A stretch of DNA of 64,000 nt, taken from Candidatus Atabeyarchaeum deiterrae. Lineage in GTDB: Archaea > Asgardarchaeota > Atabeyarchaeia > Atabeyarchaeales > Atabeyarchaeaceae. The notes under the pieces were generated by a model. It did no database searches. It saw nothing but the letters and a program-made list of their open reading frames with translations, and had not been told where the DNA came from. This document shows positions 1-64,000 of the stretch, one piece after another; position 1 is the stretch's first letter; every line of letters starts with the position of its first letter. The stretch lies in assembly GCA_037310415.1 (NCBI GenBank), contig CP147780.1, positions 2,208,001-2,272,000 of the forward strand, in the 5' to 3' direction. The translations under genes and the position numbers were made by a program.

Positions 1-199
1 TTACCTTTATCAACACTCAGATTTATCCGCTTCAAGATTTCTCGGCATCCGGCAATTCTATGGAATTCCCGACATTAGCTTATTAGCTGCTCGTAGATTT
101 TATTACTATGCTAATAATAAACGTTTCTGTCTTCAAACGTCATTCGAGCATGATCATTCTGAACCCGAAACAAATCCTCCCTTGTCCCACTCCTTGTTC

Positions 200-1102
200 T
201 CAAGGTAATCCTGGTACAAGAATATAGACAAATACAGGAATCAAACCTAATGCAATCGCCAAAGGAAGACCTGGAACCTGTCCAACCTTTCTTGCACGCC
301 TTGAGGTAATCACGCTCCCAAGCAGCACAAGAAAGAGAGACAACAATGTGGCAACCAACCCAAAGTTCACGAGAGTATTCGTAACCAGTATGGAATAGGA
401 CACAAGATCGCCTATTCCAATCGCCCAGTCTCTACCAGCGTAGGACATCTTCAAAATAATAATGCTTTCATAATCCTCGTGAAGTCTTTTGGTCTTCTTT
501 ACGGTCTGCTTCAAAGTCAGATACAAGTCAAGCCCAGCCAAAAAACAAAGCAAAACGATCATAGCTATTGAAGGAATGAGGACTCCCATGAAAGCGCCGA
601 TAACGCTGCTGTAGAACGCGAACAACACATTTCTTGAATTCCGCGACAAGACATCAAACACTGCCAATATGCCAGCAAATGAGCCGAGATATGCAACCAT
701 GCTCAGACCGATGCGAATGGCGGGAGAGGAAAGACCGTAGTAACCAAGAAACAGGTTCGCATACATCAACAGAGAAACGGTAGCCGACAGAACGAATATC
801 GCAATGGCAACTCTGACAGCTAGAGTTACAGATCCCTTCAATAGACCGTAGAAAATCAACACCGCTATTGAGATGCCTAGTACAAGAACAGCAACGTTGA
901 CGAGTAATAAGCCGCTCCCGAAATAGAAGGGTCCGCGAGAAACATTTGCTCCAAGCTCGATCACAAGGGCGGTAAAAGCGAAGACAAGCGCGATTATCAT
1001 GACTGTCAACAGCACGCCAAAAGACCCATATTTATGGCTGCCACCGCTATCGTTTTTCCCTACTGCGATCGCATTGTCCAAACAATATCCCCGCCAACTC
1101 AT
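200..1102 (-). CDS. Presenilin/signal-peptide-peptidase-like GxGD intramembrane aspartyl protease
   Basis: About 9 TM segments; LAGLDLYL (YD-equivalent Asp), IGIGDL (GxGD) and VPGLP (PAL-like) motifs in the expected order; true start may be a downstream TTG. Confidence 0.75.
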   Translation of the reverse strand: MSWRGYCLDNAIAVGKNDSGGSHKYGSFGVLLTVMIIALVFAFTALVIELGANVSRGPFYFGSGLLLVNVAVLVLGISIAVLIFYGLLKGSVTLAVRVAIAIFVLSATVSLLMYANLFLGYYGLSSPAIRIGLSMVAYLGSFAGILAVFDVLSRNSRNVLFAFYSSVIGAFMGVLIPSIAMIVLLCFLAGLDLYLTLKQTVKKTKRLHEDYESIIILKMSYAGRDWAIGIGDLVSYSILVTNTLVNFGLVATLLSLFLVLLGSVITSRRARKVGQVPGLPLAIALGLIPVFVYILVPGLP

Positions 1103-1143
1103 TGCCGTTTACCAACGCATCATGGCGCCGCAACGGTTCCAGA

Positions 1144-1539
1144 TTATAATCCTATAACGAAGCCGATTACAGTCAGTACGAATGAGTAGAAGAAAACCCC
1201 CCGCGCCGTGCCCTCTGCCTGTCGAGCCCTTTTTGCTGAATAGGGTTCCCCGTGAAGAACCTTCTCGCCGACCTTAGTCATGCTTGGGCCCGATGAAATT
1301 ACTGTCAAGCCGCCGATCACCAAACCTACCGCGCCCTCGAGAATAGTCAATAGAGAAACATAGTACGTAACTATTAATGCATCAACCATGAAACTCGAAA
1401 CAATAACAATGTTAAGAAGGACGAAGATATTACTGAAAAGCAAAGTTTTCGCTAATACAGTGGTCGCCGCCCTCAACTTCTTCCGCTTGCTAGCTTTTGG
1501 CACACTTGCGCCCTCAGCCAGATTCTCATGAGACGCCAA
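1144..1539 (-). CDS. Small membrane protein, 3 TM
   Basis: 131-aa ORF with three hydrophobic helices, GGTG SD-like motif upstream, co-oriented with the protease gene. Confidence 0.6.
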   Translation of the reverse strand: MASHENLAEGASVPKASKRKKLRAATTVLAKTLLFSNIFVLLNIVIVSSFMVDALIVTYYVSLLTILEGAVGLVIGGLTVISSGPSMTKVGEKVLHGEPYSAKRARQAEGTARGVFFYSFVLTVIGFVIGL

Positions 1540-1750
1540 TTGACTACACCTTGCTCTGAAACTAGCACAGAACCAATTCTCTCAACGGACTCTTAAATCG
1601 AATGAGCATTCAGCCCTCATGGGTCAACTTGACAAACTATCGAGACATCATCCAAAACGCACCTAGACGCGCAAAGAATACCAGAGGCGAAACGAGAGCT
1701 TAATAAAAAAAGGGGAGATTGGGAAATGTATTTGGCTTTGGTTTCTTTCT

Positions 1751-3784
1751 CTACAGCTTGCGCGGTCGGAAGAAGTAGAACCCTGCAAGAACCACGATCA
1801 CAGCCAACTCCGCTACTGAGATGATCAGACCGTAAGCATCCCAGAACGATGGCGGTGCCGGATAAGTGAACGTGTAGCCCGCAGCTTCTAACTCTCGTAT
1901 GGCCGCGTTTCTGAAGTCGGTTTGGCTAGTGTATCTGCGTGGTACAATGCTGGAATCGAAGCCCGCCGTCACTCTCGTGATGGGGACAGTGATGCCGTAC
2001 GAGCCGAAGCCGTTCAGCATACTGGTGATTATAGCATCCTTTGGACACAAGTATTCGATTGCACGTCTCACATGTTTGGCTGCCGCAGCGGCGTTTGACG
2101 AATTCGCTATGCCATTGGGCGTACCCAGCCCTGTCCCGACGATTGGGTGTCTCATATTGAAGCCTAAGGTCTGAACACCATAGGCATCATAATAGATCCA
2201 CTTACTCCAAGCCGAGCTGAGCTGAGACAAAGCCTGTTCAAGGTGGAACTGTGAGTCGAGCACCTGAACAGAACCCGCGTGCAGAGCTGCGATCGCTGAG
2301 GTCACATCCGATATCCAGATCACGTAGTAGTCCGTTATGCCATATTCACCTTGGCCTATAAGGGTGGCAGCGTCAAAGTAATTGGCGAATTTCGTTAGGT
2401 GGAGTGTGACTGTGCCTGCGTCATAGCTGACGAACTTGTATGGACCAGCACCGAATGGACCAATTCCAGATAGAAGTGATCCGTTCTTGCCAAAGTAGGC
2501 GTATGGTGTTCCTGCGTCTGCCGCGGCGAGGCTGTTGAACGAAGTTAGTGTCCATCTGCTAACGTTGTAGTAGCTGAGGGGTGTCCAATTGGCAAAGTCC
2601 GGTATTGTGGTACCAGCATAGAGAACGCTATTGTTCACAATTACTGAAGCTGGGTATATCGTTGAGCCTAGTATGTCTGCAGTGAAGAATGCCCACGGGT
2701 TTGGCAACGCGAAGTGAACCTCGTTGTAGTTCAAGGGCAAGCTTGCCCATTCGGTTCCGTTTTCACCAGACCAACCGAAGCTATTGTTCGAGCCAAGAAT
2801 GCTCGCTAGGTATGATTGAACAACGCATCCCCACTCGGTAACGAAACCATAGTACCTCAAGGAGTAGACGAAGTCTCTGCCATCAAGTGTTTCACCGTTC
2901 TGGAATTGGATGCCTGGCTTGATCCAGACTGTCCAGTTCTTGCCGTCGGTGGTGTGGGTGACGTTGCCGTAAGCCATGTAGGGTTCCATGAGCCAGCTAG
3001 AGTTTCTCCTGTACAAACCGTAGCCACCGTACTCGCCGAAGATCGGACCATATCCGGTCAGGTCGTAGTACGATGTGGTATGTGCTGGAGACAACTTGAG
3101 CATTTCACCAGTCTGTGCTATGACGATGCTGGATGACGGTGTGCTAGTGTAGCTCCAGTGTTCAACTCCAGGCCACAACGGATAGTGGTTCTTCTGGAAC
3201 ACGGTTGAGTTCACGTTCAGAGCCATTCCCACGACTTCCTGCGTATAGAACAATGAGATATCTACAGCCTGCTCATACTCGTACTGCTGCCATAGCTTGA
3301 CAAGAGCTAATTGCTTCGTTACGTTAAGCTCTCTTGTAATGTTCAGACATAGTGCGTCGTTGTATGGGTCGTTCCATAGGTAGTAGTTCTGCCCTGATGG
3401 CGCGTACTGGCTACTGTGGTACAAGCCATAGGGGTTGGGATCTGGGCTCATGGCGTATCCTACGAAGAGGCTGTCAAAGCCTCCCTGGGCGTAGGTTAGG
3501 CCAACTACAGCTGGCGCTGGGATTAGCGCCCTGTCGTACACGGTGCCCCAGCTTAGCAACTGTCTAATTGCGTTTATGCCCAAGTCCTTCATATTGTTTG
3601 TTACCAACAGCGCCCATTGCTGCCTCAATTGGTTAGCTCCTGGAGCTATCAGGTTGAAATCGAATGATGGATTGATCTGTGCGTATGCGGTTGCCTGCAC
3701 TGGTTGAACAAAGATGAACGGGGTTGCGATTCCTACCAGCATGAAAGAAATCAGTAAGAAACCAAGTATCTTCCTTTGTTGCAT
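1751..3784 (-). CDS. Peptide/oligopeptide ABC transporter substrate-binding protein (family 5), C-terminally membrane anchored
   Basis: Signal peptide, GAGPYKFVSY and VRRAIEY family-5 SBP motifs, C-terminal TM plus RPRKL; divergent from dppBCDF. Confidence 0.9.
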   Translation of the reverse strand: MQQRKILGFLLISFMLVGIATPFIFVQPVQATAYAQINPSFDFNLIAPGANQLRQQWALLVTNNMKDLGINAIRQLLSWGTVYDRALIPAPAVVGLTYAQGGFDSLFVGYAMSPDPNPYGLYHSSQYAPSGQNYYLWNDPYNDALCLNITRELNVTKQLALVKLWQQYEYEQAVDISLFYTQEVVGMALNVNSTVFQKNHYPLWPGVEHWSYTSTPSSSIVIAQTGEMLKLSPAHTTSYYDLTGYGPIFGEYGGYGLYRRNSSWLMEPYMAYGNVTHTTDGKNWTVWIKPGIQFQNGETLDGRDFVYSLRYYGFVTEWGCVVQSYLASILGSNNSFGWSGENGTEWASLPLNYNEVHFALPNPWAFFTADILGSTIYPASVIVNNSVLYAGTTIPDFANWTPLSYYNVSRWTLTSFNSLAAADAGTPYAYFGKNGSLLSGIGPFGAGPYKFVSYDAGTVTLHLTKFANYFDAATLIGQGEYGITDYYVIWISDVTSAIAALHAGSVQVLDSQFHLEQALSQLSSAWSKWIYYDAYGVQTLGFNMRHPIVGTGLGTPNGIANSSNAAAAAKHVRRAIEYLCPKDAIITSMLNGFGSYGITVPITRVTAGFDSSIVPRRYTSQTDFRNAAIRELEAAGYTFTYPAPPSFWDAYGLIISVAELAVIVVLAGFYFFRPRKL

Positions 3785-4369
3785 ATGTATTCCACTCGCT
3801 CCTCTCTCTCTTCTCTCTCACTTGTTTAGTTTGTAAGTATGTGGTTACTGGCTTCGATTATATAACGTTTTCCCATCGTCGCTCAGAGGATGGACTTCTT
3901 TTCTGCTTTGCCCACGCGGATTTTCGCACATGCTACCCTATCCTACCTAACCAGTTTTTCTGAGCGTCCAACAGCTAGAAACCGCTAGCGCGTGTCCCAG
4001 AGTAGTGAAAGAAACACTTTGTGAAAGCTCCCGAGCGAGGAGACGGTTCGCGCAGTAGTGAGCTGTAAGAATGCCACTTGCGTCGTGTCATCTCTGGTCA
4101 TACCAATGAGCTTGCTGAAAGCACACACCGCGAAATATGCAAAGATTTAAATATCTCTGGTCAAGTTCCATCTAACATTAGCCCATCTGTTCCATGAACT
4201 GAAGTATGCGAGGGCGAGCCTACTCAGGTTAGGCCGAATCACAAACAAGATGGACTTGCGAAAGAACGAGTTGGATCAGAAACTCAGTTTGAGGCCCTTG
4301 CTAGTTTAGCAAAAGTCTCGAGAAGTTGAACCTAAGCAAGAAGATCGGGAAGGTCGTGGTGGTTGGTCC

Positions 4370-5344
4370 GTGAGACTTTACAAGTATGTGATTAGGCGTG
4401 TTCTTTATTTGATTCCGTTGTTCATAGGCGTTTCTATAATAGTATTTGTGCTAACCCGTCTCGCAGGGGATCCGGTTCAGCTCATGTACGCGCTCAATCC
4501 CCGCATCTCTCATCAACAGATTGAGCAACTAAGGCAATATTTCGGGCTTGCTGACAATCCTTTTGATCAGTACTGGCGATGGCTAACTAATTTCGTTCAA
4601 TTAAATTTCGGTATGTCAATCCTTTACTCCGCTAGCGTTAATACAATTATTGCCCAGAAAGCTTGGAACACGATTGAATTGCAGATCATTGCGCTACTTT
4701 TGGCGCTGGCGATCGCCATACCTATCGGGATAACCTCCGCTAGGAAGCAGTATTCGAAGACTGATATGAGTGTGACATCATTCGCTCTGTTGGGCACCTC
4801 AATCCCCGTGTTCTTCACGGGATTGATCTCAATTCTTGTGCTTGCGAACTGGGTACTATGGTTCCCGTATGGCGGATATGTGACCGCGGAACCTGGCGTA
4901 CCATTGTTCGGCAACTACTTCATCGATCACGCATGGCACCTCGTCCTGCCTGTCACCATCTTGACGGTTGCAGATCTCGCGACAATTGTCCTGCTGGTTA
5001 GGTCAAGCATGCTTGAAGTCCTTAGACAGGACTATATACTCGCAGCTACGGCTAGCGGATTAAGTGAAAGAACAGTTATATACAAGCATGGTCTCCGCAA
5101 TGTGATGATCCCGGTGATTACGTATATCGGGCTGTATCTCGGTGGTATGCTGGCAGGCGCGCCAATAACTGAGACTGTCTTCAACTGGCCCGGTCTGGGT
5201 AAGTTGTACGTTCAGGCTGTGGGTCAGCTGGACTATGCAATAATCCAGGCCGTGACGATGTTAATTACCCTTATGACGTTGGCTGCAAATCTGGTGACGG
5301 ACATATTATACGCATATCTTGATCCGAGAATAAGACTGGATTAG
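4370..5344 (+). CDS. dppB: Peptide ABC transporter permease
   Basis: YVIRRVLYLIP...GDP start, RSSMLEVLRQDYI (EAA region), ETVFNWPGLG, DPRIR end. Confidence 0.95.
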   Translation: MRLYKYVIRRVLYLIPLFIGVSIIVFVLTRLAGDPVQLMYALNPRISHQQIEQLRQYFGLADNPFDQYWRWLTNFVQLNFGMSILYSASVNTIIAQKAWNTIELQIIALLLALAIAIPIGITSARKQYSKTDMSVTSFALLGTSIPVFFTGLISILVLANWVLWFPYGGYVTAEPGVPLFGNYFIDHAWHLVLPVTILTVADLATIVLLVRSSMLEVLRQDYILAATASGLSERTVIYKHGLRNVMIPVITYIGLYLGGMLAGAPITETVFNWPGLGKLYVQAVGQLDYAIIQAVTMLITLMTLAANLVTDILYAYLDPRIRLD

Positions 5345-5405
5345 GGTGAGTGACTTCAGGGGAGAGCTCATCGTTGTGTGGTTGAATGCTGCGGACCAAA
5401 GTTGA

Positions 5406-6347
5406 GTGGAGAGTGTGACGTTGCCTGAGGACAAACATCCCAGAGACGCGAAAGAAGTGAAGGAACGGGCCAAGCCAGTAAGTATGTGGGGGCTGGCTTG
5501 GAGAAGGTTCAAGAGAAACAAGATAGCACTAGCTGGTCTCTTTATAATTGGGTATATCGCGTTCATGGGGATCTTCGCTGAATTCATAGCGCCATATGGG
5601 GCGAACGATACAAGTGCTTTTTACGAGGGCATGGCTAAGAGCCCTCCGACATGGGCCCATCCGTTTGGAACGGATATTATTGGGCGAGACCTCTTTAGTG
5701 AAATTGTTTTTGGTGCAAGGGCCGCTCTACTAGTCGGATTCGGCGCGGCGGGTATCGCCATTGGTATAGCCATTTTAGTTGGAGTCGTGGCTGGATACTA
5801 TGGTAGATACATCGATGAGATACTGATGCGATTCACCGAGATCTTCTTGGTCTTACCTTTCCTGCTTGTGATCCTAGTCCTGATGCAGGTTTCCGAGAAG
5901 TTTTTCATGGGCAGGCTGGTTGGACTTGGCGTCGTCATCCTCATAATAGGTGTTCTCTCATGGGCGGGCAATGCGAGGCTTATCAGGGGCGAGGTTATGA
6001 GGGTGAGAGAACTTGAGTTCATCACTGCAGCGAAGTGCCTTGGAGCAAATGGAAGACGAATACTCTTCAAACATATCTTTCCAAACATACTTTACTTGGT
6101 TTTAGTGTTGACGACGTTGCAGATAGCTGGAGCCATATTGGTCGAGGCTGCAGTGAGTTTCCTCGGCTTCGGAGATCCCAATGCAACAACGTGGGGACAA
6201 ATACTTTCAACTGCTGACTTGTACATATCTAATGGACTTTGGTGGATGCTGATTTTCCCAGGCATATTCATTACCTTGCTGGTGCTTGGTTTCAACCTGC
6301 TTGGGAACGGTCTGAGAGACGCATTCGATCCTAGACTAAGGGAGTAA
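5406..6347 (+). CDS. dppC: Peptide ABC transporter permease
   Basis: WRRFKRNK, HPFGTDIIGRD, EFITAAKCLGA, GLRDAFDPR motifs. Confidence 0.95.
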   Translation: MESVTLPEDKHPRDAKEVKERAKPVSMWGLAWRRFKRNKIALAGLFIIGYIAFMGIFAEFIAPYGANDTSAFYEGMAKSPPTWAHPFGTDIIGRDLFSEIVFGARAALLVGFGAAGIAIGIAILVGVVAGYYGRYIDEILMRFTEIFLVLPFLLVILVLMQVSEKFFMGRLVGLGVVILIIGVLSWAGNARLIRGEVMRVRELEFITAAKCLGANGRRILFKHIFPNILYLVLVLTTLQIAGAILVEAAVSFLGFGDPNATTWGQILSTADLYISNGLWWMLIFPGIFITLLVLGFNLLGNGLRDAFDPRLRE

Positions 6348-6396
6348 ACAATAGAGAATCCTGCACACTACTGACTCATGAGGTGTAAGTAGCATC

Positions 6397-7383
6397 ATGT
6401 TACTTAGCGTTGAAAATCTCAAGACATACTTCTACACCTGGGCTGGCGTCGTCAAAGCTGTCGACGGCGTTTCCTTCAAACTCAATGAGCGCGAGACCTT
6501 GGGGTTTGTGGGAGAATCTGGATCAGGAAAGACTGTGACGGCGCTCTCAGTAATGAAGATAATCCCTCGACCTGGTAAAATCGTTGAAGGGAAGATCTTC
6601 TTGAGAGGCGTCAACTTGGTTGAGAAGACTGAGAAGTATATGCAGAGTATCAGGGGACGCGAAATAGGATACGTTTTCCAAGATCCGTCTACCTCTCTCA
6701 ACCCAGTCTTCTCGATTGCGGCCCAACTCGTAGAGGTAATCATGAGGCATCAGAACATAACCAAGAGAGAGGCACTCGAACAAGCAATCGGGTTGCTGAA
6801 ACTGGTTGAAATCCCCGACCCAGAGAAAAGGATATGGAACTACCCACATCAACTCAGCGGCGGAATGAAGCAGAGAGTTGCAGTCGCCCGCGCACTTTCA
6901 TGTAACCCGAGTCTCCTCTTTGCTGATGAACCAACGACCGCGCTTGATGTCACAATTCAGGCGCAGATCCTGGACCTTATCAGGAGATTGCAGGAGCGGC
7001 TTGGTATGTCCATGGTGCTCATCACCCATGATATGGGTGTGGTCGCTGAGACGACAAAGAATATTATAGTTCTGTATGCTGGCAGAATCTGTGAAGCATC
7101 TGACACGATGTCTATCTTCAAGCAACCTATGCATCCTTATACGGAGGCTTTGCTGACGGCAGTACCTCACCTCGGTCTGAAGCAGCACAAACTCGAAATG
7201 ATACCTGGCTCTATTCCCAACCTGATAGACCCGCCCAAGGGTTGCCGATTCCACCCAAGGTGTAAGTATGCGGTGCGCAAATGCATGCAGGAGCTTCCAG
7301 ACGCGCTGCAAGTAGAACCTAATCATTACTCTGCATGTTTCCGAATTCAAGATGGCGAGATAACTTTGAAATCAATTCTGTGA
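6397..7383 (+). CDS. dppD: Peptide ABC transporter ATP-binding protein
   Basis: GESGSGKT, LSGGMKQR, DEPTTALD, HPYT, GCRFHPRC. Confidence 0.95.
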   Translation: MLLSVENLKTYFYTWAGVVKAVDGVSFKLNERETLGFVGESGSGKTVTALSVMKIIPRPGKIVEGKIFLRGVNLVEKTEKYMQSIRGREIGYVFQDPSTSLNPVFSIAAQLVEVIMRHQNITKREALEQAIGLLKLVEIPDPEKRIWNYPHQLSGGMKQRVAVARALSCNPSLLFADEPTTALDVTIQAQILDLIRRLQERLGMSMVLITHDMGVVAETTKNIIVLYAGRICEASDTMSIFKQPMHPYTEALLTAVPHLGLKQHKLEMIPGSIPNLIDPPKGCRFHPRCKYAVRKCMQELPDALQVEPNHYSACFRIQDGEITLKSIL

Positions 7384-8438
7384 AGGAGTGTAATCGCTTG
7401 GCGTCAGAAGACAACGTACTTCTGAAAGTTGATGGTTTGCTCAAGTACTACCCTGTAGTTTCAAGAGGAATAATCCTCAAGAAGAGGGTAGGCGACGTTC
7501 ATGCAGTCGACAACATAAGTTTCAGCATTAAGAAGGGTGAAACTTTCGGCTTAGTAGGAGAGAGTGGGTGCGGTAAGACAACAACGGCAAAGCTGATCCT
7601 CAACTTAGAAATTCCAGACATGGGCAGCGTCTATTATCAAGGTAGGAACGCCACTCAGATATTTAGGAAAGGAAAAAGCGCCGATGTCCTAGCATTAAGG
7701 AGAAAGATACAGTATGTTTTTCAGAATCCATATGCGTCTCTCGATCCGAGGATGACCGTGTCCGACATATTGATGGAGCCTCTTCACATTCACAAGCATC
7801 TGCCGAAAGCAAAGTGGAAGGACAGGATGTACGAGCTTATTCACCTGGTTGGCCTAGAGGACTACCACCTGGAACGATACCCACATGAGTTCAGTGGAGG
7901 ACAAAGGCAGCGAATATGTGTCGCTCGTGCCCTGGCTGTTGAACCTGAACTCCTCCTTACAGACGAACCAGTAGCGTCTTTGGACGTCTCCATCAGAGCA
8001 CAAGTGCTGAATCTATTAGACGATCTACAACAGAAGTTTGGTCTAACATACTTGTATATCTCGCATGATCTAAGCACTGTTCGTCACATCAGTGACAGAG
8101 TCGCGGTGATGTACTTAGGTAAATTAGTAGAGATAGCTGACGTTGATGAATTGTATGAGAAGCCTCTCCACCCATACACCGAGGCATTGCTCTCCGCAAT
8201 TCCGGTGCCGGACCCCACAGGAAAGACCAAGGCCAAGCGCATAATTCTGCGCGGAGAGGTTCCAAGCCCGATCAATCCGCCATCAGGTTGCAGGTTCCAT
8301 CCTAGATGCAGCTATGCCATGGACATATGCAAGAAAGCCGAACCAGCGCTGGATGAAACTAAGACTGGCCACTTCGTAGCATGCTTCCTCCACCACAAGA
8401 CAAAAGCGACTCCGCCTCAATTGGTGAAAGCAGAATAG
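7335..8438 (+). CDS. dppF: Peptide ABC transporter ATP-binding protein (true start probably TTG ~7398)
   Basis: GESGCGKT, FSGGQRQR, DEPVASLD, HPYT, GCRFHPRC. Confidence 0.95.
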   Translation: MFPNSRWRDNFEINSVKECNRLASEDNVLLKVDGLLKYYPVVSRGIILKKRVGDVHAVDNISFSIKKGETFGLVGESGCGKTTTAKLILNLEIPDMGSVYYQGRNATQIFRKGKSADVLALRRKIQYVFQNPYASLDPRMTVSDILMEPLHIHKHLPKAKWKDRMYELIHLVGLEDYHLERYPHEFSGGQRQRICVARALAVEPELLLTDEPVASLDVSIRAQVLNLLDDLQQKFGLTYLYISHDLSTVRHISDRVAVMYLGKLVEIADVDELYEKPLHPYTEALLSAIPVPDPTGKTKAKRIILRGEVPSPINPPSGCRFHPRCSYAMDICKKAEPALDETKTGHFVACFLHHKTKATPPQLVKAE

Positions 8439-8625
8439 GCGGGATCATCCCTTTTCTCTTAGCCATCTCTTTTTTGTGGACTCGCGCTTGTTCTTCACAC
8501 TGGATCGTCTATTTGCCTTTTTCACCACTTTTCATCAGATGGCATATTCCAAGACCTATCCCTTTTGAAACACCAATCCCTGAGAAAACGCGTCAGGCCA
8601 ACCTTCAAAACACCTAGGAATTCAC

Positions 8626-8992
8626 AATTCTGTCGCAGGGAAGCCCACGCCCTTTAGGAGTGGGAGGAACTGCGGAGGCCAGATTGGCTGTTCAAATACC
8701 TTCCGCCGCGTATGTTTATTTGGGGCTTGGGGCGAGACCGAGTGGGGTGGTGCCCCCAATACAAAACCTGAGGCTCTGGGCCCAAGGCGGATGGTGGTCT
8801 CGGAGCCACCGAGACGCGAAGCGTAACCCACCACGTCTGGCGAGGTGAGCGGGCTGGAAACGTGCGGCGCACGAAAGCCCGGGAGTCGCAACTTCCACAA
8901 TAGGCTTTCCGGAACCACCGACCCGGCGACGGGCGGAGACAGGGCGAACGAAACGGAAAGCCCACTGGTTTCAAGCCGTGGGAAGAGGTTAC
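8626..8992 (+). mobile_element. Non-autonomous IS200/IS605-family mini-element (no transposase, no tnpB)
   Basis: Target TCAC (8622-8625); left end GAAG + hairpin CCCAC..GTGGG (8644-8664); right end AAAG + hairpin CCCAC..GTGGG (8961-8982) ending TTAC (8989-8992); guide/cleavage tetramers follow the IS608 pairing rule. Confidence 0.75.
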
Positions 8993-9010
8993 ATCCATCA
9001 ATCTCCAACT
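8725..9010 (+). ncRNA. Putative stand-alone omegaRNA-like structured RNA; guide would be the flank after 8992
   Basis: GC-rich, hairpin-dense interior behind a TTTATT box (~8715), ending at an IS605-type right end; boundaries approximate. Confidence 0.45.
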
Positions 9011-9093
9011 AGTGCCATCGGAATTCTATAAACTTTTATCTTTGTTCAAAGCCATAGAGTTTGAAGCGCACTTGCAGACTGGGGTGATATCTA

Positions 9094-9315
9094 TTGACGT
9101 GCTATTTCAGGCATCTTCAACCAGTTTTCGAAAAAGTAGGCTTAACGGTTACGCTTGACAATAAACGTGAAATCGACGAGATAATACATGGAATTGTCGG
9201 GGTTAAGTACAAGAATTGCCCCTCTGCTTGGAGAAAAGTGAAGAAGAGGCTAGCGGAGGACGAAGAAGGATTCGTCTCTGATCTAAAGAAAGCGGTTGGG
9301 CATACGCAGGTGTAG
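9094..9315 (+). CDS. Small conserved-looking hypothetical protein
   Basis: 73-aa ORF, GGGGTG SD before TTG, natural-looking composition (MTCYFRH...CPSAW). Confidence 0.65.
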   Translation: MTCYFRHLQPVFEKVGLTVTLDNKREIDEIIHGIVGVKYKNCPSAWRKVKKRLAEDEEGFVSDLKKAVGHTQV

Positions 9316-9406
9316 GCTTGCCAAGTGCCACAGAAGGACTCAGCGCTGACATCCAGTGACCTTGATTCAGGAGTTCTGAGGTAGAGCAAATATCTCATTT
9401 ATCGCT

Positions 9407-11089
9407 TCATCTATTTTGTGGAACCAGTCTTATGCCCTGAGTTGTGATTTCGTACTCGATCTGCCGTGAAGGGATTGAAGTGAAAGCCATCTTGTCGATT
9501 CTAAGTTTGCGCATCAGCTTTCTTCGAACCCAGACATTCTCCATTTCTATCACCACATCAGCAGTTCCTAGGCATGCGTGGAGAAGGTTTGCTTCGACTA
9601 CACTCGATCGAACAACCGCCAAAAAAGTTTCATCTGTTCGCCTCGCAGAGTCCGCAACCATGCGAGCAAGTACATAGGAGGATTTCAGATCCAAATAAGG
9701 CGCTAATGCAGTAAAGGAATCAACAATGACGGGCAATACCTTTGCTTCACCAAACTTACTGGCAATCCTTTCTCTCTCTGTTCTCATGAAGTTATCGAGA
9801 ATTCTTCTACGCGCACTGACTCCTTTCAACCCTTTTTCTGAGGATCTTAGGTCTCTTGTAAGGAAATGGAATACGTCTATCAGAACAAGCTCCTTGTCCA
9901 AGTAGGGCTCGACATTCCATCCGAAACTTTTGAAGCGTTTAATCACCATGTCAGGAGTCTGGTCAGCACAGTAATAAGCCACTTTTTCCCCTGCCAGCAG
10001 TTTTGACCAAGCAAACTGTGCGCAAAATGTTGATGTTCCGGTTCCCACGTCTCCTTTCAAACAGATAAAAGTGCCTTTGGGGAAACCTCCTTCGAGAATC
10101 AGATCTAGCCCACTAATCCCGGTGGGCGTTCGCTCCGTCTTGGGCAAAGCTAAGCCTTTCCTTGTCTCAACCTCAGAGCTTTCGTCAAGACCATGAGTTG
10201 TCTTTAAACGTTCCCGAAGATTGCCATGCTTCGTTTCTATTCCTTTGCCAGTTATCTCATACTCCATAGAGAGGCTCCCTGTAGGTGCAAAAGGCATTTT
10301 CTCGACGAAGAGCTCCCTAGTTGGACCTCTGCTTGTCCATTTCATTTTCAGTCGGATCATTCCGTCGACGGAACGAGTGAGTGCCTGAACAAGGTTTCCC
10401 TCCAACACACCTTCGTGAGCTACTATGAGGGAAGCGTTTCCCGCTGCCCTAATTCTTTCACAACCATCAATTACCAACTCATTAGCCACACGAACATCAA
10501 TGAAAGGGGCCAAAGCTGTGAACGAGTCTGTGATGTGTGTGTGTGGAACGCTGTCTTTCAGCGGATATCTAGAGGACGCCTCTTTCTTGAAGACGTCTAT
10601 GCACTCATCCGACGTGACTGGCCTCAGGTGCTCAATGTCATATGCTTTTGAGATACCCATGCTATTGCATAACAGTTGGTATCCATCGATTATCACAAGC
10701 ATTCCACTATCTATGGACTTCTGGATATCGAACCCTGCAAAATTGAAGTACTTGTGCAGAAGCACTGGATGATAGTCATACAGGGTGAAGATCACTCTTC
10801 CACCCCTGTTGAGTACGTTCACTGCGATTTGAACACAGAAGACGGTCGTTCCGGTGCCAGGAGCCCCAATCAATGCAGTTGTCGAGCCTTTTGGAAGTTC
10901 CCCAGCAAGGATGTCGTTTATGCTCGAGGTTCCAACGATTCCCTCAACCGACGAGTCATCTTCTTTGGGGTTCAAAACACTGCCCTCCCGCACAATTGGG
11001 GTCACAAAGCATACCATACTATAAAAGTATTCGTCGGGAAATCGGAGACACTCTTGCAGCAGACTCCCTCGGCGAGTCTCGCAATTCAC
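9407..11089 (-). CDS. KaiC/RAD55-like protein with two RecA-fold domains (start probably TTG 10975)
   Basis: Two repeats of TGI..D.IL.G..PKG + P-loop + DSFTALAP; ends R.L.I.KM...YEIT.QGI. Confidence 0.85.
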   Translation of the reverse strand: MNCETRRGSLLQECLRFPDEYFYSMVCFVTPIVREGSVLNPKEDDSSVEGIVGTSSINDILAGELPKGSTTALIGAPGTGTTVFCVQIAVNVLNRGGRVIFTLYDYHPVLLHKYFNFAGFDIQKSIDSGMLVIIDGYQLLCNSMGISKAYDIEHLRPVTSDECIDVFKKEASSRYPLKDSVPHTHITDSFTALAPFIDVRVANELVIDGCERIRAAGNASLIVAHEGVLEGNLVQALTRSVDGMIRLKMKWTSRGPTRELFVEKMPFAPTGSLSMEYEITGKGIETKHGNLRERLKTTHGLDESSEVETRKGLALPKTERTPTGISGLDLILEGGFPKGTFICLKGDVGTGTSTFCAQFAWSKLLAGEKVAYYCADQTPDMVIKRFKSFGWNVEPYLDKELVLIDVFHFLTRDLRSSEKGLKGVSARRRILDNFMRTERERIASKFGEAKVLPVIVDSFTALAPYLDLKSSYVLARMVADSARRTDETFLAVVRSSVVEANLLHACLGTADVVIEMENVWVRRKLMRKLRIDKMAFTSIPSRQIEYEITTQGIRLVPQNR

Positions 11090-11116
11090 GCCGTTGACTT
11101 GTTCATCAAGGCAATA

Positions 11117-12343
11117 CTAGTGTTGAAGTAATTGACCTTTTATGATTGTGGCGTAGATTGAGAGATCTTCTTGGTTGAGGATAACTAAGTCGGCATCTTT
11201 CCCTTTTTCTATGCTTCCTTTCCGAGCATCCACGCCAATCACTTTCGCTGGGTTGATTGTCGCCATCTTGACAGCCTGTTGAAGAGGCAGACCCAGCGAA
11301 GTAACTAGGACCCTAAGCGATCTATCTAATGTCACCGTGCTCCCTGCTAATTGTCCTGTCGGGAGAGTGCAGACGCCGTTCTTCAGCTCCACGCTGAATC
11401 CCATCAAGCTGTACTTGCCGTCCGGCATTCCAGCTGGGGGAATGCTATCTGAAATGAGAACAACCTTTTCAGCGCCTTTGGTTTTGATTAGCAGTCTCAT
11501 AGCGCCTTCATGAACATGGACATTGTCGGCAATCAGCTCAGCAGTTACGTCGTCTCGCACAAGCACCGCTGCCAGAATACCAGGGTCTCTCTGTTTGAAA
11601 TCTCTCATGGCGTTGAAGGTGTGAGAGGCGTGGGTCACGCCTGCGTTGATTGCCGCCAACATTTCCTCATATGTTGCGTTGCTATGCCCCGCGGCAACAG
11701 TAACCCCTTTTGCTTTGACTCTTTTGATGAATTCAAGCGCCCCAGGCACTTCAGGAGCGATGGTTATCAGCTTGACGTTTCTTCCAGATTCGTCGTATAT
11801 TAGATCAAATTCGTCAATGCTTGGATCTCTGATGAAGTCTACAGGTTGAGCTCCTAGCTTTGTCCTGCTTAAGTATGGACCCTCCAAGTTCATCCCAAGA
11901 ACTTCCGCTTCGTCCGAGACCACTTCGGATCCGATCAGTCCTGCTACCGCCCTAGTCGTGGATAACAGCATCTCGTTAGGCTCTACTCCCGTCGTTGGAA
12001 GAAAAGAAGTAACACCGTGACGCGGGAAGGAGGAAGCCATCTTTTTGATTGACTCTATTCCGCCGCTTAATGCGGAGCCGCCGTTCAATCCATGAGTGTG
12101 GATATCAATCATCCCAGGAATCACTATCTTGCCCTTGGCATTCAATTTGCCACGGGAAGCTCTCTCCGTTGTCTGGCGAACACCGCCTTGCCTGATATCG
12201 GCTATCATTCCTTCCTGGATTAGGACTGATCCGTGTTCGATTATCCTGTAAGGAGTGACTACTGCCGCATTCTCAATAAGTGAGATGTCCTTCCCATGGG
12301 CGTTGTGTTTTGGCAATTCTAGGTTGGTACCTCTCTGTCGCAA
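11117..12343 (-). CDS. nagA: N-acetylglucosamine-6-phosphate deacetylase
   Basis: PGMIDIHTHG, LEGPY, TIAPE, GHSNA, HTFNAM, DNVHV, LAGS motifs. Confidence 0.92.
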   Translation of the reverse strand: MRQRGTNLELPKHNAHGKDISLIENAAVVTPYRIIEHGSVLIQEGMIADIRQGGVRQTTERASRGKLNAKGKIVIPGMIDIHTHGLNGGSALSGGIESIKKMASSFPRHGVTSFLPTTGVEPNEMLLSTTRAVAGLIGSEVVSDEAEVLGMNLEGPYLSRTKLGAQPVDFIRDPSIDEFDLIYDESGRNVKLITIAPEVPGALEFIKRVKAKGVTVAAGHSNATYEEMLAAINAGVTHASHTFNAMRDFKQRDPGILAAVLVRDDVTAELIADNVHVHEGAMRLLIKTKGAEKVVLISDSIPPAGMPDGKYSLMGFSVELKNGVCTLPTGQLAGSTVTLDRSLRVLVTSLGLPLQQAVKMATINPAKVIGVDARKGSIEKGKDADLVILNQEDLSIYATIIKGQLLQH

Positions 12344-12567
12344 TCAGCAATCATCATTTTTCAGGGATCGGTGAAGCAATCTCTTCCTTCCTGCTATTTG
12401 GCGGTTGACGATACTGGGGTGTCAGTCGCTTTTGGCGGAGTTCTCTGAAAGCCGATATGTCTAGTCATCGATTGATAGTGTTTTTGCTATCTGTCCTCCA
12501 ATTTGAAAGAGTAGAACCCGTGAAAGGAGAACGTGTATTGCTTCTCGATTCCTAGATCGACTCAAGG

Positions 12568-14522
12568 TCACAGAAATCTTATTGCTTCTTCGAGTCTTTT
12601 CTTGAGCGTATCGTTCACTGTCTTTCCGTCGGCCTTTCCTCGTAATTGTTTCATCACGTCTCCCATTAGGGGGCTTAATGCTTGCATTTTCTTCTCCCTA
12701 ATTAGATCCATGTTCTTCTTGATCGTTTCCTCGACGATTTTGGCAAGTTCACCTGTAGAGACTTCTTTTATTCCGAGTATGCCGATTGCCTCGTCCACAG
12801 TCGCTGTCTGATCCTTCGCAAGGTACACCAGTATATCGGGTATTGCTTCCTTCGCAACTTTCTCTTCGTTAAGTTCCTTGAAAACTCGTTCCACTTTCTC
12901 GTCTCCTATGTTTTCCACAGTAATACCTTCCCTTTTCAAGTACTTCAACGTGTTCTGAAGCGTTGTGGCAACGAGTGCCGGCGAAACATTCCTCATCTTT
13001 TCCACAATACTCTCGAATAAATCCAAGTGATACGATCTGATCATTGCTTCAGCAAGTTCTTTACTGAGTTTGTATTGTTTGACGAATCGTTCGAACTTCT
13101 CCTCTGGTTTTTCGGGGAGAGCTTCCTTTATCCTGGTGATCCTTTCTGAGGTTATGGGAACGATCGAAGTGTCCGTCTCAGGATACATCCTTGCAGATCC
13201 TGGTTTTGGTCTGCTGTACTGCGTTGACCCGTCAGGCTTTGCCCCTCTTGTCTCTTCTGGGACACCACTAATCGCTTCCCTTGCTCGCTCAACTGCCGCA
13301 TCTAGGGCGTCTTTGGCTTTCTTAGGTTGATCGGCGACAAGTAGGATACAGTCATCTTTACCGGCTGCCAGTCGTTCTTTTACCTTCTTGACTTCTTCCT
13401 CTGTTATTCCATATGCTGGCAATTCATCAGTGTGGAAAATCCCTCCGACACCGCCCCAGAAAATTGCTCTCTCAGACATCTCTGTGCCGAGACGTCTTCC
13501 AGGTTGAACCTCTCTTCCGACGAGTCCAGCGAACTTCGGAAGCACTGTTGCTAGCACAACTCCATGTTGATCCAATGCTTTCCTCATGACTTTGCTCTTG
13601 GATTCTTTGAACAACTCTGACAGATCAGCAGATTTTCCTTTGACGTCATCCTTCTTGACGTTTCTGTTCTTAAGCTCATCTCTGATCCTGACTAGGCTAA
13701 GCTGTCTCTGAACCTCGAGTTCAACGACGCGTGCCAGAAGTCCAAGTTCCTGAACACCTTTGACTTCTATTAACGCTCCGTCCTTAGTTGACACGTTTAC
13801 GTCTTGTCTTATTGTTCCAAGTCCACGCTTCACTTTTCCAGTTGCTCGGAGGAGTTGACCGATCTTGTATGCCGCGCTTTCAGCTTCTTCTGGACTGTTT
13901 AGGTCGGGAGCCGTGGCTATTTCCACGAGAGGGATGCCTTGTCTGTCCAATCTGTATACGACTTCGTTCTGTGTCTCGCTCATCTTCCTAGCTGCATCTT
14001 CTTCGAGAGAGATGGTCTGAATCCGGACGCTTTTTCCATTTTCCAGCTCAATTTGACCACCCAAAGAAATCAAGGCCGTTCGCTGGAAGCCTGTGGTGTT
14101 TGAACCGTCGATGACAATCTTCCTCATGACATGAATCTCGTCGATGGGGCAGCTGTTCAAAAGCAAAGCCATTTCAATTGCTGTATCTAGGGCTTCCTGG
14201 TTCAATGGGTGAGGAGGCTCATCGTCTAGGCCAGCAACTCTCAACCATCTTAGAAGGAGATGCTGTCTGCCTCAACTAAACAGGTTCCCTCACCATACAT
14301 CTCATACATGAAAGTCTTCCCTTTGTGGAACTCGAAGAGAGCAGCTTGGTCGACCTGACCCAATTCACTCTGTGTTGGGCGAAGTCTTCGTTTGAACCTA
14401 ATACTGGGTTCATCTTCATGAATAACGATAGGGCAGCTGCAGAAAAGCTTGCCCTTGGTGTTGAGTTGCTGATGTAGTTCAAGCCCAACAACGGTTCCAG
14501 CTTTCGGATGATCAATATCCAT
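12568..14522 (-). CDS. gatE: Glu-tRNA(Gln) amidotransferase subunit E, split by a 41-nt intron (exon 1 14267-14522, exon 2 12568-14225; 637 aa spliced)
   Basis: GLELHQQL..KLFC..LRPTQSELG..CLVEA in ORF 14250-14537; DEPPHPLN, MRKIVIDGSNTTGFQRT, RMYPETD in ORF 12568-14244; removing 14226-14266 yields the conserved CLVEADDEPPHP. Confidence 0.93.
14226..14266 (-). other. 41-nt bulge-helix-bulge (tRNA-type) intron in gatE mRNA
   Basis: mRNA: GUUG-AGGC-AG^A-CAGCA...UGCUG-GCCU-AG^A-CGAU; 4-bp central helix, two 3-nt bulges, flanking helices; canonical cuts restore the frame. Confidence 0.85.
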
Positions 14523-14590
14523 ATGGATCCACCCCACACTTAAGTGTGCACATTGATTGGCTTAGTGATTCTTCTTACCAGTATTTCTCC

Positions 14591-16006
14591 TTACTCTTCT
14601 CTTTCGGCGGTTTCAGGAACCGACTCATCCGCGTGGGAGACTGCCGTGATCTCTCCGACGATGTTCGTTCTGATTAACTGGATTGTCTTCTCATGACTTT
14701 GTTCACTGCCAAGTAGCCACATTAATTTGACGAGTGCAGTTTCGGGCAACATGTCTTCCCCTGGTGTCACGCCCATGGCGAGTAGTTCGCGTCCTGTTCT
14801 ATAGACGCTCATATTAATGCGTCCCGAGATGCATTGACTGGTCATAACGACGATAATGTCGTCTTCAACCGCTCGCTTTATGGACCGGTATGTTCCTTCT
14901 GGAACGTGTCCAAGACCAGTTCCTTCCAACACGATGCCATGGTAACTCTTGTCGACCAACGCATCAATCAGTTCGCCCGCACTCCCAGGATACGTCTTGA
15001 CGAGACCAACCTTATCGTCGAATTTTGCCTGAACGTGGAGTTCCCTCTTTGCATCGCGCCTGGTATACTCGTCAACTAGCATTTTCACGTTGCCATCCTG
15101 AACTCGCGCTGTTGGTTTCGCGTTGATTGATCTGAAGGCATCTCGCCTGCTAGTGTGCATCTTCCTTACCTTCGTCCCCCTATGGCAAAGACTGTAGTTG
15201 TCTCCCATCTCCCCGTGCATGCACACGACGACCTCAGCAAAAGGGCCGCTTCCTGCAGAAACAACTGCGTTGATGAGGTTCATTGCAGCATCAGAAGATG
15301 GGCGGTCCGACGATCTTTGCGATCCCACAAGTACCACGGGGACTGGAAGTCCTTGAAGTGCAAAACTGAGAGCCGCAGCCGTGTAGTGCATCGTATCAGT
15401 CCCGTGAGCAACGACAACCCCGTCCAATCCGCCCTCTATAATGCGTTTGCCAATCGAGTCTGCGATCATAGACCATTTGTCAGATGTCATATTCTCACTG
15501 AGAATATTGCAGAGGATCTCTGCCCTAACGTTCGCAGTGTCCCCAAGCTCTGGAACCACATCGTACAGGTCTTGAGCTGAAAGTGCTGGGCTGACTGCTC
15601 CAGTTTTGTAGTCAACCTTGCTAGCGATGGTGCCTCCAGTGCTTAGGAAACTTACCGTGGGCAGACCTTTGACAACACGTCTCGGGGCTGCTATTGTGGC
15701 ACCTTGTTGCGTCCCCGCTTCTACGCTTCCCTTCTTCAAGATTGATATGATGATGTCCTGTTTCACGTCAATCCCGATATTGTAACCGCTTTTCTGTTTG
15801 ACAACAATGTGAAAATCATCGGTTGACACGACTGGTCGAGGCATCACAACGCCCTCGAAGACCGAGCCACTCTTTGTGCTGATCTTGACAAGATCGCCGA
15901 CGCTGGCACCTGCTGCCTTCAAAGCCTTTAAGGCTTCTCCGCGATAACCAAAATCAGAAGCTCCGCCACTGCCCTTCTCGGTGGAAGGATTTGCCTGCCG
16001 TTTCAA
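14591..16006 (-). CDS. gatD: Glu-tRNA(Gln) amidotransferase subunit D
   Basis: K.KSGYNIGI N-domain, STGGTIASKVDY, HGTDTM, GSQRSSDRPSSD, KMHTSRRDAF. Confidence 0.96.
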   Translation of the reverse strand: MKRQANPSTEKGSGGASDFGYRGEALKALKAAGASVGDLVKISTKSGSVFEGVVMPRPVVSTDDFHIVVKQKSGYNIGIDVKQDIIISILKKGSVEAGTQQGATIAAPRRVVKGLPTVSFLSTGGTIASKVDYKTGAVSPALSAQDLYDVVPELGDTANVRAEILCNILSENMTSDKWSMIADSIGKRIIEGGLDGVVVAHGTDTMHYTAAALSFALQGLPVPVVLVGSQRSSDRPSSDAAMNLINAVVSAGSGPFAEVVVCMHGEMGDNYSLCHRGTKVRKMHTSRRDAFRSINAKPTARVQDGNVKMLVDEYTRRDAKRELHVQAKFDDKVGLVKTYPGSAGELIDALVDKSYHGIVLEGTGLGHVPEGTYRSIKRAVEDDIIVVMTSQCISGRINMSVYRTGRELLAMGVTPGEDMLPETALVKLMWLLGSEQSHEKTIQLIRTNIVGEITAVSHADESVPETAEREE

Positions 16007-16081
16007 ATGATCTTAACACCTCCGAGGTGTCACCAGATTACGTCTTTGATTATTATAACACTATCCATTGTATCATAGCAG

Positions 16082-16112
16082 GATGATGGTGGCTCCTAAG
16101 AGCCGCATCATC
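16082..16112 (-). terminator. Hairpin immediately after the asnS stop (putative terminator or processing site)
   Basis: GATGATGGTGGCTC-CTAA-GAGCCGCATCATC inverted repeat between asnS and the gatD promoter. Confidence 0.45.
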
Positions 16113-16117
16113 GGAAC

Positions 16118-17485
16118 TCATGGATAACGCCTCGTCAAATATCTCGGGAAAGGTATGGACGCCCTAATGTGGTCAAGTTTGCACATCCATCTTATCAGTC
16201 TATCACACCCGAGTCCGAATCCACTGTGAGGAACAGTGCCATACCTTCTCAAATCTATGTACCATTCGTAGTCCTCGGGCTTCAGATGCTCCTCCTTTAT
16301 TCTGCTTATGAGAGCATCCTTGTCGTGTATTCTTTGACCGCCTCCAATTATCTCACCGTAGCCCTCGGGAGCCAGACAGTCACCGCATCTAACAACGCTT
16401 GGATCGCTCGGCTTCGGATAGTGATAGAATGGTTTTAGGCTTCTTGGGTATTCTAAAACAAAAATGGGCTTAGACAGATCCTCCGTCAATTTAAGCTCCT
16501 CATCAGCACCCATGTCATCACCGTACTCTATCGTGACGCCCTTCTTCTTTATGCGATCGATCGCCTCTCCATATCCTATCCGCTCGAAAGGTGTCTTGAC
16601 TGAAGCAAGATCCTCAGGGTCTCTTCCAAGCTTCTCAAGCCGCTTGCCGTATTTTTCAGCAATAGACTGACAGACGTGGGAGACAAGTTTCTCCTCGACT
16701 TGTACTATGTCATCTAGATCCATCCAAGCGGCTTCCGCCTCCGCATGCCAGTACTCTGTTAGATGCCTTGGAGTCTTCGACTTCTCCGCTCTGAAACTTG
16801 GTGCGACACAGTAGACCTTTTCGAGGCTCTGCATCATCGCTTCAAGGTAAAACTGAGAACTTTGTGTCAGATAAGCCACTTCGCCGAAGTAGTCCATCTT
16901 GAAGAGAGTAGCACCTCCTTCAACTGAAGCCGATATTATCATGGGCGGATGAACCTCAATCCACCCATCTTGTCTAAACCATTCTCTAATGGCTTCGAAG
17001 GTGTCTGCTCTTATCTTCATGATCAGTGTTTGCTTCTCCCCTCTTAGATGGAGGTGTCTTTTGTCGAAAAGAACATCTATACCTGCATCTATTGGAAGTG
17101 GCCACTCTTCCGCAAGCCCTTCTATATGGAGATCGCTAAGTTCCACTTCATGTCCACCAGGGGCTCGCTTGTCGCTTCTGACGGTGCCTTTCACGATGAT
17201 AGATGATTCACGTGTGACCTTCTGCACATTTTCAAAGACTTGTTTCGAAACCTTGTCCTTGTGAACACTAATTTGGATAATGCCAGTTCCATCACGAAGA
17301 TCAATAAACAACAGATTCCCGTGAACCCGTTTGTTGTAAACCCAACCCGCCAGAACTACCTCTTTCGACTCAAGGCTCTGGCCGCTCTCAAGTACCTTGC
17401 TCACGGGAACCCGACCTCTAAGTTGCCCAAGCACTGTCTCACTTCCTTTCAATTCTAATCGCAATCGATCAACCATAACAATCAT
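16118..17485 (-). CDS. asnS: Asparagine--tRNA ligase
   Basis: OB fold (FIDLRDGTG), EGGATLF, LTQSSQFYLE, FRAEKSKTPRHLTEYW, GEIIGGGQR, YGTVPHSGFGLG. Confidence 0.92.
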   Translation of the reverse strand: MIVMVDRLRLELKGSETVLGQLRGRVPVSKVLESGQSLESKEVVLAGWVYNKRVHGNLLFIDLRDGTGIIQISVHKDKVSKQVFENVQKVTRESSIIVKGTVRSDKRAPGGHEVELSDLHIEGLAEEWPLPIDAGIDVLFDKRHLHLRGEKQTLIMKIRADTFEAIREWFRQDGWIEVHPPMIISASVEGGATLFKMDYFGEVAYLTQSSQFYLEAMMQSLEKVYCVAPSFRAEKSKTPRHLTEYWHAEAEAAWMDLDDIVQVEEKLVSHVCQSIAEKYGKRLEKLGRDPEDLASVKTPFERIGYGEAIDRIKKKGVTIEYGDDMGADEELKLTEDLSKPIFVLEYPRSLKPFYHYPKPSDPSVVRCGDCLAPEGYGEIIGGGQRIHDKDALISRIKEEHLKPEDYEWYIDLRRYGTVPHSGFGLGCDRLIRWMCKLDHIRASIPFPRYLTRRYP

Positions 17486-17638
17486 GCATGATTTGAGTAT
17501 TAAGCAACGATCTTGACCTTGGATTATAAACTCCTTTCAGTCGAGAGAACGCTCCAGAAAACGGACGGAGTCAAGACCAGAATAAGAGGGACAAAAAGTG
17601 GAGGGGATTAATTGCTATAACCTCCCTCGTATTCGACT

Positions 17639-18202
17639 CTAGTCGTGTTTCATCGACAGAATCAGTATTGCTATTAACGCTGAAACCAACCACACGATCA
17701 CGAAAGACACTATGATGTCTATGAGCAGACTGCCAACTAAGATGTTGTATGCTGCCGAGAGTAGAGTCCAAATGCCGGCAACACTGTAGGTGTAGATACC
17801 AGTCCAAAAGACCCATAGTACGAGTGTTACTAGAATGTATATGACAGCGATGTTCAAGCCGGCTATGATGCCCTTTGATGCTACCCTTTCCTTCTTGGCA
17901 GTAAGACCGAAGATTAGCCCGCCTACGACGGCGCCAATCAATATGACAATTAGCGCTTCATAGTGTGCATTGATTAGATATGTGTACGATTGTAGCATTA
18001 TCCAGAATACACTCGTGACCATGCCTTGGAGAGCCGCGCGGACAGCTGGGTCCCCAACACCTGGAAGCGTCGATACAAAGCCTGTCAGAAGACCTGAAAG
18101 TGCGAATGACGTGAGCAATGCTGCGAAGATGCCGATGAGTGCTGCGAGCCATGTTCGTGGGTGTATGAATCCAACAAAGAATTGTTTTGCTGCTTCAGCC
18201 AT
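17639..18202 (-). CDS. Membrane protein, about 5 TM, unknown function
   Basis: 187-aa hydrophobic ORF with GAGGAG SD. Confidence 0.7.
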   Translation of the reverse strand: MAEAAKQFFVGFIHPRTWLAALIGIFAALLTSFALSGLLTGFVSTLPGVGDPAVRAALQGMVTSVFWIMLQSYTYLINAHYEALIVILIGAVVGGLIFGLTAKKERVASKGIIAGLNIAVIYILVTLVLWVFWTGIYTYSVAGIWTLLSAAYNILVGSLLIDIIVSFVIVWLVSALIAILILSMKHD

Positions 18203-18404
18203 TTTACTTTTCTCCTCTTGATAACGTTGTTAACAACTATTATGCTTTAAAGTTCTTAAATGTTGGGGCTATGAAAAACAATTTCCTCAACTGACAGCAA
18301 TCAATATGCTCTCATTCAGTTGCAGGAGGTGTCCCCTAACAAACACAAACCGCAATAGCGTTACAGGAAGCTCACACTGGAAGTGAGGTGATTTCCTGTA
18401 CGGA

Positions 18405-19390
18405 ATGCTTCAAACGATGTGGTTCCAGGAACGAAACCCTATCCGACGCACCAGCATCGGGGAGATTACATATGCTGGCTTCGCAATGATATGTGGGAAT
18501 CGGACTTTGAGAAAAGGGATCTCTGTGATTCGCATTCAGAAGGCATCTAAAGAAAATGAGTTCTTGCGAGTCCCGCAATCTTTTGTCAAAGTCTTAGAAA
18601 CGTTTAAGCTCTGGAACAGCGATCAGTACGAATTAGCGGAACGGTTCGGTGGGAGGCCCCTCAATAAGTGCGCGCTGAAAACCTAGCCTTTGCGATCGTC
18701 TACATGTTGCATGAGGCTTCGTGCAACAGGCAGTTCATTCCAGTCGCCGATTTCAAGGACGTGCTCGGCGAATCGGAGGTCTCCACGCTGATAAAGATGT
18801 TACGTAGCGTCCACATAATCATCACTGAGAAGGAGTTTTCCGACGTCGTTGCACGCGCCAAAGCCGCATTGCACCTAACAGAAAACGGAATCGGTGCATA
18901 TGCTGACGATTTTCCTTCCAGCGACGGTGACGACATCATTGCTCTGAACCCTGCGCTGGTAGACGAGATGAAGAGAAACTATCCTGGACAACTCGGCTAT
19001 CAAATGGTAAGACGATTCGTGAGTGGCTTCCTAGGCTCACTAGAACTTGCTGCAAACGTTGGTTCACTAGACGACTTGGTCAAAGAGTTGTCCACGAAGT
19101 ACCAAGATAAATTCAAAATTGCTGTTGCCAAGGACATGGTAGTCGCCCGTGCATGTAACCTGTCGGAAGTGGAGAGGGCCTCGCTCGCAGCAGCAAAGTT
19201 GGCGTCTCCCCCCAGATTTCACAGTATTGTCTCAATCCTTTTGAGTAGAGCCCAGAAGTACGCCGAACAGATCTCAGTAGAAATCGCTCGGGAAGATATA
19301 GAAGACTACTTGTTCAACGGTCCCAAAGGAGGGGCTACTAATAAAAGCCCGACTACACCGAGTTATCTAGAGAGATCTGGGACCTTGTGA
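18405..19390 (+). CDS. Hypothetical protein, probably one gene split by a 38-nt intron (exons 18405-18640 and 18679-19390; 315 aa)
   Basis: Two overlapping out-of-frame ORFs; GAGGTG SD upstream of the first; removing 18641-18678 fuses them (DQYELAE/NLAFAIVY). Confidence 0.6.
18641..18678 (+). other. Putative 38-nt BHB-type intron
   Basis: UU-AGCG-GA^A-CG...CG-CGCU-GA^A-AA; perfect 4-bp central helix, two GAA bulges; length mod 3 equals the frame offset. Confidence 0.6.
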
Positions 19391-19452
19391 AGTGACTGGG
19401 TTAATCCAGCGTAAGTCTTCTTCAGTGTGGAGTTGCAAAGGAAGTGGCTTGA

Positions 19453-20619
19453 GTGCCTCAACCTACAAGTACTGATGCGAAAAAGAGTGGCGCAGACAAG
19501 AAGGAGCGCAGGCAAGAAAAAGGCGTCAGCGAACAGATGAGGGCAGACCACTTCGCCACGAAAGAGATGAGAGAGTTACACGATAAGGCCTCAAACCTAA
19601 TGCGGCAAGGCAATTACAGGCAAGCATTTGACGCATACGTTGAGTATGGCGATTCGGCAAGCAAGATCAAAGGGTTGATCGGAGGAGAAGCTGCGATCCT
19701 AGAAGGAGCCCGGAAATTCGAGGAGCTGCGCTACTGGAATGAGGCTGGAAATCTATACGCTGTTGCGGCCAACTATTTAAACAATTCAGGTACTTTTTCT
19801 GACGCAGCTGACTTCTACCTAATGGCTGCAGAAAGACTTGCCAAAGCAGACGACAGGAGCATGGCTGGATTCATCGCTTCCTGCTATGCCGCGGCAGCCC
19901 ATGCGCTTCGTGAAATAAAATCTACGGGTCAATCCGACGCCGCATTGATAAAAGGAGTTTTGGTTGCCACCGGCGACGACCCTCGCGAGGCAGAAGCTAG
20001 CGCCTTTAAGATGACCAAAGTAGGTGACTTCGAAAACGCATCTGGGATGTTCCTCAAAGCGGCTTCGACGTACCTGAAGGGAACTGATGAGCTATCAGGC
20101 TTGGCTTCAACCGTCGGGATTGGGTCGCTGGCTGTCGACGTGAAGTCTGTGCTTCAACACAGGGCGGGGCAAGACTTTCTAGCTGCTGCTACTTGCCTCT
20201 TGAAGTCAGAGGCAAAAGCTGACCTTGTCAAGGGATATCTTGTAAAAGCTGCAGATGAGTTCACGAATGCCGTGTTCAACTTCACTCCCCTGTTCTCTCT
20301 TGGGGAAGCCAACAAGGAAGATTCAAGAAGATACTCCTATGACCTGGTGATGGCGACAGCGCTACGAATAGTACTTGGATCAACTGAAGACATCGAAACT
20401 TTAAAGCAACAGCTGACATATGCCAACGAGAAGCCGACAAAGGAACTCCAAGAAAGCAAGTCCTTGACAGTTGCACGCCTATTGATGGAGAAAAAGAAGG
20501 TTGAAACTGTAGTCGGTGATCTCAGAGAGATTCAATTCGGAACCATGGAAGAGTTGAAAGACCCTATTATAGAGCTATTCCTGAGCTATAAGACCGCAGG
20601 AAAAAGAGCCAGACGTTAA
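19453..20619 (+). CDS. Alpha-helical TPR-like protein resembling alpha-SNAP (NSF attachment protein)
   Basis: Repeated AG.LY..AA / AADFY..AAE / ASGMFLKAA helical-hairpin motifs. Confidence 0.55.
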   Translation: MPQPTSTDAKKSGADKKERRQEKGVSEQMRADHFATKEMRELHDKASNLMRQGNYRQAFDAYVEYGDSASKIKGLIGGEAAILEGARKFEELRYWNEAGNLYAVAANYLNNSGTFSDAADFYLMAAERLAKADDRSMAGFIASCYAAAAHALREIKSTGQSDAALIKGVLVATGDDPREAEASAFKMTKVGDFENASGMFLKAASTYLKGTDELSGLASTVGIGSLAVDVKSVLQHRAGQDFLAAATCLLKSEAKADLVKGYLVKAADEFTNAVFNFTPLFSLGEANKEDSRRYSYDLVMATALRIVLGSTEDIETLKQQLTYANEKPTKELQESKSLTVARLLMEKKKVETVVGDLREIQFGTMEELKDPIIELFLSYKTAGKRARR

Positions 20620-20634
20620 TTAGGTCTTGTCGAT

Positions 20635-21159
20635 CTACAGCTTGTATCCGATCTTGCGAAGCAGCTCTTTTCGTTCGCGAATATCTTTCTCAGTTTCAAT
20701 GCCCCTTGGCATGCTGCCATCTATCACACCAAGAATTCCTCTACCTTGATCCGTTTCAGCAACGATTATTTCTACAGGGTTTGCAGTAGAGCAGAAAACT
20801 GAGCAGACCTCTGGAACCTCCTTTATTCTGTTCAGAATGTTGATTGGATAAAAATCACGCATGAACACTATGAAACAGTGTCCGCAGCCTATCTTTGAAG
20901 CAGCCTCTGCCGCCAACTTCTTGAGTTCGTCGTCCGTGCCTGAAAGACGAACCAAACATGGACCACTTGATTCGCAGAATGCGAGTCCAAATTTGGCACC
21001 CGGGACAGCGGTCACAACGCTCTCATGAATGTCTTCCACTGTCTTAATGAAGTGGGACTGTCCCAATATCAAGTTACAATTCCTCGGAGCCTCAATCTTC
21101 ACGACTTTCAACTCCATCCCGCTCATCCTCCGCTCAAAACAGCTTACTGCCCTCTCCAA
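20635..21159 (-). CDS. Adenosine-specific kinase-like protein (DUF355 family)
   Basis: [57 protein letters not shown]. Confidence 0.85.
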
Positions 21160-21252
21160 TTGGCGCTTCTTTTTTTGTCGCTAGACTGGATTGAATAATA
21201 CTCAGCTTATAATATTTGTGAGAAACTGTTTTGTTAACTCTTCGGGTGGTAG

Positions 21253-21260
21253 TTTTTATA
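21253..21260 (+). promoter_or_regulatory. TATA box for a probably leaderless tnpB transcript
   Basis: TTTTTATA ending 23 nt before ATG 21283, just inside the left TIR. Confidence 0.55.
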
Positions 21261-21282
21261 CGTGAAATACCTCGTCTTAGGT

Positions 21283-22440
21283 ATGCAAGTAATCAAAGCA
21301 GTCAAGCAAAGCTACACGCCATCCCCCCAGTTGCTTAACCTCTTGCACGAGTTTAGGAAGATGGTGAATGATTGTATACGGGTTGGCTTGGCTGAGAACG
21401 TTACTTCGATGAAGGCTCTTTCAAAGAAGGCTTATCATGAACTTGCAAGACATGATGTGCCAACCTACTACCGTTTGACTGCGATTAGTAAAGCTGCTGG
21501 CATCCTTCGGAATTACAGGCACGCTCTAAGAAGGAAGCAGCCGAGGGTGAAGAAGCCGTATGCGATTAAGCCCATGCTCACTGACTGCTACGGTTTCAAG
21601 ATAATCAACGGCAAGCTCAGACTACCGATCAGAGCAAGAGAATACGTTTACATCCCATTGAACGCTTACGTGTTGCGGTCTATTGAGGGCCATGCTGCGC
21701 GATCAGTCTGTCTGACTACTTGCACCGTATCGGCGGCTTACTCGAAAGAAGCTACTCAGATTGAGCCTGTAGGGCTAATCGGGATTGACCGCAACCTCGA
21801 CAACGTAACCACAGCATCTTCAGACGGAAAGGTGAAACGATATGACCTGTCAAAAGTGACCAAAATCAAAGAAAACTGCAGGCAGGCTAAGCGAGGCTTC
21901 AGAAGAAATGACTACCGCATCATGAAACACCTCTATTCCAAATATGGGAGAATCCAAAAGAGCAAAGTGAATTGGATACTGCACAACGCTTCCGCAAGCA
22001 TAGTGAGACAGGCGAAAGAAGAACAGTTCGGCATAGTCATGGAAGACATCAGGGGCATCCGTAAGCTCTACAGAAAGGGAAACTGGCAAGGAAAAGACTA
22101 CAGAGCAAGATTGAACGGTTGGAGCTACGCTGAGCTGCAACGGCAAATAGAGTACAAGGCACGTTGGGAAGGTATCCCCGTGTTTTACGTTCATTCATCC
22201 AAGACTTCTTCAGTCTGCGCGATATGTGGCTGTAACATAGCTGAATGTGCAGGGAGGAAGGTCTACTGTCCATGCTGCAATAGGCTCGTGGACAGGGATG
22301 AGAACGCGGCTTTGAATATTGTCGGCGCAGGGCTGCGGTTCAGCCTGAAGGGAGTAGCAGCTGAAGCAGTGAAGGGGAACCCTGAAAAGGTAATCCTCCG
22401 AGCAGATGCCACCCAGTTAACTCATCACCCGAAGAGTTAA
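21283..22440 (+). CDS. tnpB: RNA-guided endonuclease TnpB (Cas12f-like)
   Basis: RuvC-I GIDRN, RuvC-II MEDIRGIR, Zn ribbon CAICG...CPCC, RuvC-III DRDENAALNI; catalytic D-E-D intact. Confidence 0.93.
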   Translation: MQVIKAVKQSYTPSPQLLNLLHEFRKMVNDCIRVGLAENVTSMKALSKKAYHELARHDVPTYYRLTAISKAAGILRNYRHALRRKQPRVKKPYAIKPMLTDCYGFKIINGKLRLPIRAREYVYIPLNAYVLRSIEGHAARSVCLTTCTVSAAYSKEATQIEPVGLIGIDRNLDNVTTASSDGKVKRYDLSKVTKIKENCRQAKRGFRRNDYRIMKHLYSKYGRIQKSKVNWILHNASASIVRQAKEEQFGIVMEDIRGIRKLYRKGNWQGKDYRARLNGWSYAELQRQIEYKARWEGIPVFYVHSSKTSSVCAICGCNIAECAGRKVYCPCCNRLVDRDENAALNIVGAGLRFSLKGVAAEAVKGNPEKVILRADATQLTHHPKS

Positions 22441-22557
22441 CAGAACCTGAGAAACGATGCTGACTTAGTTTGACTCGATCCTCATACTCTTTTATTAAGG
22501 GGTTAAAAGCTAATCCCTAGCATCGAAGAATAGAAAAGTATCCCAAGAAAGGCTGAA

Positions 22558-23361
22558 GTGAGTGGTGTAGTAGAAATGGGTTCGCTCGTTTTGGTCGAGA
22601 AGAAAGACAGGCTGACCAAGGTCATTCTCAATAGAGAAGATAGGAGAAATGCATTCAATCAAGATCTCTTGTCAGATCTCGGGGCTGCTCTTAAAGCGGT
22701 TCGAGACGATTCAGACTGCTTGGGGGTAATCGTGACAGGCGTAGGACCAGTCTTCTCATCAGGACTTGACCTGAAGGCTTTTCAAGACGGGTTTGCCTCA
22801 AGCCATCAAGATCCATCAGGGATTATTCGCCTTGTCCAAGATACCTTCACCGCTCTGGAGGACATGGAGAAGCCAACCCTTGCAGCAGTGAACGGTACGG
22901 CTACGGGGATGGGACTGGAACTTGCTCTGGCATGTGATTTTAGAATCGCCTCGGATGATTGCAGACTGAGTCTTCCTGAAGTATGCCTCGGCATCATGCC
23001 TGACATCGGTGGTGCTATGCTTCCAAAGCTTGTAGGTCTTGGCATCGCGAAGGAGATAGCTTTGACAGGTCAAGTGATTGATGCTCAGAGGGCCGAAAGG
23101 ATCGGACTGGTAAACAAGGTCGTTCCGCCCAGTGAATTAATGGTCGAAGCTGAGAATTTCGTCCGCCAGATAATAGAAAACAGCCCCATCGCAGTCAGAT
23201 CCACGAAGACATTGATGAACAAAGCTTTCCAATTGGATCCAAAAACGATGGCTGAGTACACAATAGACCTACAGCTTCAGTGCCTTAAGTCAAATGATCT
23301 TCTACGCTACGCAGCAAATTACATCTCAAAAAGAATCAAGCTGCCGCCGAAACCCAACTGA
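22558..23361 (+). CDS. Enoyl-CoA hydratase/isomerase family protein
   Basis: LNREDRRNA, FSSGLDL, KPTLAAVNG.A.G.GLELALACDFR, PEVCLG. Confidence 0.92.
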   Translation: MSGVVEMGSLVLVEKKDRLTKVILNREDRRNAFNQDLLSDLGAALKAVRDDSDCLGVIVTGVGPVFSSGLDLKAFQDGFASSHQDPSGIIRLVQDTFTALEDMEKPTLAAVNGTATGMGLELALACDFRIASDDCRLSLPEVCLGIMPDIGGAMLPKLVGLGIAKEIALTGQVIDAQRAERIGLVNKVVPPSELMVEAENFVRQIIENSPIAVRSTKTLMNKAFQLDPKTMAEYTIDLQLQCLKSNDLLRYAANYISKRIKLPPKPN

Positions 23362-23670
23362 AAAGACAAAGTCCTGGTACCGTTTCCAGCCTCAAATCCG
23401 TCCCTCGAGTTAGGTGACAAAGACGGCATTACAGATTGTCGGGAGTGGACGTGAAGAAGATTTCAGGAGATTCGTATGAAAATGCGCGGTCTTGAATCAG
23501 AAAACCTAATCACAAGCCTGTATTGTCGCTAAGATGAGACCCTTATATACTGATAATAGTTTTTAAATACGTGACTCCGCATTATTATTAACCCGATTGG
23601 GGGTTTATTAAAGGGAGATACGGTAAATCAACCACCTGTTTAAGCATTCACAATTAACGGTCATTGGAAG

Positions 23671-25233
23671 TTGATCAATATGTTGAGGAGACTAAGGGCA
23701 TCCCTTGGATCGAAAGATCAGGCTGCTAAACTGGCGGACATTGCGCTGAAAGATGACATAGCAGCTTTCGATTTAATTTCGTCAATGGGGAGCGCCGACG
23801 AAGGTGTTAGAGAAGTAGCCTCAAAAGCAATCATAGAGGTAGCAAGAAGGAATTATGACAAGCTCCAGAGCCTCGTACTCCGCTGGGCTGGCGACAGACA
23901 CTTCAAGATGAATGCATTTGTCAAATGGACAGACGGACTTGAATCCAGGAACCTTGAGAGGATCAGGGCAATCCTGATCGAAAAGATAAGGTCAGGCTCT
24001 GCAGTTGATCAGTTAGTCAACCAGTACGATTCAGTCAATCAAAAACTCAACAAGCTGAAGGACTACTTCTACGAAAAGCGTGTGACACAACCCGTCTACG
24101 AGACTCTCAAGTTTGAGTATGAGTCCCAACTTCTTGCATCAACAAAGAACCTTCTGGCGCAGTTTCTGGAGAACGCAAAGATGCTAGAAGAGCTCTCAGA
24201 AAGAAGGGCAAAGATAAAAGACGAGTCCTCGATCCTTCAGACAAAGGCTGTTCTGGGCGACATAAGCCGGAAAGAAAGCGAATCCAGGAAGGCCGAGCTG
24301 AACGAGCAGCTTGAAGAAACAAAGGAGAAGGACCAGAAACTTTCAGAAGAACTATCGGTCATGCTAATCTCATGCGGACCAGTGAAAGTCATCGACGAGA
24401 CTGGAAAAAGCGTCGCGCTAGCGTTCGAGTTCTCGACAGACCGTGAGAAACACTTGGTTGAACTCAAGGGTAGGATGTTCACCGAGAACGACGCACAGAT
24501 TGAGAGAATCGGCGAGAACAGAAACGAACTCATTGCATTCATCCACAATTTGAGACAGTCATCGCACAATCCACCAGTTACCTCAGACAGACTAACACCG
24601 GATATTGTCGATGAAGTATCTGGGATTGTGGCATCCGAGCTCAAGACAAGCTCAGAAGAAGCTTTGCACATAGAAAAACTGAGAAGATTCCTAGAACTCA
24701 CGCCGTGGGGATCTGCAAGAATCAAGAACGTGTCAATTCCCACAAAGAACCTAACGGCATCAGAAAAAGGATTCATCATGAAGGCTGGTACAATAGAGAT
24801 TGAGAGAGCCGAGCCCGTCCAAGTAGTGAAACCTGTCGAGGTTCCAATTGTTCCAAAGCCAGCAGCACAAGAGAAACCACCAGTGATAGCGGAGAAAAGG
24901 CCAGTGGCGCAAGAGAGTACGCCTCCAGTCTCGCCAAGAATGCCAGCTTCTCCAGACAGAACCGCGCCGGAGACCGAGAAGTCAACGGGGATACCTGAGA
25001 GATCTGCTTTTTCGCTGCAGAGAGCAGCGCCCGAGGTGAAGGTGGCTGAGAAGTCAGCCGACCTTACTGATCAGGAGCTGCAAAGGGAAATCAAGAGTCT
25101 GCAGGAGATGCTTGACGAAGACAAGGGGTTCAAAGCAGATGACAAGGATGAATCCGAGTCAGTCGACAGCAAAGTCCTCGGCGAAATCGGAAAAGCGGCG
25201 GAGAAACTAAAAGAAAGAATGAAAAACAGGTAG
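23671..25233 (+). CDS. Hypothetical protein: HEAT-like N-terminus, CdvA-like coiled coil, Pro/Glu-rich linker, acidic C-terminal helix
   Basis: 520-aa ORF; KLNKLKDYFYEKRVTQPVYETLKFEYE and LQTKAVLGDISRKESE segments; low-complexity tail. Confidence 0.6.
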   Translation: MINMLRRLRASLGSKDQAAKLADIALKDDIAAFDLISSMGSADEGVREVASKAIIEVARRNYDKLQSLVLRWAGDRHFKMNAFVKWTDGLESRNLERIRAILIEKIRSGSAVDQLVNQYDSVNQKLNKLKDYFYEKRVTQPVYETLKFEYESQLLASTKNLLAQFLENAKMLEELSERRAKIKDESSILQTKAVLGDISRKESESRKAELNEQLEETKEKDQKLSEELSVMLISCGPVKVIDETGKSVALAFEFSTDREKHLVELKGRMFTENDAQIERIGENRNELIAFIHNLRQSSHNPPVTSDRLTPDIVDEVSGIVASELKTSSEEALHIEKLRRFLELTPWGSARIKNVSIPTKNLTASEKGFIMKAGTIEIERAEPVQVVKPVEVPIVPKPAAQEKPPVIAEKRPVAQESTPPVSPRMPASPDRTAPETEKSTGIPERSAFSLQRAAPEVKVAEKSADLTDQELQREIKSLQEMLDEDKGFKADDKDESESVDSKVLGEIGKAAEKLKERMKNR

Positions 25234-25354
25234 GCTTCTACAAGAAAACAGAGCCCTGCAAATCATACCATCAAATGATAAGGAGCTCACTAGACAGAAT
25301 GTGTATTGAACCTCCCCGTGTGTCCGCGCCCACCCTTCTGGAATATTAGGTCAG

Positions 25355-25663
25355 TCACTTCTTGAATGTTGACAGTCTACTCTGGATCCACGCTCTCCAG
25401 CCTGCATCTCGTTCCCACTGCATCTTGATCAACTGAAATTTGCTTACCCAGTATGTGACTTCTGAGGCCCCAACAGCGAGTTTTATTAGGTGGATATCTC
25501 CCCGACTAGCCATTATCTCGAGGATCTTGCTTTGAGTGAATGGACCTTTCCAGAGTTGCATCGTCTTCCCGTCAGAGAACACAGCTACACATGGGATTGA
25601 CTGTACCTCATCCTCGTTCAGCACTTCACCCAGGTGGATTTGTTTCTCGACTAAGGTCGACAT
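25355..25663 (-). CDS. Hypothetical protein
   Basis: 102-aa ORF, ATG with AGGGG SD, globular composition. Confidence 0.6.
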   Translation of the reverse strand: MSTLVEKQIHLGEVLNEDEVQSIPCVAVFSDGKTMQLWKGPFTQSKILEIMASRGDIHLIKLAVGASEVTYWVSKFQLIKMQWERDAGWRAWIQSRLSTFKK

Positions 25664-26109
25664 TTGGTTTCTCTACCCCTAACGTGCTTAATTGAACGGT
25701 TCTCTGATTCACACATATAAGGTTAATGGTGGTTTCACGATGTTCGCAACGATTTATTGAGATTTTCACAACTCTTCCGGTTCGTTTCCTTCGTTTTCGG
25801 CAGGGCGAAACGCCCCCAGAGGCTACCATTGAGTTGCTTGGGCTCTGAAACCTCGATTAATGAGAGCCAGACGATGAGGTGTATTTGAGCGGAAGAAGAA
25901 AGTCGCATGATGGGCTGCATGCGCTTGCACCTTTCCTTCCAGAGAATCCAAGTCCGGCTAAAAACAACGTATTTCTCTGAGAAAGTCTAGCTCTTCTAGA
26001 CCTCAGTTAACTATATCTGATTGATGCATGCTAGCTAAGTTCATCTGTCAAGATGAATTCGTACGTTTATTATGTATCTAGTATTTTGATCGTGTAGAGA
26101 TGAACTCAG

Positions 26110-27645
26110 ATGGAGACCTTTCCTTGGTGGACTGAGGCACAGAAGAGGTTTGCAGTCGAGGTAGAGAAGTTTGCAGATGAGCACATCCCGGAAGCCGAAG
26201 AAAGTTGGTGGAAAATGGAGTTTCCTTGGGAACTGATGAAGAAGGTTGCAGTTAAGGGGATCTTTGGCGTTGGTGTTCCCAAGAAATATGGTGGCCTAGA
26301 ACTTGGAGCTACCGGCGCATGCATAGCAGCAGAGCAACTAGGCAGGCTCTATGCCGTCGGGCATGTCTTCGTTGTTAGCATGCTAGCAGGACTACACCAG
26401 CTCTTGTCGCATGGAACAGAAGAGCAGAGACAGAAATGGCTCACACAGACTGCAAAAGGTGACGTATTAGGCGCGGTTTGTATCACTGAACCTTTTGTGG
26501 GCTCAGATGCAGCAAACGTAGTCGTGAGAGCCCGCAAAGAAGGAAACGAGTATGTCATAGACGGTAAGAAAAGGTACATAACTGCCGCTGGCGTAGCAGG
26601 CAGATACTTTGTTTATGCAAGAACAAGTGACAAACCCGAGGACGTCAAGGCATACCGACACCTCACGGCGTTCCTCGTTGAGAAAGGCACTCCCGGTTTC
26701 TCCTTGGAGAAGATCAACTCACTGATAGCCTTCGATAATGTTCCAAACGGCGTCCTTGACTTTGACCAAGTCAGAGTGTCGGAGGAAAACAGAATTGGCA
26801 AAGAGGGACAAGGCTGGGAGATCATGACTGGGGGTCTGAACTACGAGCGATTAGTCGGCTCAGCCGTTTTCCCAGGTGCGATCATGGATGTACTGAGGAT
26901 AGTGACATTCTACACCGAAAGGCGAATCCAATTCGGCGAGCGAACCAACAGACTTGTCAACAACCAGTTCAAGGTGGCCGACATCATAACAAGAATGAAG
27001 GTAGCTCGTCTAATGTCGTTCTACACAGCATACTTGCTGGATTTGGGCAGAGAACCCGTCATTGAGTCGTCAATAGCGAAACTCATGAACTCCGAGTATG
27101 CGCGCGACGTGGGGCTGGACGCGATACAGATCATGGGCGGAGATGGATGCACCAAGTTCTTCCCAGTTGAGCGTTTGCTGCGAGACTCAAAGATCGGTGA
27201 GATAATCGCTGGAACTAGTGAGATACAGAAGTACGTTATCTACAGGATGTACTTGATGTCGATGAAGGCAGAGTTGAAGCCGAGAGCAAAACTGAGATTC
27301 CATCCAGAACTGAAGGTACCAGTCATGTCAACGAAACCGTCAGAGTTCAATGGAAAACCAGTGAATGAGGAAAACATCCTGAAAGTGCTAGGTGAGAACT
27401 ATCGAAACATCCCTGGCGCATATATGACTGTGGATGACATCAAAGAGGAATTTGGGTCAAAGGACACAGTAGCAGTAAACAACTCTTTACTTAAACTGGA
27501 GGAAAAGAAGCTAGTAGTTCTGTTCAGAGACAAGAAGGGATCAGTTGAACTCGGAAAAGCAACCTATACGGGACTCAGACAAGCTTATCCGCTCGAACAT
27601 TACAAATGGTTCCCTCCGTGGTACAGACCTGAAGACATTTTCTGA
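26110..27645 (+). CDS. Acyl-CoA dehydrogenase with C-terminal winged-helix-like extension
   Basis: CITEPFVGSDA, DGKKRYIT, GGDGC..FPVERLLRDSKIGEIIAGTSEIQ, plus ~125 extra C-terminal residues. Confidence 0.9.
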   Translation: METFPWWTEAQKRFAVEVEKFADEHIPEAEESWWKMEFPWELMKKVAVKGIFGVGVPKKYGGLELGATGACIAAEQLGRLYAVGHVFVVSMLAGLHQLLSHGTEEQRQKWLTQTAKGDVLGAVCITEPFVGSDAANVVVRARKEGNEYVIDGKKRYITAAGVAGRYFVYARTSDKPEDVKAYRHLTAFLVEKGTPGFSLEKINSLIAFDNVPNGVLDFDQVRVSEENRIGKEGQGWEIMTGGLNYERLVGSAVFPGAIMDVLRIVTFYTERRIQFGERTNRLVNNQFKVADIITRMKVARLMSFYTAYLLDLGREPVIESSIAKLMNSEYARDVGLDAIQIMGGDGCTKFFPVERLLRDSKIGEIIAGTSEIQKYVIYRMYLMSMKAELKPRAKLRFHPELKVPVMSTKPSEFNGKPVNEENILKVLGENYRNIPGAYMTVDDIKEEFGSKDTVAVNNSLLKLEEKKLVVLFRDKKGSVELGKATYTGLRQAYPLEHYKWFPPWYRPEDIF

Positions 27646-27781
27646 CAAATGAAGACTCGATGCACTAGGGTAGCTTATCAGCGACCAGCACAATACTCTT
27701 TTTTTGAGTTTGTACAGAAGACCGTTCCGCTACGCAGTTCTCGAACTATTCGGAAATGCATTCGAGCGCAATCTGCATCAG

Positions 27782-29515
27782 TCATGGATTCATTTCATAC
27801 AGACCTTTGAGTGCGTAGACTTTTTCGACGACTCTCTTGAAACGCTCTTCGCCAATCACCGGTTTCTTGATCATTTTCATACAGTATTCCATTTGATTCT
27901 TCGCTGTGCTGGGTTTCGAGTATAGTTGGAGTGCATATTTCGAAAAATCCCTAACCATGAAGTCGAAAATCTGATCCAGGAGATCATCTTCAACATCATA
28001 GATCTTTGAGTTCTCAATAATGAGCTGCCCGTAGGCGACTAATGTAAAGAGTTCGCCAACCGTTAGAAGGAAGTCAATATCCTTGGACTGTTCTTGAGAA
28101 GGAGGTGCCTTGAGGCCAAGCTCCTTGAAGATCGCTATTTGTTCTTTGAACACGTTCACATTAGGCAGGTCAACGCTGTCATAGGCGATATTGTAGTCAT
28201 GGAATTGTATTTCCCCTAAACCCTTCGCTGGTCCTTGATTGAAGAGGAAATCGTCATTTCTGGCATCGTTTCTCTTTGGTATCTCGGGGAACTTGCCATG
28301 ACCGAAGAAGAACCTTGGGACGAATTTGATGATAAGCGCCATGTTCACGTGAACTGTTCCTTCAAGTTTCGGCAGAGCTCTGATATCTCTTGCCGCCATT
28401 TCGAAATAGGTATCCGCTTCAAAACCCTTCGCAGCAATAATGTCCCAGAGGAGGTTTATCACTTCCTCACCTTGCGTGGTTACCTTCATTTTCACAATCG
28501 GATTATAGAGGAGATATCGCCTATCATTAGGCGAAGCAGAACGCATGTAGTCCGCCGCCCTCAATGCAAAGAGTTTCATTGCTACAAGACGGCAGTAGGC
28601 GTCAACAAAGAATTGTTTGATGTGTGGAAAATCTGTCACATAGGTGTTGTAGAGTCTGCGTTTTGAAGCATGGTTGATCGCTTCATAGAATGCGTGGGTA
28701 CATATGCCGATTGACGCCCACCCGAGGTTGAACTTTCCAATATTGACAGTGTTAAGAGCAGTGTCCCAAGCATCCGCGCCTTTTGAAAGGATGTCAGCTT
28801 CAGTTATGGCGTAATCGTGGAGCGCGTACTGACCGACGTAGTTTTGGCTACTAACGACGTTTTTCACTAGGTCGTAGTTCTTCTTGCTGTAATTCGCCAC
28901 AAATAAAACGTAATCGCTCTTATCCTTGGCCCCTGAAATTCTTCCCTTGGGATCAGTTATTCTTCCGAAAGTGGATACCATCGGAGCCACATTTGCATTA
29001 CCTATATAGTACTTCTCGCCATTGGCCGTGTACGTTCCGTCGGCTTGGGGTATGAGCTTCATTTCGGTAGAATATATGTCAGCGCCATGTTCCCTTTCAG
29101 AGAGACCAAAAGCGAATACCGCTCCATCTTTCAGAAGTTGCGCGGCTTTCTTCTTCAATTCCTCATTCTTACTCATCCAGATTGGACCGAGACCGAGAAT
29201 AGACACCTGCCAGGTGTACCAGTAGCACAATCCATAGAAGGCGAGAATCTCATTGAATTCACAATTTCGCCAAGTATCCCAGCGAGTAGCTTCAGCACCT
29301 TCGTCAGCGTAATCTGAAGGAGTCAGAAGAGCGGAGAAAATCTTCTCTTCTTTTACAAACTCGAGAAAATCTGAATACCAGATCTTATTATGGTCCATTT
29401 CCTTGAGTTTTGTCTTCCCTCTATTCTCAAAAAAACCAATGGTCTTCAGCATGATCTCTCGAGATCTTTCATCTGCATATTCACGACTGTGATTTCTTGG
29501 ATTTAGGAGAATCAT
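27782..29515 (-). CDS. Acyl-CoA dehydrogenase (long FadE-like type)
   Basis: AFGLSEREHGADIY, NGEKYYIGN, AAKGFE, RALPKLEGTVHVN. Confidence 0.88.
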   Translation of the reverse strand: MILLNPRNHSREYADERSREIMLKTIGFFENRGKTKLKEMDHNKIWYSDFLEFVKEEKIFSALLTPSDYADEGAEATRWDTWRNCEFNEILAFYGLCYWYTWQVSILGLGPIWMSKNEELKKKAAQLLKDGAVFAFGLSEREHGADIYSTEMKLIPQADGTYTANGEKYYIGNANVAPMVSTFGRITDPKGRISGAKDKSDYVLFVANYSKKNYDLVKNVVSSQNYVGQYALHDYAITEADILSKGADAWDTALNTVNIGKFNLGWASIGICTHAFYEAINHASKRRLYNTYVTDFPHIKQFFVDAYCRLVAMKLFALRAADYMRSASPNDRRYLLYNPIVKMKVTTQGEEVINLLWDIIAAKGFEADTYFEMAARDIRALPKLEGTVHVNMALIIKFVPRFFFGHGKFPEIPKRNDARNDDFLFNQGPAKGLGEIQFHDYNIAYDSVDLPNVNVFKEQIAIFKELGLKAPPSQEQSKDIDFLLTVGELFTLVAYGQLIIENSKIYDVEDDLLDQIFDFMVRDFSKYALQLYSKPSTAKNQMEYCMKMIKKPVIGEERFKRVVEKVYALKGLYEMNP

Positions 29516-29727
29516 GACCGATTAGTTATCTGACGTGTTATATAAATTAGTTGGAGGCAACATGCTCCTGCATTTGAGCTGGAGGTTGCCTAATCAAACT
29601 GGACTCGTTCTATTCTTCAGTGCTTCCCGAAGAGAACCTTACCAGACTTGTGGAGAAGTTATATTAGATTAGAGAAGTACAGTTCTCATAAAATGATCAT
29701 GAGTAAGAGGATGAGAGGAGACTGGAA

Positions 29728-31428
29728 TTGGTAGCATATGCTGATAAACCATGGTTGAAGCACTACCACGCGGGAGTACCCACGCATGTAGACATTCCTG
29801 AGATTTCCGTACCCGACATGCTAGAGCGCACTGTGTCGAAGATTCCCGACAACACTGCAATCTACTTTATGGGACGCAAGATAACATACAAGGAACTGAA
29901 GGATCACGTGGATAGACTGGCAACAGCTTTAGTAGATCTAGGAATCAGCAGAGGGGACGTGGTCGCAATACATCTCCCAAACCTGCCTCAATTTATAATA
30001 ACGTACTACGCAGCATTGAAAGCAGGCGCCAGGGTCACTTGCATAAGCGCACTCTTGACTGGACCCGAAGCTAAGTTCCAGTTGAATGATGCTGGAGCCA
30101 AAGCAATAGTCACAATGGATGGAGCGCCGCTCGGAGTAATTAGTAGCATAAGAAATGATACCAAGCTAAAGCATGTCATAGTCGCATCCTTGATGGACTA
30201 CTTGCCCGGGAAGCCGCGGAGACCAGCAGAGAAAGAAGGAACCCATCAGTTTGCCAATCTAATAGCAGACCATCAACCAAATCCCCCACAGTTCAAGATC
30301 AACCCAAGGGAAGAGGTCGCAGTGCTGCAGTACACAGGCGGAACAACCGGAATACCAAAAGGCGCCATGCTCACACATCACAACCTAGTCTCGAACGTCA
30401 TGCAAGGCATTGCCTGGTTTGGCTGGAACTTCGAATTTGGAAAGGAGACGTGTCTAGTTAACTTGCCATTGTTCCATATCTATGCCATGACAGCCTGCAT
30501 GAATGTCCCGATCTGGCATGGATTTTGCATGGCTCTCAACCCAGATCCGAGGGACCTCCCTTCAGCACTCTCCCTGATCAAAAGCACAAAGCCGAGTTTC
30601 TTCCCAGGAGTTCCGACTCTCTATATGCGGCTGCTTCAAGTCAAGGGTGTGGAAAAATACTATGGTGACTTGAAAACCATCAGAATCTGCTTGTCGGGAG
30701 CCGCCCCTATGCCGCCAGAGGTCATGAAGCAATTTGAGCAGGTAACAGGAGGCACTGTTCTCGAAGCCTACGGTCTGACTGAAACTTGCCCTGCGACGCA
30801 CATTAGCCCCTCCAAAGAAGGGAGGAAGATTGGCTCAATTGGACCCCCGATATCTGACACCGATTGCAGGATTGTCGATATTGAAACTGGAATAAGGCTC
30901 ATGCCCGTTGGTGAAGCAGGCGAACTCGCGATAAAGGGTCCGCAGGTAATGAAAGGCTATTGGAATAAACCAGAAGAAACAAAGAACCAATTGAAAAAGG
31001 AGATCGCTGGAGAGCCTGGTCCATGGCTTCTCACTGGTGACATTGCGAAGATGGATGAGGATGGATTCTTCTACATAGTTGACAGAAAGAAGGACATGAT
31101 TGATGTCAGCGGCTTCAAGGTATACCCGCGTGAAGTTGATGACGTGCTATTCGAACACCCATCGGTTGCGATGGCAGCGGCAATCGGCATCGCAGATCCA
31201 AAGATGCCTGGAAGTGAGCGAGTGAAGGCATTCGTGGTGGTGAAACCAGGTGTCGCCGAGAGCGACGAGACAAAGAAGAACATCATCGACTTTGCCAAGA
31301 CACGGCTCGCACCATACAAAGTTCCCAAAGAAATTGAGTTCAGAAAGGAACTGCCAACAACACTGATTGGAAAGGTTCTGAAGAGACCGCTGAGGGACGA
31401 GGAGAAGCAGAAAACAGGGAAAACCTGA
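29728..31428 (+). CDS. Long-chain-fatty-acid--CoA ligase (paralog 1)
   Basis: YTGGTTGIPKG, EAYGLTE, TGDIA, DRKKDMI, GKVLKR. Confidence 0.95.
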   Translation: MVAYADKPWLKHYHAGVPTHVDIPEISVPDMLERTVSKIPDNTAIYFMGRKITYKELKDHVDRLATALVDLGISRGDVVAIHLPNLPQFIITYYAALKAGARVTCISALLTGPEAKFQLNDAGAKAIVTMDGAPLGVISSIRNDTKLKHVIVASLMDYLPGKPRRPAEKEGTHQFANLIADHQPNPPQFKINPREEVAVLQYTGGTTGIPKGAMLTHHNLVSNVMQGIAWFGWNFEFGKETCLVNLPLFHIYAMTACMNVPIWHGFCMALNPDPRDLPSALSLIKSTKPSFFPGVPTLYMRLLQVKGVEKYYGDLKTIRICLSGAAPMPPEVMKQFEQVTGGTVLEAYGLTETCPATHISPSKEGRKIGSIGPPISDTDCRIVDIETGIRLMPVGEAGELAIKGPQVMKGYWNKPEETKNQLKKEIAGEPGPWLLTGDIAKMDEDGFFYIVDRKKDMIDVSGFKVYPREVDDVLFEHPSVAMAAAIGIADPKMPGSERVKAFVVVKPGVAESDETKKNIIDFAKTRLAPYKVPKEIEFRKELPTTLIGKVLKRPLRDEEKQKTGKT

Positions 31429-31612
31429 GAAACACCTTCTCTATACCTCTCTTTTTTCGAACCGTCTCTAAACCACTTGGTAACCTTCTTCATAGGCGAA
31501 GTGATCTCTGTTAGTTTGAAGCCTTGGGAAGGCATAAATAACGCCTAAACAAGATTATTAGATCTAATCAGTTCTAATACCGACTTCAAATGAAGAAGAG
31601 AGGGAATAAGGA

Positions 31613-33310
31613 TTGGTAACATATGCGGATAAACCATGGTTGAAGCACTACCACAAGGGAGTACCCGAGAAGTTGGACATTCCAGTGATCTCACTCCCTG
31701 AAATGCTCGATCGGACAGTAGCGAAGTATCCAGAAAGCACTGCGATCTATTTCATGGGACGCAAGATACTCTATAAGGAGCTGAAGGATCACGTCGACAG
31801 ATTTTCCACAGCGCTGGCAGACTTAGGTATCAAGAAAGGGGATGTAGTCGCGATACACTTGCCGAACTTCCCCCAGTTCATAATAGCATACTACGGGGCC
31901 CTGAAAGCGGGCGCAGCAGTGACCTGCATTAGCGCTTTACTAACAGCACCCGAAGTCAAGTTCCAGTTGAACGACGCGCAGGCAAAAGCAATAGTCACAA
32001 TGGATGGACAACCTCTTCAGATAGTCAACGGCGTCAAAAACGAAACACAACTGAAGCATGTCATAGTGACATCACTAGTTGATTACCTGCCAGGGAAACC
32101 GCGGAGACCAGCGGAGAAAGAAGGAACCCACCAGATGGCAAATCTCATTGCGGACAACCAACCGAATCCGCCCAAAGTGAACATTAATCCAAAAGAAGAC
32201 ATTGCTACACTACAATACACAGGCGGAACAACGGGTACACCGAAGGGCGCCATGCTAACGCACCACAATCTCGTGGCAAATGCTACGCAAACAATAAACT
32301 GGTTCATCTGGGATTTGAGGGAAGGCAAGGAGACATGTATGGTCAACCTTCCACTATTCCACATCTACGGAATGACTTGTTGCATGAACTCCTCAATCAA
32401 CATGGGATACTGTATGGCTCTTAATCCTGACGCCAGAGACTTTCCCTCATTGCTCTCATTGATCAAAAGCACCAAACCGAGCTTCTTCCCCGGTGTTCCA
32501 ACACTCTATATGCGTCTGCTTCAGACAAAAGGCGTAGAGAAGTACTATGAAGACCTCAAATCGATCAGAATGTGCAACTCCGGTGCAGCCCCAATGCCAC
32601 CAGAAGTCATGAAACAGTTTGAACAAGTAACTGGAGGCTCCATTCTCGAAGGCTATGGCTTAACCGAGTGCTGCCCGGTAACTCACGTGAACCCAGACAA
32701 GGAGACTAGGAAAATAGGCTCAATCGGTCTACCAATACCCAACACAGATTGCAGGATTGTCGATATTGAAACTGGAACAAAGCTCATGCCCGTCGGCGAG
32801 GTAGGCGAACTGGCAATCAAAGGTCCTCAAGTCATGAAGGGCTATTGGAACAAACCTGGAGAAACAAAGAACCAGCTAAAGAGCAAACTCCTGGGCGAGG
32901 CAGGACCATGGGTGCTTACCGGAGACATCGCTAAGATGGATGAACAAGGATACTTCTACATAGTCGACAGGAAGAAAGACATGATTGACGTAAGTGGCTT
33001 CAAGGTATACCCTCGCGAAGTTGATGACAAGTTATTTGAACATCCCCAAGTAGCAATGGCTGCAGCCGTCGGAATACCTGACCCCAAGAATCCCGGCAGC
33101 GAAGTAGTGAAGGCATTCGTCGTCTTGAAACCAGGAGTTCCAGAAAACGAGGAGACGAAGAAGGGCATCATGGATTTTGCGAAGAGGTCAATGTCCCCAT
33201 ACAAGGTACCAAAGGAAATCGAGTTCAGAAAGGAATTGCCAACGACACTCATTGGAAAAGTCTTGAAGCGGCCTCTAAGGGAAGAGGAGAAGAAGAAAAT
33301 GAGCAAATAG
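31613..33310 (+). CDS. Long-chain-fatty-acid--CoA ligase (paralog 2, tandem duplicate)
   Basis: YTGGTTGTPKG, EGYGLTE, TGDIA; colinear and highly similar to 29728-31428. Confidence 0.95.
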   Translation: MVTYADKPWLKHYHKGVPEKLDIPVISLPEMLDRTVAKYPESTAIYFMGRKILYKELKDHVDRFSTALADLGIKKGDVVAIHLPNFPQFIIAYYGALKAGAAVTCISALLTAPEVKFQLNDAQAKAIVTMDGQPLQIVNGVKNETQLKHVIVTSLVDYLPGKPRRPAEKEGTHQMANLIADNQPNPPKVNINPKEDIATLQYTGGTTGTPKGAMLTHHNLVANATQTINWFIWDLREGKETCMVNLPLFHIYGMTCCMNSSINMGYCMALNPDARDFPSLLSLIKSTKPSFFPGVPTLYMRLLQTKGVEKYYEDLKSIRMCNSGAAPMPPEVMKQFEQVTGGSILEGYGLTECCPVTHVNPDKETRKIGSIGLPIPNTDCRIVDIETGTKLMPVGEVGELAIKGPQVMKGYWNKPGETKNQLKSKLLGEAGPWVLTGDIAKMDEQGYFYIVDRKKDMIDVSGFKVYPREVDDKLFEHPQVAMAAAVGIPDPKNPGSEVVKAFVVLKPGVPENEETKKGIMDFAKRSMSPYKVPKEIEFRKELPTTLIGKVLKRPLREEEKKKMSK

Positions 33311-33500
33311 CCGGAATCTGCGTACGATTCCCATTTCACTTTTTTTGCTCAAGGAAATGACTTAGTTCAAATTGTTTCCCTCTTGATCAACATCTTCTCT
33401 CTTTGAAGTCAGCTCTAGCGATATAAACTTGAATATTTCTTGCCTACAAATGCTTTAATTGTCACAACACGCTAACCTATTCAGGGTTCTGACAATCTAG

Positions 33501-34028
33501 GTGGTTCTTCGTTTCGTGTCAAAAAAAGAATCCGAAAACGAAATCGAAGATGACGAAGGAAGATGGTGGGAGGATATACTTCAGCGCATAGATTCAACCA
33601 AGTTCTCCAGCCTGTTTCGCAATCTGGTATTGGCAACGGGATTACTTCGCTTGCGCGAAGGGAGCGAAGGCGCTCTACGCGATCTGGACACCATAATAAA
33701 TGAAACTGAAAGATACTCAAATCGCATGAATTCAGCCAAGAATGCCCATCCAGAAGTCAAGTTACTAGAGGCAATTGAAAAAAACCTGACAGAGTTCTCG
33801 CTCCAAACAAATGATTTCCGGAATGCGTTATTGACAAGCGAATTGAGAATGGAACTTGAGCTAGCTTCGCTCTCATTACTTCTTTCAAAGTCAAAATCAC
33901 CTGAGAGAAGAACCCGAAAAATCAATCTCGCCAGAAAGCTCACGAAGTTAGCGCGGCGCATCAGATTGAAAGAAGGGCGCTCGAAAGACTTGGAGGCAAA
34001 TTCAATATTACGTGAGACTTCAGACTAG
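33501..34028 (+). CDS. Hypothetical helical protein
   Basis: 175-aa ORF, amphipathic/coiled-coil composition. Confidence 0.55.
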   Translation: MVLRFVSKKESENEIEDDEGRWWEDILQRIDSTKFSSLFRNLVLATGLLRLREGSEGALRDLDTIINETERYSNRMNSAKNAHPEVKLLEAIEKNLTEFSLQTNDFRNALLTSELRMELELASLSLLLSKSKSPERRTRKINLARKLTKLARRIRLKEGRSKDLEANSILRETSD

Positions 34029-34755
34029 CAGATTTCTTTATTGGGTCGTCTACCCTTTAACGGTTAGGGGTCTGTTCTATGAATGGGAAAAATCCAATCA
34101 GCGGAGAGCATGTACAAGGTCCATAGAAGTCACTCAGAAGAATCAAGTCACCCGAAGTCTGTGGGCGATGTCGGGCAATCGACAATCATTTTGCTTGTTG
34201 GCCTATTCCAAGAACCCTAACAGGGTCGACTCCCATGTTCTACCTTCTCGCTTCGACTCTGATGTGGCTTGGACGTATGAGATGCAGAGGTATGGAATCT
34301 AGCAGATAGTGCACGCCAATTCTATTCTAAGGTTGACCGATTCTGTCTCTGTCTGCATCTGCTTTGTCTGTTTTCACAGATTTCTTGTTCCTGTGATCCG
34401 CGCCCTCTTCCAGTTCAGTGTTCCATTCAGGAAAACCATTGTGGAATTGGTTTGCTATCTGGATTTCGACTTCGACACGCGCTTGGCGCGAGGCTGAAGC
34501 TGATCGATCTCTGGGAAAAGATAATTAATGAACCAAGTTGAAGTGCGCTTCAATAAGAAAAGAACCTGGCTTGCGGTGCAGGCAATGTACAATTGCTGTG
34601 GATGCAGAAGTGTGTCGAAGACATTGAGACCTTTGATCTGCCTCGGTATTGAGGGTAACGCTCGAACTATTCGCCCTTAACGGGAAACTTAATATAGAAG
34701 AAGTGGCAGAAAAAATCTTGTTGACAAAGCAACCCAGAACTTCTGGGTAGGAGGG

Positions 34756-35964
34756 GTGGATCAGAATTTGAGCAGTAGAAATGTTCACGTAAAGGCAGCG
34801 ATAGTCGTCGCAGTGATATTCTTTTCCATACAGTTTGTGACACCGCTGACAACTCCAATAACTTCACCAGTCATAGTTACGCTGAGCAGTGACCAGCAAG
34901 CATCATATACAGCGAACAAAGTTAATCAGTTGCTTAACGGAAAGGCTTTCGTAGTCTCATCTAGTGACCCCATTGGTAACTTGTTCATTCTGCAGAGAGC
35001 TGTAGGCGAAGTAATATACGTCGGCCACGGAACACCTAGAGAAGTTAAAGTCGGAGAAAGCCTGATGAGCTGGGAAACCTTTGCAGAGAGGAATTTGATG
35101 ACGCTTCAATCTCAGCAAGTATACATTGCCGCTTGTTACTCATCCAAAGCATCAGACATACTCGCGCAAAAATACGGTCACAGTAATGTCGTCATGAGCT
35201 TCAAAGGTCTTGTGGACACTGATGAGGCAGCATACCTAGTCACATCCGCAATAGCAATTACCGAAGGGGATATTAGCGCTGCGAAAACGATGATAGGTGA
35301 ACTGTGTCAAGTGATGACAGGCAAAGTTCTGACTCCTGAGAAGTATAACCATTGGTTGCTATCGTTTAATGTCGACGATGATGGTGGTGGCACTGGCTAT
35401 TCTAATGGATGGTCTGGCAATGCCTACTATCAATGGGTAAGAAGCTTGTACTTCGTAAAGTACGGTGGTTACCCTTCTAGCTCTAACATCCAAGTTGCAT
35501 ACACTCACCCAGACGTCTATCGGTATTACTCGTGGATAGGAGTCAACACGCCTTGCACTATTTCTGGAGCCAACCTAGTCGCCGTCCATACCACGAAGAC
35601 CCAACTTGATAGTTCTGACCTATTCACCATGATTTGGAGCGCATGCGAAGGCTTTGGAACTGCAGTAGCAGGTGCCATGGCGGTCTTAGCTCCTGTCGTC
35701 GCCGTAATGGCTGCCGCGCTAGTGATCTTTGTAGGATTTGCAGAGTACCTTATCATGACTTATCTGATCAGGGATGAGACGGGAGCTGCTTGGACTCATT
35801 ACCAGAACTACTTCAACTTTGGCAGCATCACAGGGGTAGACATTAAGGTTGGGAAGCTCGGTTGGTGGCGCACGATAACAACTTGGTTGTTAGGAGTTAT
35901 TCCTGTCCCTGCCGTCTACACGCTCTGGTACGGAGGACTAGATCTGGGCATTGACGGAATGTAA
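34756..35964 (+). CDS. Exported protein with caspase/CHAT-like (clan CD) cysteine-protease domain and hydrophobic C-terminal domain
   Basis: N-terminal signal/TM; VIYVGHG...VYIAACYS His-Cys dyad pattern; DDDGGGTG linker; long hydrophobic segment. Confidence 0.6.
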   Translation: MDQNLSSRNVHVKAAIVVAVIFFSIQFVTPLTTPITSPVIVTLSSDQQASYTANKVNQLLNGKAFVVSSSDPIGNLFILQRAVGEVIYVGHGTPREVKVGESLMSWETFAERNLMTLQSQQVYIAACYSSKASDILAQKYGHSNVVMSFKGLVDTDEAAYLVTSAIAITEGDISAAKTMIGELCQVMTGKVLTPEKYNHWLLSFNVDDDGGGTGYSNGWSGNAYYQWVRSLYFVKYGGYPSSSNIQVAYTHPDVYRYYSWIGVNTPCTISGANLVAVHTTKTQLDSSDLFTMIWSACEGFGTAVAGAMAVLAPVVAVMAAALVIFVGFAEYLIMTYLIRDETGAAWTHYQNYFNFGSITGVDIKVGKLGWWRTITTWLLGVIPVPAVYTLWYGGLDLGIDGM

Positions 35965-35996
35965 CGACGCGAAGCTTTTGGAGGCGGTGTCGGTCT

Positions 35997-36662
35997 ATGG
36001 TCGAGGCGAAAGGGGGTTCTTCCCCCTACCTTGTTTTCTTTTTCCTGCTCCCAGCACTCGGGCTTAATCTCGTCGCCGTAGTAAACCCATTGATAATAGA
36101 GGGAATGATAATCAGAGCCCCTCCACCAGTCTGGACGTCACTAGACTCATGGTTTGCTAGGTCTGTCTTTGGTAGTTTCTCAGACTTCCCCTACAACGTG
36201 TTCATCCCTTTTCTTCTGGGACTCTATGTCATCAGTTTCTTGGTAGGTTTCTTGGTTTCGATACTGCTATTGAAACCGATTTTTGGACAGTTATTGAGTA
36301 ACCGTGAGGTAACCTTCTCGGAAGGAAGACTTGCCCTCAGAATTGGCTTGGATTTCTTCGTAGTCGTCTGCTTTATGTGGTTTGCGTTTAATCCAATTCT
36401 GGCTTACCTGACACAGTGTCCATATCAGCTCGGTATTATACCAGGTTCATTCATTTCTCTTTACATATTGACTGGGTTCATTACAGGCGATGGTATCGGC
36501 AAATCCGTCTTCCCGCTCAGGCTCCGCTGGATGTGTCGGAGAGATAAGTTGGAATTCAAATCCTTCAAGGTCGTAAGCTCGAGTGCTAACAAAGGCCACA
36601 GGGAGTCGAGTTTGATTAAGTGGGTGCTAATGTCAGCTGGTAGGTCTTTGCGGTCAATATAG
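35997..36662 (+). CDS. Membrane protein (4 TM), possible immunity/partner protein
   Basis: GGAGG SD, 32 nt after the preceding gene, four hydrophobic segments. Confidence 0.6.
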   Translation: MVEAKGGSSPYLVFFFLLPALGLNLVAVVNPLIIEGMIIRAPPPVWTSLDSWFARSVFGSFSDFPYNVFIPFLLGLYVISFLVGFLVSILLLKPIFGQLLSNREVTFSEGRLALRIGLDFFVVVCFMWFAFNPILAYLTQCPYQLGIIPGSFISLYILTGFITGDGIGKSVFPLRLRWMCRRDKLEFKSFKVVSSSANKGHRESSLIKWVLMSAGRSLRSI

Positions 36663-37405
36663 GCAAGTCTGAGATTGCCTACCTTAAGGTAATGGTAATA
36701 TCAAGCACTTTGGTCACCAGCTTGCGCCCGTTAATTGTGTGTACAATTCCTTTTACGTGTCGGAGTAACAGTACTAAGGGAAGAATCTGCATGACGATCA
36801 AGCAGAAAAGAAAAAGGAGAAGACTGCAGATCCAAAAGCAGTTAGTAAATAGATAGGTATAGACGGTTAGAATTATTCATAGCTATTATTCCTGCAATAG
36901 ATGGTTATGCAGGGATAGCTAGCTAGATGAATATTAATGCTTCAAATATAGCTAAAAGTAATCAACCTTCAATTCAATGCTCTTAGACTAGTTAGAGATA
37001 CGCTATATGCTATAATGCATAAAGCGAAGGTTGACGACTGTAGGAATGCAAGAGAGGTTTAATCATGCAGAGTGCCTTCTCGATTAAGTATCAGTTATCT
37101 GGCGGGCTAATTAGCATACGTTGGATTCTTGCAGAAAGTGTAAAGGATGGTGAGCACCGGATGAAAGAAATCCTGGGTTCTAATGGAGCAATCGTAGAAG
37201 TAAGAAAGTTGAGTAACGTAGGTGTAAGGGGTCGCTGGGATTACTCTGGGCACTAATCGGCTCTATTTTTGAATGCATTCTAACATCTCTGTACAGGTAC
37301 GCACATAGCTAATAATGAGTGATAGGGTTATATCTTCTCAGTCTTCTGATTGGTGGAGTGGGGTTAGCTCCCTTTTTTCAACTGCCCTTGGAGGTGATTA
37401 AGAAA

Positions 37406-37768
37406 ATGAGTGGATTCGTCTCGATCTATAAGGACATGACGCCTGCTGAAAAAGAGGTTGCGAGTTTTCTCACCAAACACCTTGGAATTTACTGGACTTT
37501 TGAACAGCCAGTGTGCGTGGGAGACGAGAAGAGGAGACCCAGGATTTGGAGCCCAGATTTCTATCTGCCTGACCTCGGTTTGTACATAGAGGTCTGTGGG
37601 TCAAAGGAGTATGATTACGTTTACCGTGAAGGCATCTATAAGGATAACAAGATACCTGTGATCTTCGTACACCTTTACAAGGAAGAGGGCAAGTGGCAAA
37701 ACTATCTGATCATGCAGATCAAGGAAATCCATGGCAACCGATCTAAGATCATCGAGCGTTTGGAGTGA
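37406..37768 (+). CDS. Small PD-(D/E)XK-fold endonuclease-like protein
   Basis: MTPAEKEVASFL...FEQP...PDFYLPDLGLYIEVCG; GGAGGTG SD upstream of ATG 37406. Confidence 0.75.
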   Translation: MSGFVSIYKDMTPAEKEVASFLTKHLGIYWTFEQPVCVGDEKRRPRIWSPDFYLPDLGLYIEVCGSKEYDYVYREGIYKDNKIPVIFVHLYKEEGKWQNYLIMQIKEIHGNRSKIIERLE

Positions 37769-37989
37769 ACTGTGCGAGGCAAGAGAGAGAAATGGAAGAT
37801 TTAAGAACACCACATGACATAACTTGTGGCGCGCGCTACTCACCACTGAGGGTGAAGTTGCGTTTGAATCTTTACCCGAAAAAAGACAGAGCGTTGCTTG
37901 AATTGCTGAAAAAGGAACCAGCAACTAACGGTTTCAAGATACTGTTGAATGGTAGATACTTGAGTTAGGTTTGCTCTAGTTGTAGTGTT

Positions 37990-38730
37990 TTGGTTGGTGG
38001 AGCGAGGGGGTTTTGTATCAAGATGTATGTCAGTTACAAATTATGTACCGAGGCTAAATCCTGTTCTGGAGCTAGAAAGCAATTAGACTTGTACAAGAAG
38101 ATGAGGAAAGAGATTCCAGAGTGGGAAGACGAAGATTTGTTACCTGACTGTGAAACGGAATTGACATACCATACTAGTAGTGGTTATCTGCAAGCGGTTC
38201 TAAACTTCCGAAACATTAGGAGTTCTCCTGGAGAAAGAAAGGAACTTTCAGAAGAAGAGACTAAACAGATACCAAAGAAGATAGAGGATTACATTGAAAG
38301 CCTATGTAATGAAAACCATATTGAGTTGAAAAAGCATGATGCTGGCAAAGAAATGGACTGCGAGAGAAAGGGGAAACAGGACAAAGGGGAGGAATATTGG
38401 TGTGGCATGCGGAATGATGAGATAGTGAGAGTTTGTTCAAATGGAACAAGAATTGCATTTGAAATTCTGGATAGGCTGGAGAAGGATAGCGGTTTTTTCA
38501 AATCCGATCCAAGTTTAAGTGAGCATATAAAACAGGAGATAGTCCGCCGATTGAGATTTACGCCAGATCTGAGTGATTGCAGATTCGAACGTACTTGGCA
38601 TGAGACCTGCAATTCAGTTGGACTGGGCATTTACTATGACGAGGACGGGAAGCTCTGGCGTTCCAGAGGGTATCGTGGTTTGGAATTGATCAAGGAAAGG
38701 TTTTTTGATTCCAGGGTAAATTCTTGGTAG
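37990..38730 (+). CDS. Hypothetical protein
   Basis: 246-aa charged, Cys-containing ORF in an AT-richer region. Confidence 0.55.
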   Translation: MVGGARGFCIKMYVSYKLCTEAKSCSGARKQLDLYKKMRKEIPEWEDEDLLPDCETELTYHTSSGYLQAVLNFRNIRSSPGERKELSEEETKQIPKKIEDYIESLCNENHIELKKHDAGKEMDCERKGKQDKGEEYWCGMRNDEIVRVCSNGTRIAFEILDRLEKDSGFFKSDPSLSEHIKQEIVRRLRFTPDLSDCRFERTWHETCNSVGLGIYYDEDGKLWRSRGYRGLELIKERFFDSRVNSW

Positions 38731-39151
38731 TAGGAATGCAGAGTATAGGTAGGTTGGTATGATATGGATGAATAAGAATAGGTAAGACTCAGGGGAAGGA
38801 GAAGAGAATAGTGAATAGAAAAGAAAGACGTGCAAAGGGAATTAAGGGATTAGGAGGCATTTATCCCTGTGTTATTACTTACAAAGATTCTGATGGAAAG
38901 ACAATATCGAAGAAATTTAGTGACATAGACGATGCAAGAGAATCGGCAAAGAGAAAGAAACTCAAAAAATATCTTCTACTTTAGTTTGGGTGATTAATAA
39001 GAGAATGACGAGTAAGAAACATTCAGAAGAAGCGAGAATGCGAGATTCGGACATAACTCACAAGTATAATAAGTTCACCCATCGCAAGTGTACTAATAGC
39101 GCTAAACAAGTGGAGGAAAAAGGCTAGGGGTGGATCAAAATCTCTATAGAG

Positions 39152-39655
39152 GTGAAATGGAACAAGAAAAGTCAAACTTGGCACTCGGTTCTTAAGCCGC
39201 CAAAGAAAATTCGGAAAGAGGTGTTTACGTGCCCCAAGTGCGGCAAGGATGTGAGGGGGAAATCTTGGTCTAAGGGTGGGGACATCTCATTAGAGGAGTG
39301 GCAGAATCTCTCCGTCAAGAAACTGCTAGACAAATATACCATGCGCTGCTCATCCTGTTTTGAGGAAACTCCATACTCCAAATTTCCTGACAAAGCAAGA
39401 AAATTCTTCGAACTGGAAATAACAAAATTGCGAGGAGTTCATTCCGACATAGCCAATGCTGTAGTTTTCAATAGAACGGGGCGGAATATTGAGGGTGGGG
39501 GTTTATCATTTAAGTTGGGGATTTCATCGGGATTGAAAGGAATTGAAATTATTTGTGGCAACTGTGGAAAGAAAAATCATTTTAAAGTGCAAAATGAGAA
39601 GGATAAGTTACTGCAATGTCTGAATTGTGGTCACTTCAACAAAGTCATTTTCTGA
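39152..39655 (+). CDS. Multi-zinc-ribbon protein
   Basis: Four CxxC pairs (CPKC, CSSC, CGNC, CLNC). Confidence 0.65.
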   Translation: MKWNKKSQTWHSVLKPPKKIRKEVFTCPKCGKDVRGKSWSKGGDISLEEWQNLSVKKLLDKYTMRCSSCFEETPYSKFPDKARKFFELEITKLRGVHSDIANAVVFNRTGRNIEGGGLSFKLGISSGLKGIEIICGNCGKKNHFKVQNEKDKLLQCLNCGHFNKVIF

Positions 39656-39953
39656 TTAGACGATTCCTTGGGATGGAAAGGTTGAGTGCGCACTAGATCA
39701 CGAATGTCCGACAGCATTCCTCCAAGGAAGGGAATTATTGGGCAAGCATCTTTATGATAGGCAGGCGTGCAACAGGTGTCTGGCTTGTTTCAGTAACCCC
39801 TAAGGCTTGTCCAGCCGTATGGGCGCCTTGATCTGGTAGAGGGTCTGAAATAGTAATATTGCGAATTTAAAGTAAGGTAAGTATATTAGCATCATAAGTG
39901 AGAACGTTCAGCAATTGTAATTGATTTGGGAGAGAACAAAGGAGGAGCAACAA

Positions 39954-40583
39954 ATGAGCTTTCTTGATAGATTAAAGTGGCCACTGAGCAGCATTTCGGG
40001 CATCTTGGTCATATTGTTCTACTGCATCTTCACACTCATATCAGCCGTAATGTATGTTGGACCGTGGAATCCCTGGCCCTACTTAAGTGATTTTGGAAAC
40101 ACTACGGCGCAGTTCAATCCAAACGGCGCAATCTTCTACAACCTAGCCTGCATCCTAACAGGAATAGTGTTGTTTCCATTCTACATAGGCTTATACAAGT
40201 GGTACTCCAAGGAGACGTGGAGAAAGATTCTGATAATTATCACCCAGATAGTCGGCATGATGTCGGCATTCTCTCTGATTATGATCGGAGTCTTTTATGA
40301 GAATTCGCTCCTGGTTGGCGCTCACGGTACCTGGTCGTATATCTTCTTCATGCTGAATCTCTTGGTCTTGATCTTCGCGAACATCTCGCTCATAACCCAT
40401 CCGAAATTCATCAAACTCATTGCCATCTATGGTATCGTTGTTGCCATTATCAATCTCGCATTCGTCATAATCGGCACTAGTTCGGTAATTGAATGGTTCA
40501 CGGTGTTCACTGCTTTGGGCTACGCTGGGTTGCTAGTAATCAACATGGTGAAAGCGTTCCCTCAGAGAAAGAAAAAGCGGTAA
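39954..40583 (+). CDS. DUF998-like membrane protein (paralog 1)
   Basis: YLSDFG..NPNGAIFYN, MIGVF.E, H; about 5 TM; GGAGG SD before ATG 39954. Confidence 0.75.
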   Translation: MSFLDRLKWPLSSISGILVILFYCIFTLISAVMYVGPWNPWPYLSDFGNTTAQFNPNGAIFYNLACILTGIVLFPFYIGLYKWYSKETWRKILIIITQIVGMMSAFSLIMIGVFYENSLLVGAHGTWSYIFFMLNLLVLIFANISLITHPKFIKLIAIYGIVVAIINLAFVIIGTSSVIEWFTVFTALGYAGLLVINMVKAFPQRKKKR

Positions 40584-40779
40584 GAAGCAGAAGGTAATTT
40601 CGCTTGGTAACGCCAGCGGAATACTCTTCCATCCTTTTTTTGGAATGGACTTAACGGTAGAACTTGGAACCCTGCTGGTTCTTATCCGAGTAATATCCAA
40701 TCATTTATTGAAGAAATGCCTAATTAGGAATGAAAGCGTGGACCTCTATTAATCTGCGCGTCAAAGGATGGAATGAAAC

Positions 40780-41397
40780 ATGAAATGGAACCCATCGAAG
40801 TGGCCAATTCTATCCATTAGTGGAGTTTCAGTCATAGTTCTATATTGCGTCTTCACTTTCACATCGTACGCACTGTATCCGAGTCCGTTTAGTCCGCTCA
40901 CCAACTATCTTAGCCGACTGGGAGACTATCCCTACAACCCAAGTGGCGCCGTCTTCTACAATTTAGGCTGCATCCTTACCGGACTCGCTCTTTTTCCATT
41001 CTACTTAGGCCTATTCAAATGGTACACCAAGGAGACGTGGAGAAAGGAACTAATCATTGCCGCACAAGTGATTGGCATGTGTTCAGCTTTCGCATTGATG
41101 ATGATCGGAGTATTCTCAGAGGACACTGGGAAACCGCATCTATTCTGGTCGGGCGCCTTCTTCACTCTGAACTTCATTGTGTTGATACTGGTAAACACTG
41201 CCCTCATTACTCGTCCCAAGTTCATGAAGGCTATTGGTTTGTACGGCTACACAGTGACAATATTGAGTCTGGTTCTCAGTCTTTTGTCCGATTCGATTGT
41301 TAGTGGTTCAATTGTAGAATGGTTCACAGTTTTCAGTGCTCTTGGCTTCGTCGGCTTGCTCGTATATAACACCTTCAAGCTTGGCCACATTAAGTGA
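40780..41397 (+). CDS. DUF998-like membrane protein (paralog 2)
   Basis: NYLSRLG..NPSGAVFYN, MIGVFSED; clear paralog of the upstream gene. Confidence 0.75.
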   Translation: MKWNPSKWPILSISGVSVIVLYCVFTFTSYALYPSPFSPLTNYLSRLGDYPYNPSGAVFYNLGCILTGLALFPFYLGLFKWYTKETWRKELIIAAQVIGMCSAFALMMIGVFSEDTGKPHLFWSGAFFTLNFIVLILVNTALITRPKFMKAIGLYGYTVTILSLVLSLLSDSIVSGSIVEWFTVFSALGFVGLLVYNTFKLGHIK

Positions 41398-41476
41398 AAT
41401 ACGAGTCGACATCGATGATCTTGCGGTCGAAATCCTAAATAACCTTCGTGCATAGCTGCTTCTTGGAGGGGTTGCA

Positions 41477-42181
41477 TTGTTCCCGCCTAATGTAGAGTGT
41501 GATCCAAAGTTCACGGATAGAGCCGAAATCTTCAAAGATCGCATGCATGCAGGTAGAATGCTGGCAGAAAGACTGGCCGACTTCAGTAAGAAGCAGCAAT
41601 CCATTGTTGTTGCGATACCTTCAGGTGGGGTTCCAGTTGGTTATGCTATTGCAATGCAACTTCAGATTCCACTGGATGTGATGTTGGTCAGAAAGATACC
41701 TGTCCCCTGGGAAACTGAAGCGGGTTTTGGATCCGTAACCTTTGACGGTTCGACATTTCTCAACGACTCGCTTGTCAAAAACTTGGGGCTATCCAATGTC
41801 CAAATAAGCGAAAGCATTGACAAAGCCAAGAAGGGACTCCAAGAAAGGACACAGAAATTCGCTGCGATAAAGAAAGAGGGATTGTTGACAAGCATCCGAG
41901 GTCGCGCTGTTATACTCGTTGATGACGGGTTAGCTTCTGGATACACAATGATCGCTTCTGTTGACTCAATTAAGAAGCGAGAGGCAAGGAAGGTCGTGGT
42001 TGCTGTTCCTACGGGTTCCATAGATGCAATCAATTTGGTCTCGCCTAAGGTCGACAAGCTGCTCTGTCTAAACGTAAGAAGCGGTTATCGTTATGCGGTA
42101 GCTGATGCGTACAAAGAATGGTACGACGTGCCAGAAGAGGAAGCTCTCAAACTTCTCAGGGCACTTCAGGCAAAAGAATAG
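41477..42181 (+). CDS. Phosphoribosyltransferase family protein
   Basis: FKDRMHAG, GGVPVG, VILVDDGLASGYT PRPP-binding loop. Confidence 0.9.
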   Translation: MFPPNVECDPKFTDRAEIFKDRMHAGRMLAERLADFSKKQQSIVVAIPSGGVPVGYAIAMQLQIPLDVMLVRKIPVPWETEAGFGSVTFDGSTFLNDSLVKNLGLSNVQISESIDKAKKGLQERTQKFAAIKKEGLLTSIRGRAVILVDDGLASGYTMIASVDSIKKREARKVVVAVPTGSIDAINLVSPKVDKLLCLNVRSGYRYAVADAYKEWYDVPEEEALKLLRALQAKE

Positions 42182-42324
42182 ATAATTCCTGATAATCGAA
42201 GACATGTTGGCATCCAAGTCCAGCAGGATCAAACGAATTAAGTTTAATTACGAAAATAGTACATACTGAAGGTACCAGACGTTCACATCAGTGTCGCTTA
42301 ACATGCGTCTAGAGGGGCTCGTGT

Positions 42325-44037
42325 ATGAGGAATCCCGAAGTTGCAAAAATCTTCTATGAGATTGCTCTTCTTCTGGAAATGGATAACGTTCAATTCAAGC
42401 CGAGAGCTTACGAGAAGGCGGCAAGGGCAATAGAGGCGCTGGAGGAAAGCGTGGAAGAGCTCTACGCTAAAGGCGGACAGAAGTCCCTCATGGATATTCC
42501 TGGTGTTGGGAAAAGCATTGCTGAGAAAATTGAGGAGCTCATTAAGACCGGTAAAATGCAATACTACGAAGACTTGTTGAAGAAGGTTCCCGTCGACCTA
42601 GAAAGTTTGTCAGGTGTAGAGGGTCTGGGCCCTAAGACGATCAAGACTCTTTACCAGCAACTTGGCATTAAGAACATTGACGACCTTGAGAGAGCCGCCC
42701 ACGAACACAAGATATCCAAGCTTCCTGGCTTCAAGGAGAAAACAGAGCAAAACATCCTGAAAGGAATAGAGTTCGCAAAGAAAAGCAAGGGCAGATATAT
42801 ACTCGGCTTTGTCCTGCCACAAGTTCGCGACATAGAGAACCGACTGAAATCTGTGCAAGGAGTCACCAAGGTTGTTGCCTCTGGCTCTGTCAGAAGATGG
42901 AAAGAAACGATAGGCGACGCTGATTTTCTGGTCATATCGAAGGATCACCCGAAAGTAATGGATTTCTTTGTTTCGATGCCTGAGGTAGTGGATGTCGTCA
43001 GCAAAGGAGACACGAAATCCACGGTTAGACTGAGGAATGGAATGCAAGCTGACATCAGAGTGTTGTCCGAAGAGAATTTCGGCGCAGCACTTCAGTACTT
43101 CACGGGTGGAAAAGATCACAACGTTGCTCTGAGGAGAATCGCCCAGGAGAAAGGAATGAAGCTAAGCGAGTACGGGTTGTTCAAGGGAGAACAGCAAATC
43201 GGCGGAAGGACTGAAGAGGATGTCTATGAGATACTCGGATTAAAGTGGATGCCACCCGAACTCAGAGAAAACACCGGTGAAATAGAAGCGGCCCTGAACA
43301 ACAAGCTGCCAAAACTGGTAGGCTACGAGGAAGTCATAGGCGATTTGCAGACACACACAACTTGGACTGACGGCGCCAACACAATCCAAGAGATGGCTGT
43401 GGAAGCGGATAGACTCGGCTTGGAATACATAGTGATATCGGACCATTCGAAAGGATTAGCCATGACTGGCGGACTCGACGAGAAGAAGTTGGTGCAGCAA
43501 GGTCAAGAAATAGACAAGGTTAACGACAAAGTCAAGGGGATCAGAGTTCTGAAAGGTGTCGAGCTGAACATCCAGAAAGATGGAACCTTGGACATCTCTG
43601 ACGAAGTCCTTGAAGGTTTGGATGTTGTCGGTGCAGCAGTGCATTCTAATCTCAACATGGAAAAGGATGAGATGACTAAGAGAGTTCTGAAGGCGATGGA
43701 AAACCCAAATGTTGATATTATATGCCACCCTACTGAGCGGCAGATTCAGAAGAGGGAGGCTGTCCAGCTCGATATCGAGCGCGTTATTGAGGTGGCGAAA
43801 GACACAGGAACTATTCTCGATATAGACTCTTACCCGGACAGACTTGATCTGAAAGATGAGTACATTAGGAAGGCAGTGAAAGTGGGAACAAAGCTTGGCA
43901 TAAGTTCAGACTCACATAGCAAGATCCACTTGCACTATCTTGAGCTGGGTATTGCTCAAGCTAGGAGAGGGTGGGCAACAGCAAAAGACATCGTCAACTC
44001 CAGAGAAGTAGACGGATTCTTGAGGTTGTTAAAGTAA
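42325..44037 (+). CDS. polX: DNA polymerase X family with C-terminal PHP domain
   Basis: HhH GVGKSIA, GSVRRWKETIGDAD, YFTGGKDHN, DLQTHTTWTDG, SDSH. Confidence 0.94.
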   Translation: MRNPEVAKIFYEIALLLEMDNVQFKPRAYEKAARAIEALEESVEELYAKGGQKSLMDIPGVGKSIAEKIEELIKTGKMQYYEDLLKKVPVDLESLSGVEGLGPKTIKTLYQQLGIKNIDDLERAAHEHKISKLPGFKEKTEQNILKGIEFAKKSKGRYILGFVLPQVRDIENRLKSVQGVTKVVASGSVRRWKETIGDADFLVISKDHPKVMDFFVSMPEVVDVVSKGDTKSTVRLRNGMQADIRVLSEENFGAALQYFTGGKDHNVALRRIAQEKGMKLSEYGLFKGEQQIGGRTEEDVYEILGLKWMPPELRENTGEIEAALNNKLPKLVGYEEVIGDLQTHTTWTDGANTIQEMAVEADRLGLEYIVISDHSKGLAMTGGLDEKKLVQQGQEIDKVNDKVKGIRVLKGVELNIQKDGTLDISDEVLEGLDVVGAAVHSNLNMEKDEMTKRVLKAMENPNVDIICHPTERQIQKREAVQLDIERVIEVAKDTGTILDIDSYPDRLDLKDEYIRKAVKVGTKLGISSDSHSKIHLHYLELGIAQARRGWATAKDIVNSREVDGFLRLLK

Positions 44038-44133
44038 TCTCTAATTTGGGTTCTTCCTGATTGTAACTGAGAAATATAGATTATTGCGAACCATTCAACT
44101 TGACACTGACGATAGACGACTGCAACATCGCTG

Positions 44134-44330
44134 TCAGTCTATTTTCGGCGGTTCTCCCTTCGATTTGTCTTTCTCCTTTTTTGCCAATTTGACTTCCAGG
44201 AGGCCATTTTTGTAGGACGACATTGCCTTCTGTGGGTCGACCTTCGCAGGTGACTCAAGCTCTTTGTACTTGCGTTGAGCTGCGTCGACGGAGATGGTCA
44301 GCGAATCTTCTGTGGCTGTGAGCTTCAGAA
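44134..44330 (-). pseudogene. N-terminally truncated Hsp20 (small heat-shock protein) remnant
   Basis: KLTATEDSLTISVD...PAKVDP..SSYKNGLLEVKL is the C-terminal half of an alpha-crystallin domain; no N-terminal half upstream. Confidence 0.65.
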
Positions 44331-44460
44331 ATCCTGCATAGGACCGGTTTGTTAACACTTCTTAACGCCAACGACATCAAGAGACTAGTGGAGGGAAGGA
44401 GTGAGTCTGCCAAGTGCGAAGTGTTTATAATGTAAGTTCCTCAATTCAGAAGTTGAGGGG

Positions 44461-45906
44461 ATGGATCAAATGAAGGAATATGATTTAATAGTTATAGGTT
44501 CAGGTTCAGCAATGGCGATCGCCGATGCTGCAGCGCAGCAAGATCCAACCACGAAGATCGCGGTCATAGACAAGGACGACCCTGGCGGCATTTGTTTAAC
44601 AAGGGGCTGCATACCATCAAAGCTCTTACTGTACCCTGCTGAGCTAGTGAGAATAATAGAAAGAGCTGGTGAACTCGGCGTCCAAGCTGAGATAAGGAAA
44701 GTAGATTTTCAGAAAGTCATGGAGCGAATGAGAACTCATATTGGGAGTGAAATCGAAGGCATACGTGGCGCTTTAGCAGATTCAAGGAACGCTGACTACT
44801 ATCCAGTTGCAGGCGAATTCACATCGCCATACACATTGAAGGTTGGCAACGAAACCATAACAGCAAAGATGATAATACTCTGCACTGGATCGAAGCCCGT
44901 AATACCCCCCATCAAAGGGCTCGACAAAGTGGGCTATCAAAACAGCGACACTCTACTTAAGATGAGTAAGTTACCTGAGAGTATTGCAGTCATCGGCGGA
45001 GGGTTTATTGCAGCCGAGTACGGTCACTTTTTCTCAGCGATGGGCTCAAAAGTCACAGTAATTGGAAGAAGCCCGAAATTCCTTCCTGAAGAGGAACCTG
45101 AAGTAGGTGCATTGGCGAAAAGAGAATTCCAGAAGCATATGAAGATCTTCACCAACCATGAAGTGAGCGAAGTGGACAAGGGAGCTGGGGGAAAGAAGAA
45201 ACTGATTGCTATCGACCGAGATACTGGGAAGAAGATTGAGATACTGGCTGAGGAGATACTCGTTGCGGCAGGGAGAGGTTCAAACTCAGATATTCTTCAC
45301 CCCGAGAAAGCAGGAATAAAGACAGACAAGAATGGGTGGATAGAAGTCAACGAGTATCTTGAAACTTCCCAGCCAAACATATGGGCGCTGGGCGATGCAG
45401 ATGGCAGATATCCATTCAAGCATAAGGCGAACTACGAGGCCTCGATTGTATTTTACAACGCCGTGCTAAAGAACAAAGTTAAAGTTGACTATCATGCGAT
45501 TCCCCACGCCGTTTTTACTTACCCTGAGATTGCCAGCGTCGGACTGAGAGAGGAAGAAGCCATTGAGAAATACGGCAAAGATAAGGTCCTGATTGGACTA
45601 CACAGGTACGAGGACACCGCCAAGGGTGAAGCCATGGGAGTCAAAGACTACTTTGTGAAGGTCATCGTTGAAGCAGAAACAATGAAGATCTTGGGCGCGC
45701 ACATCATCGGACCCAGCGCCTCGATTCTCATCCAAGAATTAATAACCTTGATGTACACCCCGCAGCAAGACTCGAGTCCCATAGTTCAGGGAATGCACAT
45801 CCATCCTGCTCTAACTGAGGTTGTAGAAAGGGCATTCAGACCTCTTATGTCACCAGATGAATATCATCATATGATGGAAGAGCACTACAAACTCCCTACC
45901 AAGTAG
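44461..45906 (+). CDS. Dihydrolipoyl dehydrogenase-like pyridine nucleotide-disulfide oxidoreductase
   Basis: GSGS FAD motif, GGICLTRGCIPSK, GGGFIAAE, IHPALTE. Confidence 0.9.
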   Translation: MDQMKEYDLIVIGSGSAMAIADAAAQQDPTTKIAVIDKDDPGGICLTRGCIPSKLLLYPAELVRIIERAGELGVQAEIRKVDFQKVMERMRTHIGSEIEGIRGALADSRNADYYPVAGEFTSPYTLKVGNETITAKMIILCTGSKPVIPPIKGLDKVGYQNSDTLLKMSKLPESIAVIGGGFIAAEYGHFFSAMGSKVTVIGRSPKFLPEEEPEVGALAKREFQKHMKIFTNHEVSEVDKGAGGKKKLIAIDRDTGKKIEILAEEILVAAGRGSNSDILHPEKAGIKTDKNGWIEVNEYLETSQPNIWALGDADGRYPFKHKANYEASIVFYNAVLKNKVKVDYHAIPHAVFTYPEIASVGLREEEAIEKYGKDKVLIGLHRYEDTAKGEAMGVKDYFVKVIVEAETMKILGAHIIGPSASILIQELITLMYTPQQDSSPIVQGMHIHPALTEVVERAFRPLMSPDEYHHMMEEHYKLPTK

Positions 45907-46074
45907 AATTAAAGAACTACCAGCAAAGTCAAGTATCACGGCTGGCGTGGGATCGCCAGAACCCAACCCTTCTTCAACATCAAGAGACCCGTCGCTGCGG
46001 GATTCATTGTTGACTAATCTCGAGTCATATTTATATGGAAAAATCGCAAGAAGTTGGAAACGGAGGAATACTAG

Positions 46075-46335
46075 TTGGTACAGTCAGCAGACAAAACTAA
46101 GACGGACAAGATGAGATCCATGTGCATCTGTGGCGGATGCCCAAGCTACAAAGGAACCGGCGAGACTGCCCTGCTTTTCTGCTTGGTCGACAAGAGCACG
46201 AAAATAAAGAAAGAAAAAGGTTGCATTTGCGGTGGATGCCCAGTAACTAAGGAGATGAATCTCACTCACACCTATTACTGCACTAGAGGAACAGAAAAGG
46301 AACAGATGAGCAAACCGGTAGGCAAGAAGATGTAA
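46075..46335 (+). CDS. DUF2769-like Cys-rich small protein
   Basis: CICGGCPSY...LFC...GCICGGCPV...YYC. Confidence 0.75.
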   Translation: MVQSADKTKTDKMRSMCICGGCPSYKGTGETALLFCLVDKSTKIKKEKGCICGGCPVTKEMNLTHTYYCTRGTEKEQMSKPVGKKM

Positions 46336-46433
46336 CGGCTTGGTAGGACACGTACTGCCAACCTGCCAAAATTGAACTCAGCAGATGTTCCACCCACACA
46401 CCCTTTTTTATTAGGTACATGTTTGAGAGGACC

Positions 46434-46682
46434 TCATTCTTTTTGCCATGGATAGTTTGAGAACTCAATTGCTACCATTGTCTTTCGCCCCGCGAAGTCT
46501 TCCAGTTTACAATCCCGCGAGAACACGACGAAACCGTCGAATGAGAAAAAGAACGTGTCGCCAACTCTGTATATTATCTTTGGTTGCGCTATTCTCACAA
46601 GCTCTAAGAAGTCTGTCCGTTCAAACTTGACGCGATAGGCGCTTCCTGCATTGACCTCCGTTTCTGCCATCCTCATCGTCAC
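46434..46682 (-). CDS. Small hypothetical protein
   Basis: 82-aa ORF, GAGGTG SD, natural-looking sequence. Confidence 0.6.
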   Translation of the reverse strand: MTMRMAETEVNAGSAYRVKFERTDFLELVRIAQPKIIYRVGDTFFFSFDGFVVFSRDCKLEDFAGRKTMVAIEFSNYPWQKE

Positions 46683-47030
46683 CTCTTGTCTTCTCTAAAT
46701 CGATAAATCTATTAGAACCATTCTTAAGCTTTGGCATTCTCGGCTTCACTTTCAAATGTCGCCTAATGTCACGAAGGTCACGTAAGGCGAGGCAGCAGAA
46801 CGCGGTAAGATGGTGCTGAGCAGACCTAACTGATCCTTTCCAGCATCATAAACTGAGTCGGCACAGATTGTTGATGATAACTTATCTTCACCTTAAGGAA
46901 ATAGGAACTGAGAAGCACCAATAGTCTGCACGCAACTCCAGACAAGACAACATACGAGGGTACCATTCTAGTCTTAACAACAAAAAAGGAGGAAATTATA
47001 GACCAGCGCAATAACGCTGGATCTATTCCT

Positions 47031-48626
47031 CTATATAGTTGCAACCGGTTTCCTGCGCTTCACCAATAATACTGCTACCGCTGCAACTCCTACTCCAACT
47101 CCTGCGCCAAGCACTATCAACAGCAACGTGGGTGATCCTTCAGACGGTGAGAAGGACGTCACTGCGAAGTATGGGTCGTGTACTATGCTGTAGCCTGACC
47201 ACTTGGAGAAACATGCTTCATAGAAGTACATGAGTCTGCCAAATGTAAACCCAGTGACCGAGTAGTTGCCCACTGTTGCGAACTGTTCAAGGAAGAAGAA
47301 CCATGGGATCACGTTGGAGTTTGCGGTGTAGTTGTTGTTATCCCAGCCCCATGTGTAGTTGTTTCCGCCGATCTGGATTTTACCAGTCGTCGTTCCATCC
47401 GCTGCAATTCCAAGATCCTTTGTCGACGTTGAATTTGACTCTGTGTTCATGCCTGATCCATTGTCTGCTGTCATGTTCATAGTATAGTGGCGGTGCATTC
47501 CCACATAGTCAACGAACGAGAAGTAAGCTATTGCCAATGACAGACCGTTCACAGCAGGTGTGCCTGCTGCCCCGAACTGGCCGATGTGTTCGTCAACCTT
47601 CACTCCCGCTTCGTTTCCTATTCGCGTGAAGTGGAATGCAAATGTGACATCAGTGATGTTTGTATTGACGTTGGGTATTGTGGACCTGACGCCTACCAGT
47701 GTACCGTTCATGGTTGTCCCCATGTCCCAGTTTACAGAGTTAGTGACCGGATCGTACGTGGGTAGAGTTCGATGTTCATTACTGAACGAAGAAGCCTTAA
47801 AGACGTATTTGGCCTCGGAAGACAAGACAGCCGGGCTTCCCATTGCGGTCCCGAGCTTGATGTCCATCACTCCATTTGTTGGGTTGGTGTCATTGTATGC
47901 AACGAATCCTAGTAACCTGTGCCTCAATTGCATCACAGCAGCGTCAAAGCCTGCGTCAATTCTCGCGAGCTTTGGAAGGAAGTCTTCGTCAATCATGTAT
48001 GTGAAGTAGGCGTATTTCGTAAGCGGTGCGGAATTTGTGGCATTCGTCATCAAAGACAGTCCCCATTCAAGATAGCGCCTAAGATCGCCTATTGGCAAAA
48101 GCGATATGGCTGAGGAAATCGCAGCATTCAAGCCTGTGAGTTCAGTTCCGTCAAGCCAGTGCCCACTTGGTCCGAGTCTGAGCCAGAAATGGTTCAGGGC
48201 TTGTTGCCATTTGAAGGTACCGTTGATCAGTAGCCCCGTGGTCACAACCCTGACCTCGTCCCCACTTATTCTACCAGACGCCAAGGATTCATCAGGGTCC
48301 GAAAGTAATGTGACGCGATAGTATGAGACCTTGGAGGTCGTGTTCGCATCGTAGGTCGAGGTTGACAGGATTCCGTAGGTCAAACCACCGAAAGCGAAGA
48401 GTTCATATGACGATGATGCGCCGCTCGTTCGGTTTAGAAGTGATACTCCCGGAGGAATGTAGTCGACTCTGTACCAAAGACCAGTGGCAAGCTTTGTCAT
48501 GCCACCTAATGAGGGCGCGTTTTGGTCGACTAATGTTGTAGCTGATGCTGGTGGCAACATCGACACGCCTACCAAGACTACGCTGATGAGTGCCAGCGCG
48601 AGCAGTGTGTTTCTTTTTCTAGCCAA
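47031..48626 (-). CDS. Cell-surface protein with signal peptide and C-terminal TM anchor
   Basis: N-terminal signal, S/T/N-rich beta-rich body with many NxS/T sequons, IVHDP motif, TM plus KRRK tail. Confidence 0.8.
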   Translation of the reverse strand: MARKRNTLLALALISVVLVGVSMLPPASATTLVDQNAPSLGGMTKLATGLWYRVDYIPPGVSLLNRTSGASSSYELFAFGGLTYGILSTSTYDANTTSKVSYYRVTLLSDPDESLASGRISGDEVRVVTTGLLINGTFKWQQALNHFWLRLGPSGHWLDGTELTGLNAAISSAISLLPIGDLRRYLEWGLSLMTNATNSAPLTKYAYFTYMIDEDFLPKLARIDAGFDAAVMQLRHRLLGFVAYNDTNPTNGVMDIKLGTAMGSPAVLSSEAKYVFKASSFSNEHRTLPTYDPVTNSVNWDMGTTMNGTLVGVRSTIPNVNTNITDVTFAFHFTRIGNEAGVKVDEHIGQFGAAGTPAVNGLSLAIAYFSFVDYVGMHRHYTMNMTADNGSGMNTESNSTSTKDLGIAADGTTTGKIQIGGNNYTWGWDNNNYTANSNVIPWFFFLEQFATVGNYSVTGFTFGRLMYFYEACFSKWSGYSIVHDPYFAVTSFSPSEGSPTLLLIVLGAGVGVGVAAVAVLLVKRRKPVATI

Positions 48627-48992
48627 AGTGTTTTTTCTCCTAATTTGCTGTATTCTTGTTGCATTATCAATAGTAAGGTGGAAATAGATGTATGTTAAGG
48701 TGGAAACGGTTATGATGGATGCCTCCCGTTGCGAATCTTTTTTCGAGGCGGTTAAGAGACTGCTCGTCCGCTCGGCATCGCATTCGATATTCTGGGGATA
48801 GTTGGTGATGTTTCACCAAGACTCACATCGCCGAATTCAGATACATTGAGTTTAACCGGACACTGCTTGAGGATTGTAGATTCCTGGGGTGCATGCCGCG
48901 ACGAATTTTTGAACCGTTCATGACAAGATTTAAGGCGACATCAAATACCATGATCATTATCATGTCAGGACAAAAGGATAGTGTAACTCCCA

Positions 48993-50195
48993 ATGAGCTT
49001 GAAACCATCGAAAGTGTATTTTGGGTCCGTACAGTTTGGGAAGCCAGCGGATTTTGCATCATTCGGTGCGAAAGTCGACAAGATCATCGAACTTCTGGAT
49101 TTCTCGACGATCAAGAAGAATGATAAGGTGGCAATCAAGATGCACCTTGGCTTCAACCAAGGTTATCAGACAGTGCCAGTTTACTTTGTTCGCCAAATCG
49201 TGAAAGCAGTCAAGAAGACTGGTGGATGGCCATTCATCACTGACAATCCTACGGCAGTGTATAATGCTATGGAGCGCGGATACACCCAGGAGACCTGCGG
49301 GTGTCCTTTGATTCCAGTTTCAGGTGTGAAAGATGGCTACGTCTACAAGGCCGACGTGAAGTTCAGGAATGTTGAGAGTCTCGATATGGCTGGCGTTCTA
49401 CACGACGCCGATGCTCTGATCGACCTTACCCACGCAAAGGGTCATGGAGAATGCGGTTATGGCGGTGCATTCAAGAACCTTGCAATCGGTGGTTACTCTG
49501 CGATGTCGAGATGGCATAAGCTTCATGGTGTGACCGAGTCCAAGCCCTACTGGAACGAGAAAACCTGCACGCCAGACCATGCAAAGGAACTAGCCGAATC
49601 ATGCAGCTATGGAGCGCTGAAATATGATGAGAAGCAGCACAAACTATCATTGACTGTTCATGATTGTGTTCAGTGCATGGAGTGTATAGAAGCCGACAAG
49701 CAAGTTGGTTGCCTAGAGATAAAAGAAGAGAACGTCAAGGCCTTCCAAGAGCTAATGGCAATTGCAGCAAAACAGGTAATAGACAGATACGATAGGAACA
49801 AGATATTCTTCCTTAACTTCATACTTCAGGTGACGCCTTATTGCGACTGCATGGGCATGCCTCAGCCTTGTGTTGTTCCTGACATAGGCCTCGTGGGAAG
49901 TAGAGACATCGTTGCTGCTGATACAGCGACCCTGGATCTCATTGCCAAAGCTGGTCTAATCGAGAAAAACATACCTCCGTTCTTCAGGCATGCCAATTTG
50001 GATCCGAGTGTTAAGCTGCATCCTTTCCAGAGAATCCACGGGCCAATGAAGAATCCATATCTCATCACTGAATATGCCGAGAAACTTGGAATGGGCTCCA
50101 GGAAATATGAGCTTGTCGAAGTTCTTCCGCCAGAAGAGACGATTAGGATGAAACCGCCAGAGAGAGAGTACGAGCGCCAGCCGTCTTTCTTCTAG
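48993..50195 (+). CDS. DUF362-family Fe-S protein
   Basis: VAIKMHLG, THAKGH, GGAFKNLAIG, CVQCMEC, TPYCDC, DIVAAD. Confidence 0.85.
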   Translation: MSLKPSKVYFGSVQFGKPADFASFGAKVDKIIELLDFSTIKKNDKVAIKMHLGFNQGYQTVPVYFVRQIVKAVKKTGGWPFITDNPTAVYNAMERGYTQETCGCPLIPVSGVKDGYVYKADVKFRNVESLDMAGVLHDADALIDLTHAKGHGECGYGGAFKNLAIGGYSAMSRWHKLHGVTESKPYWNEKTCTPDHAKELAESCSYGALKYDEKQHKLSLTVHDCVQCMECIEADKQVGCLEIKEENVKAFQELMAIAAKQVIDRYDRNKIFFLNFILQVTPYCDCMGMPQPCVVPDIGLVGSRDIVAADTATLDLIAKAGLIEKNIPPFFRHANLDPSVKLHPFQRIHGPMKNPYLITEYAEKLGMGSRKYELVEVLPPEETIRMKPPEREYERQPSFF

Positions 50196-50326
50196 CTTGA
50201 TCGAACCCGCGCGCGTCTCGAGGCAACAGATTTTGCCGATCGAGACCAACTTGCACACACCCGAAGCAAAGCTTAAGAACTAATTACGTACTTCTTAATC
50301 GTTAGCTTCTTTGGGGAGAAAGAACC

Positions 50327-51319
50327 ATGCGGACAATGCACGTGAAGATCTTAGTTGTAATCATAGGAATAGCTCTAGCTTCATTCGCAACACTGCAGGT
50401 ATCGAACGCTCCAGCAGGAGCTGCCGCTAGTCCTGGGCAGGCAATAGTCGCTGATCACACAATCGTGAACATGGTTCGGCTCGACCAGGTTCCTGAATCT
50501 GCGATAATTAATGCCAAGAATGCACTTCATGTTGCTTATGGGCACACCTCTCATGGATCTCAGATAATAACTGGGATGGATGATTTACCCTCGTTCAAAG
50601 AAAGCAGAGGCGGAACACCTGGACTCTACAGTTGGAATACTGGAGGTACAGGGGGTGCCCTTGACATTGATGACTACTTCGCACCCGGTGATCTGGGGAA
50701 TCCGGACAGAACGACATGGGCCCAAGAGACGAGAGACTACCTAAATGATCCAGCCCACTCCAGCTGCAACGTGGTAATGTGGTCGTGGTGTGGGGAAGTG
50801 TCGGACGCTACCCAAGATGACATAAACACCTATCTTGCTCTCATGAGTTCACTTGAACACGACTACCCGACTGTGATATTCATCTATATGACTGGACACA
50901 CTGATGGCACCGGTCTGGCAGGCAATCTACATATCCGCAACAACCAGATACGCGACTACTGCGCTGCAAATGGCAAAATCCTCTTTGATTTCGAAGACAT
51001 AGAGTCGTATAACCCAGATGGAACCTACTTTGGAGGCCAAAATGTAGCCGACAGCTGCGACTACACCGGAGGAAACTGGGCTATCGAATGGCAGAACGCT
51101 CACCCTGGCGAATGGTACAATTGCGACTCAGCTCATAGCCAGCCCCTGAACGCTAATCTGAAAGCTTATGCAGCATGGTGGATGTGGGCCAGACTCGCGG
51201 GATGGCAGGCTAACAATGGTGACTATTTGACGGTCCTCGCCGTCATAGCTGGCGCGACAGTGACAGCAATCGCTGTGGCAGCCGCGGCAATCCATGTGAG
51301 AAGAAAAAGGCAGCCATGA
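50327..51319 (+). CDS. Secreted, C-terminally anchored SGNH-like hydrolase-fold protein
   Basis: Signal peptide; YGHTSHGSQ, WSWCG, LFDFEDIES, AHSQ; C-terminal TM plus RRKR. Confidence 0.65.
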   Translation: MRTMHVKILVVIIGIALASFATLQVSNAPAGAAASPGQAIVADHTIVNMVRLDQVPESAIINAKNALHVAYGHTSHGSQIITGMDDLPSFKESRGGTPGLYSWNTGGTGGALDIDDYFAPGDLGNPDRTTWAQETRDYLNDPAHSSCNVVMWSWCGEVSDATQDDINTYLALMSSLEHDYPTVIFIYMTGHTDGTGLAGNLHIRNNQIRDYCAANGKILFDFEDIESYNPDGTYFGGQNVADSCDYTGGNWAIEWQNAHPGEWYNCDSAHSQPLNANLKAYAAWWMWARLAGWQANNGDYLTVLAVIAGATVTAIAVAAAAIHVRRKRQP

Positions 51320-51504
51320 TGTCGCATCCTAATCGGTCGCCTACTTTTTTGGATATCACTCGGCGGCATTCCCTGTGGCGTATCTTTGACTCTGTTCACC
51401 TTGTTGTCACAATCGGCATTGAGGCGCGCAGACATTAGATAAATAAATAGTTGAGAGAGAACGAAGAGACGAAGTCAACTCTTCTTCATTCCTCTCTTAA
51501 TGGT

Positions 51505-52776
51505 TCATCTGCCCTTGACTCCTCTAGCTTCAAGCGTGGACCTTCTGACTCCTGCTACGACAATAACCAGTCCAAAGAACACGATTATCATGGCGCCAAG
51601 CATAGTCAACGGAAGCCCTCCAACAGCCCACAAGTAGCCCGACATAAAGTTAGCTATGACATAGTTGAAGTTCAAGATGCCCTGGAACACTGACAATTCC
51701 GTCCCCGTCTCACCCGTCGGCGACAAGTCCGTGATCAGAGTCAAATATGTTGGTGTCGACAACCCCATGCCCAAACCGAACAATCCAATGAAAACAATGA
51801 GTGCAACTAGGCTTTGCATGAAGACCAGGTAGGGAGTTAGGAAGAGGAAGAACAGCGGAACAATGGTGACAATGAGACTTGCGACTAACAATCCCCTCTT
51901 GATTTTCAGTCGATCCATCACTTGCGAGGATATCACGTATCCAATCATCACAAAGACCAACATGATTCCCAATGGAATAGCGGAATCTACGGTTCCAAGC
52001 CCATATGAGGAACTCAGCAATGCCAGAATGATGAACTGTATCATTATGCCAGGGGTAGTAGCCAGCATTCCTGAGACCGAAAGAACCAACAGTGGTCTGT
52101 CGCGAATTACCTCTCTCCAAGTCCTCAGTTTTCCGACTTTGGCTGGTTTTGAATCCTTGGCTTTAGTATCTGGGCGAGCACGTCCGGCAATGAACAGAAG
52201 TGGGACAACTGCAATCAGCTGAATGGCAGCGACCAGTGTGAAAGTGTTAAATAGGCCGACAGAATCGAACATTGCCCCGATCACAACCACGGCAAAGACG
52301 TTGGCCACTGTCAGAGCCGCTGTAAGACCTGACATGATTGTGCCCCGGTTCTTCTCAGAGCTCTGATCCGCAACCCAAGCCAGAAGCGCAACCCAGGATG
52401 TGGCCGCGAACACCATCCTAACTGTTCCGACGAGAATCAATATCCAGAAAGTGTCGTAGAACGCTATTAGTTCGTATGCAAAGTAAGAGACAGCCAGACC
52501 AAGAAAGGACACTATCACTATTGGTTTTCTACCTATCCTGTCGGCGATTCTGCCTGACGGTAGCATGGCAATGGCATTAACGAGTGCGGCCCATCCGAGT
52601 ATTAGACCGATCTGAATGTAGTCGGTGTTGAGCACAGTTATCTGACTTAATGGGAGGGTCGAACCTTTGGGAACTTTGAAGAGCCAGTCAAGTCCGTAGG
52701 TAAGGACGCCCCATATGATGCCAAGAGTGATGAGTACTGCGAGTTTACCTTTGCCCATTCTTCTGTGAACCTCCAT
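51505..52776 (-). CDS. MFS transporter
   Basis: About 12 TM; GRIADRIGRK motif A. Confidence 0.9.
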   Translation of the reverse strand: MEVHRRMGKGKLAVLITLGIIWGVLTYGLDWLFKVPKGSTLPLSQITVLNTDYIQIGLILGWAALVNAIAMLPSGRIADRIGRKPIVIVSFLGLAVSYFAYELIAFYDTFWILILVGTVRMVFAATSWVALLAWVADQSSEKNRGTIMSGLTAALTVANVFAVVVIGAMFDSVGLFNTFTLVAAIQLIAVVPLLFIAGRARPDTKAKDSKPAKVGKLRTWREVIRDRPLLVLSVSGMLATTPGIMIQFIILALLSSSYGLGTVDSAIPLGIMLVFVMIGYVISSQVMDRLKIKRGLLVASLIVTIVPLFFLFLTPYLVFMQSLVALIVFIGLFGLGMGLSTPTYLTLITDLSPTGETGTELSVFQGILNFNYVIANFMSGYLWAVGGLPLTMLGAMIIVFFGLVIVVAGVRRSTLEARGVKGR

Positions 52777-52875
52777 TTAGAACAGTTTATCGATCTTTTG
52801 CTCCACTAAACTCATTCGGGGGTTATTTTAGAGTTGTCGGGCTACCTTCCCTATTAACGTTTGCCACAAGAGAAT

Positions 52876-54009
52876 TCAAGGGCGGCTGGCTTTGCCTACT
52901 TTCAAAGCGACAATTTCCTGTCCCAAGAACTCGGCAGCAGACATGACGCGCTTGTCGTTTATTTTGGCGGCTTTGTAGACCTCGCCTGCCCTTTTCTGGA
53001 ATAGGGGGTCTCTCATTAAGTGATGGTCGTAGATCACTAGCTCGGTTCTATCAGCTTCTCGAATTATGCGGCAAACGTTGTCTATTGCTCTGGTCAGGTT
53101 CACTTTGTTCACGACAAAACCTAACAGGTATGTTGGGGGTCCATCGACGAACACAACATTCGGGTTTTCCCTGATGATCCAGTCGGCGTAGTCTTCAATG
53201 ACTGGCCCCTCAACGTCGGATGTATGAATAAGCTTCACACCTTTGTGCTCGATGAGAGTGGAGGAGACCCAGCCTAGCCTGTCATATTCTACTCCATGGA
53301 AGAACGGAGGAGAGAATCTGAGAACAGTGTTTCCGAACTCAACTTTTCTGCCATCCATGAATTTGAACTCCGTGTCACCGAACTTCATCTCCGAGATCCA
53401 TGGGTTTTTGGACCACATTCTGCACAGACTCGCAAACCATATTCTTCCTTTCTCTATGAACTCGTTTCTTCGCTCTTGGTAATCCTTGAAATCTTTTCCC
53501 ATTGCTAGTGGAATTGAATCCTCGGCGTCAAATGAGCAAGTTGGGTCTGCTTTGAACATAACTTTCTTGGCCTTATCTTCTCCGTTGAACTTTTTGAGTA
53601 TTTGACTGAAGAAGGCTCTTGCCCTAGCCCACTGGGAGAAATTAACGAACTTGTTTGGATCCTTGACGAAAATCTTCTTTCCTCTGTAGATTGCGGCAGA
53701 GTCAACGCTCTTTAGATCGAGACGACAAAAGTGATCATAATGGTAGTGCGAGATCACAATAACTTTTGCTTTGTGGGCTGCTCCGCTTATCTTCCTCAAT
53801 GCCCTGAGTCTGTAGAATGCTTTCTTGACTCTTGACATTGGAAAGCCGTGCTGCATCCCCGACGCACCTGGGTCAATGAGAACAGAGACATCAGGCGTTT
53901 CGACCAGGATCGAGCTAGATTTCGCTCCGAGGGAGTCATACCACAAGACTTCGAACTTCAGTTCCTCCTCGTTAGGAGTACTTGTTCTTCCAGTTTGCCG
54001 CCGAGGCAT
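52876..54009 (-). CDS. Metallo-beta-lactamase-fold hydrolase (UPF0282-like)
   Basis: DSLGAKS, LIDPG, ISHYHYDH, HTSDVEG, DGPPTY, DHHLMRD. Confidence 0.88.
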   Translation of the reverse strand: MPRRQTGRTSTPNEEELKFEVLWYDSLGAKSSSILVETPDVSVLIDPGASGMQHGFPMSRVKKAFYRLRALRKISGAAHKAKVIVISHYHYDHFCRLDLKSVDSAAIYRGKKIFVKDPNKFVNFSQWARARAFFSQILKKFNGEDKAKKVMFKADPTCSFDAEDSIPLAMGKDFKDYQERRNEFIEKGRIWFASLCRMWSKNPWISEMKFGDTEFKFMDGRKVEFGNTVLRFSPPFFHGVEYDRLGWVSSTLIEHKGVKLIHTSDVEGPVIEDYADWIIRENPNVVFVDGPPTYLLGFVVNKVNLTRAIDNVCRIIREADRTELVIYDHHLMRDPLFQKRAGEVYKAAKINDKRVMSAAEFLGQEIVALKVGKASRP

Positions 54010-54343
54010 TGAAAACTCTCCTTGACAAGCTAGTCTTATTGAAGGAGCAGATAAATCAATTGCTCAAGCAATCCAAAATCCAAGACATGAAGAACGACAA
54101 TTTGATATGCTAGCTATGCTATTGAAAGACCTATCAAGAATTCTGGAAGGCGTTCCACAGTGGACGAACTTAGAACAATCAACATAACCGAGTACCTTGA
54201 TGACATCTACTATAGATGGAAGGTAGAAGTAAAAGATTCAAATGGATATAGAGCATCTTGGTTTGATGATTGGCAGGATGTCCTAGAACAAGTCCAAACC
54301 GAACTCAAACCAGTGAAGACTGGTAGAACCAACCATCAGGAGA

Positions 54344-54901
54344 ATGCCAAGCAAGGTAAATACAGCATATAGAATTCAGGACAAAGCTACCCGCGCATCT
54401 GTCCCATTTTGGGCGGTAACCATGTTCATAACTGCTGTAACAGTCTTTTGGTTTATTCTGGCAGTTTCCGCCATACATGTGATAGAGGAGTATTCAGCAG
54501 GGTGGGTGAAATGGGTAAACAGGTCTGTAACACCCATTTCCGGAATCACAATGGGACAATTCTACGTCGTGAATGGCATCTTCATTTTCTTATGCACGTT
54601 GGCAGTAATCATAAATACGGTGTTCCCAATCTATAGTTTGTCTATCGCAGCGCTCCTGTTTATTAATGCCATAATTCACATTGGTGGAACTATCAAGTTC
54701 AAAGGGTATACCCCAGGTGTGGCATCTGCGATCATTCTGTATGTCCCCTTCTCACTTTGCACCTACTACTTGTATGTACAAGCTGAACTACTTACTTTGA
54801 TGACTTTTGTTTTGTCTCTTGCTCTTGGTGGTCTATGGATGACACTAGCAGTAGCATTTGCCCTTGTTCACAATCGACACCCAAGAAAACCAAAGAAGTG
54901 A
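54344..54901 (+). CDS. HXXEE-domain membrane protein
   Basis: HVIEEY, NAIIH, YTPG; about 5 TM. Confidence 0.8.
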   Translation: MPSKVNTAYRIQDKATRASVPFWAVTMFITAVTVFWFILAVSAIHVIEEYSAGWVKWVNRSVTPISGITMGQFYVVNGIFIFLCTLAVIINTVFPIYSLSIAALLFINAIIHIGGTIKFKGYTPGVASAIILYVPFSLCTYYLYVQAELLTLMTFVLSLALGGLWMTLAVAFALVHNRHPRKPKK

Positions 54902-54959
54902 GAACGGCACATCCTATTCTGGTTAACTGAGAATCTGATGAAGAAATGAAGATCTGATC

Positions 54960-56030
54960 TTAGACATTGACGGCTTTCCCAGTTGCGGCGGATTCATAGC
55001 ATGCCAGTATTATCTCAACGATTCTTCTGCCCTCTTCCCCTGAAACTGAGGGCGTCTTGTCTTGTAGGACGCAGTCAATGAAATGCTTGACCATGTAGTA
55101 GAACGTGTTCAGGAAGTTGGTGTCAAGTTCACCAGTTGTGAACCTCACCTGTTCACAGCCCATTCTCAGATCCTCTATGGTCTCATCGAGAATCCTCTCG
55201 TTGCAGTAGTTTTTCCACATGCCATCCTTGTAGAACATGAGCGGCGAACCAGGCAGGATCATGTCTTGGACCCCGTTGATCACGATCATTCCTTTGTCGC
55301 CAACTATCTCAGTTCTGTCATCCCACACTGCCGGTGGAGCTCCGACATTCGCGGTGATGGTGCCACAGCTCCCGTTTTGAAATTCGAGTGAGATGCACCC
55401 GACATCTTCAGACTTAAGGTGAGGGGATGTCTTGCCCAGAACACACGTCACACGTTTGACTTCACCCATCAAGTACCTTGAGACGTAGAACCTGTGGATG
55501 AATGCCTCCATCATCACGCCGCCAGCGATTTTCGGGTCTCCTCTCCATCCATGGGCAGGCCAACCGCCATGAAGTATTGACATTGAGACAACTGGTTTTC
55601 CGATTTCTTTCTCTATGAGTTGCTTGGCAACTTGGTGCGGAGGCCAGAAAAGCTGGTTATGTCCAACCATCAGTTTCACGTTATTCCTTTTTGCTGCGGC
55701 GATCATGTCGTCGCAATCTTCTATAGTCAGGGCCATGGGCTTCTCGGTGAGAAGATGTTTTCCAGCTTCGAGAGCGGCTACCCCGACTTCGTGGTGAAGA
55801 TTGGGAGTCAGGCACATGTTGACAACGTCTATTTCGCTATTCTTCAGAAGCATCCTGTAGTCGGTATAGACTTTCTTAGCCCCCCATCTCTCTGCCTTCA
55901 TCCTGGCATGTTTCTCGAAGATATCACATACCGCATCGATCCTGGCGCGTCCGTCCTTGAGGAAGCCTCGCACATGAGAGCTTGATATTGTTCCAGCACC
56001 TATCACTCCCACGTTTAGAAGTCTCACCAC
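54960..56030 (-). CDS. Gfo/Idh/MocA family oxidoreductase
   Basis: GVIGAG, GKHLLTEKP, GGVMMEAFIH. Confidence 0.9.
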   Translation of the reverse strand: MVRLLNVGVIGAGTISSSHVRGFLKDGRARIDAVCDIFEKHARMKAERWGAKKVYTDYRMLLKNSEIDVVNMCLTPNLHHEVGVAALEAGKHLLTEKPMALTIEDCDDMIAAAKRNNVKLMVGHNQLFWPPHQVAKQLIEKEIGKPVVSMSILHGGWPAHGWRGDPKIAGGVMMEAFIHRFYVSRYLMGEVKRVTCVLGKTSPHLKSEDVGCISLEFQNGSCGTITANVGAPPAVWDDRTEIVGDKGMIVINGVQDMILPGSPLMFYKDGMWKNYCNERILDETIEDLRMGCEQVRFTTGELDTNFLNTFYYMVKHFIDCVLQDKTPSVSGEEGRRIVEIILACYESAATGKAVNV

Positions 56031-56215
56031 GGTTGATCGCTCCAGGCATGACTGTGAATTGTGTTCTTCCTTCTCATAGCCTACCTCTTATTAAGATTAT
56101 GTTTGACAAAAAAGGACTAGAAGGAAGGAAGTATGCCTTTCAAGTTTGAAAGGTAGCGCTGCCCGAAATATCCTTGAAGAAATTCAAAACTAGAAAAGCA
56201 ATCTATAAATAGAAT

Positions 56216-57139
56216 GTGAACTCAACTAAGCTCATTATGCCTATTGATCCGTTCTGGTATTCCGTCGGTATAGTGTTGGCGCTTCTTGACGGTTTTCTAA
56301 ATAATATCGGGATTCTTTTCCAGAAAATGGCTATCAACAAGTTACCAGAAGGCAAGAAAGTAACAAAAGGCTTAGTGAAGAACAAGACGTGGCTTTTTGG
56401 GTTTTTTGTAAATGGCTATGCGCCTATGATATTTTCTATACCTGCCGGTCTTCTTATCGGTCAGGCGTTGCTTCCGGGATTGGAAGCGACAGGACTCATT
56501 TGGTTGGCACTAGCGTCTGTAAGGTTTCTCAAGGAGCGGCTAAGGGCTTCAGAGGTGATTGGGATATTTCTGATGGTTGCCGCGGCTTTCGCTCTCGCTT
56601 ACAGTGGATTGGGGTTCGAACCAAGCGATTATCAGTACTCAATAGGATCACCACTATTCATGAGAATCGTGGTCTTTACGGTGGTTGTTGCCTTGGGTTC
56701 GCTGGCCTGCTTCCTGCTACGAAGGGCCGGCGGGCGCAGGAAAGCCGTCCTCTATGCACTGGATTCAGGTTTGTTAACGGTGTTAAACAATTTCTACTTC
56801 TTTGTGATTTTGTCAATCGTTGCACACATTCTCACGGGGACCTTCGTGCTAACCGAGCTAGCCATGTTTGTCGTTTCAATAGCGATCACGCCGCCGTGCG
56901 AGATTCTGGGAATACATAGATTGCAAAAGGCATTTGAGTTTGGACAAGCTAGCAACATGAGACCTGTGCAGCAGGCGCCGATCCAAATAGGGGCGATTTT
57001 CTACTTCTTCTGGATCTATTTGCTTCTGCCGGTTTCAGGCTTGATCTCTGTTATCTTAGCTGCCACTGCTATTATTCTCATAATGACCAGCATGGTTCTC
57101 TTATCCAAGAGACAGGCGAGTCTAAGAGTTAAAGAGTAG
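56216..57139 (+). CDS. NIPA/DMT-superfamily membrane transporter
   Basis: N.GILFQK, W..GF, FLKERL motifs; about 9 TM. Confidence 0.65.
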   Translation: MNSTKLIMPIDPFWYSVGIVLALLDGFLNNIGILFQKMAINKLPEGKKVTKGLVKNKTWLFGFFVNGYAPMIFSIPAGLLIGQALLPGLEATGLIWLALASVRFLKERLRASEVIGIFLMVAAAFALAYSGLGFEPSDYQYSIGSPLFMRIVVFTVVVALGSLACFLLRRAGGRRKAVLYALDSGLLTVLNNFYFFVILSIVAHILTGTFVLTELAMFVVSIAITPPCEILGIHRLQKAFEFGQASNMRPVQQAPIQIGAIFYFFWIYLLLPVSGLISVILAATAIILIMTSMVLLSKRQASLRVKE

Positions 57140-57161
57140 CGAATCACGGAATCGATGCCAT

Positions 57162-58691
57162 ATGGCAGATAGGTTCAAGCTCGCATACATTGGCGCAGGT
57201 TCTTTTCGGTTCAGTCTCGGCTTTTTCAGGAATATTATTAATGCAACTGAATTACTTCCGATGGAAGTCGCGCTATGTGACATTGATGCGCACTCCCTCT
57301 CATTGATGACTAAGATCCTAAAACGAATGGTACCAACTGGTGCACGAAGGAGACACTACAAGGAATCAGATATTCTTGTCACGTCATCTACAGATCGGAC
57401 GGTAGTGCTGAAGAACGCTGATTTCGTTTACAAGAGTATTTCAGTTGGACTGCAGGCGGCCGAATGGTTTGATCTCTATTTGCCACTGAAGTTTGGGATT
57501 CCTCAGAACACGGGAGATACGGTTGGTCCAGGTGGGCTTTTCCGCGGATTGCGAAGCGCTCCAGTATGCGCTGCAATCGCGAAGGACATGAAGAAATTCT
57601 GCCCAAAGGCGCCACTATTGAACTACACAAACCCTGTTTCAAGTTGCACCTTAGCTGCTCGAACCGCTGCGCCTGATGTTCAATTCATAGGCCTTTGCCA
57701 TGAACTATTCGAGGGTATGAAGGTTCTGAGACGGTTCTACAACAAAAGAGTCCGGAAGCATATCAGGCACTGGAGAGATATGCACTTCGAATATGCTGGA
57801 GTGAATCATTTCGGATGGCTCACAAGAATCGAATACGATGGTGAGGATCTCTATCCAGTTCTGAGAAAGAACGCGCACCAACTCGTTCTCGACCGGTTCC
57901 ACGGCAGGGATGCTGCCAATGGCTTCAACTTCTACTTGTTAGAAAAGACTGGCTGTTTTCCATATCCTGGCGCACGTCATGTCGCTGAGTTTCTACCAGA
58001 CTATTACAATGCGTTCAACCACGAGAAAAGTGACCAATGCCCCTATTGGAGTTTTCCGCCAATAAGAAGCGTTTGGACGGTACACGCAGAGCGCCGTCTT
58101 GTCTATTCTGTGTTCCGCTTGTGGGCAAACAGGATGATTCCTGTCCTAGGTCCAAGGAAAGAAGGCGAATGGGCAATGGAGATGACTATGGACTGCCGCA
58201 GAAACCAACCTTCCGAATACGTGGTCAATATCCCAAACAACGGGACCGTGCCTGAACTACCATACGACAGTATCGTCGAGGTTCCCGGTTACTTCAGAGA
58301 TGGTGAGATGCGCCCTCTGAAAAAGATCCATGTTCCAAAGAAGGTTGCAGAATACCTTGCCCCACATTGCAAACAACAGCCTCTTACCGTGAGAGCTGCC
58401 TTGGGCAACGATCCTGATCTCGTCATCAAAGCCATGCTTCACGATCCCATGAACAATTGGATTGAAGATGATGAAAAGATCGAGTATCTCACAAGACTAA
58501 TGCTCTTTTACGAGCAGGAGTGGTTGCCAAAAGAGTGGAAAGAATGGATCCCAAAGAAAGAGGAACTCAAGAAGTCAGAATGCTGGGTTTCTCTAAGCGC
58601 GCTGTCGACAAACGGCAACGCATTCTTAGTGAAGAAGTTTCCTCCAAGGAAGGATCTACGATCAAAAGCGTTCTTTTGGCGTAACGAATGA
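57162..58691 (+). CDS. Glycoside hydrolase family 4 (NAD-dependent alpha-galactosidase/glucosidase-like)
   Basis: IGAGS, GDTVGPGG, LNYTNP, GLCHE, AGVNHFGW, VNIPNNG, VEVPG, HDP. Confidence 0.9.
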   Translation: MADRFKLAYIGAGSFRFSLGFFRNIINATELLPMEVALCDIDAHSLSLMTKILKRMVPTGARRRHYKESDILVTSSTDRTVVLKNADFVYKSISVGLQAAEWFDLYLPLKFGIPQNTGDTVGPGGLFRGLRSAPVCAAIAKDMKKFCPKAPLLNYTNPVSSCTLAARTAAPDVQFIGLCHELFEGMKVLRRFYNKRVRKHIRHWRDMHFEYAGVNHFGWLTRIEYDGEDLYPVLRKNAHQLVLDRFHGRDAANGFNFYLLEKTGCFPYPGARHVAEFLPDYYNAFNHEKSDQCPYWSFPPIRSVWTVHAERRLVYSVFRLWANRMIPVLGPRKEGEWAMEMTMDCRRNQPSEYVVNIPNNGTVPELPYDSIVEVPGYFRDGEMRPLKKIHVPKKVAEYLAPHCKQQPLTVRAALGNDPDLVIKAMLHDPMNNWIEDDEKIEYLTRLMLFYEQEWLPKEWKEWIPKKEELKKSECWVSLSALSTNGNAFLVKKFPPRKDLRSKAFFWRNE

Positions 58692-58719
58692 TGTTCTTGG
58701 GGACAGGGTGCACGGAGCA

Positions 58720-59004
58720 TTATAGTGCCTTAACAACTTCACTGAATTGTCTGACTGGTCTGACATCAACAGACACGCGACCGAAAAACTTCATCGCAGT
58801 TGTCGCGCTGTCTGCTTCTACAATGAAGATGCCCTTGTGGTCTTCCCCGGTAGACTTGGGACAACTGATGTAAGCGCTCATTACATTGACTCCGAGTCTT
58901 TTTGTCTTTATGTCTGAGTTGAGTCTCTTGAACATCTCCCTTCCCTCATGCGTTGTCTGAGGGCATTCAGATGCTAGATGCGTATGGGTTGCTACAAATA
59001 ACAC
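58720..59004 (-). CDS. Small ferredoxin-like-fold protein (DUF3303/GYD-like)
   Basis: MLFVATHTH..ECP...FIVEADS...VRPV; GGAGGT SD. Confidence 0.6.
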   Translation of the reverse strand: MLFVATHTHLASECPQTTHEGREMFKRLNSDIKTKRLGVNVMSAYISCPKSTGEDHKGIFIVEADSATTAMKFFGRVSVDVRPVRQFSEVVKAL

Positions 59005-59091
59005 GAATACCTCCCCTCCTAGACATTTAAGAGATAATTCTGAATCATGAATCAGATAGAGGAGTTGGTTACGACTCTTCTGGTTCCCCTT

Positions 59092-61500
59092 TCACTTCTC
59101 CTCTCTTCCTTCTTTTCCTGGGGCTTCTGGGAATTCTTTCAACCTATCAGCTAGGGCGCTCAAGCGTTTGTCGACCTTGTAGTTGACAGTTCCCGATTCG
59201 AATGTGCCGTCTTTTTGTCTTGCTCCAGCTTTGACTCCTGTCAGAAGTTCTATGCCTTGGTCGATTGTCTGCACGGGATATATGTGGAATTTCCCTTCTT
59301 TGACGGCTTTGACTACTTCTTCTTTTAGCATGAGGTTTTGTGCATTACTCTCTGGTATGAGTACTCCTTGTTTTCCATTGAGTCCTTTCGCCTTGCAGAC
59401 TTCGAAGTATCCTTCTATCTTTTCGTTTACTCCTCCGATTGCCTGGACTTCACCCTTCTGGTTAACTGACCCTGTGACTGCGAAGTGCTGTTTGATTGGG
59501 ACTCCTGATAGTGCAGAAAGCATGGCGTAGAGCTCTGTGCTAGATGCGCTGTCCCCTTCAACCATTCCGTAACTCTGTTCAAATACCAAGCGGCTTGATA
59601 GGCCAAGTGGCTTGTCTTGGGTGAATTTGTCAGTGAGGTATCCACTTAGAATCAACACTCCCTTGGTGTGAATGGGCCCACCCATTTTCGCTTCCCGCTG
59701 GATATCGATGATGCCCTCTTTTCCCAACCCCACACTGGCAGTGACCCGTGAGGGGGCACCAAACTCGAAGTCTCCTATACTCATTACTGATAGCCCGTTG
59801 GCTTGTCCAACTGCCTCTCCATCGGTGTTGATTAAGATGAAATTTCTCTCTATCATCTCGCGGATCTTCTCTTGAATGAGACTGGATCGGTAGAACCTTT
59901 CGTCGATCGCCTTCTTCACATGTTTGGCGTTGATGAATCCAGCCTTCTCCTGTGTGGCATAGTAACTAGCTTCCCTTATGATGTCAGCGATGTCGCCAAA
60001 CCTAGTCGAGAGTTTTCTCTGATCCTCGGCTAGTCGAGAACTGTAAGCAAGAAGTCCCTTCAAGCCAGAGGCATCAAGGTGCTTGAGCTTCTCCCTTTCG
60101 CAGACTCCACAGATGGATGCGGCGTACTTCTCCATGTTCTTGCTTGTGCGCTCCATTGTAGTATCGAATTCAGCTTTCACCTTGAACAGCTCCCTGAATT
60201 CCACGTCTAGCAAGTAGAGTTGCTGGTAGATCTCCGAGCCACCGATAAGTATAACTTTAACATCTAGAGGGATTGGATCTGGTCTCAAGCCCTTTGTCGT
60301 AACGTAGCCCAACTTCTCAGCTATTTCCTCTATGGCTAGGCGTTCATTCATGAGAGCTTTCTTCAGAGCATCGTACGATAGTGCATTGACGAGCAGATCC
60401 TCGGCCGGTAGCACCAGGTATCCACCATTCGCCTTGTGCATTGAACCTCCACGGATCAGGGTGAAGTCGGTCATGAGAATACCGAACTGTGCTTCCTTCT
60501 CAACTAAGCCAAAGAGGTTTTGATATGTCGGGTTCAATTCCAATACAACTGGGGCTCCCTTAAGGGTAGAGTTGTCCACTACAACGTTCACTTCATACTT
60601 CCTGAAAGGAAGCTCCTTCATCCATGGGATTGGAATTGGGGTCTGCGGAGTCTCTGGCTCCTTCAAGAATTGTATCGTGTTCTCAAGAATATCGTTTCGC
60701 ACTTCTTCTAAGTAAGCCTTTATGTCTGCAGCCGTTCCATATTTCTCAACAAGAGCATCAATTAGATGACCGATTGCGAAAATGGTCACTTCCTTATTGA
60801 GTTGCGCCACCTTCTCGGTTGCCTCTTTCTCCAGCGTCCTGACTTGTCTAAATGCAAGCCTCAGCTGGGAATCCAAGTCATCACCTCTCTTACGAATCTC
60901 GTCTTTAACTTGAGGGGGCAAAGCCATGAATTCCTCATCACTCAAGGGTTTGCCTTTGACGACTGGTATAGTGGCGATTCCAATCTGCGTCGTGCGAAGA
61001 GCAAAGCCTGCTTCCTGAGCTTTCGAGTTGAGCTCCTCAAGTAGCCTTCCCCTTTTTTCTTCAACGCTTTTGATAACGGCATCACGCCTTGTAGCATAAT
61101 CCTCGCTCTCGAAGGCTTTTGGTAATACGTTTCGAACACTTTCAATGAAGGATTTCATATCCTTTTTGAACTCTTTTCCCCGTCCCGGTGGTAGCTTTAT
61201 GACTCTTGACAGAAAAGGGTTATTGAAGTTATTCACGTAGCAATAATCAGAAGGGACAGGCTTGCTTTTGGCCATCTCTTCAAGAAAACTCTTCACAGCG
61301 GTTTTCCTACCTGACCCTGGCACACCTGCCACATAAATGTTAAAGCCACGTTCCTTGATGTTTAACCCGAATTTAAGAGCTTTCACAGCCCTCTCCTGGC
61401 CGACGATCTCCTCACTTGGGATCAATTCCTGAGTGGACTGACAACTCAGGGTCTCGGTGCCAAGTTCATTTCGTAGTTTCTCAGGCGGAAGTTCATTCAA
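59092..61500 (-). CDS. Lon-like (LonC/AAA_32-type) protease
   Basis: GQERA, GVPGSGRKT, HKANGGYL, FEQSYG.VEGDSAS (catalytic Ser), EKIEG (Lys); TTG start after AGGAGG. Confidence 0.9.
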   Translation of the reverse strand: MNELPPEKLRNELGTETLSCQSTQELIPSEEIVGQERAVKALKFGLNIKERGFNIYVAGVPGSGRKTAVKSFLEEMAKSKPVPSDYCYVNNFNNPFLSRVIKLPPGRGKEFKKDMKSFIESVRNVLPKAFESEDYATRRDAVIKSVEEKRGRLLEELNSKAQEAGFALRTTQIGIATIPVVKGKPLSDEEFMALPPQVKDEIRKRGDDLDSQLRLAFRQVRTLEKEATEKVAQLNKEVTIFAIGHLIDALVEKYGTAADIKAYLEEVRNDILENTIQFLKEPETPQTPIPIPWMKELPFRKYEVNVVVDNSTLKGAPVVLELNPTYQNLFGLVEKEAQFGILMTDFTLIRGGSMHKANGGYLVLPAEDLLVNALSYDALKKALMNERLAIEEIAEKLGYVTTKGLRPDPIPLDVKVILIGGSEIYQQLYLLDVEFRELFKVKAEFDTTMERTSKNMEKYAASICGVCEREKLKHLDASGLKGLLAYSSRLAEDQRKLSTRFGDIADIIREASYYATQEKAGFINAKHVKKAIDERFYRSSLIQEKIREMIERNFILINTDGEAVGQANGLSVMSIGDFEFGAPSRVTASVGLGKEGIIDIQREAKMGGPIHTKGVLILSGYLTDKFTQDKPLGLSSRLVFEQSYGMVEGDSASSTELYAMLSALSGVPIKQHFAVTGSVNQKGEVQAIGGVNEKIEGYFEVCKAKGLNGKQGVLIPESNAQNLMLKEEVVKAVKEGKFHIYPVQTIDQGIELLTGVKAGARQKDGTFESGTVNYKVDKRLSALADRLKEFPEAPGKEGREEK

Positions 61501-61576
61501 AATCGTAGTTCCTCCTAAGGCGGAAGTTATCAACATATAGTTGCGAGCGATCATATTTTAGGATTGCCCTTTTGGC

Positions 61577-62860
61577 ATGGATTTCACCGCCAATGAAGTT
61601 GTGGAAACGCTGAACTTGCCCACAGATTCTGTGAGTGTCTCTCACCTCGCCTCGACTTTCTATAATCTCATTGACTCTGCTATTTCTGAGAGAGCCAAAA
61701 CTTTATTTCGAACCTCATGCGCTAGGAAATTGGTTGTGATTCATGTGAATGAGATCCTGAAAGTAGACGATGTTCTTGTCAAGAGAATCTACGAAGGTCA
61801 CTTTGAGAGCAGCATGGCTCCACAAGTGTACAAGGAGATCTATGACTTTCTATCCAGCCCTGGAATCCAGAAACAGATGAAGCCTGTCCTGGAATCCCAT
61901 GAAATATGGATTAAGCCCAACTTGACGAATCCAAGACCCCCAGAAACAGGATGCATAACTCACCCCGCTGCAGCAAAAGCGGTGGTGGACTATCTGCGCG
62001 ACTTTGTTAAGGTGAAGAAGCCCATTAGATTTGTAGAGACCATTACATACCACAAGGGTGCAGGCATGTCTGAGATCCTTGAGAAGCTTCCCAGGCAGGA
62101 GAGAGAAGTGATTGAAGATAAAATAAAGAACAAGGATCCTGGTCAGGACATGCATGACTTCGGTTTCGATTTGTTGCTGGAACTTAGCGGAATTAGGAAG
62201 CTTGTGAAAAACTACAGAGATAGTGGTTTAGATGTGGATATCGTCAATTTGAGCAAAGAACCAGTCATGACAACAGAAGAGAGAGGGGATATTGCCCGTA
62301 GGGTTGAGCGACTTCTTGGCGAGGAGTTTCTCCCAAGCGAAAAGATCAAGACCAAAATACTGGAAAACATTCCCAGAGTCATGAGGATGAGAAACATTGG
62401 ACTCATCTCGTTGACGCTGCCCAAGACACATGACGAGCCCCAAGCTTGGATGACAGGCTCGGTGAAGAATATTGCTCTCGGTCTTTATCCAAAATACAAG
62501 GCATTCATGCACAAGGAACTCGCAAAGGCAATGGTCTATTATTACGCGTTCTGGAAAATCGGGCTCGAAGATCGCATCTTCGGTATAGTCACTGGGCCAC
62601 TTGGACAGGATTGTGAGGGACCGATATTTGGAAGAGCTGTTGATTTCCCTTTCATTGTAGCTGGATCTGACTTGTTACGTGTGGACAGCGTAACGACCAC
62701 TTTGGTGGCAGGTGACTTGGATCTCATCAATTTACTCAACGTTTTTAAGTACGGACAAATGAAGATCGGTAGAGTAGCTTTGAGACGGGAGCTTGCGAAG
62801 ATCCTTCCCTATGCTTTGAAGTTCCAGCCATATCCTTATCCGACGACTAAGCTTGGGTAG
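61577..62860 (+). CDS. DUF362-family protein
   Basis: IKPNL, THP, PKTH, GSVKN, EGP, D.LRVD motifs. Confidence 0.75.
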   Translation: MDFTANEVVETLNLPTDSVSVSHLASTFYNLIDSAISERAKTLFRTSCARKLVVIHVNEILKVDDVLVKRIYEGHFESSMAPQVYKEIYDFLSSPGIQKQMKPVLESHEIWIKPNLTNPRPPETGCITHPAAAKAVVDYLRDFVKVKKPIRFVETITYHKGAGMSEILEKLPRQEREVIEDKIKNKDPGQDMHDFGFDLLLELSGIRKLVKNYRDSGLDVDIVNLSKEPVMTTEERGDIARRVERLLGEEFLPSEKIKTKILENIPRVMRMRNIGLISLTLPKTHDEPQAWMTGSVKNIALGLYPKYKAFMHKELAKAMVYYYAFWKIGLEDRIFGIVTGPLGQDCEGPIFGRAVDFPFIVAGSDLLRVDSVTTTLVAGDLDLINLLNVFKYGQMKIGRVALRRELAKILPYALKFQPYPYPTTKLG

Positions 62861-62958
62861 GACGAATTGCCTTTGACGCGCCAACTCACACAGATCTACT
62901 CTTGTATTCCATGATTATGGAGACTGCAAAGTCTAAATATACCCTCGACCGTACTTGA

Positions 62959-63573
62959 ATGAATATGAGCAAGCAAAATCCCGAAGGTCTGGCAAAAAAG
63001 GCAGCTCAGGATAAGGAACTACTTTCTCAACTAATAGAAGGGATCTTGACCAAGAAGGCATCAACGCGCTTCACCAGTTTCAATGCGCTCACAATTCTGA
63101 GTGAAGAGCATCCCGAAGTTCTATATCCTGAATTTGACCACTTCGTAGACTTGCTCGGCAGCAAGGATAATAGTTCAAGGTACATCGCACTTCACATCAT
63201 AGCGAATCTCACAACGGTCGACACTGAAAAGAAGTTTGAGCAAGTATTTGACAAATACTTCAATCTGTTCGATGACAGAAATCTGCCCACAGCCGCACAC
63301 GCCGTGGGCAATTCTGGCAAGATCGCAAAAGCGAAACCAGAACTGGAAACCAAGATATCTAAAAAGTTGCTGAACATAGATGAGACAAGTCATACCCCCG
63401 AACACAAAGACCTGATGAAGTCATACGCCGTCGATGCCTTCGGCGAGTATTTCGATGTGGCAAGTGACAAGCTCAAGATACTTGAATTCGTCAAGAAGCA
63501 GCTCTATAGCAAGAGCCCGCGAGCCAGGAAAGCAGTCAAGGAATTCCTAGAGAAATGGGGAAAAACAGAGTAG
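62959..63573 (+). CDS. HEAT-repeat protein
   Basis: HPEVLYP.FD.FVDLL, IIANL, GKIAKAKPEL helical repeats. Confidence 0.75.
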   Translation: MNMSKQNPEGLAKKAAQDKELLSQLIEGILTKKASTRFTSFNALTILSEEHPEVLYPEFDHFVDLLGSKDNSSRYIALHIIANLTTVDTEKKFEQVFDKYFNLFDDRNLPTAAHAVGNSGKIAKAKPELETKISKKLLNIDETSHTPEHKDLMKSYAVDAFGEYFDVASDKLKILEFVKKQLYSKSPRARKAVKEFLEKWGKTE

Positions 63574-63699
63574 ACCGTTACTCCAGCAAGAGCCAACCAG
63601 CTCGACGGATTAGAACGCGAATAGAAAAAGGTGGTTGAAGCTGTGGTAGCAACCAGCCAATTCTTACCGCAGAGAAAGCTGAGACGTGCTAAACAAGGT

Positions 63700-64000
63700 T
63701 CACCATCTCATTGACCCAAAGTTCTTCTGTACGACCTTGTCCATACCCTTCATTATGCTCAACGAATCATGCTTCTTCAAGTATTGTTTCAGCTCGTCCA
63801 TGGTGGCTGTTTCTCCCTTCTTCGCAGCATAGTAGGCAAGGTAGACATCTGCAACAGCTTCCTTGGCCTGCTGAGGAGTGAATTCTGGTTCTTTATTCTT
63901 GATTATGCAGTCCGCGAAATAGGTATCCTCGACTCTCGCAGCTATTGTGTAATATCCTGGAAACGGGCTATGTTCGACTTGAGGGCTATAATACTCACAC
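63700..64000 (-). CDS. Partial CDS (C-terminus), probably Gfo/Idh/MocA oxidoreductase
   Basis: Open frame from the window edge: ...EDTYFADCIIKNKEPEFTPQQAKEAVADVYLAYYAAKKG...MRW*. Confidence 0.6.
   Translation of the reverse strand, partial: CEYYSPQVEHSPFPGYYTIAARVEDTYFADCIIKNKEPEFTPQQAKEAVADVYLAYYAAKKGETATMDELKQYLKKHDSLSIMKGMDKVVQKNFGSMRW

What the first reader, a model, noticed from the sequence alone, without database searches (positions are those of the whole stretch)
14226..14266. Canonical bulge-helix-bulge intron inside the mRNA of the essential gene gatE
Seen: gatE is broken into a 95-aa and a 558-aa ORF exactly at the conserved CLVEAD(E/D)EPPHP motif by 41 extra nt containing an in-frame stop. 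The mRNA reads GUUG AGGC AGA CAGCAUCUC..loop..GAGUUGCUG GCCU AGA CGAU: outer helix GUUG/CGAU, perfect 4-bp helix AGGC/GCCU, two 3-nt AGA bulges, inner helix CAGCA/UGCUG. Cutting after the second nt of each bulge removes 14226-14266 and gives GAG GCA G|AC GAU GAG (EADDE), a 637-aa GatE. Established: archaeal splicing endonuclease EndA cuts BHB motifs this way and RtcB ligates; the classic mRNA example is crenarchaeal cbf5; GatDE is the archaeal route to Gln-tRNA. Inference: Gln-tRNA synthesis here depends on tRNA-type mRNA splicing, which could couple tRNA maturation capacity to aminoacylation. Automated annotation would call this a pseudogene.
Basis: partly seen in the sequence, partly recalled or inferred. 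Interest (0 to 1): 0.95.

Follow-up and report, generated by a model that had tools for sequence, protein, structure and literature searches.

The report
tRNA-type intron inside gatE mRNA
The only gatE gene of this wetland Asgard archaeon is interrupted by a 41-base intron of the kind normally found in tRNAs, so making Gln-tRNA very probably depends on cutting and re-joining the messenger RNA; the same kind of intron sits at almost the same spot in 13 other Asgard genomes.

Summary
On the minus strand, gatE is split into a 95-aa and a 558-aa ORF by 41 nt (14266..14226). These fold as a full bulge-helix-bulge motif. Cutting after the second base of each bulge gives a 642-codon frame (637 aa from the ATG) whose junction matches solved GatE structures without a gap.

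- **Genomic, not an artefact.** DNA contigs from three other studies carry the 41 nt with no indel.
- **Needed and under selection.** The complete 2.76-Mb genome has one gatE, no GatB match and one GluRS/GlnRS-class gene. Both exons are under equal purifying selection.
- **Machinery present.** The genome encodes two EndA subunits of the crenarchaeal heterotetramer type and RtcB.
- **Conserved.** All three genomes of its class carry the intron at the same site, with compensatory changes. Eleven genomes of three other Asgard families carry 30-51-nt BHB introns 5 nt downstream, with exon-intron covariation.
- **Not alone.** cbf5 in this genome has the classic BHB intron. glyA, mtnP and a radical-SAM gene are split likewise.

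I found no report of BHB introns in gatE or in Asgard protein genes. This scan had noted the intron only on this genome. RNA-level proof is missing, and the proposed regulatory coupling is speculation. Verdict: real, a new member of a known kind, high interest.

The parts
14267..14537 (-). gatE exon 1 (GTG at 14537, or ATG at 14522; ends with the first base G of the split Asp codon)
   Evidence: ORF. Pfam GatB_N positions 1-30. Aligns to residues 2-83 of GatE 2d6f_C. pN 0.14-0.15 against relatives while synonymous sites are saturated.
14226..14266 (-). 41-nt bulge-helix-bulge intron with an in-frame UAA at 14252-14250; 41 mod 3 = 2
   Evidence: Sequence. Present without indel in DNA contigs of four studies. 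Same-site introns of 41 and 35 nt in the two other genomes of the class.
14221..14276 (-). Complete hBHBh' motif: outer helix 14273-76/14221-24, central helix 14269-72/14228-31, bulges 14266-68 and 14225-27, inner helix 14261-65/14232-36 (+14257-59/14238-40)
   Evidence: Read directly. The minimum-energy fold recovers the central and inner helices and the 5' bulge. Pair table and slid controls.
12568..14225 (-). gatE exon 2 (starts with AC of the split Asp codon; stop codon at 12568-12570)
   Evidence: Pfam GatB_N 45-276, GAD and GatB_Yqey. E = 2.4e-159 to 1zq1_C residues 90-629.
14591..16006 (-). gatD, partner subunit, directly upstream in the same orientation
   Evidence: Pfam GatD_N, Asparaginase and Asparaginase_C.
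16118..17485 (-). Class II Asp/Asn/Lys-type aminoacyl-tRNA synthetase gene at the head of the same gene string
   Evidence: Pfam tRNA-synt_2 and tRNA_anti-codon.

Best explanation
A genuine archaeal BHB (tRNA-type) intron lies inside the coding region of the single gatE gene. The gatE pre-mRNA folds locally into helix-bulge-helix-bulge-helix. The heterotetramer-type splicing endonuclease EndA cuts after the second base of each 3-nt bulge. RtcB joins the exons (GAGGCAG|ACGAUGAG) and probably circularises the 41-nt intron. Only the spliced mRNA encodes full-length GatE (637-642 aa); unspliced mRNA ends at a UAA after 95 codons.

Shown: the motif, the exact restoration of frame and homology, genomic presence, single copy, selection on both exons, conservation with covariation, and presence of the enzymes.

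Inferred: the cleavage and ligation themselves.
For: 1. Exact hBHBh' geometry, and canonical cuts give a gap-free match to solved GatE.
2. The same cut rule applied to cbf5 of this genome (C1:395677-395717) splits G|AT of the catalytic Asp codon. That is the published crenarchaeal cbf5 boundary (PMC2738675).
3. The three genomes that make up the whole GTDB class carry the intron at the same base. Lengths are 41, 41 and 35 nt. The outer-helix pair changes G-U to C-G, and other pairs change G-C to G-U.
4. Eleven genomes of three other families carry introns of 30, 31, 35 and 51 nt cut between the Glu and Thr codons of DETPPF. Within family f7, lengths 30, 31 and 35 differ in phase, yet the BHB cuts always restore DETPPF. 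The synonymous exon change GAC to GAT is matched by the intron change CGUC to CAUC.
5. Both exons show pN 0.14-0.15 while pS is saturated at 0.74-0.82.
6. One gatE, no GatB match and one GluRS/GlnRS-class gene. GatDE is therefore the only evident route to Gln-tRNA (established archaeal pathway).
7. Two EndA genes, the better one most similar to the catalytic subunits of the A. pernix and P. aerophilum heterotetramers, plus RtcB.
8. DNA contigs of three independent studies bridge the insert with no indel.
9. The lineage is reported to carry introns in 92-95% of its tRNA genes, many at non-canonical sites (PMC11291895).
Against: - There is no RNA evidence: no junction read, no circular intron, no peptide.
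- The fold is not thermodynamically exceptional (z = -0.64).
- The outer helix is short, with two G-U pairs, and is absent or weak in the other families.
- BHB-like motifs that join two open, coding-like frames are common by chance. My strict genome-wide scan gave 39 hits against 37-51 in shifted-cut controls. The motif alone would therefore prove nothing; the case rests on homology and comparison.
Confidence: 0.9

Rival explanations
1. Translational bypassing (ribosome hopping, as in phage T4 gene 60). The ribosome takes off at the Asp codon GAC before the insert, skips 41 nt, lands on the GAC at its end, and makes the same protein without any RNA cutting.
For: In this genome both junctions read AGAC, so take-off and landing codons are both GAC. 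A stop codon and a hairpin follow the take-off site. In G001 the pair is GAC/GAU, both Asp codons.
Against: - In G002 the landing triplet is AAC.
- In all eleven introns at the downstream site, the take-off codon GAA faces CAA, UAA or CAC.
- Bypassing does not need two 3-nt bulges spaced by a covarying 4-bp helix, which is conserved in 50 of 52 cells.
- cbf5 in the same genome has the classic spliced-intron site.
Confidence: 0.03
2. A split gene: the 95-aa N-terminal piece and a roughly 558-aa piece (TTG start at 14244 inside the insert) are translated separately and assemble into GatE without a covalent link.
For: Both ORFs exist, and the second has a possible TTG start. Split genes are known in reduced archaea such as Nanoarchaeum (my knowledge).
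Against: - It gives no reason for BHB geometry, covariation, or frame-exact excision across introns of six lengths.
- The break falls inside one conserved motif, not between domains.
- The 30-nt in-frame versions leave only about 5 codons between the stop and exon 2.
Confidence: 0.03
3. An inactivated gene (pseudogene) or an assembly or sequencing artefact.
For: Taken at face value the frame is broken by a stop and a frameshift. Gene callers would report two fragments.
Against: - The insert is identical in contigs of three further studies.
- It is conserved in three species whose synonymous sites are saturated, while both exons keep pN at about 0.15 and show no other defect.
- It is the only gatE, with no GatB and no GlnRS candidate.
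Confidence: 0.02

Closest known systems
BHB intron in cbf5 pre-mRNA of Crenarchaeota (Watanabe et al. 2002; Yokobori et al. 2009, PMC2738675)
   Same: - A short BHB intron (tens of nt) lies inside a protein-coding region.
- It sits after the first letter of an Asp codon in a highly conserved motif.
- It is cut by a heterotetramer-type EndA.
- It shows gains and losses among relatives.
- This genome's own cbf5 carries such an intron at the published site.
   Different: - The gene is different (gatE, a tRNA-dependent amidotransferase).
- The phylum is different (Asgard rather than Crenarchaeota).
- It occurs at two sites 5 nt apart in distant classes.
- It is one of several interrupted protein genes in the genome.
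- Splicing is not yet shown experimentally here.
BHB intron in the 5' UTR of HVO_1309 mRNA, Haloferax volcanii (PMC7714728)
   Same: An mRNA substrate of the archaeal splicing endonuclease, confirmed there in vivo and in vitro.
   Different: That intron lies in an untranslated leader, and its removal modulates expression. Here the intron breaks the reading frame, so splicing is obligatory for any full-length protein.
Non-canonical and multiple tRNA introns of Atabeyarchaeia and Freyarchaeia (PMC11291895; bioRxiv 10.64898/2026.10.13.758758)
   Same: The same lineages, the same motif geometry and the same presumed enzymes. Repeated independent gains at shared or nearby positions are reported for tRNA genes and seen here for gatE.
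   Different: Those papers, as far as I could search them, describe tRNA introns only. Here the host is an mRNA, and the constraint is the reading frame rather than a cloverleaf.
IRE1/RtcB unconventional splicing of HAC1/XBP1 mRNA in eukaryotes (reviewed in PMC13149111)
   Same: Spliceosome-independent excision of a short intron from an mRNA by an endonuclease that reads RNA structure, followed in animals by RtcB ligation; it changes the frame.
   Different: The endonuclease (IRE1) and the motif (twin stem-loops) are unrelated, and that splicing is regulated by stress. No regulation is shown here.

Membership tests
Archaeal bulge-helix-bulge (BHB) intron | Two 3-nt bulges on opposite strands separated by a 4-bp helix | tested here: met
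   AGGC/GCCU between AGA and AGA. The central helix forms canonical pairs in 50 of 52 cells across 13 genomes.
Archaeal bulge-helix-bulge (BHB) intron | Flanking helices h (exon-exon) and h' (intron-intron) for the strict hBHBh' form | tested here: met
   In this genome the outer helix is 4 bp (two G-U) and the inner helix 5+3 bp. In the class the outer helix pairs in 11 of 12 cells. In the other families it is weak, so those are the relaxed HBh' form.
Archaeal bulge-helix-bulge (BHB) intron | Cleavage after the second bulge base on each strand yields a functional product | tested here: met
   The result is a 642-codon frame with a gap-free junction against 2d6f_C and 1zq1_C. The same rule restores the frame in the 13 other genomes despite lengths of 30, 31, 35, 41 and 51 nt.
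Archaeal bulge-helix-bulge (BHB) intron | Base pairs maintained by compensatory change | tested here: met
   - Outer pair G-U to C-G within the class.
- Central pair C-G to U-A between families, with one side being an exon wobble base.
- Inner helices differ entirely in sequence yet pair in 77 of 78 cells.
Archaeal bulge-helix-bulge (BHB) intron | Host encodes a splicing endonuclease able to cut outside the tRNA context, and an RtcB ligase | tested here: met
   Two genes with tRNA_int_endo_N and tRNA_int_endo domains. The best PDB matches are the catalytic chains of heterotetrameric EndA (3p1z_B, 3ajv_B, 2zyz_B). RtcB matches at E = 5e-175.
Archaeal bulge-helix-bulge (BHB) intron | Excision and exon ligation observed in RNA (junction reads, circular intron) | not testable with these tools
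   No RNA run holds the stretch. Wetland metatranscriptomes exist for the most likely source lineage (PMC11291895) but could not be reached.
GatE (archaeal Glu-tRNA(Gln) amidotransferase subunit E) | GatB/GatE catalytic domain with GAD insertion and YqeY-like tail, about 620-640 aa, paired with GatD | tested here: met
   Pfam GatB_N, GAD and GatB_Yqey. E = 2.4e-159 and 3.7e-147 to solved GatE. gatD lies 53 nt upstream.

The most novel reading that the evidence does not exclude
In the two tRNA-intron-rich Asgard classes, EndA/RtcB splicing is a general layer of mRNA expression, not a single oddity. At least five protein genes of this genome are interrupted by BHB introns placed inside their most conserved motifs: gatE, cbf5, glyA, mtnP and a radical-SAM gene. 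Unverified leads exist for valS, rio2, a RuBisCO-like gene and others. gatE was invaded independently, 5 nt apart, in distant classes and has kept the intron while silent sites saturated. This would make supply of translation components depend on tRNA-splicing capacity, and it would give a prokaryotic relative of eukaryotes routinely spliced protein genes.
Probability: 0.5. Interest if true: 0.9.

Novelty: new member of a known kind. Interest (0 to 1): 0.8.

Why it matters
In the papers I could search, BHB introns in archaeal mRNAs were known from one coding gene (crenarchaeal cbf5) and one 5' UTR (PMC7714728).

- **A second essential gene.** This adds a second coding example, and it lies in Asgard archaea, the closest prokaryotic relatives of eukaryotes.
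- **Old and maintained.** The intron is conserved across a whole class and recurs in three more families, so such introns can be ancient and retained.
- **Dependence on splicing.** Gln-tRNA formation in these organisms appears to hinge on the tRNA-splicing enzymes.
- **Annotation errors.** Gene callers will report truncated or "pseudo" versions of core genes in these much-studied genomes, which distorts completeness and metabolic inferences.
- **Directly testable.** Metatranscriptomes of the source wetland already exist.

Tried and rejected
- **RNA evidence.** The look-up of sequencing runs listed no RNA holder. Reads were laid on DNA contigs. Nothing can be said about expression.
- **Known RNA families.** Rfam and ARAGORN found nothing in the window.
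- **Fold energy.** It is not distinctive.
- **Genome-wide counts of mRNA introns.** BHB geometry plus joined open frames, then added codon-usage scores and stricter helices, never exceeded shifted-cut controls: 923 vs 868-1021; 6278 vs 6171-6675; 39 vs 37-51. Such scans cannot count introns, and a BHB-like motif with ORF joining is weak evidence without homology. Only gatE and the radical-SAM intron stood out in the strict list.
- **Copies elsewhere.** The intron has no similar copy in the genome, so it is not a repeated element at the sequence level.
- **Wider archaeal survey.** Eighty further archaeal gatE loci (Bathyarchaeia, Thermoplasmata, Methanomicrobiales and others) showed no interruption at this site; five were cut by contig ends.
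- **Extra gatE matches in Lokiarchaeia-like and other genomes.** These are paralogues or contig breaks, not introns at this site.
- **Taxon names.** The names of the other intron-bearing families could not be obtained.
- **Second candidate intron in the window (18641-18678).** Neither half has a Pfam match, so it is left unverified.

Full report
**What is there.** On the minus strand the window carries a class II Asp/Asn-type synthetase gene (16118-17485), gatD (14591-16006) and gatE. gatE is broken into ORFs of 95 aa (14250..14537) and 558 aa (12568..14244). Between the homologous parts lie 41 nt. The RNA reads GUUG AGGC AGA CAGCA...UGCUG GCCU AGA CGAU (14276..14221). This is a 4-bp outer helix, a perfect 4-bp central helix, two 3-nt bulges on opposite strands, and an inner helix of 5 pairs extended by 3 more after a U-U mismatch. 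That is the full hBHBh' topology.

In a pre-tRNA with an intron at 37/38, each bulge is cut after its second base (established geometry; my knowledge). The same cuts here remove 14266..14226. They leave one open frame of 642 codons, 637 from the ATG, reading CLVEADDEPPHP. Exon 1 aligns to residues 2-83 of M. thermautotrophicus GatE (2d6f_C). Exon 2 starts at residue 85, and the re-formed Asp codon G|AC is residue 84.

**Artefact and pseudogene are excluded.**
- Contigs from three studies other than the likely source bridge the insert with no indel (X5 with 0 differences; X6 and X7 as strain variants). One variant changes the intron's UAA to UAG in the loop.
- The genome is a single 2,756,679-bp contig with one gatE, no GatB match and one GluRS/GlnRS-class gene. 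GatDE is therefore the only evident route to Gln-tRNA(Gln) (established archaeal pathway).
- Against its two relatives, both exons show non-synonymous differences of 0.14-0.15 per site, while synonymous sites are saturated at 0.74-0.82. Exon 1 is thus selected as coding sequence just like exon 2.

**The organism.** Its GTDB class and order hold only three genomes. The runs that hold its DNA are wetland, sediment and soil metagenomes. Genome sizes elsewhere in the phylum (single contigs of 6.0, 4.4 and 1.4 Mb) fit Asgard archaea. The best fit is Atabeyarchaeia, described from wetland soil with two complete genomes of about 2.8 Mb and with introns in 92-95% of tRNA genes (PMC11291895). This naming is an inference, not a direct match.

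**Comparative evidence.**
- *Same class.* Both other genomes of the class have an intron at the identical base, of 41 nt (G001) and 35 nt (G002), with the same AGGC and AGA. One outer pair changes G-U to C-G, others change G-C to G-U, and the loops are unrelated in sequence.
- *Phylum scan.* A scan of 332 genomes of the phylum flagged short exon-2 frames in three more families. Fetching them showed BHB introns cut between the Glu and Thr codons of DETPPF, 5 nt downstream of the site in this genome. They occur in f7 (4 of 4 genomes; 31, 30, 35 and 30 nt), f18 (6 of 6; 30 nt) and one genome of f22 (51 nt).
- *Frame.* In every case the canonical cuts restore the frame and the motif. Lengths differ in phase even within f7, and the in-frame introns carry stop codons.
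- *Covariation.* The exon strand of the central helix is GACG or GAUG, a synonymous Asp-codon change, and the intron strand follows with CGUC or CAUC/CAUU. The inner helices share no sequence, yet their first six pairs are canonical in 77 of 78 cells. The central helix pairs in 50 of 52 cells. With the partner slid by 1-3 nt the figures are 11-20 of 52 and 13-34 of 78.
- *Absence elsewhere.* Twenty-three other Asgard loci and about 75 informative loci from other archaea have no insert.
- *Independent origin.* In a GatE tree the Atabeya-like class sits in a different, well-supported half from f7, f18 and f22, among intron-free families. At least two gains, or a gain with sliding and many losses, are therefore needed. 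A recent preprint reports the heaviest tRNA-intron loads in exactly two Asgard classes, with repeated gains at shared positions (10.64898/2026.10.13.758758).

**Machinery and precedent in the same genome.**
- There are two EndA genes, each with N-terminal and catalytic domains. The stronger one matches best the catalytic chains of the A. pernix and P. aerophilum heterotetramers, the broad-specificity type. RtcB is present.
- Following a lead from another note, I found that cbf5 of this genome carries a 41-nt hBHBh' intron (C1:395677-395717). [quoted passage not shown]
- glyA, an MTAP-like phosphorylase gene and a radical-SAM gene are each split so that the two halves match consecutive Pfam profile positions (SHMT 4-55 then 52-366; PNP_UDP_1 2-173 then 176-232).
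- The radical-SAM gene has a clean BHB. In glyA the canonical cuts give YAEGWPGERVYAG, which I read from the sequence printed.

**Rivals.**
- *Ribosomal bypassing* fits this genome superficially (take-off and landing GAC). It fails in G002 (landing triplet AAC) and in all eleven downstream-site introns (GAA against CAA, UAA or CAC), and it does not explain the bulge-helix-bulge covariation.
- *Separate translation of two pieces* explains none of the structure.
- The evidence against a pseudogene or artefact is given above.

**Limits.** No RNA data could be reached, so cleavage and ligation are inferred. The fold energy is ordinary. My genome-wide scans for BHB motifs that join coding frames never beat shifted-cut controls. 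This shows that the motif alone is cheap, and that the count of mRNA introns needs a homology-based census. The proposed coupling between tRNA maturation and aminoacylation is untested.

**Novelty.** Searches of the held literature found only cbf5 and one haloarchaeal 5' UTR as BHB introns in mRNA. They found tRNA introns only for Atabeyarchaeia and Freyarchaeia, and nothing on gatE. Within this scan the gatE intron had been noted only on this same genome. I class it as a new member of a known kind. Interest is raised by the Asgard host, the deep conservation, the recurrence at a neighbouring site, and the company of other interrupted protein genes.

Noticed in passing
own genome G000:C1:395677-395717 (outside the window; locus L129): cbf5 carries a 41-nt hBHBh' intron (GGGA CUCU AGA ... 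[quoted passage not shown] Excision gives a 343-codon frame reading GGTL|DPRVTG. This is the same boundary as published for crenarchaeal cbf5.
   Followed up: yes
own genome: glyA near C1:652.7 kb (L125), MTAP-like gene near 938.2 kb (L124), radical-SAM gene intron 919007-919059 minus strand (L126): Three further protein genes are split so that the halves match consecutive Pfam profile positions. The radical-SAM intron is a clean BHB (GCCC aua ... GGGC aag). The glyA cuts restore YAEGWPGERVYAG.
   Followed up: partly
related loci L019, L020, L114, L130 (family f7); L024, L026, L115-L118 (f18); L119 (f22): gatE of eleven Asgard genomes in three other families has 30-51-nt BHB introns cut between the Glu and Thr codons of DETPPF, 5 nt downstream of this genome's site. 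The exon-exon helix is weak or absent (relaxed HBh' form), and the in-frame versions carry UAG or UGA stops.
   Followed up: yes
window 18641-18678 (+): Another first-stage note proposes a 38-nt BHB intron joining ORFs 18405-18686 and 18668-19390. Neither half has a Pfam match, so I could not verify it by homology.
   Followed up: partly
own genome, whole: There is no GatB-like match and only one GluRS/GlnRS-class catalytic domain gene (C1:180093-181007). GatDE therefore looks like the only tRNA-dependent amidotransferase, and Asn-tRNA presumably comes from a direct AsnRS.
   Followed up: partly
window 14250 and 14206 (strain variants in run X6): A soil-metagenome strain has T>C at 14250, which changes the intron-loop stop UAA to UAG, and T>A at 14206, a synonymous Pro codon change. 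Both helices and both bulges are unchanged.
   Followed up: yes
G099:C137:5955-7530 (another Asgard family, f23): gatE matches in two adjacent pieces (query residues 2-297 and 322-547) separated by only about 16 nt. This may be another interruption at a different gatE site, or a frameshift.
   Followed up: no
own genome, leads from other notes: valS near C1:457.15 kb, rio2 near 771.2 kb, RuBisCO-like gene near 2663.5 kb, SRP RNA, 23S rRNA, multi-intron tRNAs: Further BHB-intron candidates in mRNAs and structured RNAs. For valS my scan found a 31-nt candidate restoring ...GIDRNG|LPIEV with one mismatch in the central helix. The RuBisCO-like gene's upstream part matches RuBisCO_large. The rest are unchecked.
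   Followed up: partly

What the first reader, a model, noticed from the sequence alone, without database searches (positions are those of the whole stretch)
12568..19390. Possible lineage-wide system of tRNA-type introns in protein-coding genes
Two candidate BHB introns of similar size (41 and 38 nt) lie within 4.4 kb. They are unrelated in sequence but share architecture: identical trinucleotide in both bulges, third bulge base A, frame-disrupting length. Inference: this archaeon may carry many EndA-spliced mRNA introns hidden as 'frameshifted' genes. That would be a post-transcriptional control layer relevant to the origin of non-spliceosomal mRNA splicing (compare HAC1/XBP1, ligated by tRNA ligase).
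Basis: inference. Interest (0 to 1): 0.85.

Follow-up and report, generated by a model that had tools for sequence, protein, structure and literature searches.

The report
tRNA-type introns in Asgard mRNAs
One of the two proposed mini-introns (41 bases inside the essential gene gatE) is almost certainly real and the other is a chance look-alike, but the wider idea holds: this wetland Asgard archaeon has at least nine ordinary protein genes interrupted by tRNA-style introns, where only one such gene was known in archaea.

Summary
Both motifs exist as described: 41 nt at window 14266..14226 (minus strand) and 38 nt at 18641..18678.

**gatE intron: genuine.**
- It is a strict bulge-helix-bulge (BHB) motif.
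- The standard cut restores the GatE motif CLVEAD|DEPPH.
- Two sister genomes carry an insert at the same codon (41 and 35 nt) with a different loop.
- Two other Asgard families carry a BHB intron 5 nt downstream.

**Second candidate: not an intron.**
- Orthologues and paralogues start exactly at the GTG at 18668, which lies inside the proposed intron.
- A promoter-like box and a GGAGG site are conserved upstream.
- The BHB is not conserved in the sister genomes.
- Equally weak ORF-joining BHBs are as common as mirror decoys (14,286 vs 14,778).

**The inference survives on other evidence.**
- Nine genes in this genome (probably Atabeyarchaeia-2) are split inside conserved motifs by 28-53-nt inserts: gatE, glyA, valS, mtnP, rio2, pcm, an EndoQ-like gene, a RuBisCO-like gene and a radical-SAM gene.
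- For each, the BHB cut rule restores the motif exactly.
- Eight recur at the same codon in the sister genus, most with changed helix sequence but preserved pairing. One is absent there.
- A two-gene EndA and RtcB are present.
- No RNA evidence was obtained, and a regulatory role is untested.

Other readers of this scan flagged the same phenomenon in other windows of this genome. I found no publication describing it.

The parts
14267..14537 (-). gatE exon 1 (N-terminal ~90 residues; start at GTG 14537 or ATG 14522). Read unspliced, it ends ...CLVEADSISF, with the stop at 14252..14250.
   Evidence: Pfam GatB_N profile positions 1-30. tblastn to GatE of 19 relatives.
14226..14266 (-). 41-nt BHB intron of gatE, bounded by the predicted cuts after the second base of each AGA bulge.
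   Evidence: Strict BHB. Excision gives CLVEAD|DEPPH. Inserts at the same codon in G001 (41 nt) and G002 (35 nt) with different loops.
14269..14276 (-). 5' strands of the outer helix (14276..14273, GUUG) and the central 4-bp helix (14272..14269, AGGC). The 5' bulge AGA is 14268..14266.
   Evidence: coordinates derived from the fold of window 14300..14215.
14221..14236 (-). 3' strands: inner helix 14236..14232 (UGCUG), central helix 14231..14228 (GCCU), 3' bulge AGA 14227..14225, outer helix 14224..14221 (CGAU).
12568..14225 (-). gatE exon 2 (about 551 codons plus stop), in the +2 frame relative to exon 1.
   Evidence: Pfam GatB_N 45-276, GAD, GatB_Yqey. 40 of 41 relatives have a homologue, mostly as one open frame of 632-696 aa.
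14591..16006 (-). gatD-like gene directly upstream of gatE (same strand, 54-nt gap), the partner subunit of the amidotransferase.
   Evidence: ORF and translation, 471 aa. Assigned as gatD from its position directly upstream of gatE and from my reading of the translation; not run against Pfam.
18641..18678 (+). Second candidate: a weak BHB look-alike, judged not to be an intron. It contains the Shine-Dalgarno-like GGGAGG (18651..18656) and the GTG start (18668) of the downstream gene.
   Evidence: The motif is not conserved in G001 or G002. The codons V/L-R-A-E inside it are conserved as coding.
18668..19390 (+). Complete 240-aa gene of unknown function (no Pfam hit), with its own start. Orthologues exist in the two sister genomes, plus a paralogue family.
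   Evidence: Coding score 0.71 per codon. Metatranscriptome contigs cover 18683..19255.
18592..18609 (+). Conserved non-coding box UCUUAGAAACGUUUAAGC, resembling an archaeal BRE/TATA promoter, about 60 nt upstream of the GTG start.
   Evidence: Three-genome alignment, with a 4-nt indel beside it that excludes coding conservation. The promoter assignment is an inference.
18405..18686 (+). It is probably not a gene.
   Evidence: No Pfam hit. No tblastn match upstream of the orthologues. Coding score only 0.11 per codon.

Best explanation
The gatE gene of this Asgard archaeon is interrupted by a 41-nt archaeal bulge-helix-bulge intron. The pre-mRNA folds so that two 3-nt AGA bulges flank a 4-bp helix. 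The tRNA-splicing endonuclease, here a two-gene crenarchaeal/Asgard-type EndA, is expected to cut after the second base of each bulge. RtcB would then join the exons, restoring the frame and the catalytic motif CLVEADDEPPH. Unspliced RNA gives only a 95-residue stump.

gatE is one of at least nine protein genes in the genome that are split this way inside highly conserved motifs. Most of these introns are shared with the sister genus, so obligatory EndA/RtcB splicing of mRNAs is a lineage trait. It parallels the extreme intron load reported for this lineage's tRNA genes.

The second site (18641..18678) is not part of this. It is a chance weak BHB lying over the ribosome-binding site and GTG start of an independent gene.

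Shown: the anatomy, the homology restoration, the conservation with compensatory change, and the presence of the enzymes.
Inferred: that cleavage and ligation happen in vivo, and which enzyme subunits do what.
For: gatE:
- The strict BHB is the top-scoring frame-restoring solution.
- Pfam GatB_N is split 1-30 | 45-276 across the two ORFs.
- An uninterrupted relative reads CLVELDEEPPH at the junction. Most relatives have one open frame of 632-696 aa.
- G001 and G002 carry inserts of 41 and 35 nt at the same codon, with the helices kept and the loops different.
- Families f7 and f18 carry 30-31-nt BHB introns 5 nt downstream. Their central helices are GACG/CGUC and GAUG/CAUC, and their inner helices are unrelated in sequence.

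Other genes:
- HMM matches are split for SHMT (5-55 | 51-399), PCMT (3-61 | 59-208) and RuBisCO_large (5-173 | 255-299).
- For seven genes only 1-6 excisions restore the conserved motif, and in each case exactly one of them has BHB geometry.
- G001 has an insert at the exact predicted codon in eight genes, with lengths 38, 31, 35, 49, 28, 54, 28 and 41 nt.
- The changes are compensatory. For example, pcm CACC/GGUG becomes CGCC/GGCG, and the inner hairpins keep pairing with new sequence.
- The radical-SAM intron is absent from G001, whose gene reads straight through CNFTCPWCQN.

Enrichment:
- Strong motifs (near Watson-Crick, at most one G-U pair; inner helix at least 6 bp; length at most 60 nt): 15 real vs 6 decoys.
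- Conserved motifs with diverged introns of at most 60 nt: 10 vs 3.

Enzymes:
- Two EndA genes each have the N- and C-terminal domains. One matches the EndA chains of PDB entries 3p1z, 3ajv, 2cv8 and 2zyz, which I recall as crenarchaeal alpha subunits, at 1.9e-46.
- RtcB is intact.
- PMC5829648 states that Asgard archaea carry the (alpha-beta)2 type with the loop that confers broad specificity.

Second site:
- The orthologues and three paralogous copies (one in each of the three family genomes) start at the homologous TTG, GTG or ATG, with GGAGG 11-13 nt upstream.
- The upstream ORF has no counterpart and a low coding score.
- The upstream conservation contains a 4-nt indel, so it is non-coding.
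Against: - No RNA evidence. The only metatranscriptome contigs that map do not cover gatE, and none crosses either junction.
- Four of the nine introns (valS, mtnP, rio2 and gatE in G002) have one mismatch in the central helix, and several have weak outer helices. They depend on the relaxed specificity assumed for this EndA.
- Naive genome-wide scans show no enrichment over decoys. The relaxed conserved-motif scan gives 98 vs 82, so structure alone cannot give a count. The enrichment that remains (10 vs 3) is modest statistically.
- For gatE alone, the repeated AGAC at both junctions would also allow a ribosomal hop from GAC to GAC giving the same protein.
- The organism's identity (Atabeyarchaeia-2) rests on genome sizes, habitat and another agent's note, not on a named record.
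Confidence: 0.85

Rival explanations
1. Both sites are true introns. The 38-nt element is spliced to fuse the 93-codon ORF to the 240-codon ORF.
For: - The BHB-like geometry has identical GAA bulges and a perfect 4-bp central helix.
- Excision joins the two frames.
- The lineage clearly tolerates relaxed BHBs.
Against: - The excised segment contains the conserved start codon and the conserved codons R-A-E of the orthologues and paralogues.
- The upstream ORF has no homologue and a coding score of 0.11 per codon.
- The motif is absent from G001 and G002.
- Both bulges start with G, against A in 18 of 18 bulges of the verified introns.
- Motifs of this strength that join ORFs are as common as decoys.
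Confidence: 0.04
2. The gatE break is not spliced at the RNA level. It is a pseudogene, a sequencing error, or a site of programmed translational bypass from GAC to GAC.
For: - The same AGAC tetranucleotide sits at both junctions, so a take-off/landing hop would give the same protein.
- No RNA data exist.
Against: - I saw only one full-length GatE match in the genome. GatDE is normally indispensable in archaea.
- The flanks are 82-88% identical in protein to G001, while the insert evolves as a paired structure.
- Independent assemblies of three species carry inserts of different sequence, which excludes an error.
- By inspection of the junction sequences, glyA and pcm lack matching take-off and landing codons, yet they show the same BHB geometry.
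Confidence: 0.04
3. The introns are real and also serve as a regulated control layer: splicing efficiency gates production of housekeeping enzymes. The alternative is that they are near-neutral or selfish passengers.
For: - Six of the nine introns lie in the first third of their genes, seven within the first 35%.
- All sit in catalytic motifs, so unspliced RNA yields inactive stumps.
- Eight of nine have been retained across two genera.
Against: - Nothing measured bears on regulation.
- The same lineages have introns in 92-95% of tRNA genes (PMC11291895). A 2026 preprint infers repeated independent gains, which fits proliferation rather than design.
- Location in conserved motifs is also what survival of selfish insertions predicts, because imprecise loss is lethal.
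- Gain and loss are visible between the genera: the radical-SAM intron is only in G000, and there is an extra insert in the RuBisCO-like gene of G001.
Confidence: 0.15

Closest known systems
cbf5 pre-mRNA intron of Crenarchaeota (Watanabe 2002; Yoshinari 2006; Yokobori 2009, PMC2738675)
   Same: - A short BHB intron inside a protein-coding ORF.
- Removed by the tRNA-splicing endonuclease of the hetero-oligomeric (alpha-beta)2 type, then ligated.
- Shows lineage-specific gain and loss.
   Different: - A different phylum (Asgard) and different genes; cbf5 itself is unsplit here.
- Not one gene but at least nine, mostly metabolic and translation enzymes.
- Several use relaxed motifs.
- As late as 2020, cbf5 was described as the only such case apart from a 5'-UTR BHB in Haloferax (PMC7714728).
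Non-canonical, multiple tRNA introns of Atabeyarchaeia and Freyarchaeia (PMC11291895; bioRxiv 10.64898/2026.10.13.758758)
   Same: - The same genomes, the same expected enzymes and the same relaxed BHB style.
- The mRNA introns occur in families that probably belong to the classes reported to be tRNA-intron-rich. The gatE intron was found in f1, f7 and f18 only, out of 18 families sampled.
   Different: - The host RNAs are mRNAs, so splicing must precede or compete with translation, and errors shift the frame.
- Neither paper mentions protein-coding introns.
HAC1/XBP1 unconventional mRNA splicing in eukaryotes
   Same: Spliceosome-independent removal of a short frame-changing intron by a protein endonuclease. 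In animals the exons are joined by RtcB, the same ligase family present here.
   Different: - The endonuclease is IRE1, which recognises twin stem-loops rather than a BHB.
- That splicing is stress-regulated and changes the C-terminus rather than restoring a catalytic core.
- No homology of the introns is implied. This is a resemblance of mechanism, not membership.

Membership tests
Archaeal BHB intron (EndA substrate): gatE site | Two 3-nt bulges on opposite strands, separated by a 4-bp helix and flanked by an outer and an inner helix | tested here: met
   Outer helix GUUG/CGAU, central helix AGGC/GCCU, bulges AGA and AGA, inner helix CAGCA/UGCUG.
Archaeal BHB intron (EndA substrate): gatE site | Cutting after the second base of each bulge yields a functional product | tested here: met
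   The splice gives CLVEAD|DEPPH in frame, matching uninterrupted GatE. Pfam coordinates are contiguous across the join.
Archaeal BHB intron (EndA substrate): gatE site | Structure conserved in relatives while the sequence changes | tested here: met
   G001 41 nt and G002 35 nt at the same codon, with different loops. Families f7 and f18 have a BHB with other helices 5 nt away.
Archaeal BHB intron (EndA substrate): gatE site | Splicing endonuclease and RNA ligase encoded in the genome | tested here: met
   Two EndA genes with N- and C-terminal domains. RtcB is present.
Archaeal BHB intron (EndA substrate): gatE site | Spliced junction or circular intron observed in RNA | tested here: inconclusive
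   The metatranscriptome contigs laid on the region do not cover gatE. Raw reads were not available.
Archaeal BHB intron (EndA substrate): 38-nt site at 18641..18678 | BHB geometry | tested here: inconclusive
   The central helix and bulges are present, but the outer and inner helices are only 2 bp each. Fold z-score 0.07.
Archaeal BHB intron (EndA substrate): 38-nt site at 18641..18678 | Excision restores homology to uninterrupted relatives | tested here: not met
   Relatives start inside the putative intron, and the upstream ORF has no homologue.
Archaeal BHB intron (EndA substrate): 38-nt site at 18641..18678 | Motif conserved in sister genomes | tested here: not met
   No complementary central helix in G001 or G002 at the aligned position.
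Multi-gene mRNA BHB intron set in this genome | Several unrelated genes split in conserved motifs, with the homology-defined excision coinciding with BHB cut sites | tested here: met
   Seven further genes, plus the radical-SAM gene. HMM splits. mtnP and rio2 are only partly confirmed by HMM.
HAC1/XBP1-type splicing | IRE1 kinase-endonuclease and twin 7-nt-loop hairpins at the splice sites | not tested
   Considered only as a mechanistic analogy. The sites here have BHB geometry, not the twin-hairpin geometry.

The most novel reading that the evidence does not exclude
Enzyme-mediated (EndA/RtcB) splicing of mRNAs is a standing, lineage-wide part of gene expression in the intron-rich Asgard classes (Atabeyarchaeia and the Frey/Jord group). 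Dozens of sites are still hidden as 'frameshifted' genes. Splicing is used to gate translation of core enzymes, which would be an archaeal precedent for separating RNA processing from translation before the spliceosome existed.
Probability: 0.15. Interest if true: 0.92.

Novelty: new variant of a known kind. Interest (0 to 1): 0.8.

Why it matters
BHB introns in archaeal protein genes were treated as a curiosity, with cbf5 the only described coding-sequence example.

At least nine housekeeping ORFs here can only be expressed after tRNA-type splicing. This occurs in the archaeal group closest to eukaryotes, and in lineages whose tRNA genes are saturated with introns. Two consequences follow:
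- mRNA splicing by a protein endonuclease and RtcB can become a routine requirement in a prokaryote where, as is usual in archaea, translation is presumably coupled to transcription.
- Questions about how introns spread into coding sequence, and how cells cope with them, become directly testable.

There is also a practical consequence. Gene callers report these genes as frameshifted or as pseudogenes (gatE, glyA, valS and others). That distorts metabolic reconstructions and completeness estimates for Asgard genomes.

Tried and rejected
**1. RNA evidence.**
- One run search and one read-laying run were available.
- Only five short metatranscriptome contigs mapped, at 17769..18176 and 18683..19255.
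- None covers gatE or crosses either junction, so this says nothing either way.

**2. Structure-only genome scans.**
- These used the strict geometry with helices of at least 2-4 bp, ORF-joining and hexamer coding filters.
- Real and decoy counts came out equal, because boundaries between adjacent genes swamp the signal.
- Requiring a weak motif at the orthologous place in G001 gave 135 vs 99 and 98 vs 82, still mostly background.
- Such scans therefore cannot give a census.

**3. Picking the 'best-scoring' relaxed BHB near each break.**
- This chose wrong, longer excisions for glyA, valS, mtnP and rio2.
- Relaxed motifs are too frequent (44-128 per 180 nt) to be used without homology.

**4. 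Motif-free comparison of G000 and G001 ORFs.**
- It found 16 short frame-breaking inserts.
- Only the radical-SAM, valS and RuBisCO-like sites (in both genomes), plus one extra G001 site, had BHB geometry at the right length.
- The others (inserts of 10-158 nt at 636408, 827437, 976768, 1220515, 2275639 and 2419450 in G000) look like ordinary indels or pseudogenes and were dropped.

**5. An intron-poor Asgard genome as a reference for a full census.**

**6. Metagenome pattern scan for more gatE introns.**
- It returned 120 chance hits, none encoding GatE.

**7. My early assignment of the phylum as Thermoproteota.**
- It was based on the best named GatE hits and was wrong, because records near the window are withheld there.
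- Genome sizes, habitat and PMC11291895 point to Atabeyarchaeia.

**8. Sequence relatedness of the introns.**
- No similarity was found among the nine, and there are no extra copies in the genome.
- They are not a recently spreading repeat family.


Full report
**What is at the coordinates**

The finding spans two places.

*First place: gatE on the minus strand.*
- A 95-codon ORF (14537..14250) carries the start of the Pfam GatB/GatE catalytic domain, profile positions 1-30.
- It is followed, in another frame, by a 558-codon ORF (14244..12568). This ORF carries profile positions 45-276 plus the GAD and GatB_Yqey domains.
- Directly upstream on the same strand lies a gatD-like gene, and beyond it an Asp/Asn-tRNA-synthetase-like gene. 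I read both from the translations; I did not test them.

*Second place: two ORFs on the plus strand.*
- A 93-codon ORF (18405..18686) overlaps a 240-codon ORF (18668..19390).
- Neither has a Pfam hit.

The geometry is: outer helix, 4-bp central helix, a 3-nt bulge on the 5' strand inside the central helix, a 3-nt bulge on the 3' strand outside it, and an inner helix.
- In gatE the motif defines a 41-nt intron at 14266..14226, with AGA in both bulges.
- At the second place it defines 38 nt at 18641..18678, with GAA in both bulges.
- The two lie 4.4 kb apart, and both lengths are 3n+2, as needed to join the frames.

**The gatE intron is real**

- The motif is strict: outer helix GUUG/CGAU, central helix AGGC/GCCU, inner helix CAGCA/UGCUG. 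The minimum-energy fold already contains the central and inner helices.
- Cutting after the second base of each bulge is the position used for archaeal tRNA introns (established knowledge). It joins ...GAG GCA G to AC GAU GAG... and gives CLVEAD|DEPPHPLN.
- An uninterrupted relative reads CLVELDEEPPHPLN at this point.
- Most of the 40 related genomes have GatE as one open frame of 632-696 aa.
- Of 128 frame-restoring excisions with relaxed BHB features in the surrounding 180 nt, this one scores highest.
- The two other genomes of the family have an insert at the same codon: 41 nt in G001 and 35 nt in G002. The central helix and bulges are the same, but the loop sequences differ.
- Two further families have a BHB intron 5 nt downstream, in the same motif (..E(V/I/L)DE|TPPF..).
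  - In f7 (G008, G018) it is 31 and 30 nt. The central helix is GACG/CGUC in G018 and GACG/CGCU, with one A-C mismatch, in G008. Both bulges are AAA.
  - In f18 (G028, G037) it is 30 nt, with GAUG/CAUC and AAA bulges.
  - The inner helices are perfect but unrelated in sequence between the two families and between the two f7 genomes. The two f18 genomes share theirs.
  - The 30-nt versions are in frame and carry a stop codon.

This pattern is structure conservation with sequence turnover. It is not what a pseudogene, an assembly error or a coding insertion would show.

**The second candidate is not an intron**

- The 240-codon ORF has orthologues in G001 and G002 (about 50% identity), plus one more distant paralogous copy in each of G000, G001 and G002.
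- Both orthologues and the two paralogous copies I examined (G001, G002) align from residue 1 of the ORF. They begin at the homologous TTG, GTG or ATG, and GGAGG lies 11-13 nt upstream in all of them.
- The proposed intron would therefore delete the ribosome-binding site, the start codon and the conserved codons R-A-E.
- The 93-codon ORF has no counterpart upstream of the orthologues. Its hexamer coding score is 0.11 per codon, against 0.71 for the downstream gene and 0.39-0.75 for the gatE exons.
- What is conserved upstream is a box resembling an archaeal BRE/TATA element (window 18592..18609). A 4-nt indel lies beside it, so the conservation is non-coding.
- The complementary central helix is missing in both sister genomes.
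- The fold of the region is no better than shuffled sequence (z = 0.07).
- Motifs of this strength that join two open frames of at least 50 codons occur 14,286 times in the genome. The mirror-image decoy geometry has the same pairing statistics but is not an EndA substrate, and it occurs 14,778 times.

**Which organism**

- The window lies in a closed 2,756,679-bp genome.
- Its sister genome G001 is 2,808,651 bp. This matches the 2.81-Mbp complete 'Atabeyarchaeia-1' genome from Californian wetland soil. G037, at about 3.6 Mb (size rounded by the tool), is consistent with the 3.58-Mbp Freyarchaeia genome of the same paper (PMC11291895).
- The only runs holding part of the window are wetland and soil metatranscriptomes.
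- Another agent's note names the genome as Atabeyarchaeia.
- I therefore take it to be Atabeyarchaeia-2. This is an inference.
- The paper reports introns in 92-95% of tRNA genes and says nothing about protein genes.
- A 2026 preprint finds that heavy tRNA interruption is concentrated in Atabeyarchaeia and Jordiarchaeia.

**Is there a genome-wide set?**

*Structure-only scans could not answer this.* Adjacent genes on one strand create thousands of chance 'joins'.

*Notes from other first-stage readers of this genome gave leads*. I tested them independently in three ways.

(a) HMM searches of the six-frame genome show domains split across frames at the predicted places.
- SHMT 5-55 | 51-399.
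- PCMT 3-61 | 59-208.
- RuBisCO_large 5-173 | 255-299.
- PNP_UDP_1 stops at profile position 173 of 233, at the mtnP break.
- The RIO1 domain begins right after the rio2 break.

(b) For seven genes I listed every excision that restores the conserved motif, irrespective of structure.
- The motifs were WPGERVYAG, DRNGLPIE, VVGMTAYPE, GKESDVY, SAPHMVV, GTGDFTMP and GGGIHAHP.
- There are only 1-6 such solutions per gene. In each gene exactly one has a central helix of at least 3 of 4 pairs flanked by 3-nt bulges, and in four genes the helix is perfect.
- By my estimate, the chance of this for all seven from the central helix alone is about 4 in 10,000. That is before counting the inner hairpins.

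(c) In G001, the junction predicted purely from the protein alignment carries an insert at the same codon in eight genes.
- The G000/G001 lengths are: glyA 41/38, valS 31/31, mtnP 38/35, rio2 52/49, pcm 29/28, EndoQ-like 41/54, RuBisCO-like 28/28 and gatE 41/41.
- Pairing is maintained through changed sequence. For example, pcm CACC/GGUG becomes CGCC/GGCG, and the inner hairpins are restated with new bases.
- Only rio2 in G001 has a poor central helix (2 of 4 pairs).
- The ninth intron is 53 nt, a perfect BHB inside the CxxxCxxC motif of a radical-SAM gene. It is absent from G001, whose gene is continuous.
- Conversely, G001 has a second candidate 22-nt insert in its RuBisCO-like gene, where G000 is continuous.

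*Features shared by the nine G000 introns:*
- All 18 bulges start with A, against a genome A frequency of 0.27.
- None of the lengths is a multiple of 3. This is partly ascertainment, since in-frame introns without stops would be missed.
- Seven of nine are in phase 1.
- They share no sequence similarity and are single-copy.

*With hindsight, stronger filters do show enrichment over decoys:*
- Near Watson-Crick motifs (at most one G-U pair) with an inner helix of at least 6 bp and length at most 60 nt: 15 vs 6.
- Motifs conserved at the same codon in G001, with diverged intron sequence, a closing hairpin and length at most 60 nt: 10 vs 3. Seven of the ten are the verified genes.

The excess suggests the true number is of the order of 10-20, not hundreds.

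*Distribution among relatives:*
- The glyA intron is confined to the Atabeyarchaeia family. Open frames are 387 aa in G000-G002, against 438-468 aa for the closest glyA match in most other sampled genomes, including f7 and f18.
- The sets are therefore lineage-specific.
- Only the gatE site recurs, and not at the identical nucleotide, in the other intron-rich group.

**Machinery**

- The genome has two EndA genes, of 238 and 198 aa. Each has the N-terminal and the catalytic C-terminal domain.
- The first matches the EndA chains of PDB entries 3p1z, 3ajv, 2cv8 and 2zyz at 1.9e-46. I recall these as crenarchaeal heterotetramer alpha subunits; the table does not name the organisms.
- The second is a more distant paralogue.
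- This fits the (alpha-beta)2 architecture, with the loop that confers broad specificity, reported for Asgard archaea (PMC5829648). Which subunit is catalytic here was not tested.
- RtcB is intact.
- cbf5, the classical intron host, is unsplit.

**Mechanism and rivals**

- The best-supported mechanism is obligatory EndA cleavage and RtcB ligation of these pre-mRNAs.
- Translational bypass could mimic the result for gatE only, because AGAC is repeated at both junctions.
- It cannot explain glyA or pcm, where the junction sequences show no matching take-off and landing codons (my inspection).
- A regulatory role is possible but nothing supports it.
- An alternative fits equally well: introns proliferate in a lineage with a permissive endonuclease, and they survive in motifs where imprecise deletion is lethal. 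This matches the tRNA picture and the observed gain and loss.

**Novelty**

- In six literature searches I found no report of protein-coding BHB introns in Asgard archaea, or of a multi-gene set in any archaeon.
- A 2020 paper states that, apart from its own Haloferax 5'-UTR case, only the cbf5 mRNA intron had been reported.
- The kind of element is known. Its scale, its hosts and its lineage are new.
- Direct RNA evidence is the missing piece.

Noticed in passing
Genome-wide (nine verified introns; gatE at window 14226..14266): All 18 bulges begin with A, and seven of the nine introns are in codon phase 1. In phase 1 the required A falls on a third codon position, which may explain the bias. 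The lengths are 28-53 nt and none is a multiple of 3.
   Followed up: partly
G001 (sister genome) about 2712783, minus strand; G000 equivalent is continuous: The RuBisCO-like gene of G001 has a second, 22-nt frame-breaking insert with BHB-like ends (GCGC AC^A ... GCGA AA^U), about 300 nt upstream of the shared 28-nt intron. Conversely, the radical-SAM intron is only in G000. This is evidence of recent gain or loss.
   Followed up: partly
G029:C6:43042-44093 and G019:C24:4914-5962 (family f14): In another Asgard family, glyA is broken into two abutting open frames at residues about 213-224 of the query. This is a different place from the Atabeyarchaeia intron. It could be another intron or a frameshift.
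   Followed up: no
G000 genome 284246 (minus strand), 85 nt: A BHB-like element (CAAG GA^A ... CUUG AC^A, with an 8-bp inner helix) is conserved in G001 at 84 nt. It sits between a 379-codon and a 232-codon open frame, the second starting ..ILACPICKHYPLDLE. It is unclear whether this is an intron or a structured spacer between two genes.
   Followed up: no
window 17639..18202 (-): A 187-aa ORF that looks strongly hydrophobic (my reading of the sequence; no topology prediction was run), with no Pfam hit. It is the best-covered part of the region in a wetland metatranscriptome (contig 17769..18171, word depth 56.6).
   Followed up: no
window 18592..18609 and the aligned positions in L002 and L003: A conserved box, UCUUAGAAAnnUUUAA(A)GC, lies about 60 nt upstream of the start codon in three genomes. 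It looks like an archaeal BRE/TATA promoter and could serve as a promoter model for this lineage.
   Followed up: partly
window 1..64000: ARAGORN finds no tRNA gene in the 64-kb window. tRNA finders are known to miss heavily interrupted genes in this lineage, so this is not evidence of absence.
   Followed up: no

Follow-up and report, generated by a model that had tools for sequence, protein, structure and literature searches.

The window (the whole 64,000-nt stretch of DNA that was analysed) carries, at positions 21227–22447, a 1221-bp unit lying between 22-bp terminal inverted repeats that are identical at 20 of 22 positions, as judged from the sequence and a repeat finder. The sole long open reading frame between the two arms is an intact tnpB gene. 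An earlier, sequence-only reading of this DNA had described tnpB as the only gene between such repeats, and this was confirmed by the sequence, the list of open reading frames, and the repeat finder. The genes neighboring the unit encode an adenosine-specific kinase and an enoyl-CoA hydratase. The host genome comprises 2.76 Mb in one contig, of which the window covers positions 2208001–2272000 and in which the DNA of the unit is present once; a DNA search, a repeat-pattern search, and a search with the covariance model described below revealed neither further copies nor isolated RNA modules there. The features of the locus are:

21215–21218, plus strand: TTTG, abutting the left copy of the duplication on its 5′ side; may be a TAM, a target-site motif, or both
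21219–21226, no strand: left copy of the target-site duplication, TGAGAAAC, directly abutting the left arm
21227–21248, plus strand: left terminal inverted repeat, TGTTTTGTTAACTCTTCGGGTG, with a degenerate tip (TGTTTTG in place of GGTTCTG)
21253–21260, plus strand: TATA-box-like motif, TTTTTATA, ~23 nt upstream of the tnpB ATG; putative promoter element
21283–22440, plus strand: tnpB, 385 amino acids from the ATG (the likely start), or 392 from a GTG at 21262
22330–22346, plus strand: predicted hairpin GGGCUG-CGGUU-CAGCCU with a conserved GGUUC loop, from the family alignment and single-sequence folds
22349–22447, plus strand: predicted omega-RNA-like scaffold, a conserved multi-helix fold that ends at the tip of the element
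22426–22447, minus strand: right terminal inverted repeat, GGTTCTGTTAACTCTTCGGGTG read inward, with an intact tip
22448–22455, no strand: right copy of the target-site duplication, TGAGAAAC, abutting the right arm; predicted first 8 nt of the guide template
22448–22463, plus strand: predicted guide template of ~16 nt, consisting of the duplication and right flank

The arms differ at two positions, 1 and 5, at both of which the left arm has T. The left repeat has therefore lost its terminal G, as the earlier reading had observed, and carries a second change at position 5. The 8-bp direct repeat proposed to flank the arms is exact on both sides of the unit (TGAGAAAC at 21219–21226 and 22448–22455). 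We do not regard this pattern as a chance occurrence, because relatives of the element show the same arrangement with different 8-mers (see below). The right repeat contains the stop codon of tnpB, which is 7 nt away from the tip. The repeat finder also reported a hairpin, GTTAACTC...GAGTTAAC, at the right end.

The encoded protein matches PF07282 (7e-17, 61.7 bits) and the NCBIfam model guided_TnpB (NF040570) with 115.5 bits, for which the cut-off is 100. Its RuvC residues D, E, and D are all present (in GIDRN, VMEDI, and DRDEN, respectively); the family alignment shows no variation in the D of GIDRN, the E of VMEDI, or the first D of DRDEN. A cysteine-rich, CxxC...CxxC-like zinc finger is also present. 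Among natural proteins of solved structure, ISDra2 TnpB (8BF8/8EXA/8H1J; E 2e-9) is the closest, and the RuvC-III segment DRDENAALNI is aligned in the top structure match, 9yyg. A protein search identified a paralogue with 42% identity, encoded 45 kb downstream and outside the window, in which H replaces the third-position D of DRDEN (DRH). As this residue would be the catalytic RuvC-III aspartate, the paralogue may, judging by its sequence, be nuclease-dead. It carries TTTAAATA at the position equivalent to that of the TATA-box-like motif.

The 3′ end of the unit appears to specify a structured RNA. An alignment of the 3′-terminal ~105 nt from 15 family members gave a consensus fold of 22 pairs in 6 helices, 11 pairs of which show compensatory changes. 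Paired cells amounted to 93.3%, versus 81.1% in shuffled alignments, and none of 500 shuffles reached 93.3%, a count that is not to be read as a probability, given that related sequences were used and that the region also encodes protein. When the 3′ partners were slid by 1–3 columns, only 26–46% of the cells were paired, and we consider these slid controls, together with the double changes, to be a stronger argument for the fold than the shuffle count. The 3′ hairpin of the scaffold pairs upstream sequence with the inner half of the right repeat, and it covaries: GTTAAC occurs with GTTAAC, and GTTACC with GGTAAC. A covariance model built from the alignment found relatives outside the training set at E values of 1e-13 to 1e-20, with matches always ending at the tip of the element. 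In the host genome it detected only the two tnpB elements, at 106.8 bits (22349–22447) and 39.7 bits (the paralogue), and it found no scaffold in the elements with a DDE transposase described below. Rfam returned no family at E values up to 1 for positions 21100–22600, and of the sequencing runs listed as containing the locus, none is catalogued as RNA. RNAalifold on a 220-nt alignment of 20 ends gave 5 pairs; MAFFT had misaligned hairpins of variable length there, and the ~105-nt alignment was used instead. The stem of the hairpin at 22330–22346 differs in length and sequence among relatives. By analogy with TnpB of IS605, the guide would be transcribed from the DNA beyond the right tip and would thus consist of the duplication and the right flank.

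The paralogous gene is likewise flanked by inverted repeats, in this case perfect over 22 bp (GGTTCTGTTACCTCTGCGGTTG), with TATATGAA duplicated on both sides. Besides the paralogue, we found at least 15 tnpB relatives with GGTTCTGT... ends in Asgard, Bathyarchaeia, and Nitrososphaerota genomes. Several copies, with 75–83% protein identity, occur in the sister genus, represented by Promethearchaeati (Asgard) “Atabeyarchaeia-1” and isolate LC30 (G002 and G003), whilst the distant relatives in Bathyarchaeia and Nitrososphaerota are 35–61% identical. From these we assembled a set of 17 independent insertions in three archaeal lineages, each oriented by its tnpB. Tips of the GGTTCTGT type are found in all 17. 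The 8-bp duplications are exact in 14 and match at 7 of 8 positions in the other three, and all are different; those of other copies include TATATGAA, CGTGATGC, TGGAGCTC, and TTCTAATC. Further copies that combine the same repeat with different 8-bp duplications, which the sequence-only reading had proposed to look for, thus do exist. No other copy shared the TGAGAAAC flank, and none was without a duplication. As the other copies bear different duplications, TGAGAAAC is target sequence and not element sequence. The right tip is intact in 15 of the 17 copies and the left tip in seven, with the left tips of the remaining 10 being degenerate. This excess of intact right tips fits an additional RNA constraint on the right tip, plus decay of mobility in many copies.

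The repeats resemble those of a well-characterized family of insertion sequences. The IS6/IS26 repeat consensus, GGTTCTGTTGCAAA, has GG at positions 1–2 and a G at position 7 flanked by T (PMC6807381); 8-bp duplications are the norm in the IS6 family, and in archaeal members the repeats are longer, at 18 bp or more (PMC6807381, PMC7986276, PMC8477213). The first 9 nt of the elements described here, GGTTCTGTT, equal this consensus, and one subgroup matches it over 11. The earlier assignment of IS6-type termini with 8-bp duplications therefore stands: the right end of the window copy (GGTTCTGTTAAC...) is identical to the consensus at all 9 positions of the tip, and the family members are alike in this respect.

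A transposase with matching ends was also found. The host genome contains a single match to PF13610 (IS240/IS6 DDE; 61.9 bits, cut-off 27), a 394-amino acid protein with SWIM and zinc-ribbon N-terminal domains whose best NCBIfam match is the IS6 transposase model (NF033587), aligned along the full profile at 118 bits, for which the cut-off is 125. By pattern search, its gene was located inside a 6.16-kb element (genome positions 1515170–1521328) with ends GGTTCTGTCAAGTCTTCGATTG and GGTTCTGTAAAGTCTTAGGTTG, of the GGTTCTGTCAAG... type, and with TGGATTTC duplicated on both sides. These ends match the right repeat of the window copy at only 17 of 22 positions. Closer matches occur in the sister genus, where a 6.55-kb DDE element of G003 (duplication TGGAGAAC) has one end that is 21/22 identical to the repeat of the window copy, and a 4.4-kb DDE element of the same genome (duplication 7/8) has ends that are 22/22 identical to the repeat of the paralogue. 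Ends common to tnpB-only and transposase-bearing units are the pattern expected for mobilization in trans. The proposal that the tnpB unit is non-autonomous and relies on an IS6 transposase in trans is supported by these common ends, and we infer that an IS6-like transposase mobilizes it in trans. Among complete elements defined from end to end, tnpB and the DDE gene are always located in separate elements, and a tblastn search of 46 tnpB loci yielded no DDE gene at a distance of 4 kb or less from tnpB; on one G002 contig a tnpB and a DDE gene lie 1.5 kb apart, the contig being too short to judge whether the element is common to both. PF13610 matches were obtained in two of the five Thermoproteota metagenome-assembled genomes (MAGs) carrying family members, all five being incomplete, and no clear matching ends were seen around them within the short flanks available, a result that counts against the proposal. 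Only two further DDE elements, both partial and on short contigs, were found in 400 genomes of the phylum. Linkage of the family to a Y1 or serine transposase was seen at none of the loci examined; the single Y1 gene in the host genome adjoins an unrelated tnpB (32% identity over ~100 residues). Taken as a whole, it is very likely that 21227–22447 is a tnpB/omega-RNA unit with IS6-type ends, that its duplications were made by a DDE enzyme, and that its partner is an IS6-like transposase.

[quoted passage not shown] Six TnpB branches are associated with DDE transposases, all of them with inverted terminal repeats (Altae-Tran et al., 2023, PMC10691335), and solo tnpB copies that have the ends of transposase-bearing copies were taken to be mobilized in trans (PMC10691335). 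The DDE partners named in a 2026 review are ISL2, IS630, and IS1031 (PMC13565253). As in these branches, the window element has symmetrical inverted repeats, and the 3′ end of its tnpB is near the end of the transposon; it differs from them in its IS6-like partner (PF13610/NF033587), its 8-bp duplication, and the placement of tnpB and the DDE gene in separate elements. With IS6/IS26 it shares the GGTTCTGTT tip, the G at position 7, the 8-bp duplication, and the repeat length of at least 18 bp seen in archaeal members, but unlike those insertion sequences it has no internal transposase and carries tnpB as cargo. The candidate partner itself departs from a typical IS6 transposase in its length of 394 amino acids, its SWIM and zinc-ribbon N-terminal domains, and a score just under the NCBI cut-off for IS6. 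Reviews of the IS6 family mention no tnpB, and the only such derivatives they describe are two MITEs and a single member that carries a passenger (PMC7986276, PMC6807381). The main text of the paper describing these Asgard genomes refers to five IS-like transposons without giving detail (PMC11529989). In the literature, which for PMC10691335 and PMC11529989 means the main texts, we found no report of an IS6-type partner for TnpB. Such a partner is apparently new, although an earlier listing is possible.

Eukaryotic Fanzors offer another comparison. Like the window element, they are TnpB-type passengers between the repeats of DDE transposons, with target duplications and a guide RNA that extends to the end of the element (PMC3627910, PMC10530073); the window TnpB, however, is prokaryotic, of typical small size, has a DRDxN RuvC-III motif and none of the Fanzor-type features, and belongs with another transposon family. 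Among Asgard and other archaea, the elements described here would be the prokaryotic counterpart of the Fanzors in DDE transposons.

We then considered the insertion site. The sister genus has the kinase and hydratase genes side by side in divergent orientation, separated by ~350 bp that contain no element. The flanks of two sister-genus species were unalignable and yielded no sequence-level empty sites, and synteny with the sister genus was used instead. We also compared contigs of four wetland/sediment metagenome runs with the region of the element. In run X2, which belongs to the study that also produced the probable source sample, one contig joins position 21218 to 22448, with an 8-letter ambiguity at the joint. 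The 1229 bp that are skipped correspond to the element plus one copy of the duplication, and the joint reads as the predicted empty site, ...TATTTG-TGAGAAAC-GATGCTG..., although the evidence is weak (depth of 4, with a shorter side of 22 nt). The empty site anticipated from the duplication is thus represented by the weak 21218-to-22448 joint and by the element-free syntenic region in the sister genus, and the population seems to contain both empty and occupied alleles. Several other metagenome contigs follow the right repeat to 22446–22449 (mostly 22447) and then diverge, one of them continuing into the flank of the G003 copy. As the sequences beyond the right tip are different, close relatives must occupy several sites in the community.

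The DNA immediately 5′ of the left duplication copy is also conserved. In 15–16 of the 17 insertions it reads Y-T-T-(G/A/T), with T at −3 in 15/17 (binomial P 5e-6) and at −2 in 16/17 (P 3e-7), against a background equal to the T frequency of the flanks, 0.34. There is a pyrimidine at −4 in 16 insertions and a G at −1 in 11. Beyond the right duplication copy, the 17 insertions show no mirror image of this motif. The base at −1 tracks the tnpB clade, being G in the clade of the window copy and in several Thermoproteota relatives, A in that of the paralogue (CTTA, TTTA, plus CTTA at a 6/8 site), and T in a third.

Most tnpB-only elements are of the IS1341 type within IS200/IS605, and one could ask whether the window copy is simply another of these, mobilized in single-stranded form by a Y1 TnpA acting in trans, in which case the repeats would be subterminal hairpins and the 8-bp repeat a coincidence or element sequence. 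The two share a single tnpB, a 3′ omega-RNA, a short 5′ motif, and non-autonomy; moreover, the hairpin GTTAACTC...GAGTTAAC at the right end, the conserved motif 5′ of the element, as at IS605 targets, and the presence of a Y1 gene in the host genome are all in keeping with such an origin. However, IS200/IS605 elements have neither terminal inverted repeats nor a duplication (PMC13565253), whereas the window element has 22-bp inverted repeats at its very tips, of a kind common to DDE-transposase elements, and an 8-bp duplication. Fourteen exact and all-different 8-bp duplications abut the repeat tips, the duplication separates the conserved motif from the element, and the sole Y1 gene lies beside a different tnpB. 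We therefore consider an IS1341-type origin to be highly improbable. Somewhat less remote, yet still improbable, is that the copy is a fossil, once mobile and now retained by the host as an immobile RNA-guided regulator or defense factor, with the repeats and duplication as relics. The mutations at positions 1 and 5 of the left tip would agree with this, as would the degenerate left tips of 10 of the 17 members alongside retained right tips, RNA fold, and open reading frames; the presence in the host genome of one copy per type, with no exactly cognate transposase; and the histidine of the paralogue in place of the RuvC-III aspartate, as in nuclease-dead derivatives. Yet the window copy retains its three RuvC residues, and the metagenome contigs in which several other flanks are joined at 22446–22449 imply several insertion sites. 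In addition, an empty allele that seems to coexist with the occupied one, and a site that is empty in the sister genus, indicate that the insertion is not ancient.

The remaining alternative accepts movement by a DDE transposase, but takes YTT(G/A/T) to be a target preference of that transposase and nothing else, with the TAM of TnpB being different or its function unrelated to the site. In its favor, a tnpB-less DDE element in the host genome has CTTG 5′ of its duplication, and ATTA is found on two further DDE-element sides, such that TT(G/A) is present on three of eight sides, a small number. On the other hand, one complete DDE element has the motif on neither side, the −1 base follows the tnpB clade (G, A, or T), and the motif is strictly one-sided relative to tnpB and the RNA, with no mirror CAA, which is unusual for symmetrical ends. 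We judge this alternative to be rather unlikely in its strict form. In IS605 a single motif serves as both transposase target and TAM, and the readings are therefore not necessarily mutually exclusive; both can be true at once.

We lean towards the view that the flank motif is a TAM and that the element homes into empty sites. The predicted cleavage target of TnpB with its RNA would then be TTG-TGAGAAACGATGCTGA. If the motif is a TAM, the empty site is a TAM followed by a full match to the guide. The occupied locus would present a TAM plus 8 matching bases at the left junction, and a match without a TAM at the right junction. In IS605, the transposase target motif and the TAM coincide, and the self/non-self logic is the same as that proposed here.

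The mechanism as a whole, in which a non-autonomous, IS6-ended tnpB/omega-RNA unit is moved in trans and homes by means of a TAM and guide, is one that we regard as likely. In this scheme, 21227–22447 would be a non-autonomous insertion sequence in which tnpB and a 3′ omega-RNA scaffold are packaged between IS6-type inverted repeats. These repeats would be recognized by an IS6-like DDE transposase whose gene is carried on other, larger elements that have the same ends; by making an 8-bp staggered cut upon insertion, this enzyme would generate the TGAGAAAC duplication. With the scaffold ending at the right tip, a read-through transcript would provide a guide composed of the duplication and the right flank. 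The unoccupied allele, having both the TAM (TTTG) and the match to the guide, would be cut by TnpB, whilst the occupied allele would be protected, as the repeat breaks the match at the left junction and stands in place of the TAM at the right one. If the cut were then repaired from the occupied copy, the element would be spread or retained, and homing would result. The window copy may no longer transpose, a possibility already raised in the earlier reading, to judge from its mutated left tip and from a genome that has no exactly cognate transposase; both its nuclease motifs and its RNA fold remain intact.

The usual explanation for the persistence of TnpB is that it makes good the losses that IS605 and IS607 elements suffer through scarless excision. 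Transposition of the IS6 type is believed to be replicative, to involve no excision, and to leave the duplication, so that retention after excision is not obviously applicable as a rationale for TnpB here. An IS6-ended TnpB lineage that fits the excision-repair rationale so poorly therefore offers a natural test of how TnpB benefits its carrier. It also suggests that IS6-type ends can mobilize cargo without two flanking copies. Furthermore, for this compact nuclease of 385 amino acids, the anatomy of the unit yields directly testable predictions: a guide made up of the duplication and flank, and TTG as the TAM.

A more speculative possibility, to which we assign only a small chance, is that TnpB acts as the homing drive of a transposon that never excises: insertion would be replicative, only landings 3′ of a TAM would persist, and empty alleles would be converted. 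In a stronger version, TAM-bound TnpB would direct DDE insertion to a point exactly 8 bp downstream of the TAM, and such TAM-directed insertion, if true, would be a precursor, free of CRISPR, of transposition guided by RNA or by a TAM. The one-sided motif, which symmetrical ends do not predict, would be explained by either version, if true. The empty alleles open to conversion in this homing-drive reading would be those on other copies of the chromosome and on incoming DNA.

The single IS6-like DDE transposase gene of this genome, the candidate partner of the window tnpB element, lies within an IS6-like element of 6.16 kb (locus L012), in which additional internal ends are present. The passenger ORFs of this element include those for a ParB_N-like protein (446 aa) and for a NOV_C-domain protein.

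L012:1171-7329 (genome 1515170-1521328), IS6-like element, 6.16 kb
ending at L012:5492, third repeat, GGTTCTGTCAAGTATTCGCCAT, directly after the transposase stop
L012:6832-6853, decayed B-type repeat

An IS6-like DDE gene and a tnpB fragment, separated by 1.5 kb, also occur together on a short contig (C238; loci L088 and L109) of the sister-genus genome G002. On this contig, which is cut off early, the arrangement may represent a nested or composite DDE and tnpB unit.

C238, 727-1893, minus strand, IS6-like DDE gene interrupted by a single internal stop
C238, 3154, repeat-like sequence ahead of the tnpB fragment
C238, 3464-4058, plus strand, tnpB fragment

The paralogous tnpB element (locus L003) has perfect repeats and a duplication of TATATGAA. 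The RuvC-III motif of its TnpB is DRH, not DRD, and the protein may be a nuclease-dead RNA-guided binder.

L003:1446-2737 (genome 2274599-2275890), paralogous tnpB element, 2.6 kb past the window end

In Thermoproteota, a family member of 1525 bp on contig C14 of genome G115 (loci L015 and L076) has retained its repeats, the tip of which, GGTTCTGTTGCG, is identical to the bacterial IS6 consensus at 11/11 positions, together with an exact duplication, CTTGGCTC. This family member carries a broken tnpB ORF of 237 aa, and C14 also contains a decayed DDE remnant at a distance of ~6.6 kb.

Contigs from the metagenome run X2 carry internal deletions of the window tnpB element or of close relatives (window 21260-22053), and may be deletion derivatives en route to MITEs.

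Junction 21404>22053 (window), 648 bp skipped, CATTAA inserted
Junction 21260>21337 (window), 76 bp skipped

The tnpB coding region itself contains a hairpin, the stem of which varies from 5 to 13 bp across relatives. Its GGUUC loop is invariant. When these relatives were compared, compensatory codon changes were found to flank a conserved Arg-Phe at the hairpin.

Window 22330-22346, hairpin in the tnpB coding region
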